The notes under the pieces were generated by a model that did not search any database, was not told the origin of the DNA, and saw only the letters and a program-made list of their open reading frames with translations. From Paraspadella gotoi (lineage: Eukaryota > Animalia > Chaetognatha), in contig CM119271.1 of the NCBI GenBank assembly GCA_051294375.1, positions 15,320,770-15,384,769 on the forward strand: 64,000 bases of DNA. The letters run 5' to 3'. Below are positions 1-64,000 of the stretch, one piece after another. How positions within the stretch are numbered: position 1 is the stretch's first letter; each line of letters opens with the position of its first letter. A program made the position numbers and the translations under genes.

Positions 1-377
1 GGCGAAACCAATGGAAAACAACAACAACAATAAGTAGAACAACGTTACAAAAAACCAGTAGTGACATTAGGATTTGAAATTATTTCACATTTACGTTGAT
101 AGGATATATCACGTATAGAGTAGACAACGTAAACGGAAAGAACTTTAACATTGTTTATTTTAGCCTTAAGCCTGGATATTAACAATATCTTTTTCTCCGC
201 CTCATTTTCAAACCTTTTTATCAATTTTCTATCAGAATTTTATCAGGTTTTTTTTTTTTTTGTCATCCCTGTGTTTGGCGGCCTGAGAATAAATTTGGGC
301 GCGAAGTTTTAAAAAATAAAAGAGTAAAGAGAAAATAAGAGAAAAAGAAATGAGTTGACCGGAGAGAGAAGGAAAGA

Positions 378-453
<76 letters not shown>

Positions 454-696
454 TGAAACAAAACGAAAACAAAGAAGCTACAGAAAAAAAAAACAAGAGA
501 AAGAAAACAAAAGAACAAAATTGTTTTTTCTTTGACCAAGAAAAAAACAGACAAATTAGGATTTAAAATATTTTAAATGTTTATATTTATAAATATCAAT
601 TATTTGTATCTATATTCAATTTATTTATATATATTTAATTTCAACATCATATTCAATTAAAATTATATCTATTTTTTTCACTTTTAATTCACAATA

Positions 697-744
697 TTAT
701 TATTTTTATTATTATTATTATTGTTATTATTATTATTATTATTA

Positions 745-823
<79 letters not shown>

Positions 824-847
824 GTTATTATTATTATTATTATTACT

Positions 848-882
<35 letters not shown>

Positions 883-885
883 CAT
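697..885. repeat. (TTA)n microsatellite
   Basis: Long near-perfect TTA run; a similar run lies at ~5270-5383. Dozens of (GA)n/(CT)n and (GAC)n runs occur across the window and are not listed individually. Confidence 0.97.
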
Positions 886-1570
886 TCTTATTCCACTAAT
901 TTTACCCAATTCACCCACTCAATCTTTAACTAACCCGCAGCCTCGTTCGGCGCCTGACCCTCTACGTCGACGAACCACACTACACGCAGCTGCTTTTTCA
1001 ACAATTACAATCGCGAGGAGAAAATAAATTAAAGTATTAAAAAAAAGTTACATTGACTCTCTCTCTTTCTGTCTGTTTCTTTCTCTCTCTCTTTTTTTCT
1101 CCCCTCGTGGGAAAATTCACGATCAAGGTGGTGAGAACAATTTTTAATAACGATACGAATAAGATTTTTCAACGATGCGTCCCCCAAAATATCCTATTAT
1201 TAGTTATAAAATATTTATTAATAACAATATTATATATTTTAACAGATTGTGGAAAAATGCAAGAATGATTCCTTTTGGTAACTCGATAAAAAATTGTAAT
1301 AAAAAATCATGAAAAACCAATTTGCAGAGATGCAATTCTTTATTGGACGCATCTTAATAATCTCCCCTTTTTTATTCCCACAATTTAGTGGAGAAGATCA
1401 AATACAATAGAAGAGAGGGGAAGAAAGGAATAGAAAAGAAAAGATAAAAAAGAAAAGAAAGAAGGGAAAAGAAAAGAAAAGAAAGGAAAAAAAAAAGGAA
1501 AGGTGCAAAGTAAGAAATTTGTAGACTTTGTATTTGAAGCAGGTGTCCGTCGGAAAGAGAAAGAAAAGAA

Positions 1571-1606
<36 letters not shown>

Positions 1607-2153
1607 AAAAAAGAGAGAAAAAAGATAGAAAGAAAGAAAGAAAGAGATTAATTGAAGAAAAGGTTTGATACAAACGAGAGATTTTCAGCGGAAATGGTTT
1701 TGGTGAGAATTTAAGTAGAAGGTGAGTTTGACTGACANNNNNNNNNNNNNNNNNNNNNNNNNNNNNNNNNNNNNNNNNNNNNNNNNNNNNNNNNNNNNNN
1801 NNNNNNNNNNNNNNNNNNNNNNNNNNNNNNNNNNNNNNNNNNNNNNNNNNNNNNNNNNNNNNNNNNNNNNNNNNNNNNNNNNNNNNNNNNNNNNNNNNNN
1901 NNNNNNNNNNNNNNNNNNNNNNNNNNNNNNNNNNNNNNNNNNNNNNNNNNNNNNNNNNNNNNNNNNNNNNNNNNNNNNNNNNNNNNNNNNNNNNNNNNNN
2001 NNNNNNNNNNNNNNNNNNNNNATATTGCGTTGAGCTATGGATGAATAAAGTTGAAACATTGCGATTTTAACTAAACAGTAAAACAAATGAAATGTTTTTC
2101 TACTGAGTGACCAACGATCAATATCAGAAACTAATATAAACACAGCACCATCA

Positions 2154-2194
<41 letters not shown>

Positions 2195-3026
2195 GACAAC
2201 AGCCGCTCGCCTCTCCCTTCTTCATAAACATCGATGGATGCAAAATCCGAATCTCAAACAAGTCGTCGTCGTCGTCGTCGTTATTGTCGTCTTCATCATC
2301 GACAAATATTAGTGTCGAATATTTTTAACTTTTAATTATCTTTTAATAATCATTACCTTCAGAATTTTCATTAAAATTTACTCGGGTTCCCATGGGCGTC
2401 AGCCACGCCCATTTTGACGCTATTTCGTCGTGGTTCTTCGTCGCAATTCATCCTCGTTCGTCGTTGTTCCGCTACTGAATTTCGTCCTCTTTCGTCGTTG
2501 TCCTCTTTCCCCCCCCCCTTCCCACTTTCGTTCAAAAACGCGGCTTCCCTTTTGTTCTTTCCATTTTCGATCGATCCGATTGTTCATCTGTTTGTTCTCG
2601 ATCCGTCGCCATATAAGGACTTTTTTTTTGCCGATCCTCTTCCTCTTCCCCCTCATCTCAAACAGCGCCTCTACCGGCGGCGGCCTTTAAACCTCTCGTT
2701 TCAAACCCCGCGCCCCTTAATTGGTTCAACGCATTAAGCTGTCGGCGAATATCGGGAAATGTCAATATCGTGTCGCACCCCCGATTAATGTCAATAAAGA
2801 TGGCGAATGTGTCAATAAAAAAATGTGTCAATAAATGGGAAAGGGAAAAATTGTGAATAGGGAAGATTCGCGAATAGANNNNNNNNNNATTGTTCGGCGT
2901 CGGAGATAAAAGAGAATAAAGGTTATTGTGATATTGTAATATTGTAACGATTTTATCGGGTGAGAGTATTAACGGGTATCTTTATCTTGCTCAGTTCTTC
3001 TCTCATTTGATCACATTTCTTTCCAA

Positions 3027-3073
<47 letters not shown>

Positions 3074-3893
3074 CCTTTCGCACAAGAGAGTTAACGGTTA
3101 TCCAGTCAAAAGTAACCTCAAAGGCGACGTCAGCACGGATAAATTCATAAGCAGAAACCGCAAAATGAGATTCATCACTGAGATGAGAAAATTTGAGTAA
3201 ATGATAAATGATAAAAAGGCGAAAAACTGAAAAAAATAGAGAGAGGATGATAAAANNNNNNNNNNNNNNNNNNNNNNNNNNNNNNNNNNNNNNNNNNNNN
3301 NNNNNNNNNNNNNNNNNNNNNNNNNNNNNNNNNNNNNNNNNNNNNNNNNNNNNNNNNNNNNNNNNNNNNNNNNNNNNNNNNNNNNNNNNNNNNNNNNNNN
3401 NNNNNNNNNNNNNNNNNNNNNNNNNNNNNNNNNNNNNNNNNNNNNNNNNNNNNNNNNNNNNNNNNNNNNNNNNNNNNNNNNNNNNNNNNNNNNNNNNNNN
3501 NNNNNNNNNNNNNNNNNNNNNNAAAAAGAAAATAAGAGAGCTCCGGAATTAATATCCCCAGGACTTTTCCGCGGCGCTAAAAATGATCAACACTCAATTA
3601 CTTTGTATCCCGGTCTTTCGCCTTACGAGAGACAAAAGAAGAAAAAACCCCCTGGCGGCTCAAAAAGGAATAAGCAGTCAGATCAAAAACGCCACTCATT
3701 ACAATCCCCTCGGCGTGTGGAGAGAGAGAGAGAAGAGAAAGAGAAGAGAGAGAGAGAGAGAGCAAGAGAAGAGAGAAGAGAGAGAGTATTATTCCCCGGA
3801 ATAAAATATACTTGAACTCTTACGTTAAGAGGAAAAAACGTTATTCGGATTTGCCAGCGGCACTCGAATCTTCTCTGGTCAAATTTCACTCTC

Positions 3894-3948
<55 letters not shown>

Positions 3949-4296
3949 CCTCTCCTCCTCTCTCTCTCACATTACCACAAAAAAGAATGAGACGTCACTC
4001 TCTTGTTCTTTGCCGCAAGGGCTTGGCATTGGGTGCAAAATTAAGCAAAAGAGAGGTTCGAATAGAAAGGAAAAAAGAGAAGAGAAAGAGAGAAGTATAA
4101 AGTATAAGAAGGATAAAGACAAAAAGAAAGAAAGAAAGCAAAGAAAGAAGAAAGAAAAGAAAGAAAGAAAGAAGAAAGAAAGAAAGACAGACAGACAGAG
4201 AGAGAGAGAAACGGAGTGAGAGAGAGAGAGAGTCTGCATAAGATGTTTCGAGTCTAGGCTGGATTACGAAATCTTAACGCGGTCTTTGCCAGGGGT

Positions 4297-4350
4297 TCAG
4301 AGAGGCTCTGCCTTAAGTATGGGGGATGTAACGGAGCTTCGGAGCGATAG

Positions 4351-4388
<38 letters not shown>

Positions 4389-4823
4389 AAGCCGCCCACC
4401 AGCCGCTTCACTCCGCTCGCCGACGCAGCCGTCGTCGTCGTCGTTACCCCGGGCGCTGGACCGAAACGGATGAATCTACGTGCGGAGCGGAGCGCTGCGC
4501 TGCCGCTGCGTACTTTCTCCGCGGCGGCGTTCTTTTTCCCCAAAATCCGACGCCGCTGGCGACCGGCGCGGGGGGGATCTCGAAGACTCGCGGCGCCGGC
4601 TGCTGTCGGCGGCGACGTCGGCGGTGGCTCTCGCGTGCTGCCAGCGAGCGGACTACTTTTTTTATCTACTGGGCGGAGGGATTCGTCAGTGCTTAGGCTC
4701 TGCCTTTTATCGGGATATGTGTTTATCCGCGCTATTACTAGTAGTATTAAAAGAAAATTCTGGGATTTGTCCTTACGCCCCCCCCCTTATAGGGGGGGAG
4801 AGGTTAAAAAGACTCTAAAGAGT
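4297..4823 (-). CDS. Putative terminal coding exon of a transcription-factor-like protein (indel-noisy)
   Basis: Acceptor ctcttttAG before 4823. Allowing single-base insertions it reads ...PIK(A)EPK...VTTTTTAASASGV..YGGGGGGGGGGGGLSLRSSVTSPILKAEPL-stop (TGA 4297-4299). It has two psi-K-x-E motifs like the LIKAE in the 30.2 kb exon. Linkage to that gene is inferred. Confidence 0.45.
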
Positions 4824-5269
4824 CTAAAAGAGGATTTAAGTCCGACTCGCTCTCTCTCTTTCTCTCTCGGTCTCTATCTCTCTCTCATTCATTTTTATTG
4901 ATTTTTAATTTCTCCTTGTCGCTTTTATTCTCTTCATTCCTTCCAGAATTATTATAATTATAATTATAATGATAAAATAACTAGTAACTTGTAATTTAAA
5001 CGCCTCTCTTCGGCTGATAACGACCACAACATCGCCGCTCCTACAGACCCGATTGGATCGCCCATAAAACCTTTTAACCTTCAGCTCCTCCAGACTGGCC
5101 TCGTAACAATAACCCTAAATGCTCCGCGTCGCTCCAGCGGGTCAATCATTTAAATACTAATAAAATACTAGATAAATAGATAAATAGATACTAGTACTAC
5201 TAAAATTGAAAATTTTATTTGTCTCTTTATTATTTAATCTTTTTACTTCTCTTCACTTTTCTGTTGTTA

Positions 5270-5384
<115 letters not shown>

Positions 5385-5764
5385 TATCGGCTTTTCTTGT
5401 TCATATTATCTCTCTTCTCTTCCTGTCTCTAGTTTCTTGCTTTCCTTTCTCCCTTTACTATCTAATCTCTTTCTTTATCTAATTCCTCTTCCACTACCTC
5501 TCTCTCGACTTCACTCTCCTCCGCCTAAACATCCATCTCTTTTCTCTCTCAAAAGCCCTTCTTGTCTCTCTCTCTTAAAACGTTCAAGTCAATACAGTAT
5601 ATTCAGAAGAATTACTTTTAAAGGCCTCAAGTGCATAAGCCGCAAGTAATAAATATGTCTAGTGTACTCTCTCTCTCTCTCTCTCTCCTCTCTCTCGTCT
5701 CTCTCTCCTCTCTCTCTCCTCCCTTCTCTCTCTCTCTCCTCGTCGATCGTTCTCCTCTCTCAAG

Positions 5765-6402
5765 TCTACGACGGCGACACCAATCACAACGTTTCCGCTC
5801 AACCGCGTCCGCCAGTTTCATCCTTCTCCACGCTCACGTATATCGCGGTGCGCCTCTTTCTCCGAAGTATAGTCAAGGAAATAAACTGGCTCAAACAAAG
5901 GAGCAATCCAAAGAAGTTAGTACAAAACAACCTGAGCAATTAAGACCATCTCGCAACCCACTAGCCCGTCCCCGTCCCATGAGGTTTCCCTAACTCGGTG
6001 AAGAGGAAATTTTGCGGATCCTGCGCCGGAGTTATGATCGGCGGCCTCCCGAAACCCGAAGCATGAAAACGGATACAGAAATCTACTGGCGAATGGAGTC
6101 CAAGATTGGAGATCCCCCACAAATCTGGGGATCCAGAAGCCGCTCGTGAGAGAACGGGGGAGGTTTAAAGCCGATGCGAGAGAGAGAAGCGAGAGGAGTT
6201 CGTTAAATGTCCTAAGTTAATTGAGAGAAAATTATTTTAAAAAGTGATTATTACTGGGAACAGTCAACAAACTTGGATCCCTGGCGGTCGCTCTTATGGA
6301 TTTGGAAAATCGCGACGAACAAAAAGGAGACAAAGAATGCGAATGCCCGGGACATTGGCCAACAAGGTTTACCAAGTATCCGCTTTGAGTATGTGAAATT
6401 AC
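5765..6402 (+). CDS. Divergent paired-domain (Pax-like) exon, frameshifted by probable read errors
   Basis: Collinear paired-box-like motifs: YRGAPLS (5841; cf. VNGRPLP), KLAQ..LRPSR (cf. ELAHQGVRPCDI), GSCAGVMIGGLPKP (6016; cf. GSIKPGVIGGSKPK), W(E/G)IQK.LVREG (6126; cf. WEIRDRLLAEG), SSLNVL (6197; cf. SSINRIL). Exon boundaries are approximate. Confidence 0.6.
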
Positions 6403-6501
6403 GTAAAACCCTTTTTTTTTTTAAATCACTTTCCTTTTTCCGCTTTGTCTCCTCTCCCCTAACTTTTGGCCTCTGTCGCCTCTGCCCTTCACATTCTTTA
6501 G

Positions 6502-6681
6502 AGAGGCGCGAAGATCCTTTCGCCGTAGTTTGGTCTTCCTACTTCGGTCGACATCAAAAGCGGAAATCGCGTGAACCCGCCGGAAATCAACGTCGCCGCT
6601 GACAACGACTTCGTTCACACATCTTGCACGGGGTCGTCACAAATTCTCAAGGAGCTCTTCAAAGTTATGAAGCTGCCGAAG
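6502..6681 (+). CDS. Probable downstream exon of the Pax-like gene
   Basis: ttctttAG acceptor and AAG|GTGAGT donor. The 3' part reads VDIKSGNRVNPPEINVAADNDFVHTSCTGSSQILKELFKVMKLPK; the 5' part needs an indel correction. Confidence 0.4.
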
Positions 6682-6780
6682 GTGAGTTAAAGAGGGGTGG
6701 GTTCCATTGTCGTTGTGGAGTCACCGGATGAGACGTTCCTCTCTTCCTCTGTCACCCCCAATAGTTCATTACGCCTTCAG

Positions 6781-7155
6781 CCAGTCGAGTCACCCCGAGT
6801 CCCCTCCGTCCGGTCGCCGAATCCTTGCGAGGGACCGCGGATCCTCGAGGCGGCGTTGACGACGGCCGACGAAAATGAGTCGAAGTCGTACGCGCCAGCG
6901 ATCCCGGACGAGCGCAGACCGATGATGGGCCGTGCCGAAAGCGGAGCGGGGATTGGAGAGAATTTTCTAACGTGAGGTTTTTGCTTTTGCCATCGTTGGA
7001 AGGCGAACTGGATAGGAGTCGCAGTCTGGAGTGAAGCGTTCAACGTGAGAGCGTAGCGATTCCGAGGAGGGAGGTGCACTATGATTACACCGGTGATTTC
7101 TCCGCCGAGGAAAAGGGCGGAAAAGCGAGAGGGAAATGGGGTGGAGTTTGGATGA
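6781..7155 (+). CDS. Probable last exon of the Pax-like gene
   Basis: ccttcAG acceptor closes a 99-nt GT-AG intron; in-phase PVESPRVPSVRSPNPCEGPRILEAALTTADENESK...; 3' end uncertain because of indels. Confidence 0.35.
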
Positions 7156-7414
7156 GAAGTGCTTAACTGGCAGAAAAAAAGAAAGGAGGGGTTTAGCTGG
7201 TGGGTTTATCTTGCTGGACAAGGGGGGTTTGAAAAGAGAGAAGAGGCAGGAGGGAGAGTTCACTCAAACAGAAGATAGAAGCGGAGAAAAGTTTTATAGA
7301 AGAAGATATTATAACCGAAAAGAAAAGATCTGGTGAGTCTATGTGATGGGAAGTGATCAGGGGTTGCTCAAGTTAATAAAGCGAAAAAGAAACCTATGAA
7401 CTACGTGATGAGAG

Positions 7415-7467
<53 letters not shown>

Positions 7468-7905
7468 AAGAGAGAAGAGAGACCTTCATTTAACGAGAAG
7501 GCTCGAGCGATCAAAGGCGTTTCGCATTCATTCCAAACCGGCGAAGATTTTTAAAAAACTACCAATGGATTTTTCGTGTTCTGTGTTTATAGAAAAAAAA
7601 TATTTGAAGAAGTTTTAAAGGGGTTAAAGTGAAGTGAAAATTTTGGTTTATGTTTAATTTCACTTTTTGAAAGAAAAGTTTTGTTAATTCTGATCCAAAC
7701 AATTTTAAATTCAATGAAAATTTTTAAGATTTAAAAATTGTAAAAACGTAAGTTATTTGGGCGACTTAAACCGGTCGATAGTAATGATATTGGCATAAGG
7801 TAATAAAGGCAATGAAGTTGGTATACTCTGATGACAACTTTTTATTGAATCGAAAAAAAATCATATTGACTTTATTAATTTATTTCCAATTGATAAGTGA
7901 TATTA

Positions 7906-8185
7906 AAACAAGTTGAGCACAATGTCGAGATCTGCCCTACGATAATTAATTAATTAATTGATAACTTAATTAAATTAATTAATAATTAATTAATTAATAA
8001 TTAATTAATAGATTAATTAAATTAAATTAATTAAATATTAATTATAATTTTATAATTCAGCTTTCATCATCGATGTCCTTAAAATTGAGTCAAGGACAGT
8101 TATTAAATGTTTTGTTTACATTTTATCAAACAAACAAATATCCTCTATTATCCGAGCCAGGCGGGCAAAGCGCCGTCCTGTCTAG
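7906..8185 (+). mobile_element. Helitron-like non-autonomous element fragment
   Basis: The 5' part (acaagttgagca..tgtcga..tctgccc) recurs at ~49290. The 3' end has a GC-rich imperfect hairpin caggcgggc-aaa-gcgccgtcctg (8158-8180) followed by CTAG (8182-8185). Confidence 0.45.
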
Positions 8186-8585
8186 ATTTCGTTTTTTGGT
8201 TAGGCTTCGGTCTCGTTTTTTTTTGCAATCAAAATGGCTTCTGAAAGTGTGATATCAATAGGGAGTGAATTTTCATATATGGCTTCTAATCATCAAGATC
8301 TTTAAAAATTCTCAGTTTCAGATACATATGGGTATTTGGTTTATGTTTTATTTACAAAACTAAAACGTTTTAATTATATGTCGCTCCTCTCTCCGCTCTT
8401 TTCTCCGTCACTGCCCTTCTTCTAAAAAACGAGTTCCCCGGCTCTGCCAGCGCTGTCCAGCGTTTTCTCTCATCTCCTTCTCTCTCTCCTCGTCCATCTC
8501 TCTCTCCTCATCTTCTCTCTCCGCTCTTTTTTTTTTTACAAAAATTTTTTAGATATAATGTGAAGTTCACTAATAGTAAAAAACG

Positions 8586-8661
8586 ATGCCTGCGAACAGA
8601 GGCGCGAACCCGGGTCCTTTGGGTAGTAGAATAGCTCACGCTAACGTTGCGGCGCCATAAG
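8586..8661 (-). mobile_element. Degenerate tRNA-derived SINE head
   Basis: Minus strand acccaaaggacccgggttcgcgcc matches the B-box region of the element at 24079-24103; no ribozyme follows. Confidence 0.4.
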
Positions 8662-9169
8662 TACTGCGATTCTCTTAACGAGTAAGGGGCTGTAGAGCTT
8701 CTCTCTCTCTCATCTCTTTAATTAATTATATTATCGCTCTTTCTCTTTCTCTTTTCTCTGCAGCGGCTGTCCTCTCTCTCTCTCTCTTTTTCCTCTCTCT
8801 CTCCTCTGTCTCTCTGTCCTCTCTGTGTGTGTCTGTCCCCTATCTGTCGCGATCTTTTGCGTGATCGTTTGTTTTTAAACAATTTTGATTATGTTTTTTT
8901 CCTTCTAAACAAACTTTTTATTATTGCCATTTATTCCGTCGCTTTTTTTCAATACAAAACCATTATTTTCAATGAGATTTCGTGGATTTAATGTTCTCAT
9001 TTCTTTCTCTACTTACGTGTCTTTCTTAGCTCTCTCTCTTCTCCATTCCTCTGCTCTCGTCTCTCTTTCTTTCTCTCTCTCCTTTCTCTCTCTCTTCTCT
9101 CGTCTCGTCTCTCTCTCTCTCTCATCTCCTCTCTCTCTTTTACTCATACACGCATTTGTTTGTTTTAGT

Positions 9170-9410
9170 TGACTATCATCGCATCAAATGAATGACAAAT
9201 CATGCATCAATGAGAAATGAACAAATCATCGCAATCAAAAATGAAATGACTACATCACAGCAGTGAATGACTATCAATCGATCATAATTGAGTATCATCG
9301 AATCAAGTAATCAATTCCCTATTACATCAATTAAATTACTATTACATCAATCATTAGTATTAGCCTCAATCAATTACTAGTACATCTCAACAATTCGTTA
9401 TCGCATGATC
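9170..9410. repeat. Degenerate ~20-bp minisatellite
   Basis: Repeated gactatcatcgcatcaatgaat-like units drifting to attactattacatcaat. Confidence 0.7.
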
Positions 9411-9621
9411 ATTCGTTTTTTCCTCGGTTTTTTTCATTAATTTTCTATAGATAGTGGGCTCTGGATCGATCTTGAGGTCTTTTAAAGATTTTTTTTATTT
9501 TATGTCTCCTTCTCTCTCTCTCCTCTCACTCTCCTCTCTTTTCTCTCTTCACTCTCCTCTCTCTCTCTCACTCTCGTGCTTTCTCTCTCTCTCTCTCTCT
9601 CTTTTTATGCAATAGCGTACG

Positions 9622-10700
9622 ATCCTTATGCTTTTAAGATTTTTTAAAAACTGCATCAGTTTTTTCAGAAACTTGATAAATTTTTTCAAACTTGCATTCC
9701 GTCAAAACTTTTATATCTAGCTTCTTCCACTCAACTTTCCTACCGCTCACAAAATTTCATTCTAAATCTATCATGGGTTAAAATAAAAATAAAGATTCAA
9801 GTAAATGTGACTCATATTTTTTCATTTAAACTCATTTTACACTGGGTACGTTTTCCACTGAAACTTTATATCAACGCTTCGTCAACGGTTTCCTACCCAC
9901 ACACAAAATTTCAACTCAATCTATCCATCAATCTGATTAATTAGAGTATTTTATTGGTTTAAAAAGTAAAAAGATTTAGTAAATTCGAAACTATGTTTTC
10001 CATTTAAAACTAATTTCCAACTCACACAATTCCATCGATAATTTTATATCGCGCTTTATCAACACACTTTCCTACCCACACACAAAAATTATTTTCCAAT
10101 CCAACCACCAATCACGACAGTTATTGGAGCTTTTTGCTAATGATGGGGAACGGATGGACGATTGATTTGACTAAATTAATTAATTATTGATTAATTATTT
10201 ACCTAATTGATTAAGTTAACTGATTAATTATTTGATTATTAATAACATCCTCCAGGTACATTTAATATAAAAGGAAAAAGAAGCATAACAATTAGTAAAC
10301 AGGTTTTTTGTTTTTTTCCATTTAAATCATTTCCACTCAACTATTATTCAGTCGAAACTTGATTTCCTGTTCAAGATCACAACACTTTCCCCTAACCCAC
10401 ATACAAAATGTCCACAGGTCACTCAGCCATCCACCAATGAGCAAATTGTGTTCAATAGTGAAATATATTTTTTGTTTTTTTCCAATTAAAACTCATTTCA
10501 CTCGGACGATCCATCGAACTAATATCCAGCTCATCACACACTTACTATCCACAACAAAATTTCATTTAAAAATCGCATCCATCCATCACGAAGTAATTGG
10601 TGTTTTTTTTTGCCTAAAGGTGACGACGGACGACGCGACGGACGACGGACGGACGGACAAACAGACTAGGACTGACGACATCATTTTTTTTTGCATAATT
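9622..10700 (+). mobile_element. Dispersed repeat with internal tandem core repeats (Helentron-associated/DINE-1-like)
   Basis: About five ~170-bp subrepeats (ttttccatttaaactcatttccact...gaaactttatatc..cttt cctacccacacacaaaatttc) ending in a (GACG)n tract at 10622-10660; direct copy at 36379-37125; partial copy at ~49420-49570. Confidence 0.7.
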
Positions 10701-12750
10701 TAATCAAAATTCGATGTTCCCTGACATGATAATAAGTTGTGTCCCGACAATATTGAGGGGGCCGGACCGACGGACGCGAAAAAGTGAGTTAAAAAAATGT
10801 GAGTTAATAGAGGTCGGGATCTGCTGGGATAAGCAGATCCGACTGAAAAACAAAAGGAACGAACGACGCTGACCAAAAAGTTGTTGCATGGGAGTTGCGG
10901 TCGAGCAAGATGGCTGAGTNNNNNNNNNNNNNNNNNNNNNNNNNCTCTCTCTCTCTCTCTCTCTCTCTTCCTCTTCATCCCACTGACCGAATTTTCTTCG
11001 ATTTCATCCTCAGATAAAATTTGTCGTCGTCGTCATCATCGTCGTCGTCTTCATCGTCGTCTTTCAGAATGCTCCGTTATTCGAATGCCGCGATGTATGG
11101 CGTACAGCATCGGGCATTCTCTCGTTTATTACACCGCGTGCGGCATTTGACCCTTTCACCGTTTTTAAAGTCAAATCTGAAATTGCAGTTAAGCGCCAGG
11201 CATTACCAACTGGAACAGAGAAATTTATGGTCTTTTGCAGAAGTTTTGATAGTGGCCTTATTAGTTTTCAGAGCGGCCTTATTAGTTTTGAGTGTGGCCT
11301 TATTAATGGTCATCAACCATGTTCATTTTAGGTCACGGCGTTCAGCGTTGTCATGGCGACCGAAACGGGGACCCGAGTTACGAATAACCGTCACCCATGG
11401 CAACGGAGTTGTCGGTTTTAAGGAGGAAAGGGAGCCTGGCGCCTGAACGCCTGTTTTGATGGAAATAAGAGTCAGGCGGTTAGGAACAGGCGCTGCGGTT
11501 GGAAGAAACGAGACGAGACAGGCGCTCATAACGAAGCGNNNNNNNNNNAGAGAGAGAGAGAGAGATTCCATAAACTAATGGTCGATATAACTATTACGAT
11601 GTGGCCGTAAAAGGTTCGCGTAATGAAGAATTCGATTTCAAACGAATGAAAGGCATCATTGGTTCTATTTTTCTTATGTTTCTGCTTCTGTTTCCTTCTG
11701 TTTTTGCCTCTCTGTTTTTAAAACTGTTTCCATCACTCATATTTGTTGTGTCTTCTTGTTGTCTGTGTTTTTTTTTATATTAAGTTTAACTAACAAAAAA
11801 ATTCCGATTAATGGATTTTCAGAAAAACAATGGAATCTGCAACAGAAGCGAACAGTCGGAGACAGTCTAACTGTCCCGATCGTCAACAGTCACGACTGAA
11901 TCAGATCAATTTCAACTGGTTTCACAGAACGTCTCCGGGTTTCACTCGAGTCACAGGTGTTTCGCAACGACGTTACGACATCGAAGATCGCAATTCTATT
12001 CCATCGCAACAGAAGCGATTCGCTTTTAACCGACAATCAAATTGTAGCTTAAGAGGCCGCCAAAGATTTCCCTTTGACAAGCAGACGTACAGAGCTTGTA
12101 ACGAGGGCGGTATATATCGGGGACGCAGTGACGAGACGTGACNNNNNNNNNNNNNNNNNNNNNNNNNNNNNNNNNNNNNNNNNNNNNNNNNNNNNNNNNN
12201 NNNNNNNNNNNNNNNNNNNNNNNNNNNNNNNNNNNNNNNNNNNNNNNNNNNNNNNNNNNNNNNNNNNTTTTTTTTTTGATCCGACGTCAGATTTGGGTCT
12301 CAACTTTCGATTTCGGTTTAAAGAAAAGATAAACTTTGGCATCGAATGAGATAACGCGATGGTAGAAGATGGATTGTTATCTATTGTGGCCAAAAAAGTA
12401 TATCTATTTTCTGTGGTGATTAGGAATTTATTATATAATCATTTTGTGTAAAAACTTTGCCGACGTTTAAAATGGCAACGAGAGATTTTGGAATAAACTT
12501 TGTTTTGATCTTAAATATGTCAACGTTTTGAAGAATTAAAATTAATTAAATTAATTTATTAAAGACTTTTAATAGATAGATTATATTAATTAACGCTTCT
12601 AAAATACTGACAAAAGATTTTGTTCTTGATAATTGTTTTCGGACTCTCTTTATTGGTTTTCTTTCTCCATAAACCTTTAGTTCATTATAAACCACTAAAT
12701 TCATTACTTCATTATTTTTTCACCCTTGTTTACTTACTTACATTCCTTTG

Positions 12751-12820
12751 TTTTCATTCCTTTATTTTCATTCCTTTATTTTCATTCCTTTATTTTCATT
12801 CCTTTATTTTCATTCCTTTC
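12751..12820. repeat. 14-bp tandem repeat (TTTTCATTCCTTTA) x~5
   Basis: Directly visible perfect units. Confidence 0.9.
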
Positions 12821-13886
12821 CTTTCCGGACAGCAAGACGACATCCCCATGATGACGTCATGCCTTATGCCTTATCTCCCTCTATATCTCAAAGCGTCAAT
12901 TACGTCCTTTTTTTCTCCTTTCTTTCACTCACTCTCTCCTCCTCTTCCTCCTCCTCCTCCTCCTCCTCCCGCTCCTTCGCCGCACTTTCTCCGCACGTGA
13001 AGACGACGACGACGACGACGACGACGTCGCGGCGGCGAAATCGCGGACAAATCGCGGCGAAATAACGCCACTGGCACGCCCACTCTCTCTCTCTTTCTCT
13101 CCTTCTCTCTCTCTCTCATCTCTCTCTACTCTCCTCCATCTCTCTCTCTCTTCTCTCTCTCTCCTCTTCCTTTCTGCTTTCTCATCCTTCGCTCTTTCCT
13201 TCCAGCACGCTCCTGGCTAAGAAGCATCAGACCACTGTTCTTCTCTCTCTCTCCCTCTCTCGTCTCTTCTCTCCTCTCCTCTCTCCTCTCTCTCTCACTC
13301 ACTCAGCCCGGGCGGGTCAACGTTGAGCCGACCCAGTGCTGAGCCGATGCTCTTGGCCGCAGGACCAAAGGGTCGTCGTCGTCGTTGTCGTCGTCGTCGA
13401 AGCTAATAACATTTTTTTTTTCGAGTTTATTGTTTCTCCTGTTCCACAGTTCGCCTGTTCACTTCTGCCCTTTTTCCTTCTTACAATGCGTCGTTCACCT
13501 TTGGCCCTTTTCCGTCCCCGTCGAAGGGACACGCCTAGTTGCCAAAAGCAAGGCAGCCACGACGACCACAGTTTTGTGGTTACGACCACAGTTTAGTACA
13601 GTTTGGTTTTGGTTTAGTTTTAGTCTGCCCAATACCCACGGATTAGCAAGAGAATGGTACCGTTTTTACTGGTTATTTCAGCTAGTTTCGCCAATTTTCT
13701 CACAACATGTGGTCTCGTCCTCTCCACACTCACAACAGTACTCACCAGTACTCACCACACTCAGCACACTATCCACAACTTTTCCCACCGCTCGCGCTAC
13801 GGGGTTTCTTCCGCTGACCTTCTCTCTCGCTCGCGAGTTTTACGGATAAAACTTGACCTCCGGGGATTTCCATAAGAACAGCAAAA

Positions 13887-13941
<55 letters not shown>

Positions 13942-14443
13942 AAAAAAAGGTTTTGCAGATAAAAAAAAGGCGAAAATCGTCAAATCTTCGTCGTAATCTC
14001 GAATCTGGTCTCAGCCTCTTTTTTTTGTGTCTTTTTATATCTTTTACTGTCCTCTTCGTGTCATTTATTGTCTTTTAGCCTAATTTTCGTGTTTTTTTTT
14101 AATGTCTCTTATTGCAGATTAAATTTTCAAGCTTCTTTGAGTTGTGTTTTCTTTTGTTCATTTGTCTGCACGTTTGTATATTTTTCTAATTCACTTTTGG
14201 TCATTTTACAGAGACGCAACATTCTTCTTGTTTTCGCAGTGGGCACGCCCTACATGCACGCCCTACATTCACGCCCTACATGCAAGAACAAGCAAATAAA
14301 CAATAGGGCGTCGTGACTGTGGTCGACTGTGTTGTTGCTGTTGTATTGAAATTGCTTATTGTTGACACTTCGTGTGTCAGTTTTTAAACGCAATTTTATT
14401 CTAAACGCTCTGCCCTCTCCGCTGATCTTTCTGTCAATTTTAT

Positions 14444-14595
14444 TTCCGGGATTCGTACATTCAGTTCCGGCATTTTCCACTCTATTTCCGGCTTTTCTTC
14501 CTCAATTTCCGGCATTCCCTCTCCATTTCCGCCATTTTATCCTCCATTTTCCGGCATTTCGACCTTCGCTTTCCGGCATTTTCCGCCTCCATCCG
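14444..14595. repeat. Degenerate ~22-bp minisatellite built on TTTCCGGCATT
   Basis: About seven recurrences of ttccgg/ttccgc at regular spacing. Confidence 0.75.
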
Positions 14596-14839
14596 ACTTT
14601 TGACGTTCCGACGTCGATAAACGTTTAAGACGAACGTCGCTTATTTATCGGCGTCGGTCTCTGGCTTCGTCGTCGTCGTCGGCGTCGTCGTCGTTCGGCG
14701 TCGTCGGCGTCGTCGTCATCGTCGTCGTCAGCGGCGTCGTCGTCCGCGACCTTCCCTAATCCCCCCACGCGAAACCGTGACGCCGGCGTCAGACGCAAAC
14801 GCGCGACATTTTCAAAATCGATAAAATGTAAAAGCGGAA

Positions 14840-15100
14840 ATAGCGGCGCTGGGGAGAGCGGGGGGGGGGAATGGTTGGCGCCGGGAAATTTGCGGCGCTG
14901 GGGGAAACACGCAAGGCCGGGGAAAATAAGGGACTGGAAATTATGCGGCGCTGGTCGAAAAATGGAGCGTTGGAAATTCTCGGCGCTTGGGAAAAGAGCG
15001 CGCTAGAAATTTTACGGCGCTCGGCAAAAATGCGGCGCTGGGGGAATTTTAGGCTGGGAAAAAATGCGGGGCGCTGGAAATTTGCAGCGCCAGGGAAAAG
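14840..15100. repeat. Degenerate GC-rich minisatellite built on GCGGCGCTGG(G)AAA
   Basis: More than ten recurrences of ggcgctgg..aaa(tt) at ~17-20 bp spacing. Confidence 0.75.
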
Positions 15101-15522
15101 AATCGACGCCGAGAAAGATTGGCGAGGCAAACGCCACGTCATTTCCCTTAATTGTTAAGTAAAAAGTAAATTTTAAAGAGTAACTGTTGAGAGAAAGATA
15201 TAGAAGCATGTTGAGTGTTGACGCGAAATAGAAAGCGAGAGAGATGAAGGTAGGAAAAAGAGTGATAGATAGGAGAGAAGCGAGAGAGATAGAGAGAGAG
15301 AGAGAGAGGAGAGAGACGGATGAGAGAGAGAGACGAGAGAGAGAGAGAGAGAAGAGAGAGAGGGATAGAGAAGACGAGGGTAGGAAAAAAAGGACGTGAA
15401 AGATAGAGAGGGTTCGCATTTCAACTCGGCATTCCATTGGGAGTTGGAACCGAATACGCGGCTGACCTGAGCCGAAGGTTTTTCCATTCCGGATTTAAGC
15501 CACTGGGATGAAATGCATAGAG

Positions 15523-15592
<70 letters not shown>

Positions 15593-15724
15593 AGAGATGA
15601 ATGCACCGTGCTGTTACAGGATTTCAGCGCGTAAAATATGAAAAAAAAAATAAAAAGAGAATTAGGAGAAAGAGAGAGAGAGATAGAAAAAGATAACAGA
15701 GAAAATGGGGAGATGAGAGGGAGG

Positions 15725-15766
<42 letters not shown>

Positions 15767-16509
15767 AGAGAAGAGAGAGAAGGAGAGAGGAGAGAGAGAG
15801 ATATTGTTAAGAAAAGATTAAAAGCAAATTTTAAAGGGTATGAGAAAATCCTGTCCCGAGATTGAACGCGGAGCAAAGGCGGAACAAAAGAGGCGGACAA
15901 AGGCGGTTATTTTTTCCGTTGCGTCTTCTTAATCCGGCTTACGGCAAGCCGCCGCCGCCGCCGCCGCCGCCGCCGCCCGCCGCGCGGTCTCGTCACCCAT
16001 TTTTTTTGATCAACTTTTTTTTGAGCGTAACGTGATGTTTTTGAGATTTGCAGTCGTCCCGAAAAAATAGGAAGTTGCAGTCCACTTTTATATTGCAAGC
16101 GCGAGTCTTAGATAGGAAAAAAAGAGTTTGCCCTCAATTTAAGAGAAGTAAGGTTAGCAGACAAACGTATTTGAATAATTAAGGAGATTTTTTTTTTTTC
16201 TTCTCTCAAAAAGATCGAGTCATTTCTCCGAATTCGACGGACAAAGAAAAGGCGAATTCACAATACGCGTAATCACTTAATCACAGAATTCCGAAGTTTC
16301 GAATCCGTGATTCGCCATTAATTCCTCTTAGTTTTCACAATCGGCTGAATTTAAAACTTCCTGCTTTCACATCCGGGATATCTTGGAGGAATCAGTTTTT
16401 TTAAATCGGCGAAAATTTTCGACTAACGATTACCAAATTTGCGTCAAAAGAAAATAGTACATATAATAGAATATCCGGCCAATTGCGGCCATTGGGAGGC
16501 CAGAATACA

Positions 16510-16710
16510 GAAAATATACAATTGAAACATTCTTTTAAATATTATACCACTTCATTGATAGGGAAGCCAGGTACTCTGGGAGTGAATAAACGAGACTGTG
16601 AGAGAGTCTTGATTGAAAGCTTGCAGGGACCTGCAATGTCATTATCTTGTAAGAGTGATGGAGGCCTTAAATCACCAAAGCCTGTCCAAAGTCTAGGGCA
16701 AGATAGCTTA
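16510..16710 (+). mobile_element. Dispersed SINE-like repeat (family 2), copy 1
   Basis: ccacttcattgatag...gcagggacctgc...gatggaggccttaaatcaccaaagcctgtccaaag; reverse-complement copies at 30501-30606 and 55339-55535. Orientation is relative. Confidence 0.8.
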
Positions 16711-17560
16711 TTTATTAAATGCACGGATAATTTTATAATGGTTTTACTAATTTCATAACATAAAAGATATATCAAGTCAATGATATATGATATATATCAT
16801 CGCCAGAAGGACTTTGGGATCGCGTAGTAGTCAGCCATCAATTCCTACAACATAAATGTCACAGTCAACTCCAGCAAAGTCAACTCCAGCAAAGTCACGT
16901 CGGCGTCAACAACATTTTTCCCGCAATCGAATTTCGCCGCCAAATTCGACGCCGCAATGACGCGACGACGACGACGACGACGTCAAAGATAAGAGTCTTT
17001 CAAACGCCTCTTCAAAAAAGAAAAAATAAAAATCCCTAAAATAAAAATAGAAAATTTCCAACTTCCGCATTTAAACCGAAATCCTAAATCCTAACCCTAA
17101 AAACTCCCTCGTTTCTTGACTACCTCATGGAACCCTCTATTGCTAACCTTCTCTCTAACTGCCTATCTCTAACACTCCCCTACTCTAACCTCCCCAACTC
17201 AAACCCCCCCTTCCTGGAAAAGTCGCGATTCTGTTTGCATAACTCGTCTCTTCTGAGAGAAAAAGAAGAGAATGGAACTTTGTTAGCATATTAAATCTGC
17301 GCTCGCATTTCCGGTTGGAGAAAGACGCCACTCTTTTGTTTGCATGTATGAGAAATCTTTTGAGCGTATCTGTGGCTACAAAAATATTTTATGAAGTATT
17401 GTATATTAAGAAATAGTCAAAATAGTAATACTTTGTTAAAAGAGTACAAAGTATGAAGTTAATCCCTTAAAACAAAACAAAAAATTAAGTTTCTCTTTAA
17501 ACTTTGATTGAACCTTTTTTAACCATCAAATATATTTCTTTATAAAAAAAAAGGCACAGC

Positions 17561-17871
17561 TTTGTTCGCATGTATTAAAAATCCTTTTGATCGCATCTTT
17601 CTTCTCCCAAAGACGCAAATTTTGTTCGCATGTATTAAAAATCCTTTTGATCGCATCTTCCTTCTCCCAAAGACGCAAATTTTGTTCCCATGTATTAAAA
17701 ATCCTTTTGATCGCATCTTTCTTCTCCCAAAGACGCAAATTTTGTTCGCATGTATTAAAAATCCTTTTGATCGCATCTTCCTTCTCCCAAAGACGCAAAT
17801 TTTGTTCCCATGTATTAAAAATCCTTTTGATCGCATCTTTCTTCTCCCAAAGACGCAAACTTTGTTTCCAT
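17561..17871. repeat. 60-bp tandem repeat x5 with 120-bp higher-order alternation
   Basis: Unit tttgttc(g/c)catgtattaaaaatccttttgatcgcatctt(t/c)cttctcccaaagacgcaaat; degenerate units upstream at ~17230-17370. Confidence 0.97.
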
Positions 17872-17966
17872 AATCGAGAGAATCTGTCATATTTTCGTCG
17901 CTTTTACGCGGCTAAGCGGATTTCGAAGAGAAGGGGGGGGGGCGAGGGGGATGGATGGAGGGAAGG

Positions 17967-18013
<47 letters not shown>

Positions 18014-18976
18014 GAGAAAGAGGGAAAGAAGCGAGATTCGAATCTCTTCATATTTTTATGTCCCCGATTTTTATTCTTTTTTCTTTTTGTTTTCTTTACT
18101 TTGTAATATTTGTTTTAATATTGTTTAGAGTTGTATGATCGGATCAACGTACATATTACATCTTATTTTACTAACTCTTTCACTAAATTTCATTAACTAT
18201 ATACACATATTGCTATTTTCTTTCCCTCAGGATCTCTCTCTCTCTACCTCTCACTCTCTCTGTCTCTCTTTCCCTCATCATAGATGCGCCGGAGATGCTC
18301 TGATTCCGAAATGCGAGAAAGAATTTCCAAGAAATGGCGTTTCCATTTCTCTCTCTCTCGCTCTCTCTCTCGCTCTCTCTCTCTCTCTTCCAATTTTTTT
18401 TCTTCCTGCCAAAAATCTCTTTTTCTTTTCCGAGATTTGACTTTTGCTCTTTTCTTTTTTCTCTCCTTCCTCATTCATTCTTCTATCCTCCCTTCCTTCC
18501 TTCCTTCCTTCCTTCCTTCCTTCCTTCCTTCCTTCCTTCCTTCCTTCCTTCCTTCATTTTTCCTTTCTTCCCTGCAAACCCCATTCCTCCTCCTCCTCCT
18601 CCTCCTCCTCCATCCGAATTTCCTCCACGTCTTCCTCCAGATATGACCTGGACCAAAACTAGACGAAGATCCAAGATTCTTATTTTTTTTCCGTCACAAA
18701 GAAACTTCGCTGTATCACGTCGTTTCAGATCCGAGGTACATATTTAATTTTATTTATTTAATTTATTTAATTTTATTTATTTTAATGAATCTCCTTTTAC
18801 CATAGTTTATTGTAAAAATGAGATTATTGGTAATAAGTAACTTCGATTAGTGAATTGCAAGCGGACTATAATTTGTGTTCTTATATAAATATTACTGGCT
18901 GAATGTAAGGGCCCGGATTATTAAATGCAAAGATTGAATAAAATGAATATCTATCCTTAGGGGAAATTAGCGTTAC

Positions 18977-19090
18977 ACCCGTATGTAACTGAAAAAAGTG
19001 CGAGGCACCCGTATGCAACAGAAAAAAGGGCAAGGTACCCGTATGTAACTGAAAAGGGGCGCGGTACCCGTATGTAAATGGAAAAGGGTG
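18977..19090. repeat. 30-bp tandem repeat x4
   Basis: acccgtatgtaactgaaaaaagtgcgaggc-like units at 18977, 19007, 19037 and 19066. Confidence 0.9.
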
Positions 19091-19460
19091 AGGTTCGCAC
19101 TCTCTCGTCAAAATCCTCGTCTCTCGAACGAAAAACTGGAGCCAAAATTTTTGCCAGTTTTTTTTAATTTTTTTTTATTTTGAGCGACANNNNNNNNNNN
19201 NNNNNNNNNNNNNNNNNNNNNNNNNNNNNNNNNNNNNNNNNNNNNNNNNNNNNNNNNNNNNNNNNNNNNNNNNNNNNNNNNNNNNNNNNNNNNNNNNNNN
19301 NNNNNNNNNNNNNNNNNNNNNNNNNNNNNNNNNNNNNNNNNNNNNNNNNNNNNNNNNNNNNNNNNNNNNNNNNNNNNNNNNNNNNNNNNNNNNNNNNNNN
19401 NNNNNNNNNNNNNNNNNNNNNNNNNNNNNNNNNNNNNNNNNNNNNNNNNNNNNNNNNNNN

Positions 19461-19493
<33 letters not shown>

Positions 19494-19700
19494 TCGACTT
19501 AAAATGGCCGCCAAGCATCGTAGTCACGCTTGGGTGCGAAGCGGAACCGAATGTAGATTTGTCGGTCAGATATCTCTCGTTGTCGGGTCGATGGGGATTT
19601 AAAAGTCGGTAAGAAGTTTGGAAGATGGCCTAATCTATTATGTAAATGGATTAAATTGTTATTTTTAACGCGATTTTTTTTTTTTATTAATTTTGTTTAT

Positions 19701-19753
19701 ACACTGAAGAAGAATAGAACTATTGTTCGATACATTGTCTGCTTAATAATAAA
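19701..19753 (+). ncRNA. Degenerate minimal type I hammerhead-like motif (Penelope pLTR-like remnant)
   Basis: aca-CTGAAGA-ag-aatag-aa-ctatt-gttc-GATA-c-att-GTC-tg, followed by AATAAA (19748-19753); the GAAA core reads GATA. Confidence 0.35.
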
Positions 19754-19969
19754 TTTCGTGGCGTTAATCAAAGAATTTTTCTGCTAATTTAAACCACCAA
19801 CAAAAAGAAAGGAAAACCAACATTCTTTGGAGATATAATTTAACTAATATTAATAAAAAAGTAACAATTTATTAAAAAATTATGAAATTAATTCGCTATT
19901 AACTTTTTTTCCCTCTTATTATTTCGCATTAAATACAAACAGATTGTCGCTGGTCAGTTATAATTGCAT

Positions 19970-20011
<42 letters not shown>

Positions 20012-20048
20012 TGACAATATGAATTTCGCATGGACAAGCGAAAACAAC

Positions 20049-20094
<46 letters not shown>

Positions 20095-21090
20095 CACACA
20101 CACAAAATAACCTCGAGGAGCCCGTCCTTCCGTTTTTTTACCAGCAGCGATTTGACACTAGTATGCAAATGAGATTATAGGATTCTCTGGTAGAGAATAA
20201 AGAAAATCCTCTCAGCCAGAGAATATGAATTCCGAGAACAAATCCTTTGAAAAGAAAAAAGAAAGAAAAAAACTTTTTTTAATCTGTTCCTTCGAAGCTG
20301 TTATTTCTCTCTCTCTCTCNNNNNNNNNNNNNNNNNNNNNNNNNNNNNNNNNNNNNNNNNNNNNNNNNNNNNNNNNNNNNNNNNNNNNNNNNNNNNNNNN
20401 NNNNNNNNNNNNNNNNNNNNNNNNNNNNNNNNNNNNNCTCTCTCTCTCTTTCCTTGCGATCGGATATATTAAAATCTTTTTCTTAGCTCAACCTTGGAAA
20501 GATCGTTCATGCATAACAAATTAGATTTCTCGAGAAATAACGACTTTTTTTCACTAAACGAGGGAAAAAATTACAGTTTTTCGTACACATTTTTTTTTCA
20601 AGATTTGATCTTAATTTTTTCGTGAATTTTCTTCACAAATGTTTTGGTGTAAATTTGTAGTTTCAGTAGAGAAACCAACTATCGAACCATAGCGATCTTG
20701 TAAGAGAGATGGAGGTATTAACGCACAATAACCTGTCTATATTCAGAAGGTAATATAGCTTGTTTAATGTTTAATTGTTTATTGTTGCAGAACTCCCAAA
20801 AAAATTTCAAAAATATTCAAACACTAGACAAAAAGCATTCATTAAACTTTTTTTTCAGTTAAAAATTTCCCGAAGAAAATAACAGCGCTCGCGGCATTAA
20901 ATACAGAAACGTCATCCCCGACACAGTAGCATCTATTATATCAGCAGCAGTATCAACTACAGCGGCAGCATCAACTACAGCGGCAGCCCACAACAGCAGC
21001 CGCGTTCTCACTTTTGGCAAAAATCATTCATCGAGACAAAAGCGATCGATCATTGTCATCATCCACTTCATCATGGGTGATCATCACTCC

Positions 21091-21216
<126 letters not shown>

Positions 21217-21224
21217 AAACTCAC

Positions 21225-21423
21225 GTCATAATGATGTTGCGTCGCCGATGCCATGGGCAAGAGCGAGTTGTCGACGGCAGATCCCATTGCGCCCATGGAC
21301 GACCCCATGGAGGCGCCCATAGAGGCGCCCATTGAGGCGCCCATGGAGGTGAGACCGGCGGCGATGTAGGAGACGGAGGAAGCGAGGGAGGAAAGGGCGG
21401 ATCCGGCGTGGGGCGCCATCATG
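21225..21423 (-). CDS. Internal exon D of the minus-strand TF-like gene (phase 2 to 0)
   Basis: ctctctccAG acceptor and GAC|GTGAGT donor; MMAPHAGSALSSLASSVSYIAAGLTSMGASMGASMGASMGSSMGAMGSAVDNSLLPMASATQHHYD; in phase with exon C. Confidence 0.8.
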
Positions 21424-21917
21424 CTGGAGAGAGGGAGGGAGAGATGGAGAGAGGGAGGGAAGAGAGAGAGGGGGGAGTGAGGGAGATAAAGAGGAAAGGA
21501 TGGAAAGGCGGAAGAAAGGGAGGAATAAGGGGAGGAAAGGAAAGAAAGGAAAACGAGGAGAGAAATAAAGGAATTAATTTCTAATAAAATTGATGACGAT
21601 GATGAAATTGTGGATTTTCAATTTTTATCACATTTTTTCGACTCGATTTTGAGCGCCATTTTAGACGCCATTTTTTTTCTTAACTCTTTCCTTTTACTCC
21701 TTTTTTTCCTTTCAATAGTTTCTTTTCTTCCTTCTCTTCCTCTCATCTCCCTCTCTCTTTCTCCTCCTTAATTTTTTTAAAAAAATGTTTTTCTTCGCCT
21801 CTCTCCAAAAATATCTTTGACGTAAAAACAGAAAACAGTTTTTTGTTTTCTTTTTCGCCAAAACAAAAACAAACAGAAGCGAAGGAGCGTGAACGATTCC
21901 TTTTCTGTTTTGGGAGA

Positions 21918-22023
<106 letters not shown>

Positions 22024-22174
22024 TAGAGAGAGAAAGAGAGAGAGCGGTTTTAATCTTTGTTCTTTAAAAAAACACGAACACAAAGAGCCAGTTTCTAATA
22101 AAAATAATATTATTAATATTTTTTTTCAAAAATTGCGAGTAGGAGATTAAGGTCGACGGATTTCTGCTTCTTAC

Positions 22175-22314
22175 GACGACAGATGGAAAGAGCAACGCCG
22201 GGCCGGCAAAGTCGGCAAGGTCGGCAAGGTCGGCAAAGTCGGTAAGGTCGGCAACGCCGCTCCGCAGATACGACCCCATGCGTCGTCGATGTCGTCGACG
22301 CCAAATGACGCCAT
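22175..22314 (-). CDS. Candidate alternative first coding exon
   Basis: ATG at 22314, MASFGVDDIDDAWGRICGAALPTLPTLPTLPTLPTLPARRCSFHLS, then a TC|GTAAG donor in phase 2 that matches exon D; no AG acceptor after the upstream pyrimidine tract. Confidence 0.4.
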
Positions 22315-23164
22315 TGATGGATCGCCCGCCGCCGCCGCCGCCGCCGCCGCGGAGCCGGTCAGATCAACATCCAATGCAAAACGAATGTTTGCATTTTTGC
22401 CCGCGAGTGAGAGAAGAGGGGGAGGAGAAGGGGAGGAAGGGGGAGGAGTAGGAAGAAGGGGAAGGAGTAAGGGGAGGAAGAGGGGAAGGGAGGAAGAGAA
22501 GGGGAGGAGGAAGGGGGAGGCGGAGAAGGGGAAGAAGAGGAAGGGAGGAAGAAAGGAAGGAAAGGAGAGGGAAAGAGAAGATAGAGAGAGAAATTCAAAA
22601 AGAGTGCGATTAGAAAAAAGAAAGGAAATAGAAAAAGGAAAACAAAAAAAATGAACTTTTAAGAAAAGAAAAGAGAAAGAGAAGATAGAGAGGGAGACGT
22701 CGGAAGAAAAGAGAAAAGATAAGAACCAAACCGATTTCAAATCAAAGCAGCTTAACTTCTTTTCTCCCCTCCCCGTCTTCCCCCCCTTTAAACCACCTAA
22801 TTCTCCCCCCCCCCTTTATCCACCTCTCTCTCCACAACCACCAAGCACCGACCGAATACACGAAGTTCATTTTGGCAGCGAATAAATCGACGCCCGAACG
22901 TCTCTGTCTCTGTCGCGCCTTCGATCGAGAGGGAGAGAGAGAGAGCGGGAGTGGGAGGAGTAGAGGGAGGACCCGATCGCGCGTAATTCATTCTCGACGA
23001 GTGCCGGGGGAGATTGTGAGGGAGGATGCGGGACCCGATCGCGCATAATTCATTCTGGTCGGGATCGCGCGGGGCCTGATCCCTCATAACGCAGTCACGT
23101 CCTTCGGCCGCGCGAGTCGAGGATGGAAATGAGATCAAAGGCGATTTAGAAGAGGAGAGAGAAG

Positions 23165-23222
<58 letters not shown>

Positions 23223-23340
23223 AGAGGACCCAAGAGAACCGAATTTTCAGAATAATCGGAGCCAGAATAACAATTTCCAGCCAAAGGGGAGAGGCAAATA
23301 TTTGCTGCCCCGAATTTGTTTTTGTTTGGATCCCCCCTTT

Positions 23341-23379
<39 letters not shown>

Positions 23380-24001
23380 CTCTCCTCTCTCTCTCTCTCT
23401 TGCTCTTTCTCTCTCTCTAGTCTCTGCCTCTCTCTCTCTCTACAGCAGTCTCTCTTCTCTTCTCTCTGTCCGCTTCGGTCCCCCCAGCGTCCCAGACCCC
23501 GCGCCCCTCTTCGACCCTCCATTGCACCTCGTTCGTCCTCTTCATCCTCTTCACTTCGATCGTCCTCTACTCTCCTCGACGGTTCCCAACTCTATTTCTC
23601 ATCCGTCTACTCTCTCCCTCGTTCCTCCAGTCTTCGAATGAAATTATGGAAATGGGGGGAACAAATCGGGGAAGCGAGAGCCCGCAAGGCAGAGAAAGAC
23701 AGAGAGAGAGTCAAGTATTTTTTTTCTCTCTCTCTCTCTCTTCGTTTGTTAGATTTTTAATATTCAAAGCAAATAAGATTTTGGCTTATTATGCTGGCGA
23801 CTTTTTTTTTCGTGTTTTTACTACAATGAATTTCGACGAATAAGAAGATTGTGGATCTATTCTTTTTTTTCTTTTTTTTTTTTGCGTGCGACTTGTTTAA
23901 CCCGAATTATTCTAAATTAAGTTGAATTACACAAGTAAGTTTGGCCACTGGCCCGAAAAGTGAATTATGATTGGATGATAGCCTTTTTTGTGATAATAAT
24001 G

Positions 24002-24197
24002 AAGACTTATGGTGGACTAAAATCCACCACCCGTTCATCGACGGCCATTGGTGCCGTAGGCAAGTCATTCGCCTCCCAACCCAAAGGTCCGGGGTTCTAG
24101 CCCGGTGGCCGCCTAGCAGTTAAGAGGGACGGGGCGCTTAACCCGCCTGTAACACGGTGTTACAGCCTGATCCGAAGCTCAGGGACTGAATATTGAA
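24002..24197 (+). mobile_element. tRNA-Gly-derived SINE-like element carrying a twister-like ribozyme (family 1), copy 1
   Basis: Head ggccattggtgccgtaggcaagtcattcgcctCCCaacccaaaggtccggggttctagcccggtggcc (24043-24110) with A-box-like, CCC anticodon-arm-like and B-box-like parts, and ends that pair. Homologous copy on the minus strand at 50796-51014. Confidence 0.8.
24115..24190 (+). ncRNA. Twister ribozyme, type P5 permutation (predicted)
   Basis: cagt(P5)-taag-agg(P2')-GA-CGGG(T1)-gcgct-T^AA-ccc(P2)-GC(T2)-ctgtaaca/tgttacag(P3)-cctga(P4)-TCCG(T1)-AA-GC(T2)-tcagg(P4')-g-actg(P5'); predicted cleavage between 24139 and 24140. Confidence 0.75.
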
Positions 24198-24902
24198 GAG
24201 ATATCAGGAATTCAGGAATGATGCAAAAAGAGCAATGTAAGAAGAATGGTCAATAGTCAATTTCAATAGTTAATCGTCAATACATGAATATAATTTGCTA
24301 ATATTCACAAATATTAAAATGGAATGCAAATAAAGTTCACGTATGATTTTAAGAACGACCAGCGATGTTGTAAAAAATTGATGGAGAAATGGGTTGTTAT
24401 TGATACCGTTACTGTTTTTGTATTTAACAATTGTGTTAATATCGTTTTGTTATTAAAAAAAGGGATGGAGAAAATAAAATAAAAATCTCTTAGAGCATTT
24501 GAAAGACATTTGTTCTATTTATTCATGCAAATTTTTATTTTTCAAAAGAAAAAATGGCTATGATGAATAAACCGTTCAAAAATTAAAAATCCTTTACTAA
24601 AGGCTTTAGGCTGTAGCACCATGCTGCACTTTGCTACAGGCTTCACTGGCTACAGCATTTTAAGACACAACTTTTGTATTTTTCAATGACTATGTTTTTC
24701 TGATAAACTTAAACTGTTTTGTCTGTTTTCTTCCGTTTTTCTGTTTTCTCTTTCCCTATTTTCGCACCGACTATTTTCTTCGTCGGAACTACTTTTTTTT
24801 CCTCTCGATTTCTCCGCCGATCGAAATCTTCGCTTCGCTTCTCTCCTTTCCTCGATTCCCACAATTTATTTCTTTTCTTTCTCAATTTGTTTGTCGGAAT
24901 TG

Positions 24903-24963
<61 letters not shown>

Positions 24964-25196
24964 CTCGTAATCGTTCTCTTTCCCCTTTTAACGAGTGGGA
25001 ATCGCCGAAAGCGAGAACAAACACGCGGAGACGCGCGAGAGAACAACCGACTTGTCTCTTGTCTCTGTCTCGCTCTCACTCGCTCTCCGTGTCATCATCC
25101 TTTTTTCATGGCTCTTTCCTTCCGGCGGTCAGAGAGAGAGAGAGGGTGTGGTGGGGAATAGAGAAAGGAAATGGTCTTTTTTTTGCGAACACCATG

Positions 25197-25210
25197 GTTT
25201 CCATGGAAAC
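25197..25210. promoter_or_regulatory. Perfect palindromic RFX X-box
   Basis: GTTTCCATGGAAAC; divergent CCAAT boxes nearby (~25509, ~25545) in a CpG-rich patch. Confidence 0.55.
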
Positions 25211-25849
25211 GAGTCTCATTTGTTCCTCTCTCTCTCTCTCTCTCTCTCGTCGAGTGACGACTCTGTCTCTCTATCTTCTCGACCTCGACCCCACGCCCCC
25301 CATTTCCAATCCTCTCCCTCTCTCTCGCGCGCGACCACCAGCTGGTCAACTCTCTCTCTCTCTCTCCCTCTCTCTCGCTCTCGCGATTCCTTTTCCTGAT
25401 CGAGTCATTGATCGACCGATGAGTCTCCGAGGTTTAGAGAACTCCGCCACTCGCGTCGTCGGAAATCCCATCCGACAAATCGGCGATTCAAAGGCGAAAG
25501 AAGCTGAGCCAATCGGCGACCGAGGAGTTTTTCTCGACGTCGTGATTGGTAGAACACTCGACATATATTCCTCCGCCGGCCGCCGAGTCTCCGTTATCGC
25601 GGAGGAATCGCGGCCACTGCGGTTCTCGGGTGGAGGAGGAAGAGGAAGAAGAAAAGCGAGGGCTCTGACAAGGCAAGAAGGAAGAGGAAGAGGAAAGGAG
25701 ACGAAGGGAGACAGAGCAGAAAATCCCCCGAGCGAGAGAGAGAGGAAGAGAGAGAGAGAGAGTCTTCCATCTTTCCATTTCGGAATCTTTAAAGAAAAAA
25801 AAAGAGGAAATGAAAAGAGGAAACCAAGGAAAAAAGAGCAAGATTGTGT

Positions 25850-25895
<46 letters not shown>

Positions 25896-26930
25896 GAGAG
25901 AGAGAAGCACCTCGGAATCGATTCGAATTCAGGCAGTCCAAAAGCAGAGAGAGAGAGCGAGAAAGTCCAGAATTGGAACTCGGACAGATGGAATAAAAAA
26001 TCTCTCTCTCTCTCTCTCTCCCTCCCTCTCTCTCTGTCCTCGAGACGAGATTAGCTCAATAAAGCAGAAATGAAAGAAATGAAGAAAAGAGGTGAGAGAC
26101 GAATGATCTTAATTGGTTATCGCTACGAACAGCATGAAGATGACTTCATTAGCGGCCGAGGGGATGAGAGGAGGAGAAAGGGACGGACGGACAGACGGAT
26201 TGGCCGATGGACCGACCGGTCTGACGAACGGACTCGTCACAGGAAAGAAACGTCGTTTATCGCATATCAGTGTCGCTAAACTGTCATACTGGTTTTTTCT
26301 TTGTTAGTTTAAAAAATAACCTTATGACATATGATATTTATAATGGTTTAGCTATTTATAAATTTAGCTATTTTTAAATTATAATATAAATTATAAATTA
26401 TAAATTATTATAATATAATTTAAAAGCGTGCATTTTTTCGGGTAAAAATCTGCTATTGAATATTTTTTAACTTAACAAATGTCTAAGTTAAAATAAATTA
26501 ATAGATTAATAATTAGCTTTACTTTCTATTTATAATTAATTTATAACATCAAATCCCCTGACAAAGAGAAAATTGGTTAAAAAATTTCTCATTCTGCGTT
26601 CATTAAAGGAACAAGTTTGANNNNNNNNNNTCTCTCTCCCCGCGAAGAAATTAAAAGGGAGAGAAAGGAAAGAGAGAGAAAAAAAGGATAACCTGATCTC
26701 CTTTTTTTCTCTTTCATTAAAACTCGCGTTTTAATTATGAAGAGAAAAAAGGGGAAAAAAGGGGAAAAAAGGGAAAAAAAGGGAAAAAAAGGGGTAAAAG
26801 GGGGGAAAAGAGGAAAGAAAATAGCGAGAAGGAAGAAAAATGGAGGAGGCGCGGGGAATCGAACGCGGGACCCATTTCTTATCATTAAGTCAAGATTAAC
26901 GATGGAGGAAAGTTGAAAAAAAAAAGAGAT

Positions 26931-27007
<77 letters not shown>

Positions 27008-27727
27008 GAGCGATTACGGAGGCCACGAAGAAAAGGGCGAGGGTTAGCGGCAAAACAAAAAAAAATTTAAATTTGGTGACGAAATTGAAATTAACGTTTT
27101 TGAAATTGAATTGAGAATTTTATGGTGGCGCTTATTACCTTACTCTCTTATAACCTTACCCTCTTTTGACTCACCTCGAGTCTAGAGCCCCACTTTCTTT
27201 CTTCGTCACCTCTTTCACTTCTCTTTTATTTACTCACCCTGAACTCTTGCAGTTCTCATTAAAACCTCTCTTTTAAAATTACCCATTTCTTTTAACTGAC
27301 TTATCTTAACAACAATTAAATCATCTTGTATTATATAAAAATGTATAATGTATATATAAATGTATAATATATATTCCTGTTCTCGTCATATCTTTCCTTA
27401 CTTCACAACAAAGACATTTACTAACATATTGTCTCTCTTTTTCTTCCTCTCCTTCCTTTCCTTCCTCCTTACCTCTCTCTCTCTCTCTCTCTTCTCCCTC
27501 CGAGATCGTAACTTACCTTTTCGATTGTCAAGACTTTTTTTTACGTCGCAGGTTGTTCTTCTGTTCTCCTGTTCTCCTGTTCTTTTGTTCTTTTGAGATA
27601 AAAGCCAAAAACAGATTTCGATTTAACCTTTTGGCTTCCAGCCAATTTTCGCGCCAGTTATATTCCTCTTATTCACTCTCTCTCTCTCTCTCTCTCTCTC
27701 TTTTTGCTCAAAGACAATTCCTCTTGT

Positions 27728-27765
<38 letters not shown>

Positions 27766-28885
27766 ATCTCCGGGTGTCGGGTTATTTACTTAAAATAGTA
27801 ATAATTTCTCCTTTATTATTCTTTATTTATTTATCTGTTTCCAAAACACATTTTTTGATAGGAAATCGAGTGATTAAAATGACGAGAAATAAATGAAAAT
27901 GTTTACAATTCTAGAGGAGGCAGAGGAGGAGGAGGAAGAGGAAGAGGAGGAGGAAGAGAAGGATGAGTATTGACCTTTTCAATTAGACGTAAATTTAATT
28001 AAATAGATCTTTTAATCAGGATTAATATTTAAAAAGATTTTCGGGCAAAATAACATGACAACAGAATTGAAATTTAGTTAGGCGTCGGGCCATTGGCGCT
28101 GACGGCCGGACTTGAAAAGGACAGAAAGATCGAAAGAAATCGAAACGGCGAAGCAGACGACACCGACAAAGCAGACGACACTGACGCCATATTAATTTGA
28201 CGATGAAGACGACTTTTACTTTTACGAGAAATATTTAGAGACATCTTTGACTGGCGTTGTTGCGTAACATTTAATTTTCGTTATTAGTTTATAATCCATT
28301 AATATAATTTTATTATTTTTATTCTGGAAAAGTAACAATGAAAGCTCGTCTTAAATACCTATCGTCTTAATTTTTTTACTACAGTTTAACCTCGTTGCGA
28401 ATTTGTGCAATTCACTGTTCCTCTCTCAGCTTTGTCTTCTAGCCGAAACCTGTTTAATTCTTTGAATTCATGATAAGAAACATTTCTATATATTTTAGAA
28501 CCTTTTCTATGTACGTTAGGGAAAGTAAAAAAACAAATTTCGATCAAGGTACATTGAAAAAGGAAAATTTTTTAAAAAATATCAAATTTTTTCATATAAA
28601 GAAATTCTCAAAAAATTTTGTCGCTTAACTTCAATCGAGTTTTTTCCAAAAAATGTTTTCACTTTCAATTTTTACATTTTATTTTATATAATATTTCATT
28701 TTTTACTCTTAACTTATCATTTTCACTGGTACCAACTTACTTATAACTCTCCTTAATACTTCATACTAATCATTTTCATTTTTGCCGAATTAATTTTATC
28801 GATGACTTTTACTTACTTTTTCCTATCCTTACCTTTCTATATCTCCCTGCATTCCTGACCCCAAACCCCGGCCAATCCCTCTCAC

Positions 28886-29099
28886 CCGGTCTGATGGTGC
28901 GAAGCCAAGGACGAAGGCCCCGCGCTGAACTGATTGTACAGCTGCTGGTGATGTGATGCGGTGATGGGGTGATGCGCGTTGCTGGCGTGATGATGGTAAG
29001 AGTTCTGGAGCGAGTTGAGATGAGACGAGTTGAGATGAGACGAGTTGAGATGAGACGAGTTGAGGAGGGAGTTGGACGATTGCTGCGGGTTGAGGAGGC
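28886..29099 (-). CDS. Internal exon C of the minus-strand TF-like gene (phase 1 to 2)
   Basis: (CT)n-cAG acceptor and GG|GTGAG donor; GLLNPQQSSNSLLNSSHLNSSHLNSSHLNSLQNSYHHHASNAHHPITASHHQQLYNQFSAGPSSLASHHQTG. Confidence 0.8.
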
Positions 29100-29163
<64 letters not shown>

Positions 29164-29427
29164 GAGATAAATTAGAGTACAAATTACAGAAGCCCGGAGA
29201 AAAAAAGAGAGAGTAAAAATTTGTAAAAAGAAAAAAAATCCAAACTCTGAAAGAGAGAGAAAAGTGAATTATGTTTGGCAAATATTAGATAATGAAATTA
29301 TGAGCGTCAGATGTTTGTTCCCCTTCCCCAACTTTTTCCCCGGGGATCAGAAAAGTTGGGCTGAAATTCGATTAAAAACTTTTATTTGTTGAAATCCAGA
29401 AATTTTGAGCGAAAAAAAAGACGCGGG

Positions 29428-29550
<123 letters not shown>

Positions 29551-30025
29551 TGTCAGGAAGGGTGGCTTCCCTTGGTTTTTTTAGAGGTTTGAGTTTTACT
29601 CAAAAGAAAACACATGTTTAAAACGAATTATTTAACGGTTACTTAACTTGTTTTGTTTAAGTAATTTAGAATTTTAAACGTTTTCGTTTACATGGAAGAT
29701 TATGTTTCTATGGACGAGAGGAAAATTTCTTTATTTTCTTTTGCCATTGAGTAAATATCTAGATTCTGTTACGTGGGAAATTTTTTTTAACAAAGATGAC
29801 GACTTGTCACTTTTTATTATTTATTTTTATTTTTCAATTCTTCATAAATGTTGCATATTCAACTGATCATCTTTTTTGAATAAGCCTCGCTCTCAACCTA
29901 ATTTGCATATTATATATTTTATTAAAACTGTTGGAAAATTGTTGAATTCACTGTATATATAAGTAAATAAGTATATAATTATATTTAAGAATAGGAATTA
30001 AATGAACCCGCAGGAAATAACTTAC

Positions 30026-30289
30026 CCGTCGATGATGGTGAGTTTAACGATGGACTGATCGAATGATTGGAGTAATAATTGGATGAGGAGGAGGAAGAGG
30101 AGGAGGAGGCGGCGGGTAGGTGATTTATAGTGGCGGCGAGTGAGGAAGGTGATCCGAGTCCCGGGTGATGAGAAGGATGAGGGGAGGTGAGTCCAGGGTG
30201 ATGAGAATGAGGGGAAGTGAGTCCCGGGTGAGGATCCAGCGCCTCGGCTTTGATGAGGCCGCTCCCGCCGCTCGTCGAGCTGCCGCTCG
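30026..30289 (-). CDS. Internal exon B of the minus-strand TF-like gene (phase 1 to 1)
   Basis: ttccttctcAG acceptor, G|GTAAG donor, 264 nt; ASGSSTSGGSGLIKAEALDPHPGLTSPHSHHPGLTSPHPSHHPGLGSPSSLAATINHLPAASSSSSSSSSNYYSNHSISPSLNSPSST. Confidence 0.82.
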
Positions 30290-30500
30290 CTGAGAAGGAA
30301 TTTGAGAAATGATAAGCGATGAAAAGTAAGAATAATTATTAATTATTAATTATTAATCCATGGTTAATTTTAACTCATGGATATATTATAATTTTTCGAC
30401 TATGATTAATGTATACTAACTATTACAAAATAGTTTAATTAAAATAATGGCTTTATGAAATCGGTGTAACCAATATAAAATTTTTCCAAACCTCTAATGT

Positions 30501-30606
30501 TGCCCCTGATTTTGGATAGGCTTTGGTGGTTTAAGGCCTCCATCACTCTTACAAGATAATAACATAGCAGGACCCTGCAAGATTTCAATCAATATTCTCT
30601 CACAGT
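30501..30606 (-). mobile_element. Dispersed SINE-like repeat (family 2), truncated intronic copy
   Basis: Reverse complement of ~16595-16700. Confidence 0.8.
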
Positions 30607-30822
30607 ATATTTTTTTATTAACTCTCCCCTACTATTTTTTTAACCGTCTTAATTTTTAAATTCTTCATTTTGTTTTTTTTTAAGATGGTGGCTCAACTCA
30701 AAATATTTTGTACAAAGTCAGGGACGAGATAGCTTATTAAATTAATGTATTAATCATAGTTTATGAGTAGTAATAATTGCACTAAATTAATAAACAAACA
30801 AAATATAACAACACCGCCTCAC

Positions 30823-31288
30823 CGCTCGACGAGGACGCCGACGAAGGCGACGACATCGGTGCTCCGATTCGGTTCGACGTCGTCGTCACTCGAAGATGAT
30901 GCTGTGAATGCTGTTGATGTTGCTGCAAATGCTGCAGCGCCTCCGTCTCGGCGAGGCCGCCGGCCGACGCCTCGGCGCGTCCGTCGAGATCCGTCACGCG
31001 CGTCGACGACGACGACGACGAAGACGACGACGACGACGTCGACGATATTCCCTGATCCTCGGCGGACGCGCGCTGCTGCAGGCCGCGACGCTGCTGTTGA
31101 AGCTGCTGGTGAGGTTGCTGAAGCTGCGTCGTCTCGCCCGCGGCGTCGGAGAGGTCGGCGGCGGCGGCGGCGGCGACGCTGACGAAGCCTTCGAGATGCT
31201 CGAGACTTCCGCCCACGAAGGAGCGGAGGGGAGGGGCGGAGGAAGAAGAGGAGGAGGAGGAGCGAGCGAGCGAAGGGTAAGTTAGAGC
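30823..31288 (-). CDS. Exon A of the minus-strand TF-like gene
   Basis: Open Gln/Ser/Ala-rich frame ...VSVAAAAAADLSDAAGETTQLQQPHQQLQQQ...LQHLQQHQQHSQHH...MSSPSSASSSS ending G|GTGAGG (phase 1, matches exon B); 5' acceptor at 31288 or 31447, uncertain. Confidence 0.7.
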
Positions 31289-31619
31289 CTGAGGTAAGGG
31301 GCGAGACGGCGGCGTTGGCGGGAGGGATGGAGCAATGAGAAGGTGAGTGATCGTGCATGACGAGTAGAGGGTTGGGGGGAAGTGGAGCAATTGGGGGGGG
31401 TTTAAAAAGGAGATGGGGGGAGTAGGAGCTGAATAGGTTTATAGGAGCTGGAGCGAGAAGAGAGAGGGAGTGAGTGAGTGGAAATGATAAGCGGCGTTTT
31501 GTGGCGTCGTTGGGGAAGCGAAGCGAGATAGAGTCTTTGATAGAGATGAGTCAGATATAGAAAGAGTTGGGACAGAGAAGGTGGTGAGAGCGAGAAGGTG
31601 TTTTTTTTATTGAGATAGA

Positions 31620-31657
<38 letters not shown>

Positions 31658-31671
31658 AGAGAGAGGAGATG

Positions 31672-31724
<53 letters not shown>

Positions 31725-32089
31725 AATGAACAAGTTCCTTTCTTCTCCAAAGGATTAAAAAAGAAGCGATTTTTTTTCTTCAACAAGTCGGAAAAACTTA
31801 AAAAGAATTTCGGAGATAATATGAAATCCACTGTAGACTAAAATTCAGAATCCGATTTGTTTTTTTACAAAGGCTCCGATTATAAAGAGGTCCAAAAAGT
31901 TAAAAGAATTTATTTCGTTACGAAAAAAAAATTGTCAAGATGTTTTAAAATTCAAAACATGGTCCTATATTAATCGGTACTATTCGGAAAAATGAATCGT
32001 TATTTATTTGACGTTTTTTAATTAAATTATGTTCTTTCTCCCGACGTAATTCCTTTTTCTTTTGCGATGGCGATGATTAAGAATGAATA

Positions 32090-32270
32090 TCGGGTTCGGT
32101 TATGAATTCGGCGGAACGAAAGATATAGTTATGAACGAGCATTAATTCGATGAATGTCAGTTATGAAACAATTCAGCGATGGACGTTTGAGCCAATTCAG
32201 TGATGAACGAATTCGGATAAAGATGAACGATTGAGTGATGAACGAATTCAGTTATGAACGAATGCAGCGA
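32090..32270. repeat. Degenerate ~15-bp minisatellite (TTCAGTTATGAACGAA)
   Basis: About ten recurrences of (t/g)atgaacgaattcag-like words; possibly internal to a non-autonomous DNA transposon. Confidence 0.7.
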
Positions 32271-33245
32271 CCAGGAAACCTTCAATCCTTTACGTCGACC
32301 CTTCGCGATGGCGACTTGTTTTGCCTTTTGTTTTATTTATTTAGTCTTTTGTCTTGTTTTCTTTGTTTAAAAATAAAAAAACAAAGCGAAGGAACATTTG
32401 GAGAGTCAAAAACGCGCGTTTTATAATAAAAAAAGTTTAAATAAATCAAAATCGAATGTTTAATTTGTGTTTTTTTGTTTTTTTTTATTCCGCTCTGTTT
32501 TCGTGAGACAGCAGCGTAGCTTAATCTTTTAGATATATTTCGTTTTGGCTTTATTAATTAATTAATATAATTCGTCATTCTTATATTTTTCGGGGAAAAA
32601 AAAACCGATTTTTTTTTCCTCGGGCGGCGGGATTTGCGTGTGTGTGAGAGAGAGAGAGAGATAGAGAGAGAGAGAGATATATTGGTTTTCGTCGTCTACT
32701 TCCTCTAAAAAAAAAGACGCGCAGATTACGACGAAGGCGCGGCGAAGACGACGACGATGAGGACGACGACGACGACGAAGAAGAGGAAGAGGAAGAAGAA
32801 GAGGAAGAGGAAGAAAGATTCCGATTTCACGGAAGGAAAAATTCTCTCTTCGTCTCTGGAAGAAAATTTCGCAATGGAATCAATGGGAGGAGGAAGAGGA
32901 GGAGGAGAAGGAAGAGAATCTCCAAGAAGGAATAAAGAAAAAAAAGGAAAAAAAACCAAACGGGAGGACGAGGAAAGGAAGACGACGACGACGACGACGA
33001 CGACGAAGAGGAAAGGAAGGGACGACGAGGCAGCCCAGGGCTGAGAAGCTCGGACCTTCTCTCTAGATTAAGAAAAGGATTGAAAGAGTTTTGCTTAGAT
33101 GAGAGGAACTAAGATGAAAATAAGATGTCGCTTGTTCTTTTATTTTTTTGTTTTTTTTAGTAAGACGAGAAGAATTTAAAAAAAAGAACTTTGGAGGGCG
33201 AGTCGAAAAAGTTCGGGTGAAATAGAAAGAGCGAGGCATAATTTT

Positions 33246-33400
33246 GTGTGTGACGAGTATAATGCCGGATATCCAAGTGTGTGACGAGTATAATGCCGGA
33301 TATCCAAGTGTGTGACGAGTATAATGCCGGATATCCAAGTGTGTGACGAGTATAATGCCGGATATCCAAGTGTGTGACGAGTATAATGCCGGATATCCAA
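33246..33400. repeat. 31-bp perfect tandem repeat x5
   Basis: gtgtgtgacgagtataatgccggatatccaa, head-to-tail with no spacers. Confidence 0.97.
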
Positions 33401-33877
33401 GGTCTGATGGAAGTTCATTAGTCAGTGTCGGATGTCAATGAAAGAACAAAATTTCAAAATTTGATTTAAAAATGTATTGGCAGATTTGAACAATCAAAAG
33501 TGGGGATTTTTTTAATGCGGTTATAGATTTGCTGTAACTATTTTGTACCGGGAATTGAATGATATTGGTAAAAAAAAATATAAGTTTTTTGATTTGAAAT
33601 TTAACTTTATCATCAAATTAAAAAAGTGATTTACAATAAACTTACCCAGACAAAGCTTACCTTAAGAAAACACTAATATTTCACGCCCCCTATTGCAGTT
33701 TAATATCTATATTTAACTTAAGATTACATTACATTTAACGTTGAATTAAAAAATACTTAACATTACATCCCCGCGATAGATTTTTGAGTCTCGAGCATCG
33801 AGAAAGTTTAAAGTTTTGAATCGGAAACCAAGAGATGTCGCTTGGCTTATCAAGTGGAATTGCAGATTACCGTTACG

Positions 33878-33987
<110 letters not shown>

Positions 33988-34553
33988 GTGGTTCTTTCAT
34001 CTTTGCTTTCTTTCTCTTTTTTACTTCGTTAATTTGTCATCTTTTTTTATCAATATTATATCTTAGACATATTCAATATTCAATGAAGAATTTTTTCCGA
34101 CTTTTTTTATTTTATTATTTCTTTTTCATTTTCCTTTTATTTTTTTCCCTTTCATTTTCCATCTCCATCTTTCACACTTTTTATCTTTGTACACGTACTT
34201 ATCTATTCTTCTTCATACCCTTTTTCTCTCTTTATTCACCTTTCTATCATCTTTTCTTCTTATCTGCATATTTTAATAACTTCCTCTCTATATTGACTTC
34301 TTCACCTTTTATCATTAATATCTTTTCTATCTTTTCTTCCTATCTATTCTCACCTCTCTTTCCTCATCTTAACTTATCTTTACCATCTTCCTTCCGTCGA
34401 CTCTGTGTCTTTTTCCCCTCTCTCTTTCATCTCCCTCTCGCTCTTCCCTTTCCTCCCTTTCCTCCGTCTCTCTCTCTCTCTCTCTCCCTCTCTCTCTCTC
34501 TCTCCGTCTCTCATCGAGTCAAGGTTAAAGCGTTTCCCTCCATCCATCACCGA

Positions 34554-34663
<110 letters not shown>

Positions 34664-35694
34664 CCCTCTCTAACTCTTTCCATTTATCGCCGAAGAATTT
34701 TAGAAAATATTTTATGCATATTTTACATATCTGGACATACGTTTGAACCATACAATTCTAGTATAGATTCTATTTTCTAGTAGCTAAATATTTCGTTACA
34801 CTGACTCGATCTTATTTCGATCGGTTGTAAGATCGATTTGAAATCGGCTAAAAAAAAAACAACAACCAAGATCATTATTAATAGTTTTTTTATTAAATCC
34901 CTTTTCAAAAACAGCATTTGACAAGAACAATGTATACAATTAATAAAATAATTGTCACTTAAAACTCGAGAAAAAAAAAATCTAATCTAATTAGCGGGAA
35001 TCGAACTCGAGAACTTCCGGGCCACGCCCCCTCCCTCCCCGAAGTAGGGGGGAGGAAGAGGAGGGGGAGGAGCACGACGACGACGACGACGACGACGAAA
35101 GAGGGTCGTCGCAGTTCAACGGGAAAAAGATTGACGAGACTCAAATTGGAAGGGCAAACACGGTTGGGGGGGGCAGAATAGAGAGGGAGGGAGGGANNNN
35201 NNNNNNNNNNNNNNNNNNNNNNNNNNNNNNNNNNNNNNNNNNNNNNNNNNNNNNNNNNNNNNNNNNNNNNNNNNNNNNNNNNNNNNNNNNNNNNNNNNNN
35301 NNNNNNNNNNNNNNNNNNNNNNNNNNNNNNNNNNNNNNNNNNNNNNNNNNNNNNNNNNNNNNNNNNNNNNNNNNNNNNNNNNNNNNNNNNNGAGAGGGAG
35401 GGAGAGAGGGGTTAGAAGATGGGTTGATGTGACGGGGGGTGAAAATCGTTTGAGCGACGATGACGAAGAAAGACGGATGACGACGACGACGAAGATTTAA
35501 GTTGAGGCCACGCCCACGACGCTAACGACGATTACATACGGGTGCCACATCCACAACGACTATTTACATCCGGGACTAAGCATGTATCCTTACTTCTTCT
35601 ATCTTCCTTTTTCCCTTCTACGCTTCTTTCCTTTCCTTTCCNNNNNNNNNNGAAAACGACGACGTCAATCGAGACGGAAATGGAATTTGAGGCG

Positions 35695-36270
35695 CGCCAC
35701 TTGTCACGCTCGGCGTCACGGTTGACGCTGCGTCACTCCGTCTCGCTCCGTGGCGCGAGACGGTTTTCGCGATCCGATTTACGTTTGACGCCGGGCGCGT
35801 GACTTTTTCTTCCGTCTCGCGTCACGAGGTTAAGGAGTTCGTGTCACTCGATGCTCCGGGTTTTTGTGATGATTGAGGTCGTCTTACGTGTCACGGTGTC
35901 ACGGTGTCTTTGGTCTTTCGTGTTACGGTTTACTACCATGAAGGTACGAAATTGTTTATTATTAAAACGAACTTTACTTCTTTTTTTTACATTTTCGCGC
36001 GCGATTTTCTCACATCTCGAGTTTAACGTCTCACATCTTCATTCACAACAAAGATTTTTAACAGAAACATTACAACCTCGTGTCACGTTCGTCCTCGTGA
36101 CAGTCACCCTCCGTCTCACTCTCAGTGACAGCCACTCTCCGTCACATGCCACGTTCTCTGTCACTCACCACGCCGCCCCCTTCTGGTCCGAGAAGAAACC
36201 AAGAAACCGGAAGTGATTTAACGCGAAGATGATGACGTCATTAGAGTTGACATCGACTGACGTCATATTT
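35695..36270. promoter_or_regulatory. Candidate enhancer/promoter: GTCAC(G) cluster plus ETS and two CRE sites
   Basis: About a dozen GTCAC/GTGAC words in 35700-36170, ACCGGAAGTG (~36206), TGACGTCA twice (~36233, ~36258). Confidence 0.45.
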
Positions 36271-36378
36271 GCTGAAGGAATGACGAACGACGAGCGAGGG
36301 ATCAAATTCGTGATTAGGATTGATATCGAAATTGTGTGGAGGGAGGGTGGAGGNNNNNNNNNNNNNNNNNNNNNNNNN

Positions 36379-37125
36379 TTCCTTATGCTTTTAAGATTTT
36401 TTTAACTTGCCATCATTTTTCAACTTGCATAATTTTTTCAACTTGCATTCCGTTCAAAAACTTTTATCTTAGCTTCTTCACTCACTTTCCTACCGGCTGA
36501 CAAAATTTCATCTCAATCTATCATGGGTTAAAATAAAATAAAAACTTCAAGTTAAATTTGTGACTCATATTTTTTCATTTAAACTCATTTCCACTGGTTA
36601 CGTTCCAACTGGAAACTTTATATTCAAGCTTCGTCACACATTTTCCTACCCACACACAAAATTTCAACTCAATCTATCCATCCATTATGATTAACTTTAG
36701 AGTATTTATTTGGTTAAAAAATTAAGTTAAAAAGATTTTAGTAAATTCGACTTATTTTTTTCCATTTAAAACAATTTCCACTTCACACGATTCCATTCGA
36801 AACTTTATATTCCAGCTTTATTCACACCACTTTCCTACTCACACACAAAATTTAATTTCCCAAATCCAACCAGGCCAATCACGAGTATGAGTTTTTTGCT
36901 AAAGAGGCGACGGATGACGGATTTATTGACTAATTGAATTAATTAAACTGATAATTATTTGATTTATTAATACACCTGCATATACATTTAATATAAAAGG
37001 AAAAAGAAGGCATAATCAATTAGTTAAAACAGTTTTTTTGTTTTTTTCCATTTAAACTCAATTTCCACTCAAACTATTCTATCGAAACTTGATTTCCTGT
37101 TCAATCACACACTTATCCTACCCAC
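36379..37125 (+). mobile_element. Second copy of the Helentron-associated/DINE-1-like repeat
   Basis: Collinear with 9622-10400. Confidence 0.75.
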
Positions 37126-38526
37126 AAGTGGGGATATTTTTCATAAAATTGATCGGTAAATTAGTTAGTAACTTTCAAATGTTTTATCAAGGATCTGCTA
37201 GGAATAGTTTTCTTACTGGTAAGGATGAATTCATGTAATAAATTCACTCATGAATTTACCCAAGATATGAATTTAATAGTTTATTTTCCAATGAATCCAT
37301 AAAGAGGAGGAAGTAAGAGGAGGAGTAAGAGGAGGAGTAGGCCGGAGGAGGGCAGGGTGTCTCTGAAAAACAGGAGTGTATTTACAAGAAATGGGAGCAT
37401 GAATTCATAAAATCATGAAATTCATGTTTATTGTAAGTTCGTTGGTAGTCGAATTCATAGTCGAAAAATAGGCGCTTCACTATAAGTGCCTTCCTCCTCC
37501 TCCTCCTCCTAATCCCAACTCAAACCGATGATCCCATTTCCGTTTCAGATCTTCCACAGGAGAGAGGGAGCGAGAGGAGGGAGAAAAGGAGAAGAGGGAG
37601 GAAGGAGGAGAGAGAGAGAGAGAGAGAGACCTCCTCTATTCGAAAGACTCTTCGAAAAACAAAATTAATTTGGAGATTAGGGATGTTGATTACAGGTATC
37701 GGCGGAAGGCGAGGAGAAAAAGGGAGAGAGAGAGAAGATGGATGAGAGAGAAGAGAGAGAGTGAGAGAGAGAGATGGAGAGAGAGAGAGAGAGAGAAGAG
37801 AGATGAGAGAAGTAGAGATGTATGGCTTCCAATCGTAGATCAAGAAGTGTAACAGTGCAGAGTAAGTAACGGAGAGAGACACTAAGAGAATTGAATGTAA
37901 TAATAGAAGTACGAGAGAGAGAAATAAGATAAAGAGGAAAGAAAGAGAGACGAGAGAAGAGAAGAGACGAGAGGGAGAGAGAATGAGAGAGAGAGACTGG
38001 AGGAGAGAGAAGGAGGAGAAGAGATAGAGAGACTGAGAAAGAGAGAGAAAAATTGCTGCATGCATGGTTCCAATAGTTGGAAGGTCCCGAAGAAGATTTG
38101 AGGAATATTTTCTCGCGCGGAACCACAAACCGAGGGAATTTGGATTGATCGTAGAGAAGTGAGAGAGAGAGAGAAGAAGAAGGAAGAGAAGAGATGAGAG
38201 AGAGGAGGGAGGAGAGAAAGAGAGAACGTCTGAATGTAAAATTTCGACGGCGACGAATTTAAAGCGGAGAAGAACTCTCCTTTTTTACTCTCTGTCACCC
38301 TGCATAGTCTATTACGTCCTGGATTTTCTTCTTTTTTCTTCTTATCTTTCTTTCTTTCTTTCTTTTTCTTTCTTTTTCTTTTCTTTATTGACTTTCTATA
38401 TATTATGATTTATGATTTCTTGAATTTCTTTGATTTTCTTGATTTATTTGTATATTGTGCTGCTTATTATGTTCTTTCTATTAAAATAAGTTTTTCTTAA
38501 TTTTACACTTCATTAGAATTTTTTTT

Positions 38527-38577
<51 letters not shown>

Positions 38578-41130
38578 CTCTCACACTGCTCTCTCTCTCT
38601 CTCTCTCTTCTCCTCTCATCTCTCTCTCTCTCTCCTCTCTCCTCTTCTCGCTCTCTCTTCTCTTCTCTCTTTCTCTTCGCCTTTACCCTCGGAGGAGGAG
38701 GAGGAGGAGGAGGACGAGGAGGAGGAGGAGGAAAGAAAAAGGGAATAGAGAAGATAAAGATAAAGGGAAAGGAAGATTGGATTTTGATTTCATAGAAAAA
38801 AAGAAAGAAATAAAAATACCTACAAAATAAACAAAAAACATAAACAACATACGTGCGAATAATTATAAATACTATAAAATATATATCCATTGTTCGTACT
38901 CCGATAAAAGGTTGATTCACTTATATTTTTATTATTTGAACTGTAGTTTCGGCGGCTCCGGTAAGAAAATACTGAAAGTTTCAACTTTAATACTTATAAT
39001 CGAATTTTGATTATTTAAAAATACTCTCGTAACTTCAAAGTTTTAAAATGTAAATTCCTTCAATGGATTATTTCTTTTGTTATCGAAGAAGAAGATTTTC
39101 GTTTTAAAGAAAAAGAAATTTAGGAAAAAGAAAAGTTTTTGAGAATTACGTCAAAAAGGAGAAAAAAAGGAGAGAGAGAGAGAGAGAGAGAGAGNNNNNN
39201 NNNNNNNNNNNNNNNNNNNNNNNNNNNNNNNNNNNNNNNNNNNNNNNNNNNNNNNNNNNNNNNNNNNNNNNNNNNNNNNNNNNNNNNNNNNNNNNNNNNN
39301 NNNNNNNNNNNNNNNNNNNCTCTCTCTCTCTCTCTCTCTCTCCCGCGCGCTAGAAACGAGATAGAGAGAGAAAGAGAGAGATTCAATTTCTTTAGTCTCT
39401 CGGATCTCATAGATATTTTTCGATCTTCTTTCTATTTGTTTTTGCATCAACAACTGATCCTTCATGATCTAGAAAACAAACATCGTTTCCTTTCTCTTTT
39501 ACAATTCGACGGAATATATTNNNNNNNNNNNNNNNNNNNNNNNNNNNNNNNNNNNNNNNNNNNNNNNNNNNNNNNNNNNNNNNNNNNNNNNNNNNNNNNN
39601 NNNNNNNNNNNNNNNNNNNNNNNNNNNNNNNNNNNNNCTTTCTTTTTTTATTTTTATCTGATTGTGTCATTTGAAATGCGAGGTTTTCTCCTTTTGTGTT
39701 CGCATCAATGCTCGCATTTGATGGCATCTCTGATCGCATTTGATGAGATCAACGATCGTAATCGATATTTATCTTTTACTTTCGATGCGTGGACGCATCT
39801 CGGTCGGTGGCTGGTGTATCTATTATCTTTAATATCGTTACTTTTTGGGGTTTGTACGCTTATCAGAAATCGAAAAAGTTTAAGATCATGAAATAAAATT
39901 GATACAACCATTGTAAAAATAAGCCACTCACTAAATAAATAATTTATCTTGCTTGATTTTGGGCAGGCTACAGTNNNNNNNNNNNNNNNNNNNNNNNNNN
40001 NNNNNNNNNNNNNNNNNNNNNNNNNNNNNNNNNNNNNNNNNNNNNNNNNNNNNNNNNNNNNNNNNNNNNNNNNNNNNNNNNNNNNNNNNNNNNNNNNNNN
40101 NNNNNNNNNNNNNNNNNNNNNNNNNNNNNNNNNNNNNNNNNNNNNNNNNNNNNNNNNNNNNNNNNNNNNNNNNNNNNNNNNNNNNNNNNNNNNNNNNNNN
40201 NNNNNNNNNNNNNNNNNNNNNNNNNNNNNNNNNNNNNNNNNNNNNNNNNNNNNNNNNNNNNNNNNNNNNNNNNNNNNNNNNNNNNNNNNNNNNNNNNNNN
40301 NNNNNNNNNNNNNNNNNNNNNNNNNNNNNNNNNNNNNNNNNNNNNNNNNNNNNNNNNNNNNNNNNNNNNNNNNNNNNNNNNNNNNNNNNNNNNNNNNNNN
40401 NNNNNNNNNNNNNNNNNNNNNNNNNNNNNNNNNNNNNNNNNNNNNNNNNNNNNNNNNNNNNNNNNNNNNNNNNNNNNNNNNNNNNNNNNNNNNNNNNNNN
40501 NNNNNNNNNNNNNNNNNNNNNNNNNNNNNNNNNNNNNNNNNNNNNNNNNNNNNNNNNNNNNNNNNNNNNNNNNNNNNNNNNNNNNNNNNNNNNNNNNNNN
40601 NNNNNNNNNNNNNNNNNNNNNNNNNNNNNNNNNNNNNNNNNNNNNNNNNNNNNNNNNNNNNNNNNNNNNNNNNNNNNNNNNNNNNNNNNNNNNNNNNNNN
40701 NNNNNNNNNNNNNNNNNNNNNNNNNNNNNNNNNNNNNNNNNNNNNNNNNNNNNNNNNNNNNNNNNNNNNNNNNNNNNNNNNNNNNNNNNNNNNNNNNNNN
40801 NNNNNNNNNNNNNNNNNNNNNNNNNNNNNNNNNNNNNNNNNNNNNNNNNNNNNNNNNNNNNNNNNNNNNNNNNNNNNNNNNNNNNNNNNNNNNNNNNNNN
40901 NNNNNNNNNNNNNNNNNNNNNNNNNNNNNNNNNNNNNNNNNNNNNNNNNNAAGAACTTTTTAAAGAATCAATTTAAAAAGACAATTTAAATACTTTTTAA
41001 TCCAAAAAACACTTATTCAAAAGTGGTGATAATTTATATGTAGCTGTAAATTGTTTTTAATAACAAGACTAAAGCCCATAGATTTTTAAATATGTTATAA
41101 TTCGGCTGCAAAAGGTCGGTGGTGCCTTTT

Positions 41131-41177
<47 letters not shown>

Positions 41178-41593
41178 CGCGACTCAATTTTTGCTCAATT
41201 GTTTTGGTTTGTGATTTTCTGTTCCGCGCCGGTGAAGCGTGAACCTCAACAAAGAGAGAGANNNNNNNNNNNNNNNNNNNNNNNNNNNNNNNNNNNNNNN
41301 NNNNNNNNNNNNNNNNNNNNNNNNNNNNNNNNNNNNNNNNNNNNNNNNNNNNNNNNNNNNNNNNNNNNNNNNNNNNNNNNNNNNNNNNNNNNNNNNNNNN
41401 NNNNNNNNNNNNNNNNNNNNNNNNNNNNNNNNNNNNNNNNNNNNNNNNNNNNNNNNNNNNNNNNNNNNNNNNNNNNNNNNNNNNNNNNGAGAGAGAGAGA
41501 ATCGCCAAGTTTTCACGTTCGAACGATTTTCCTCACTTTCCTTCAATAATGCTGACGACGACGTGGCAAACCGTGACAACAGGAGATCAGGGA

Positions 41594-41663
41594 GCGTGAC
41601 AAAAGGAAATGAAAGCCTGACAAAAGGAAATGAAAGCGTGACAAGAAGAAATGAAAGCGTGAC
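41594..41663. repeat. 21-bp tandem repeat x3.3 (GCGTGACAAAAGGAAATGAAA)
   Basis: Directly visible units. Confidence 0.85.
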
Positions 41664-42372
41664 AGGAGGGGGGGAGAAATGTGGTTTTGGGGAAAAAAAA
41701 AGAAGCTGAGGTTCGGAAAGCGGAATTGATGAAAATGTTACGTTGATAGAATATGATGTTACAGAGCGTGGCATTTATGTTACGCTGCGTTGCAATTTCG
41801 CAATGATCGTATCTTAACATTGCCGCGATGAAGTACAGAAATTGTCTGAATTGATAAAATAGATAAATTAGATATTAATAGATTAATAGATATATAGGTA
41901 AATTAATTACTTAACAGGACATGGACAATAAGACATAGGGCAAATCATTACATAAAATTTCACTGTGCCGCGAACCGAATCCACTGTGCGGCGCGATTCG
42001 CATGTTTTCCTTTTTTCCAGAAATTCAGGAAAAAGCAATTTTGAAAAAAGAAAAAAAAGCAACCGAAAGAAAAGCAGCTTCGAAGCAAAAAAAAAAGCAA
42101 TTTGGCTTCGGAGTCGGAATCTTCGCGCCAAGAGGTAAATCCCCGCNNNNNNNNNNNNNNNNNNNNNNNNNNNNNNNNNNNNNNNNNNNNNNNNNNNNNN
42201 NNNNNNNNNNNNNNNNNNNNNNNNNNNNNNNNNNNNNNNNNNNNNNNNNNNNNNNNNNNNNNNNNNNNNNNNNNNNNNNNNNNNNNNNNNNNNNNNNNNN
42301 NNNNNNNNNNNNNNNNNNNNNNNNNNNNNNNNNNNNNNNNNNNNNNNNNNNNNNNNNNNNNNNNNNNNNNNN

Positions 42373-43466
42373 TCTATTCCTCTGTCTCTCTCTCTTTCTA
42401 TCTATCTTTCTGCCTTTCTCTCCTCTCAACTTCTCTCTCTCTCATCCATGACTCTATCTTTTCTACCTTTCTTTTTCTCTTCTCTACCTTTCTCTTTTTT
42501 TTCTTCTCCTCTCTCTATATAAACCTCTCTCTCTCTTTTCTAATTCTCTATTTTCTTTCTTTTTCTACTTCTTTTTATCTCTCTTTCTCTCTCTTATTTC
42601 TCCCTCTTAATTTACTTTTCTTTTTCTATTTTTTTCCCTAAAACTTTAAAAAATTCAACTTTTCCATCTTACGCCCCCCTAGCTTCCCCCCGTCCTCCGT
42701 TCGAGGGTCCCGAACCACAAGTTTTCCGAACATCTCCCCGCAATTATTTTTTTTTTCTTCTCTCTCTCTCTCCACTCCTCTCTCTTCTTCCTAGGAATCC
42801 CACTACTCGCACAGTTGGTGCTTCTCTCTCTCTCTCTCCTCTCTCCTTCTCTCTCGTCTCTCCTCTCGTCTCTCTCTCTCTCTCTCTCTCTCTCTGCTTC
42901 TCTCTCTCTCGCTATCGATTTCCTTTAAAATCCTTTAAAGATGGTGGAAAGTCCTTCGCTGACGGCGGCGGAGCAGTTCGACGAGGCTCTAATCGAGCTC
43001 ATGGCTAGAAGGGCTCTCGCGCGCTCGGACGGAGGGAGGCGAGAGAGTTTGCCGGAGAGTGTTATTGCCTCAGATGTGTTAGTTCGGCCCAAAGGTGCTG
43101 TGCCGCACGGGCGGCGTAGATGGTTGGATTTGCCAATAAAGTTTTCTCAATAAGAGCGTTTGTCGTGAATGAACCCCATAGTGGAGACAAGTTTGCGGGA
43201 AATTGGCGAAGAATAATACGGTTAAGCTGAGCACAATAAGGGTATAATGTAAGAGACAATGTTATTAAACTTCGGAATGGTTGTGCGGAAAGAGTTGACC
43301 GTTGTGCTAAGATCTGGGAGGCGCACAAAGTATGAAAAAAGAGTGCGCATCAATTCAGGAAGTAAACCTTTTGGAAAACTCACCAGAGAGAGAGCGAATC
43401 CGGCGCCGCAGAACCGGAGAAATCTGACCGGCACAGAATAGATGTTAAAAGCAATCATCAGGTTAC

Positions 43467-43502
<36 letters not shown>

Positions 43503-43619
43503 AGAAGAGAGAGCAGAGAGAAGTAGTCTAACTGATTGAGATCAACTTCTATAATCTCCAAGGCAATCTTCTACATCCCTCGGGCTTCTACGAGTGGGAA
43601 GAAGAGAGAGAGAGACGAA

Positions 43620-43654
<35 letters not shown>

Positions 43655-44973
43655 AGAGAAGAGAGAGAGAGAGAGGAGAAGAGAGCGAGAGAGAGAAGGA
43701 GATGAGAATATTCACAAATCAGCCAATGAGTTACATTCACTGAGAATTCTCACACCAATGAAAATCTCCTTTTTTACGTCCCCAGGTGTTCGAAGACAAG
43801 ACGGGGAGCGCTCTAATATCTGAACTTCAGCGTCTTAAACAACTTAACAGCGATCTAGAATCGATGTTAAATCGTAATCTTAAATGCGATGAAAGGCAGT
43901 TACTTAACAAGCTGAACAGGCTTTCAACGGAGTCGGCGCAGCGGGGAATCCCTGGGCGTTAGATCCGGTGCTTCCGTATCCGTCGTGCTCGCTCTGGGGC
44001 GGTCGGTATTCGACGAAACTCCGCCGCGCGTGGGATCTTCGCTCGATTTAATGGCCTTAAAAGATAGATTCGAGGTTTAAGACTGGAGAGGTCTGTCGCG
44101 TAAGCAAGATATGAATGTCCCCGATTTAAAGCTATCTTTGTTTTCGGCCATCGTAAACGCTGATGTGAACAAAAGGAAGAAGAAATTGAATATTGCGCAT
44201 CTTGAAGTGGCAGATGCTGGTGGCCCTAAAAATGACTCTAGGATATTTGGAGATATATTACGGAAATGTAGTAGAAAGACAATCAAGTCATAATAAGGAC
44301 CAAGAATTAAGATATAATTTAAATGGTTATACTACGAACCTTTACACAAGACCACATGATTTAATTAATGAATAGTAACAGAGAAGAACATTTTTATTAG
44401 AGTAACCATAAAAAAAGTACAAAACAAAATCGAAAACTTGTCAACAGAGTAAATATATCAGAGTATAAGAATAAATGTTTTTGCTTAAATGTAAAAATTT
44501 AATGGTTAACAATATGATGCTTTTTTCGAGTAGAAGGACAGAAATTTGTCCTAAGCATCTCATCTCTCTACTCTCTCTCTCCTCTCATCTTTCTCTTTTT
44601 TTTTCTTCCCTTGTTTCCTTTTTTCCTACTAGCACTAGAATGATGCCTATATTTTTCTCTCTATTTCTGTCAAGGAATCGAGCCATAACTTATTCTATTT
44701 TGTTTATGGTTTCCTTCCTCCCTTCCTCCTCCTCCTCCTCCTCTTCCTCGTCTCGTCGGCCATTTTTTCTTCAATTTCATTCTTCCATATTTCTTCGCCG
44801 GCGCCGCTTTTCAAATGCTGTTTCTTTCTTTTTTCTTTTTCTTTTCCTTTTTTTTTTCTTTTTAATTTCTTTTCCTTTTTTAATTTTCTTCTTTTTTGTG
44901 TCCTCTTTCCGTTCTTTTTCCCCACACTCTCTTCCCTATGCTTTTTCTAATCTCTCTCTCTCTCTCGTCTCTG

Positions 44974-45006
<33 letters not shown>

Positions 45007-45890
45007 CTCCTCTCTCCTCCTGCTCGTCTCTCTCTCTTTCTGTCTCTCTCTCCCTTTCCTTCGGTTTTTTTTCCTTCTCCATATTTATCTCCCCTTCAAT
45101 TTCTCTCGGAACATATTTCTTTCGTCTCCCCGCTAGCCCTCTCCCTCTTCCACTCTCTTTCAACCCTCTCTGCTCTCACCTCCCCCTCTCCCCTCTCCGC
45201 CGTCTCTCTGCTCCCCTCCCCTTTCTCCATCTCCCTCGCCTCTGTTTGTTTACTGTTTACGCGGTCGGCAAACTTTGTCTTCCCAAACAATTGAAAACTG
45301 CGCGATTGTCCATTTTGACGCAAAAGTCCTTTTTAGATTTGGGCCCTGCCTCCGCCTCGTCGTCGTCCGTCGTCGTCGTCGTCGTCGTCGTCGTCTCGTC
45401 GTCGTCTGTGGCTCTCAATGCAACGACGCATTCCTTTGGGGAAAACGATTTTTTTGTAAACTGAAAAAAAAAAAGGATAGAAAGAGAGGAGGAATGATAG
45501 AAAGAAAAGGAAAAGGGAGGAAAGCAAGAGAATAAGAAAGACAGAAAGAAGAAAAAGGAAAAAAAGAAAAAAGAAGAGAAGCGAGAAAAGAACAGGAGGA
45601 AAATAAAGGAGGAAAGAAAGAAAGAAGAAAGAAAGAAAAGAAAGAAAGAAAGAAAAAACACTGAAAAGAGAAATAAAAAAAGGGAGAGTCAAATCAGTAA
45701 ATCCGCAAGTTATGCTTCCATTTTGGTTTTAAACTCACCCATTTCTAAAACATCCAAATTTTCCGTCGTCTAAACCTCTCCTTCACTACCACCTGATTTC
45801 TCTTTCCTTGCCTCTTAGAACCCTCGCGCTTCTTAACTCCCTTTCCTGCTTCACTTTCCAATTAACTTATCTCTCTGACTCGCCCAGACA
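42373..45890 (+). repeat. ~3.5 kb duplicated unit, copy 1
   Basis: Collinear with ~60580-64000, differing mostly by indels; pieces also at 56082-60470. Confidence 0.92.
42941..44310 (+). CDS. 3' exons of an unidentified protein-coding gene within the duplicated unit
   Basis: Three exon-like blocks (~42941-43221, ~43270-43461, 43786-44310) with AG/GT borders in several copies. Cross-copy consensus gives DVEVLRDGGGAVDEALIELMAKGLSALGREG... and ...RRYECPDLKSLFSA.NADVKKGEEIEIAHL..DLSGLKISRILEISECG...; family not recognised. Confidence 0.5.
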
Positions 45891-46093
45891 GTGTCTCGAA
45901 CGCTTCAGCCTTCTCTTTCGGAAATACGGTGCAAAGCTTAGAACCAATCATTGGTCTGTTACTGTTTCTTTCTTTCTCTGTCTTGTGTCTTTTCACTTTA
46001 ATAGTTAGATGATGAAATATTCTCATTCCGTCTTTTCATATAACGTTCTCTCCTGATATTCTTCTCCTGCGCCTTATATTCATTTTTTAACTT

Positions 46094-46125
<32 letters not shown>

Positions 46126-46304
46126 TCTCTCTTTCGCTTTCCCTCTCTCCATCTCCCTACCTCTCTTTTTGGTCTTTCTTTCTCTCTCTCCCTCTTCTCT
46201 TTCCGCTCCCTTTAACCTCTCTTTCTCTCACCTTTTCCGAAGGATGTCAAGAAAACTCTCAATCTTGGAAATTCTGCCGGTTCCATCCATCTCCTTCACT
46301 CTCA

Positions 46305-46337
<33 letters not shown>

Positions 46338-47116
46338 AGAAGACTCTCATCTCTCTGCTCTCTCTCTACCTCTCTTATTTCATTTTCTTTCTTTCACTAT
46401 TTTTTTTCTCCTTTTTTTTCGCTGTAAAATAGGTCCCTAAAAATGAGAGAGATAATATTTGAATTGATCCGCCGGACAAGAAAGGATCCTATAATGAGAA
46501 GATGAGGAGTAGAGTTTCTAGGACGAAGCACAATGTGAGAAAAAAGACGGCTGTCGAAGAATGCGAAACAAGAGTATGCTTTTAGAACGAGGAGATAACT
46601 GCAATGAGATCTGCTGCGGTAATGGGTAAAAAGAAGGGCTGTCACTTGTGAGCTTTGGCAGTGTATACGTGCCGAGTTATTTTTAAGGACTATGGGATCC
46701 TTCAAGGCTGGTTTCAAGAAGGACAAGCCGAGGAATATAAAAGTTAGATAGCGCCTCTTATCGGAATAGAGAACAAATGAGATGGAGCCAATTGGGACAA
46801 ACTAAGGGAAATAGCAGAAGAGAAGCTATGGAAGGCTGATGGAAATGGGCTCTAGTCTGAGAAACGAAGTTGGGAAGAAGGACAGGGACGACAGAAAGAT
46901 AGCTAGATGGGATAGGAAAAACTAACCAGAAAAAAAACAGAAAATATTGTAAGTATTAAATCATATTAATTAGGAATCGAAATGTAGAACATTCGAACAA
47001 TAACATTTTATATACGAATGATATAAGGAATTATTAAAAGTGACGAAGGATAATAAAAATAGTGTTCATGAGCGATAAGTTCGAGGTGAGGGGAAGGGAG
47101 AGAGAGGAGAGAGATA

Positions 47117-47169
<53 letters not shown>

Positions 47170-47529
47170 AGGAGAGAGAGAGAGAGAAGAACGAGTTATA
47201 AGGAGGAGAAAGGGAATCATTGAAATTTTTCTATTTGCATTTCGATCATTCGTGGAGAAGTTAATTCATTATAAGAATGTGAAGAAATTATGGCATTACA
47301 CAGCAAGTCCATAGTTGTCGTCATGCGGTAGCAACAAAAACATATCAAGCAGTTGAAAAAGCGGTTGCCGTTGCAAGCAATAAAGCAAAACAAGTGCTTT
47401 ACGAGTTGAAATGTAGACAGTAATAAGTAATAGTAATAGTAATAGTAATAGTAATAGCCAAGTAATACGTTGAAAAAGCGAAAGTTTCTTTTTTTTTCGT
47501 TTTACAAAGTTGATGATTTTGATTCAAAA

Positions 47530-47774
47530 ATTATCGGTTTTTTTCGGAATTAGGACACCCAAGCATTGGATCAATGCCGTATTGAGGTATTGAGGCATGG
47601 GTGCATGGACAATTGGAACGATGGATATGGACATGGACAGGACATGGACGACTTGCACTCTCTTATGCGTTGGGAATTTGTTAGTTTGATTCTCGATAGG
47701 CAACAAAAGCGCGAGAAACATTTTTTTTTTTGAAAGAACAGAGCGAGTTGAGTGAGAGAAGAGTGAGAGAAGAG

Positions 47775-47809
<35 letters not shown>

Positions 47810-49006
47810 GAGGGAAGAGAGAGAGAGAGAGAGAGAAGGAGAGAGGGGGGACAAAGGAACGAAAGCAAAAAAGCAAATGAAAGACTTTCCTTTTCTCTTT
47901 TTCTTCTCTCTCTCTCTCTCGTCTCTTGCTACTCTCTCATCTTCTCTCTCGTCTCTCTGCTCTCACTCTCTCTTCTCTCTCCTCTCCGCTTCCCTCTCTC
48001 TCTGTCTCTCTCTCCGAGGCACCAAGGTTCATCGGAAGGAAAAAAGAATGTTATCGGACACCAAGAGTTTTGGTGAAACAAGGATCGTCCGTCGAGGCCC
48101 GTCGCCCTGCGGATGAGGGGAGGGAAAAAGACGGGAGGGGTAGAGGAGGTGGGAGAGAAAGGAGAGGGAGAGGAGAGAGAGAGAGAAGGAGAGGGTAGAG
48201 GAAGGCGTCTGTTAAGCGGAAAGGAGAAAGAGGGAAGGGAAGAGCACCAAAAAAATAAAAAAAGACAGAGGAGGATGAATGAGAAAGAAAGGAAGGGAGA
48301 GGGAGGAAGAGAAGGGACGGAAGTGGAAGGGCGGGAGGAAGAGAGGAGGAAGAGGGAGAAGAGGAAAAGGCTGGAGGGACGAGGGAGGGTTGTGGAAGAA
48401 GTAGGGAAGAAGATGTGGGAATGCGAAGAAAGTATAATTGAAAATTAATAAGAATTGGAATATTAATCACTAGATAAGCTAAAATTGACGCATATTATAT
48501 TACATATTATTCAAATTTTTTCATAAAAAAATTAATAAGAAATACAAAAAATTCAAAAATACAGAACGAGTTGTGGTGAGATGCTGCAACATGCAAATGA
48601 GATTAAAGAACTCAAAGCTCATTTGAAAGATTAGATAGATCACCCGTGCCGTAAGGTCGATGTGATAGGCCCTTGCCGCGAGGGCTGACGAGAAGCGTCA
48701 TCGGGGAAGAAGATCCGTTGTCATGGAGACAAAAAGACAGAGGGCATCCGAGTCGACCATCGCGGGTTGCTGGCGGCATCGGGAATACTGTTGCTGGGGT
48801 TAGGTGTATCGCCGCAGGAGGGTAAACGCTTTTCAGTCTCGGGTGATGAGCGAAATGAGGCAAGAATGCTTGTAACAAATCTTGTTTAATCTGATTTTTA
48901 TTTTTGAATTTTCTGTTGTCGTTGAGTGAGTTATGCAAAAAAAGGATAAGAAAAATACTGAGAAAGAGAGTAGGGCAGAGAGAGGAGTGACATTGGGAGA
49001 TCGAGG

Positions 49007-49075
<69 letters not shown>

Positions 49076-49150
49076 GTGTAATAGAAGGAAGGTGCGTGAC
49101 CTTCATTTCCGGGTGGATTGACGAGGTTTCGGGTCTCAAAATAGTGTAGT
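47530..49150 (-). CDS. Possible exons of an unidentified minus-strand gene (indel-noisy)
   Basis: GC-richer blocks with acceptors at ~49150 (SSFDYTILRPETSSIHPEMK), ~48868, ~48106 and ~47690 (..HAPMPQY.QYGIDPMLG..). Confidence 0.25.
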
Positions 49151-49289
49151 CGAAGGACGACTGCTTTTGTTAGAGAGAAGAGGAAAAAAATAATGAATGA
49201 CAAAGAAAAACGTTTTTAAAAAATTCATCAAAAATCTCTAGATGACTAACCGATCAGGAAAAATATATAAATTCTGTAATGAGAAAATT

Positions 49290-49575
49290 AACAAGGTTGA
49301 GCAAGGAATGTCGATCTGCCCAGATCATTATCAGTAATTAATAATTAATTTATTCAAGTTAATTCTTTAATTGATAGGCATTTGATCGAAATGTTGTTTT
49401 CGATTGATTAATATGACTGATTAAATTAATTATTGATTAATTAATGACTTAAGTGATTAATTAACTGATAATTATTTGATTAATAATCATCTTGCATTAC
49501 ATTTAAAGATAAAAAGAAAAAGAAGCGTAATCAGATTAGTGAGAGAAGGGTTCTTTGGTTTTTTTTCCATAGCAA
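49290..49575 (+). mobile_element. Fragment of the Helitron/Helentron-like repeat family
   Basis: 5' part matches 7906-7960; 3' part matches 10170-10320 and 36930-37050. Confidence 0.55.
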
Positions 49576-50508
49576 ATAATAGCATGATAGCAAATAATGC
49601 AATACTAGCATGAATTCATGTGATAAAACATCTCGTAAACCAAGCGATTTATCTTACATTCCACAAGTTTATAAAATGTTTTCTTACTGAAGATTTTGCC
49701 TCTACTAATGCTAAGCCGCATTGAGCCGCACTCGACCGGGTGAGTCAAAAATTTACAGTGAAACGAAAAATTATACATTTTATGTAATACTTTCAATGTG
49801 AAAAAAAAAATTCTCGATATGGCTTATACCCTAGTATATTAATTTTTAATATTTAATTTATAGATAAGAGAAGCCAAAAAATTTTTAAGAATTTTTAAAA
49901 TTTAAACCAGATTACCTCATAAAAAGTGAATAATATACTCTTTTTTTAAATATTTGTTATGATAAGCGAGTTAAAGTTAAAAAAAAAAAAACTCTAAAAA
50001 ATGTATATAGTATATAAATTTTAATTAGCATTTTTGAACAAAAAATAATTTTAATACCAATAATGCTATGCTCATGATACGATTATTTTAAAGCACTGCA
50101 TACATTAAAATTAAATTGTAATCGGCTATGGCTATTGAGCTAAACTCGAGTGGAAAAGAAAAATCGAAAAAAAAGTTAATTAATTGATTACTATCGTTCA
50201 ACGACCTTATTTCTTTCTGAAGTTCAATGAAAGCCACTCATTCCGAAGTCACTTCAATTCCCAGAGGTCGTTTCACATTTTATAATCATCCTGGTCATAA
50301 TCAAACTCTGATTTTTCCCCTTTCGCGAATTTGAAGAATGAAATATTTTTTTTTAAAATTTAATATTGATTTTTTTTTTATCTGTTCGAAGGCTTTCTTT
50401 AATTTTAATGTTATCATTAAACACAAATATATGTATAATATCTATATAAAATAATACTCCTTCTATATACCCAATACTTATTTTCTTGTTAGCATTTTTT
50501 AAAAAAAG

Positions 50509-53500
50509 ATGTCGAGAGCAACTGCGGTATTCTTTATAATCTTTGTAGTCTTTTTCAATGCGTCGGCGAAGTTACACCTTAAAAGCAGGGTAGAGTCATT
50601 TATTTGTGGAAACTGGTAAACATGCTAGAAAGAGAGCGTGCGATCATAAAAGACATGCAAAAGCAGAGAAGAAAGTATTAAAGTACGTCGCCAGGTCGAA
50701 GTATGTCGCTTGAAAGAGTGTTGGTTATTGGTGATTGAAAGTCGAGCACACCAATGAGAGACAGTATACATTGCTATGAGTAGTGGACAGAACCGTTCAA
50801 TATAAGCAGTCCCTGAGCTTTCGTGATCAGGCTATAGACTCGCGCGTAACAGGCGGGTTACAGCGCGCCCGTACCCCTTTTAACTGCGCTAGTCGTCAAC
50901 CGGCGCTAAGAATGAGTGTCCGGAACGAACTGAGTTGGGAGGCGAATGACTTGACGTCCTGCACAAACGCCGCCGTAATGACCTTCGTTGGGGATTTTAG
51001 TCTACATAAAACTTAATTTTGTTATAGAAATTATTGTTAACTCTCATGAATGTTCACTGGTAATAGTGTGTTCATATTGGACTATTAGAATTTTCATATG
51101 TGACCTATCATTACGCTCTAGATATACAGCCGCTTTTTTACTTACTATTTGTACACAAAGGTCTCTAAAACTCAAGCAAGCCGATCTTGGAAAAAAAAAT
51201 TGGCAAAGCCTCAAAGGTGGACCAAAAAGTTAAAAATGGAGAATAAGGAACGCAGCTGCCGCAATCTGCTCCAGCTCCAACCTCAGGCTGCTGGATCAAT
51301 ACACTGGATGTTCTGACTTGTGACAAATCAAAATATGAATGTCCAGTAAAAAGAATAAACAAATAAACCATAAGGATATTAATATCGGGGAAAAATGAGA
51401 TTTCGGATGCCGTTAGCAGCAGCTAAAGGCCACGGAAAGCCCGAAGAACAATCAGATTTCAGCGACTCAGCGGTTTTAATGGTGCATCGAAGGGTGAATA
51501 CCAACCCTCTGGCCTGGAAAAAGTCAGAGAGTAGGAAGGCCCGGGGCGCAAAAGCGGCCGTCCTGAGCAAGAAGGGAGAGAAGCAAGGGGCCGCATGGTG
51601 GCCCATGGGGTGTGGGCGTGGCCCTTATGAATGGATGTTTTGGCGAACAATTATAAAAAAAAGGTGATCCTTGCTCACAATTGCACGAGTTTACCCCATT
51701 TGTACCTCAACGATCTGATTGACTGCAAAGTTTCCTCGGAGTTGGTTTCGATGATGGACACAGGCTACTCATCTACTTTCCAAAGTCGAAAAAAAGAATG
51801 TCATCACATCGCACCGCTGTGCTGGAAAAGCCACCTTATGGGAGAAAGATGTTCGCCTAGAGGTTGCATGACGCCTTAGGCAGTTATCGACTACTGCTAT
51901 ATAACACAGACCTCTGAACACTTGGGCTGAAAAGAGACACTCGTCCGAATGTATCATTCGAAAAGCAGTTGCAAGAAAGCCAGTCCGGAACAACAAGCAA
52001 TGTGTCCAGATGGCAATAGAATCCGGCTGACTAATGGGGCGAAGGCTTTGGTGGAAACCTTGCACGATGTTGGAAGCATGCTTGGTCTAAAAATAGGAGG
52101 GCGCTCAAGGGGGCCCAAGTAGGAGCAACCATTGGCGCGTCTAACTACTTGGGGTTTTGGAACTGGAACAGGGTCTGCGAAGTTCAATAGCGCCAGTGGT
52201 AAGGCACGAGAAAGTCACATGCTTAGCAGCACGACAGTCGCGATCGCGGAGCGCTGGTTCTGCTGCGCCATATCGATAGCCATTCTTGGAAGGCCAGATC
52301 TAAAGCCTTTATGAAACTGTTTCTAGATGAGTCAAGGCCGGCAGGATCTTTCAATTCGATGTTCTATACGATATTCTAAACCTTCCGAGTTTCTTATTTT
52401 AAGAACTCAAATGGCGGATGTCAAAATTCAAAATTTTTTTGATGAGGTGGGACACTCATCGTTGGGTAAACGATCTGCAAAATTTTGGAGGTGAATATGC
52501 GACATCACAACGGACTTCAAGAAAAGAGTCACAACCTCGTCGTCAGCATCGAATTTGCATGCAAGCGCGAAGTCTGAATTTGCTGGGACTCGATGAGCGT
52601 CTTGAAAAAAGCAGCTTTGAACAGAAAGAGATCGTGGTTTGGATTTCTTGTCTGTGGAGGGAGTTTTCAGCAAGATCAGGCAGCAGGGCTTCAGGGTGAC
52701 CGAAGAGAAGAGAGGGGCTAAGTAAGAAAAGGCCTCTCAAAGGCGAGAGGAGCATAATGAATGACAATCGCGAGTTTAGTCAGACCACGTCTAAGTGTTA
52801 GAGGTGCGGCAACCCAGAAATTGCTGCTGGCTATTACCGGTTTTTAACACTCCAGAGTTTAAGGATTTGGTTCAACAGCAATGGCTTAAGAGTAATTGAA
52901 TGACCTATGTTCGTCCTTTGAATTCACGCTGGTTAACTTAGCAGGCATACTTAACATGAAGCATAAATAGCTTGATTTTCCTATTGACAAAATAGAACAC
53001 AGGATGCTTTCAGAAGGCTGGCTCTGTTGGAAAAAAGACTCCAAAAGTGGTTTGACATATTTTAGCAACAGTGGAGAGCAAAGGTTGACAACAACAAAAA
53101 CACTTTTAGCCACAGACTTAGAGCGTAATTTACTGTAAATATGGCAAATCAAAAAGAAAAATTTAATGGAGAATTTGTTACAAAGCAAACTTGCTTTGGA
53201 AAGGGCGGGGAAACCATTTTATGGCAGAAGGACCCGTTCTGCTACCGAGCAACTTGAATATTGTTGGTGGTGGACACGGCTGTGAGTCGAAAAACCATAG
53301 AAAATGTCAAGAACGACAATATCCAAACAAAAACCTTGGCCAAAGAATGAATTAAGAATCAAAGAAGGCAGGAATTTAAAGGTTGTATTCAACATGCGCT
53401 ATGGGTCTGGAGAAGCATAGCTAAGATGGCAGAGTATATTGTAAAATTTTTTAACAAATCGAGTGGTAGACAAAATATCCTGAGACTAAATTTCAAAAGT

Positions 53501-55888
53501 GAAGTTCAGCTGCCAAGACACAGGACAAAAAGTGCTATAGGGATTTGCATTGCAAAATCTTCCATGCTGTTACGATGAAACAACCAAGGATTTGTAGCAT
53601 CAATCAAAAAAAGATTCAAGAAGTGGCTTTTGGTGGTTGAAGGACCTGTGGCAAAGCAGTATCCTTGAAATCCCTGATGGGAGAATTGCTAAAAGTATTG
53701 ATCAATTGGTGTTTTGTAACTTTGGCAGATGTCAAGTTGACCTAACAGCCACGGATAGCAGCATCAAGGAATGGCAGGATCATGCATTTATTTCAAGGCG
53801 GCGTCAAAGGCAGCATCTACTGTGATGCACGAGCGCGACATCCCTGAGCAATACCAAACTTGGTCCTGACTTCAATGACATTTTGAGGCGTCTGTCCTTT
53901 TTATAAAGGATGAAAGTGGATGAGAGCTTACAAGTCCAAACCCAGTGCGGACTCTTGGTGAAGAGTCTCTTTTCAACGGGATTGCTTTGTCTGCTTCACA
54001 AAATCGAGTGAAAAGTTTGAAGGTACATTTGACTTGACTAAACTTTGGTTTGGGGTTCCTGATTGATTAATAAAAGATTATGATAGTAATGATAATAATT
54101 ATAATAATGAACTTATTAATGCTCAGGATTGTATTAGGCAAGGCGGCCGGAGGAAAGGAAGTGAGGCCGTGGTCCAAGCTCCTTTACCTTCCCGGATGAC
54201 CTAAACTTTTGATGCAATGTCACTTCAGCCTTTGGTTCTGGTGAGACAGAAGTTGGCATAGGCGACGTTCGTGTCATAAACCACAAACTCAAAGAATGCC
54301 GAATGCGGGAAAGGGCTTGACATCATCAATGGACAGTGTGAGCTGAAGTGCCATGAGGAAGTGCAATGATGCAATCAGCCCCTGGACGATCCTGGCGGCT
54401 GCAAATCTTTGCAAAATCAGAAGGTCGTTGGTTGAAGGGCAAAAATCGTCCTGCCTTCACAAATGCGGGATCGAAGATGACGGAAGAATGGGGATACTTG
54501 GTATCTTGTCCAAAAGGAACTAGAATTTCTGATGGAGACTGCGTGGGTGAATATATTCAGCTGATTACCATATTGTACCATTAGTCATCTCGTGATAAAT
54601 AATATTTCATACCTGTGTGACATAATTGGTTATGAGATAGGTACTTTTAAGTAGTTTGGTAAATAAGTAACTAATTTTCAAAGTATATTGTACAAGTAAT
54701 AACTAAATCTATCGGCAAAAAATTTTTTTTCAAATGATAATAATTGATTAAATTCAAGTTAATAAGCTATTATAATTAAAATTTGCTTTTCTTGAGATGG
54801 TGGATGAATGCGCTCTTAAGCCGTGTAAAAATGGTGGTACTTGCGTGAAAGATTTGGAACATTGGTACTTATGCAAATGCACCAAGCAGTACAAAGGAGA
54901 AACATTGTGAAACACGTAAGCACTGTAGTATGAGCACTTGGATGTGGACCACATATGATTTATAAGTACAGTTGTGGAACATGGAATCCATGAAAGAATA
55001 TGCAAAAATATTTAAAAAATAAATCATTAAAGACTTTAAATTTTTTGTACATTTTAATAGGCAATCAAGCCATGTTACCTATATCGCGCTGTCAGAATGG
55101 AGGCGTCTGTACCAAGCCTGGATAAATGAATGATTCATGCAAATTGTAACCATTTGTTCCAAGGGAGAGAATTGGGCGAGAAAGGTAAAACCAGAACAAA
55201 GGCTAATCGATTACTCTTGGGTAGTTGTTGTCGATACAAAATATTACTTAATACACATTAAATTGAAAATGTCCCGTAAGGATATTGTATGAAATTGGTA
55301 CAACGCAATAAAAAAAAATTTCATTCATTTAATAAATTAAGCTATCTGCCCTGACTTTGGACAGGCTTTGGTGGTTTAAGGCCTCCATCACTCCTTACAA
55401 GATAATGGACATAGCAGGTCCCTGCAAGCTTTCAATTCAGAACTCTCTCACAGTCCGTTTATTCACTCCAGAGTACCGTGGCTTCCGCTATCAATGAAGT
55501 GGACAATGATTTAAAGAGTTAGTGTTTCAATGTATGAAAGTATTAGATTAGTGATTAGATCAGGGAATACTTTATTGGTACTCCGCACTAGATCAAAATA
55601 CAAGGAGCTGAATTTTATGAGAATTGGTGCAACAACAGTAAAAATATTGCCCATGTGGTTTGTGTGTTTGAAGTTGTTCCCTTGGAACTAGAGAGGTGGA
55701 TGGTTTGATTACTCTAGAACCTCTGGTCATAGACCGAAGTGGTCGATAGAAGTCAAAAGATTGTTTTTCAAAGTTCTGGACGGAGTGCGCGACGCACATC
55801 CTTGCAAAAGATGAGCGGGCGATGCATTTCGAAACCACACCGGCTATTGTCTGCGAATGCGTGAACGGCTAGCGCAGGACTAAATGCG
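50509..55888 (+). CDS. Secreted MACPF (perforin-like) protein with furin-like Cys-rich and EGF domains; multi-exon, indel-noisy, 3' end not seen
   Basis: Signal peptide MSRATAVFFIIFVVFFNASA (50509); FLGVGFD (~51731); YE.LFLDE..PQDLSI (~52310); FLMRWDTH....SAKFGG MACPF signature (~52437-52492); furin-like ..ECGKGLDIINGQCELKCHEE.C (~54300); EGF exons VDECALKPCKNGGTCVKDLEHWYLCKCTKQYKG..CET (54797-54915), ..CQNGGVC.. (55061-55184) and ..ECAT.HPCK..C..GY.CECVNG..G.KC (~55775-55888). Confidence 0.82.
50796..51014 (-). mobile_element. tRNA-SINE/twister element (family 1), copy 2, intronic in the MACPF gene
   Basis: Reverse complement aligns with 24002-24197, including caagtcattcgcctcccaac, taacccgcctgt and gcctgatc.cgaa.gctcagggactg; ribozyme part at 50805-50887. 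Confidence 0.78.
55339..55535 (-). mobile_element. Dispersed SINE-like repeat (family 2), intronic copy
   Basis: Reverse complement of 16510-16710. Confidence 0.8.
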
Positions 55889-56081
55889 GTAAGCGTTTGA
55901 TAGGTTTTCAGTCCAAAATCCATGGAGGGTTTGTCGGTTTTTGGACCTTACCCTTTGAACTAGAGCAAACTGATGTCATGGGGGGGTGCAGAAGTTTGAT
56001 TTGGGAATCTTCCCAAATAAAAACTTTATTGACATTTTCTGCGAAGAATTCTTCAAANNNNNNNNNNNNNNNNNNNNNNNN

Positions 56082-56590
56082 NTCTCTCTCTCTCGATGTC
56101 CTTTAAAATCCTTTAAAGATGTGGAAAGCCTTCGTGACGGCGGCGGAGCAGTCGAGAGGCTCTAATCGAAGCTCATGGCTAAAGGGCTCTCGGCGCTCGG
56201 ACCGAGGGGAGGCCGAGAGAGTTTGCCGAGAGGTTTTGCCAGGGTAGTTGGCCCAAAGGGTTTGCCCCGGGCGGCTAGCTGGGTGATTTGGCCAATAAAA
56301 TTTTCTCAAAAGAGCGTTTGTCTGAGAACCATAGTGGAGACAAGTTTGCGAAAACAATTTTGCGGAAAGAGATAAACGGGTAAGCTGAGACAATAAGGTT
56401 ATAAAGATTTCTGATGGTTTGCGGAAAGAGTTGACCCGCTTGTGACTAAGATTGGAGGGCGCACAAAGTATGAAAAAAAGGTGCGCACATCTCAGGAAGT
56501 AAACCTTTTGGAAACCACCAGAGGAGACGAATCCCGGCGCCGAGAACCGGAAATCTACCGGCACCGAATAGATGTAAAAAGATCATCAGG

Positions 56591-56631
<41 letters not shown>

Positions 56632-57945
56632 AGGAGAGACAGAGAGTTAGGAGAGAAAAGAGAGGACGTATGAATTAGCGAGTATCAAAGGAGAAAGAAA
56701 AAAGAGGGAGAGGGAGAGAAGAGAAGACGTATAGAGAGGTAGAGAAAGATAGAGAAGAGAGAGGAGAGAAGAGTAGATAGGTGCTAGGACAAACTTTCTT
56801 CCTTCTACTCGAAAAAAGAATCAATATTCGTAACCATTAAATTTTTACATTTAAGCAAAAACATGTATTTTATCCTTTATCGCTGAATTTTACTCTGTTG
56901 ACAAGTGTTTCGATTTTGTTTTGTACTTTTTTTTATGGTTGTATCAAAATAAATGTTCTCTCTCTTTATATTATTCATAAATGTGGATCTTGTGTAATGG
57001 GTTCGTAGTATAATCCATTCTAAATTATATTTCTTAAATTCTTGTCCTATTATGACTGATGTTCTTGTCCACATTCCGTTATAATATCTCCAAAATTCCT
57101 AGAGTAGTTTATTAGGCCACTCAGATCTGCCATTCAGATCGCAGATATTCAATTTCTTCTCCTTTTGATTCACATCAGCGTTATGGCGAAACAAAGATAC
57201 TTTAAATCGGGACATTCATATCTTCTTATCGCGACATGGCCTCTCCGTCTTAAACTTCGAATCTATTTTTAAGGCCATTAAAGATCGAGCGAAGATCCCA
57301 CTTGCGCGGCGGAGTTGTCGTCGAACCTGACCGCCAGATGCGAGACAGCGTGATACGGAAAGACCCGCATCTAACGCCCAGGGACTCCCACGCTCGCCGA
57401 CTCCGTTCGAAAGCCTTTCAGCTTGTTAAGTAACTGCCTTTCATCGCATTAAGATTACGATTTAAACATCGACTCTAGCATCGCTGTTAAGTTCGTTTAA
57501 GACGCTAGAGGTTCGATATTAAGTCGCTACACCCGTCTTGTCTTCGAACACCTGTGGACGAAAAAAGGAGATCTCTTCATTTGGTTGTGATGTAATTCTC
57601 TAGTGATGAACCTATTGGCTGATTTTGTGAATTTTCTCCTCTCTCTCTCTCGTCTCTTCTCTCTCTCCTCTCTCTCTCTCTCTTCTCTCTCTCTCTCCTC
57701 ATCTCTCTCCTCTCTCTTATCTCTCTCGCTCTCTCTTCTTCCCACTCGTAAGCCGAGGATGTATGCAAGATTGCGCTTGGGGATTATGCAGAAGCTGAAA
57801 TCTCAACATTAGACATAGCTCGTCTCTGNNNNNNNNNNNNNNNNNNNNNNNNNTTCCCACTCGTATAGCCGAGGGATGTAGGGATTTGCCTTGGAATAAG
57901 AAGTTGATTTCTCAATCTAGCTTAACGTCTTCTCTCTCTCTCTCT

Positions 57946-57989
<44 letters not shown>

Positions 57990-59206
57990 CCTGATGATCT
58001 TGTTAACATCTATTCGTTGCCGGTACAGGATTTTCCGTTCTCGGCGCCGGATTCGTCTCTCTCTGGTGGTTTCCAAAAGGTTTTACTTCCTGAGATGTGA
58101 TGCGACTCTTTTTTCATACTTTGTGCGCCCCCAGATCTTAGTCACAAACGGAGTCAAACTCTTTCCGGCCAACAACCATCACGAAGCTTTTAATAACTTT
58201 TGTATTTACATCTAACCTTATTGTCTCAGCTTACCCGTTTATTCTCCCAATTTTCCCGCAAACTTGTCTCCACCATGCGGTTCATCACGACAAAACGCTC
58301 TTTTGAGAAATAACTTTATTGCAAATCAACCATCTCGCGCGCCCGGCGCATCACCCTTTGGGCCGAACTACACATCTGAGGCAAAACACTCTCCGGCAAA
58401 CTCTCTCGGCCTCCCCTCCGTCGAGCGCGCGAGAGCCCTTCTAGCCATGAGCTTCGATTAGAGCCTCGTCGACTGCTCCGCCGCCGTCAGCGAAGGACTT
58501 CCACCATCTTTTAAAGGATTTTAAAGGAATCAGTGGCGAGAGAGGGAGAAGCAGAGAGAGAGAGAGAGAGAGAGAGAGACGAGAGGAGAGACGAGAGAGA
58601 AGAGAGAGAGAGTAGAGAGAGAGAAGACCACTTGCGAGTAGTGGGATTCCTAGAAGAAGAGAGACGAAGGTGAAGAGAGCAGAAGAGAGAGAAGAATATA
58701 ATAATAAATAATTGCGGGGAGTATGTTCCGAAAACTTGTGGTCTCGGACGCCTCGAACCGAGGAGACGGGTGGGAAGCTAGGGGCGTAAAGATGGAAAAG
58801 TTATGAATTTTTCAAAGGTTTTAGCGATAAAAAATGAAAAAGAAAACGTAAATTTAAGAGAGGTAGAATTAAGATACGAGAATAGAGAGATAAAAGAAGT
58901 AGAAAAGAAAGAAGATATTATGAGAATTTATGAACAAGAGAGAAGCAGGTATCTAAATCGAGAGACGGCGAAGTAAGGAAAAAGAGAAAGGAGAGAAAAA
59001 GGGAAAAAGAAAGGTAGAAAAGATAGAGTCATGGTGAGAGAGAGAGAAGTTGAGAGGAGAGAAAGCAGAAAGATAGATAGAAAGAGAGAGAGACAGTAGG
59101 AATGACATACTGAGAGAAAAATAGAGATAGAGAAGATTAGAGACAGGCAAGATAGAAAGATAGAGACAGCGAGAGGGGGGACAACCCAGAGAGGTATAAT
59201 TCTCTC

Positions 59207-59243
<37 letters not shown>

Positions 59244-60101
59244 TCACAATCAGCCAATGAGAGTTCAATCCTCAGAGAATTTCCACCAATGAAAGATCTC
59301 CTTTTTTCGCCCCAGGTTTCGAAGACAAGACGGGGAGCGTCTTATATCGAATCCTAGCGTCTTAAAACGAACTTAAAGCGATCTAGAATCGATGTTAAAT
59401 CGTATCTTAAATGCGATGAAAGCGTCTTAAAAGCGAACGGCTTTTCAATGGAGTCGGCGAGGGGATTCCCTGGGCGTTAGATCCGGGCTTCCGTATCCGC
59501 GTCTCGCTCTGGCGGTCGGATTCGACGAAACTCCGCCGCGCGGGATCTTCGCTCGATTTAAGGCCTTAAAAAGATTCGATTTAAGACGAGAGGTGTCGCG
59601 ATAAGAAGTAATGAATGTCCCGATTTAAAGTCTTTGTTATCGCCATTTAACGCTGATGTGAAAAAAGGAGAAAGAAAGTGAAATCTGCGCATCTGAGTGG
59701 CAGATCTGAGTGGCATAAAAATATCTAGGATTTTGGAGATTTCGGAATGTGGACANNNNNNNNNNNNNNNNNNNNNNNNNNNNNNNNNNNNNNNNNNNNN
59801 NNNNNNNNNNNNNNNNNNNNNNNNNNNNNNNNNNNNNNNNNNNNNNNNNNNNNNNNNNNNNNNNNNNNNNNNNNNNNNNNNNNNNNNNNNNNNNNNNNNN
59901 NNNNNNNNNNNNNNNNNNNTATTGAATATATAAAGAGAGAACATTTTTGTAACATAAAAGAAAGTACAAAACAAATCGAAACTTGTCAACAGGCAAATTC
60001 AGGATAAAATAAATTGTTTTGCTTAAATGTAAAATTTATGGTTAAATATGGAATCTTTTTCGAGTAGAAAGGAAGAAATTTGTCCTAGCTATCTCTCTCT
60101 T

Positions 60102-60174
<73 letters not shown>

Positions 60175-60470
60175 TCTTCCTATTTCGTTTTTCCTACTAG
60201 CACCTAGATGATCCTGTATTTTTTCTCTCTATTTCTGTCAAGGAATCCATCCATAACTTATTCTATTTTGTTTATGTTTTCCTCTCCTCCTCCTCCTCCT
60301 CCTCCTCTTCCTCGTCTCGTCGGCCATTTTTCTCAATTTCATTCTCCATATTTCTTCGCCGGCGCCGCTTCATCTGTTTTCTTTCTTTTTTCTTTTTCTT
60401 TTCTTTTTTTTTCTTTTTTATTTTCTTTTCCTTTTTTCTTTCTTCTTTTTCTCTCTTCCTTTACTCATTC
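56082..60470. repeat. Shuffled and inverted fragments of the 3.5 kb unit
   Basis: 56082-56600 (+), 56780-57830 (-), 57854-59210 (-) and 59235-60470 (+), each matching part of 42373-45000; junctions fall in GA/CT tracts or at N gaps. Confidence 0.9.
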
Positions 60471-61062
60471 AGAGAGAATTATACCTCTCTGGGTTGTCCC
60501 CCCTCTCGCTGTCTCTATCTTTCTATCTTGCCTGTCTCTAATCTTCTCTATCTCTATTTTTCTCTCAGTATGTCATTCCTACTGTCTCTCTCTCTTTCTA
60601 TCTATCTTTCTGCTTTCTCTCCTCTCAACTTCTCTCTCTCTCACCATGACTCTATCTTTTCTACCTTTCTTTTTCCCTTTTTCTCTACCTTTCTCTTTTT
60701 TTTCTTCGTCCTCTCTCGCTATAATAACTCTCTCTCCTCTTGTTCTAAATTCTCTATTTTCTTTCTTTTCTAACTTCTTTTTATCTCTCTTTCTCTCATC
60801 TTATTTCTCCCGTCTTAAATTTACTTTTCTTTTTTCCATTTTTTTCCCTAAACTTTAAAAAATTCAACTTTTCCAATCTTACGCCCCCTAGCTTCCCCCC
60901 TCTCCGTTCGAGGGTCGCCGAACCACAAGTTTTCCGACATCTCCCCGCAATTATTTTTTTTTTCTTCTCTCTCTCTCTCCACTCCTCTCTCTTCTTCCTA
61001 GGAATCCCACTACTCGCACAGTTGGTGCTTCTCTCTCTCTCTCTCTCTCTCCTTCTCTCTCG

Positions 61063-61095
<33 letters not shown>

Positions 61096-61651
61096 ATCTC
61101 TGCTCTCTCCTCTCTCTCTCCCTCATCACTCGATTGTCCTTTAAAATCCTTTAAAAGATGTGGAAGTTCCTTCGTGACGGCGGCGGAGCAGTCGACGAGG
61201 CTCTAATCGAGCTCATGGCTAAAGGGCTCTCGGCGCTCGGACGCGAGGGGAGGCCGAGAGAGTTTGCCCGGAGAGGTTTTGCCAGGGTAGTTGGCCCAAA
61301 GGGTTTGCCGCCGGGCGGCTAGCTGGGTGGATTTGCCAATAAAGTTTTTCTCAAAAGAGCGTTTTGTCTGATGAACCCGCATAGTGGAGACAAGTTTGGG
61401 CGAACAATTTTGGCGGAAGAATAAACGGGTAAGCTGAGACAATAAGGTTAATAAAAGATTTCTGATGGTTTTGGCGGAAAGAGTTGACCCGCTTGTGGAC
61501 TAAGATTGGAGGCGCACAAAGTATGAAAAAAAGGTGCGCAACATCCTCAGGAAGTAAAACCTTTTGGAAAACCACCAAGAGAGAGCGAATTCCGGCGCCG
61601 AGAACCGGAAAATCTACCGGCAAGAATAGATGTTAAAAGAATCATCAGGTT

Positions 61652-61704
<53 letters not shown>

Positions 61705-61833
61705 AGACGTTAAGCTAGATTGAGAAATCAACTTCTTATTCCAAGGCAAATCCCTACATCCCTCGGCTATACGAGTGGGAAAGAGAGAGAGAGCGAGAGA
61801 GAAGAGAGAGGAGAGAGAGAGAGAAGAGAGAGA

Positions 61834-61882
<49 letters not shown>

Positions 61883-63076
61883 GAAATTCACAATCAGCCA
61901 ATGAGAAGTTTCATTCCAGAGATATTTCCACCAATGAAAGATCTCCTTTTTTCGCGCCCAGGTTTTCGAAGACAAGACGGGGAGCGTCTAATATCGAACT
62001 AGCGTCTTAAAACGAACTTAAAGCGATGCTAGAATCGATGTTAAATCGTATCTTAAATGCGATGAAAGCGTCTTAAAAGCGAAAACGGCTTTCGAACGGA
62101 GTCGGCGAGGGGAATTCCCTGGGCGTTAGATCCGGGCTTTCCGTATCCGCGTCTCGCTCTGGGGCGGTCGGATTCGACGAAAACTCCGCGCGCTGGGATC
62201 TTCGCTCGATTTTAAGGCCTTAAAAAGATTCGATTTAAGACGAGAGGTGTCGCGATAAGAAGTATATGAATGTCCCGATTAAAGTCTTTGTTTTCGGCCA
62301 TGTAAACGCTGATGTGAAAAAAGGAGAAGAAATTGAAATTCTGCGCATCTGAAGTGGCAGATCTGAGTGGCCTAAAAATATCTAGGATTTTGGAGATTTC
62401 GGAAATGTGGACAAGAACAATCAGTATAATAAGGACCAAGAATTAAGATATATTTAAATGGTTTACTAGAACTTACACAAGCCACGATTTATTGAATAAT
62501 ATAAAGAAGAGAACATTTTTGGTAACCATAAAAAAAAGTACAAAACAAAATCGAAAACTTGTCAACAGGTAAATTCAGGATAAAATAAATTGTTTTGCTT
62601 AAATGTAAAAATTTTAATGGTTAAATATGGAATGTCTTTTTTCGAGTAGAAGGAAGAAATTTGTCCTAGCACATCTCTTTCTCTCTCTCTCCTCTCATCT
62701 TTCTCTTTTTTTTTCTTCCCTTGTTTCCTTTTTTCCTACTAGCACTAGAATGATGCCTATATTTTTCTCTCTATTTCTGTCAAGGAATCGAGCCATAACT
62801 TATTCTATTTTGTTTATGGTTTCCTTCCTCCCTTCCTCCTCCTCCTCCTCCTCTTCCTCGTCTCGTCGGCCATTTTTTCTTCAATTTCATTCTTCCATAT
62901 TTCTTCGCCGGCGCCGCTTTCAAATGCTGTTTCTTCTTTTTTCTTTTTCTTTCTTTTTTTTTCTTTTTAATTTTCTTTCCTTTTTTAATTTTTTCTTTTT
63001 TGTGCCTCTTTCCGTTCTTTTTTCCCCACACTCTCTTCCCTTATGCTTTTTCTAATCTCTCTCTCTCTCTCTCTCT

Positions 63077-63116
<40 letters not shown>

Positions 63117-63468
63117 CTCTCTCCTCTCGTCTCTCTTCTCTTCTGTCTCTCTCCCCTTTTCCTTCGGTTTTTTCTTCTCCATATTTATCTCCCCTTCAAT
63201 TTTCTCTCGGAACATGATTTCTTTCGTCTCCCCGCTTCAGCCCTCTCCCTCTCCACTCTCTTTCACCTCTCTCTCTCACCTCCCCCCCTCTCCTCTCCCC
63301 TCTCTCTCTTCCCCCTCCCCTTTCTCCATCTCCCTCGCCTCTGTTTGTTTACTNNNNNNNNNNNNNNNNNNNNNNNNNGTTTACGCGCGGCACTTTGTCT
63401 TCCCAAACAAATTGAAACTCGCGATTTCCATTTGACCAAAATCCTTTTTAGATTGGCCCTGCCTCCGC

Positions 63469-63509
<41 letters not shown>

Positions 63510-63734
63510 TCTCGTCGTCGTCTGTGGCTCTCAATGCAACGACGCCTTCCTTTGGGAAAACCGGATTTTTTAAACTGAAAAAAAAAAGGATAGAAAGAGA
63601 GGAGGAATGATAGAAAGAAAAAAGGAAAGGGAGGAAAGCAAGAGAATAAGAAAGACAGAAAAGAAGAAAAAAGGAAAGAAAAAAGAAAGAAAGAAGAAAG
63701 CGAGAAAAAGAACAGGAGGAAAAATAAAGGAGGA

Positions 63735-63770
<36 letters not shown>

Positions 63771-64000
63771 AAAAACTAAAAAGAGAAATAAAAAAAGGGA
63801 GAGTCAAATCAGTATTCCTCAAGTTCTGCTTCCATTTTGGTTTTAAACTCACCCATTTCTTAGAAATCCTTTTCCGTCGTCAACTCTCCTTCACTCACCC
63901 CGATTTCTCTTTCCTTGCCCTCCTTAGACCCTCGAGCTTCTTAACTCCCTTTCCTGCTTCACTTTCCAATTAACTTATCTCTTCTGACTCGCCCAGACAG
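60471..64000 (+). repeat. ~3.5 kb duplicated unit, copy 2 (runs off the window)
   Basis: Same block order as 42373-45890; exon-like blocks at ~61158-61428, ~61459-61648 and 61962-62445. Confidence 0.92.

Follow-up and report, generated by a model that had tools for sequence, protein, structure and literature searches.

A high-copy, tRNA-headed repeat family in the genome of the chaetognath Paraspadella gotoi carries a P5-permuted twister-type fold that may cut as a strand-swapped dimer

Introduction

How can a short retroposon keep its internal promoter when a self-cleaving ribozyme lies behind it? For a SINE head followed by a ribozyme, 5′ truncation of the copies is expected (Kojima, PMC5786205). 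Since a cutter placed behind the promoter should destroy the self-copying of a SINE, a family as abundant as the one described here must control its cutter or have silenced it. The question is raised by a 64,000-nt stretch of the Paraspadella gotoi genome (hereafter, the window), in which a sequence-only reading had described a tRNA-Gly(CCC)-like head fused to a twister ribozyme of type P5 and had named the element a candidate SINE-like retrozyme. The letters of this element are found in the window as described. We propose that it belongs to a young family of SINE-like retroposons, likely transcribed by RNA polymerase III (Pol III), and that its twister may cut efficiently only in a strand-swapped form made of two copies, a model that we hold tentatively and place slightly on the doubtful side.

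Repeat family and its genomic setting

Ten public sequencing runs contain this sequence, none of them recorded as RNA, and the contigs of five were aligned to the copies of the element; run X9, which may consist of RNA, was not taken as a sign of expression. Copy 1, on the plus strand, spans 24007-24188 without its 3′ tail and has sharp 5′ junctions in these contigs. At 24007/24008, 133 contigs in run X1, 100 in X3, and 31 in X9 pass from the element into AT-rich flanks that are unrelated, so that the copies must number well over a hundred. The span originally given, 24002..24197, fails at both ends, the start being at 24007/24008 and the family running past 24188 into a shared tail. The complete family unit, of about 250 nt, comprises a 33-nt hairpin leader, the tRNA-Gly(CCC)-like head, the P5-permuted twister fold, and an AT-rich tail; leader and tail were both missing from the structure first proposed.

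Contigs aligning to copy 1 account for 11,628 of the 7,042,937 contigs in X1, 1,927 of 688,116 in X3, and 658 of 448,509 in X9, and for none of the 392,053 contigs of run X10, from organism B. The summed depth in X1 reaches about 4.5 million as compared with 150-225 on the flanks, a value which does not represent copy number because overlapping short contigs can inflate it many-fold. Considering the contig counts, this contrast in depth, and the presence of two copies in 64 kb, the repeat probably exists in thousands of copies or more. Identity among most family contigs is 90-99%, and the repeat is a young, high-copy, dispersed family in an animal genome. Dispersed monomers do exist, since single contigs (three records) continue for more than 1 kb of unique flank past the tail without a second copy. 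In the search for arrays, the contig tables show dispersed monomers, although collapsed tandem arrays would be hidden there. A single joint in run X1 leads from 24068 to 24008, that is, from the middle of the head back to the start of the element, so that part of the 5′ end is duplicated in tandem.

A second copy, already noted some 27 kb away on the opposite strand, was indeed found on the minus strand at about 50757-51009, with 75% identity (E=3e-21), approximately 50 nt of tail (50757-50806), and a predicted cut at 50860/50859. Copy 2 is diverged and apparently damaged by indels in the assembly. Since overlapping contigs differ by many indels at this copy and in its flank, its letters cannot be trusted and were left out as covariation evidence. 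These indels of the public contigs relative to the window, at and beside copy 2, together with the frequent frameshifts in the coding-like stretches of the window, indicate that the assembly is locally error-prone.

The window as a whole is microsatellite-rich eukaryotic DNA and contains 3,260 N. A long coding-like stretch with many frameshifts, then followed by EGF-like exons, extends over 51383-55130 on the plus strand and probably represents a gene for an extracellular protein of an animal, disturbed by errors in assembly; one EGF-like exon near 54800-54900 matches Pfam EGF with E=4e-4, just under its cut-off. The portion next to copy 2 (51383-54600) was considered as a possible partner retroelement and rejected, as its six-frame translations (stops as X) contain no reverse transcriptase (RT) or GIY-YIG Pfam match, and the EGF-like exons downstream on the same strand make it probably a host gene. 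No Penelope-like or other reverse-transcriptase ORF was detected in the stretches of the window that were scanned. An ORF at 21087-21617 (minus strand) matches Pfam Forkhead_N (E=7e-5), a match which may be spurious, the ORF being of low complexity (rich in M, G, A, and S) and the forkhead core motif being absent from the window. Other repeats are also present. A further dispersed repeat, about 250 bp long, occurs as four pieces with 76-90% identity (16516-16757, 55288-55535, 30497-30606, and 20695-20766); by eye, we take it to resemble the end of a LINE reverse-transcriptase ORF, and the two pieces scanned have no Pfam matches. Three pieces of about 80% identity (9623-10387, 36380-37114, and 49406-49570) belong to an AT-rich repeat some 750 bp long, which contains sub-repeats of about 150-200 bp. 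A multi-kb block recurs several times, in both orientations, between 42376-45891 and 56083-64000 (79-93% identity) and represents either a segmental duplication or an assembly artefact. Short tandem arrays that are almost perfect occur at 17561-17871 and 33246-33401, their periods being about 60 and 62 bp.

tRNA-like head, leader, and tail

The degenerate tRNA-Gly(CCC)-like head (24040-24114, plus strand) is called by ARAGORN at the relaxed -ps85 cut-off as a possible pseudogene, one of four calls in the window of which the other three are probably noise; ARAGORN with default settings does not call it in the window, and Rfam gives no tRNA match in the surrounding 401 nt. Its acceptor and T stems are paired and its anticodon stem is broken by two C-C mismatches, from which we conclude that the head is tRNA-derived but not a tRNA. 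It carries a Pol III A box-like motif (24049-24060, plus strand) and a B box-like motif (24093-24103, plus strand), each with one mismatch to the consensus. They are spaced by 44 nt and constitute the sole such pair in the window, comparable pairs being found by chance in 198 of 600 shuffled windows and in 30 of 20,000 shuffles of the head. A family variant present in three runs (corresponding to window positions 50820-50935) combines a B box of canonical form with a deletion that extends from the T arm as far as loop 4 and takes out the cut site. No T4 stop occurs within copy 1. The twister had been placed within 5 nt of the head, which agrees with P5 beginning 2-3 nt past it. In the copies, the predicted cut site is still preceded by the head, and none of the best 18 of 435 loose ends starts at 24140.

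Upstream of the head, the leader forms a hairpin (24010-24029, plus strand) with a 7-bp stem and a 6-nt loop that starts 3 nt inside the sharp end of the element. Its fold is more stable than expected (z=-3.1, with 0 of 200 shuffles as good), and it is conserved across the family with the exception of a majority change at 24030. By eye, a 9-bp inverted repeat can be recognized, with its 5′ arm at 24029-24037 (plus strand) and its partner in the tail (50791-50799 in copy 2), which is perfect only with the family majority letter at 24030. The 5′ end of the leader lies 42 nt upstream of the A box, further than a Pol III transcript usually starts; a simple Pol III transcript would supply such a leader less readily than a template that is tandem or circular.

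At the other end, the loose ends listed past 24188 share one tail that matches copy 2, and those listed beyond 50786 agree on at least 30 further letters. About 60 letters of this AT-rich tail are visible, and neither poly(A) nor a LINE-like 3′ end is seen within them. Copy 1 ends without this tail and is bordered by two 11-mers, at 23995-24005 and 24189-24199 (both plus strand), that are identical at 10 of 11 positions, a match equalled by 28 of up to 20,000 random flank pairs. They probably constitute an 11-bp target-site duplication, seen at one copy and overlapping tail-like letters: eight letters of the right 11-mer coincide with the first part of the family tail, a resemblance that weakens the test and through which microhomology priming would explain the missing tail of copy 1. 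No target-site duplication was found at copy 2. The original idea of a SINE-like retrozyme is upheld in part, as regards its tRNA head, Pol III boxes, twister-type fold, high-copy interspersed distribution, and probable target-site duplication.

The twister-type fold

The order of the elements behind the head is P5-permuted, as had been read from the letters, and follows the published Schistosoma mansoni layout. All elements lie on the plus strand. The 5′ strand of P5 (24116-24121) pairs with 24184-24188 and, in the family, also with the first bases of the tail. It is followed by the 3′ strand of P2 (24124-24127), which provides two G-C pairs and either a C.A mismatch or a bulged A24125, and by the 3′ strand of L1 (24128-24132), which includes the predicted general base G24128, A24129, and the 3′ strand of the T1 pseudoknot (24130-24132). 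The P1 segment (24133-24138) is a self-complementary hexamer (G.U, G-C, C-G). The 5′ strand of L1 (24139-24141) contains the predicted cut site U24139/A24140, with A24140 as the predicted general acid, in the S. mansoni arrangement. Then come the 3-nt 5′ strand of P2 with the GC of the T2 pseudoknot (24142-24146), which pairs with 24177-24178, and the P3 hairpin (24147-24165), with 8 bp and a 3-nt loop, in or next to which the commonest family variants are located. P4 and L4 (24166-24183) consist of 4 bp plus the closing pair A24170-U24179, the 5′ strand of T1 (24172-24174), A24175, A24176, and the T2 partner (24177-24178). The P4 strands are 24166-24170 and 24179-24183, and the chain ends fall within P5 (24117-24121/24184-24188), as in twisters of type P5.

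The letters expected at the catalytic site are present (U24139, A24140, A24141, G24128, and A24129), any other letter at these positions remaining below 5% in the family contigs. Judging from the letters, T1 would form three Watson-Crick pairs (24130-24174, 24131-24173, and 24132-24172), with A24129 and A24175 also present, and T2 would form its two GC/GC pairs (24145-24178 and 24146-24177). The sequence-only reading had given T1 as UCCG:CGGG; the CCG/CGG part of it stands, with one pair swapped on both sides relative to S. mansoni, whereas the fourth pair does not, as G24133 belongs to the P1 segment. That reading was also right about the 8-bp P3, but it omitted two family-wide features, namely that P1 is self-complementary and unable to form a normal hairpin, and that the pair closing L4 is A24170-U24179 in place of a near-invariant G-C. 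In addition, P2 falls short of the published S. mansoni P2, with a 3-nt strand versus 4 nt. Its mismatch had been regarded as a defect of one copy, but it is the state of the family, no second letter reaching 5% at 24125 or 24144. A G in loop 4 had been suggested for the control mutant; the predicted general base is instead G24128 in L1, the loop in which the general base of twisters is placed (PMC11662667).

Variation within the fold is scarce. A second letter at 5% or more is listed at four positions (24130, 24135, 24154, and 24155), none of them in the catalytic site, T2, P2, P4, or L4: 24130 C>T maintains T1 with a U.G pair, 24135 C>T lies in the P1 segment, 24154 A>T breaks the last P3 pair, and 24155 C>T is in the P3 loop. 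At every position of the fold, copy 1 agrees with the family majority, apart from the P3 loop, where the family is split almost evenly, and its oddities are consequently family features. This low variation may reflect the youth of the family rather than selection, and, for CpG decay as a test of selection, the variant frequencies sit at the 5% listing limit. By comparison with the S. mansoni twisters, both sides have changed in one T1 pair (C-G to G-C) and in the pair closing L4 (G-C to A-U), which suggests selection for pairing in the ancestry of the motif.

Could this resemblance to twisters have arisen by chance inside a GC-rich repeat? Loose criteria do leave room for it: a loose descriptor had one match in the window but also matched 63 of 200 shuffled windows, and a descriptor with a 5-bp P4 and P5 matched 19 of 400. 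With the full descriptor (published loop-4 letters, P3, and P5), which was tightened after the sequence had been inspected, copy 1 was the sole match in the window and none of 600 shuffled windows matched. Shuffles of the element itself matched the loose descriptor in 6 and the strict one in 2 of 20,000 cases. The Rfam twister models, the check suggested in the sequence-only reading, yielded no match, either at the gathering score in the window or at E<=10 in the 401-nt and 96-nt segments. This outcome, which that reading had itself listed as a ground for refutation, goes against it, and it could also speak for chance. Hammerheads had no Rfam match in the window or in the 401 nt, where a weak P26 match (E=3.1) is irrelevant. 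The predicted stability of the twister region, with pseudoknots not scored, was no better than that of shuffles (z=0.52). Nevertheless, in both order and letters, the elements agree with the arrangement published for S. mansoni (PMC8501958), P3 even opening with the same five bases, and we consider a chance origin highly improbable. By its sequence, the fold is twister-type, and we file it as such rather than as canonical type P5 because three consensus features and the Rfam test failed. As Rfam is blind to it, similar elements may be common and unannotated. Pattern scans for relatives gave 0 and 0 matches in metagenome contigs. The matches in viral contigs (1, 0, and 0) and prokaryote genomes (2) were all three discarded as chance, having neither a tRNA head nor the rest of the fold. 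Distant BLAST searches of the head and of the fold against phages returned weak partial matches only (E 0.7-8).

Palindromic P1 segment and proposed mechanism

A self-complementary hexamer is expected by chance with a frequency of about 0.04. As a hairpin, this P1 segment could form 1-2 bp at most (G.U, or G.U plus G-C around a 2-nt loop), whereas two molecules could form 6 bp. In metazoans, type I hammerheads that have a helix III of 1-2 bp with a palindrome in its loop undergo cleavage as dimers (PMC4209133, PMC7229834). In a comparable twister dimer, a 6-bp P1 would join the two molecules, each fold being made of the 5′ half of one and the 3′ half of its partner. The predicted energies, in which pseudoknots are not scored, allow this model without proving it. 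The swapped dimer (-46.9 kcal/mol) compares with -35.2 for two active-like monomers (2 x -17.6); the minimum free energy (MFE) of the monomer is -25.3, with T1 and P2 buried and the palindrome in a loop, so that the swapped dimer is 3.7 kcal/mol less stable than two misfolded monomers (-50.6), and an unconstrained dimer through P3 is predicted at -64.1 kcal/mol.

We envisage the following life cycle. Probably, Pol III would transcribe the element from its internal boxes, and a partner retroelement would copy it through target-primed reverse transcription, a short duplication being left behind. With good but lesser likelihood, the fold would be able to cleave at U24139/A24140, with G24128 as general base and A24140 as general acid. 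A lone transcript may mostly adopt an inactive hairpin fold whose loop holds the palindrome, and would then stay whole and be copied with its promoter; two units brought together, by tandem read-through or in trans among abundant transcripts, could build the 6-bp P1 and release unit-length RNAs, maybe circularised like those of retrozymes. Taken together, these last two steps seem to us plausible, if falling somewhat short of probable. The partner might be a Penelope-like element, perhaps a Naiad, which is a doubtful guess. The most complete version of the model, a twister retrozyme that is a Pol III retroposon with a palindrome in place of the P1 hairpin, that cuts only as a strand-swapped dimer, and that is mobilised by Naiads, is unlikely to hold in all its parts. 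Gating by dimerization would answer the problem formulated by Kojima of a ribozyme behind a SINE head, given that the heads are kept here. If it were true, an unrelated ribozyme class would have converged on the dimer switch of the Penelope hammerheads, and the family would contain the first natural twister gated by dimerization and could account for the seeming lack of ribozymes in Naiads. The self-complementary P1 would be a simple and directly testable switch.

The joints of internal deletions also deserve mention. Among the best 15 of 33 joints, six lie within 5 nt of the predicted cut (24135-24145), where about 14% are expected (p ~0.015). Template switching at the end of a cut RNA may have generated this cluster, which is a weak hint, microhomology deletions being possible as well.

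P1 is dispensable in other twisters (PMC5408937, PMC11662667), so a monomer may cut here without a partner, or the fold may be dead. A dead fold would make the family an ordinary tRNA-SINE carrying a twister inherited from the untranslated region of its partner retroelement, in line with the known LINE-derived SINE bodies (PMC5786205), and its full-length copies would spread well for this very reason. The three family-wide departures from the consensus (the short imperfect P2, the A-U for G-C, and the lack of a P1 hairpin), the lack of an Rfam match, the hiding of T1 and P2 in the MFE monomer, and the retained heads are all consistent with such a loss of function. However, the catalytic and pseudoknot letters are all intact, and two pairs have changed on both sides relative to S. 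mansoni. Moreover, in a large-scale assay of type-P1 twisters, with 1,948 natural ones scored, defects in P1 and P2 were well tolerated, unlike changes of the L1 catalytic residues and mismatches in the pseudoknots (PMC11662667). We regard the dead twister as unlikely. If the monomer were active, on the other hand, the family could follow the model of Sm-alpha and retrozymes, in which tandem masters produce unit-length, possibly circular RNAs that are reverse-transcribed from a fixed point, the dispersed copies being by-products. Sm-alpha works in this manner (PMC6765202) and, with P1 dispensable (PMC5408937), the 6-nt linker would probably span the gap. A leader upstream of the likely transcription start would be obtained most easily from a tandem or circular template, and the joints clustered near the cut site point in the same direction. 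Yet the contigs correspond to dispersed monomers with unique flanks, the junctions listed are at 24007/24008 and not at the cut site, and the cluster is weak, derived from part of the joints and with microhomology at several of them; we consider this cycle rather improbable too.

Alternatively, the family might be a non-autonomous rolling-circle DNA element of the Helentron/HINE type, in which case it would be read on the minus strand and its tRNA and twister sequence would be there by coincidence. Its terminal hairpin adjoining a subterminal inverted-repeat arm, its AT-rich junctions, and the poly(A) not seen in the visible tail would all suit a HINE. The subterminal inverted repeats (subTIRs) of HINEs, though, measure 12-15 bp, lie 2-4 nt from the 5′ end, and leave the target site unchanged (PMC4067079), whereas the repeat found here has 9 bp, its distances from the two ends are 22 and about 50 nt, and copy 1, where T-run junctions without a duplication would be expected, bears a probable one, making this origin very unlikely.

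Comparison with known elements

The closest analogues are Sm-alpha and Sj-alpha of schistosomes, which are likewise short non-coding elements in which a self-cleaving ribozyme comes after an internal Pol III promoter, which reach very high copy numbers, and which cleave in cis or in trans (PMC6765202, PMC8490949). The analogy with Sm-alpha drawn at the outset is apt. They differ in that their ribozyme is a type I hammerhead, whereas a P5-permuted twister-type fold is found here, and in that a hairpin leader precedes the tRNA part in the present family. Non-LTR retrozymes and the hammerheads of Penelope pLTRs (PMC7229834, PMC4209133, bioRxiv 10.64898/2026.07.22.740005) share with it the nature of non-coding repeats of 170-400 nt, often dispersed as monomers, and a cut-site helix of 1-2 bp with a palindromic loop, those hammerheads cutting as dimers (PMC7229834, PMC4209133). 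Retrozymes contain type I hammerheads in tandem units, and the available portions of PMC7229834 and PMC4209133 describe no tRNA promoter in them; the present family is twister-type and tRNA-headed.

With twisters of type P5 (reviewed in PMC5408937), the fold shares the order of elements, both catalytic residues, T1, T2, P3, P4, and P5, and it differs from them by having no P1 hairpin, an imperfect 3-nt P2, and an A-U pair where G-C is near-invariant. The T-variant twisters of Perere-3 and RTE elements (PMC8501958) are also twisters of animal retroelements with a weak or absent P1, but they are of type P1 and lie at the extreme 5′ end of an autonomous LINE whose start is defined by the cut, whereas the cut site predicted here is internal, behind the promoter-like tRNA head. 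Twisters at the 5′ end of RTE elements are also mentioned in PMC7761336. As to permutations, Eckert 2023 reports that further ones of the twister were not found (PMC10085705). The full-text literature searched, with subscription papers mostly outside it and without coverage of Repbase, Dfam, and SINEBase, contained neither a tRNA-headed element with a twister nor a natural dimer-gated twister.

Naiad Penelope-like elements resemble the family in their very high copy numbers in invertebrates and their insertion into AT-rich DNA, but they are autonomous, 3.4-4.4 kb long, and published as devoid of canonical hammerheads (PMC8557442). A hammerhead behind an internal promoter (Sm-alpha) and twisters at the 5′ ends of RTE elements were thus already known; the association of a tRNA promoter with an internal, permuted twister did not turn up anywhere in the literature searched.
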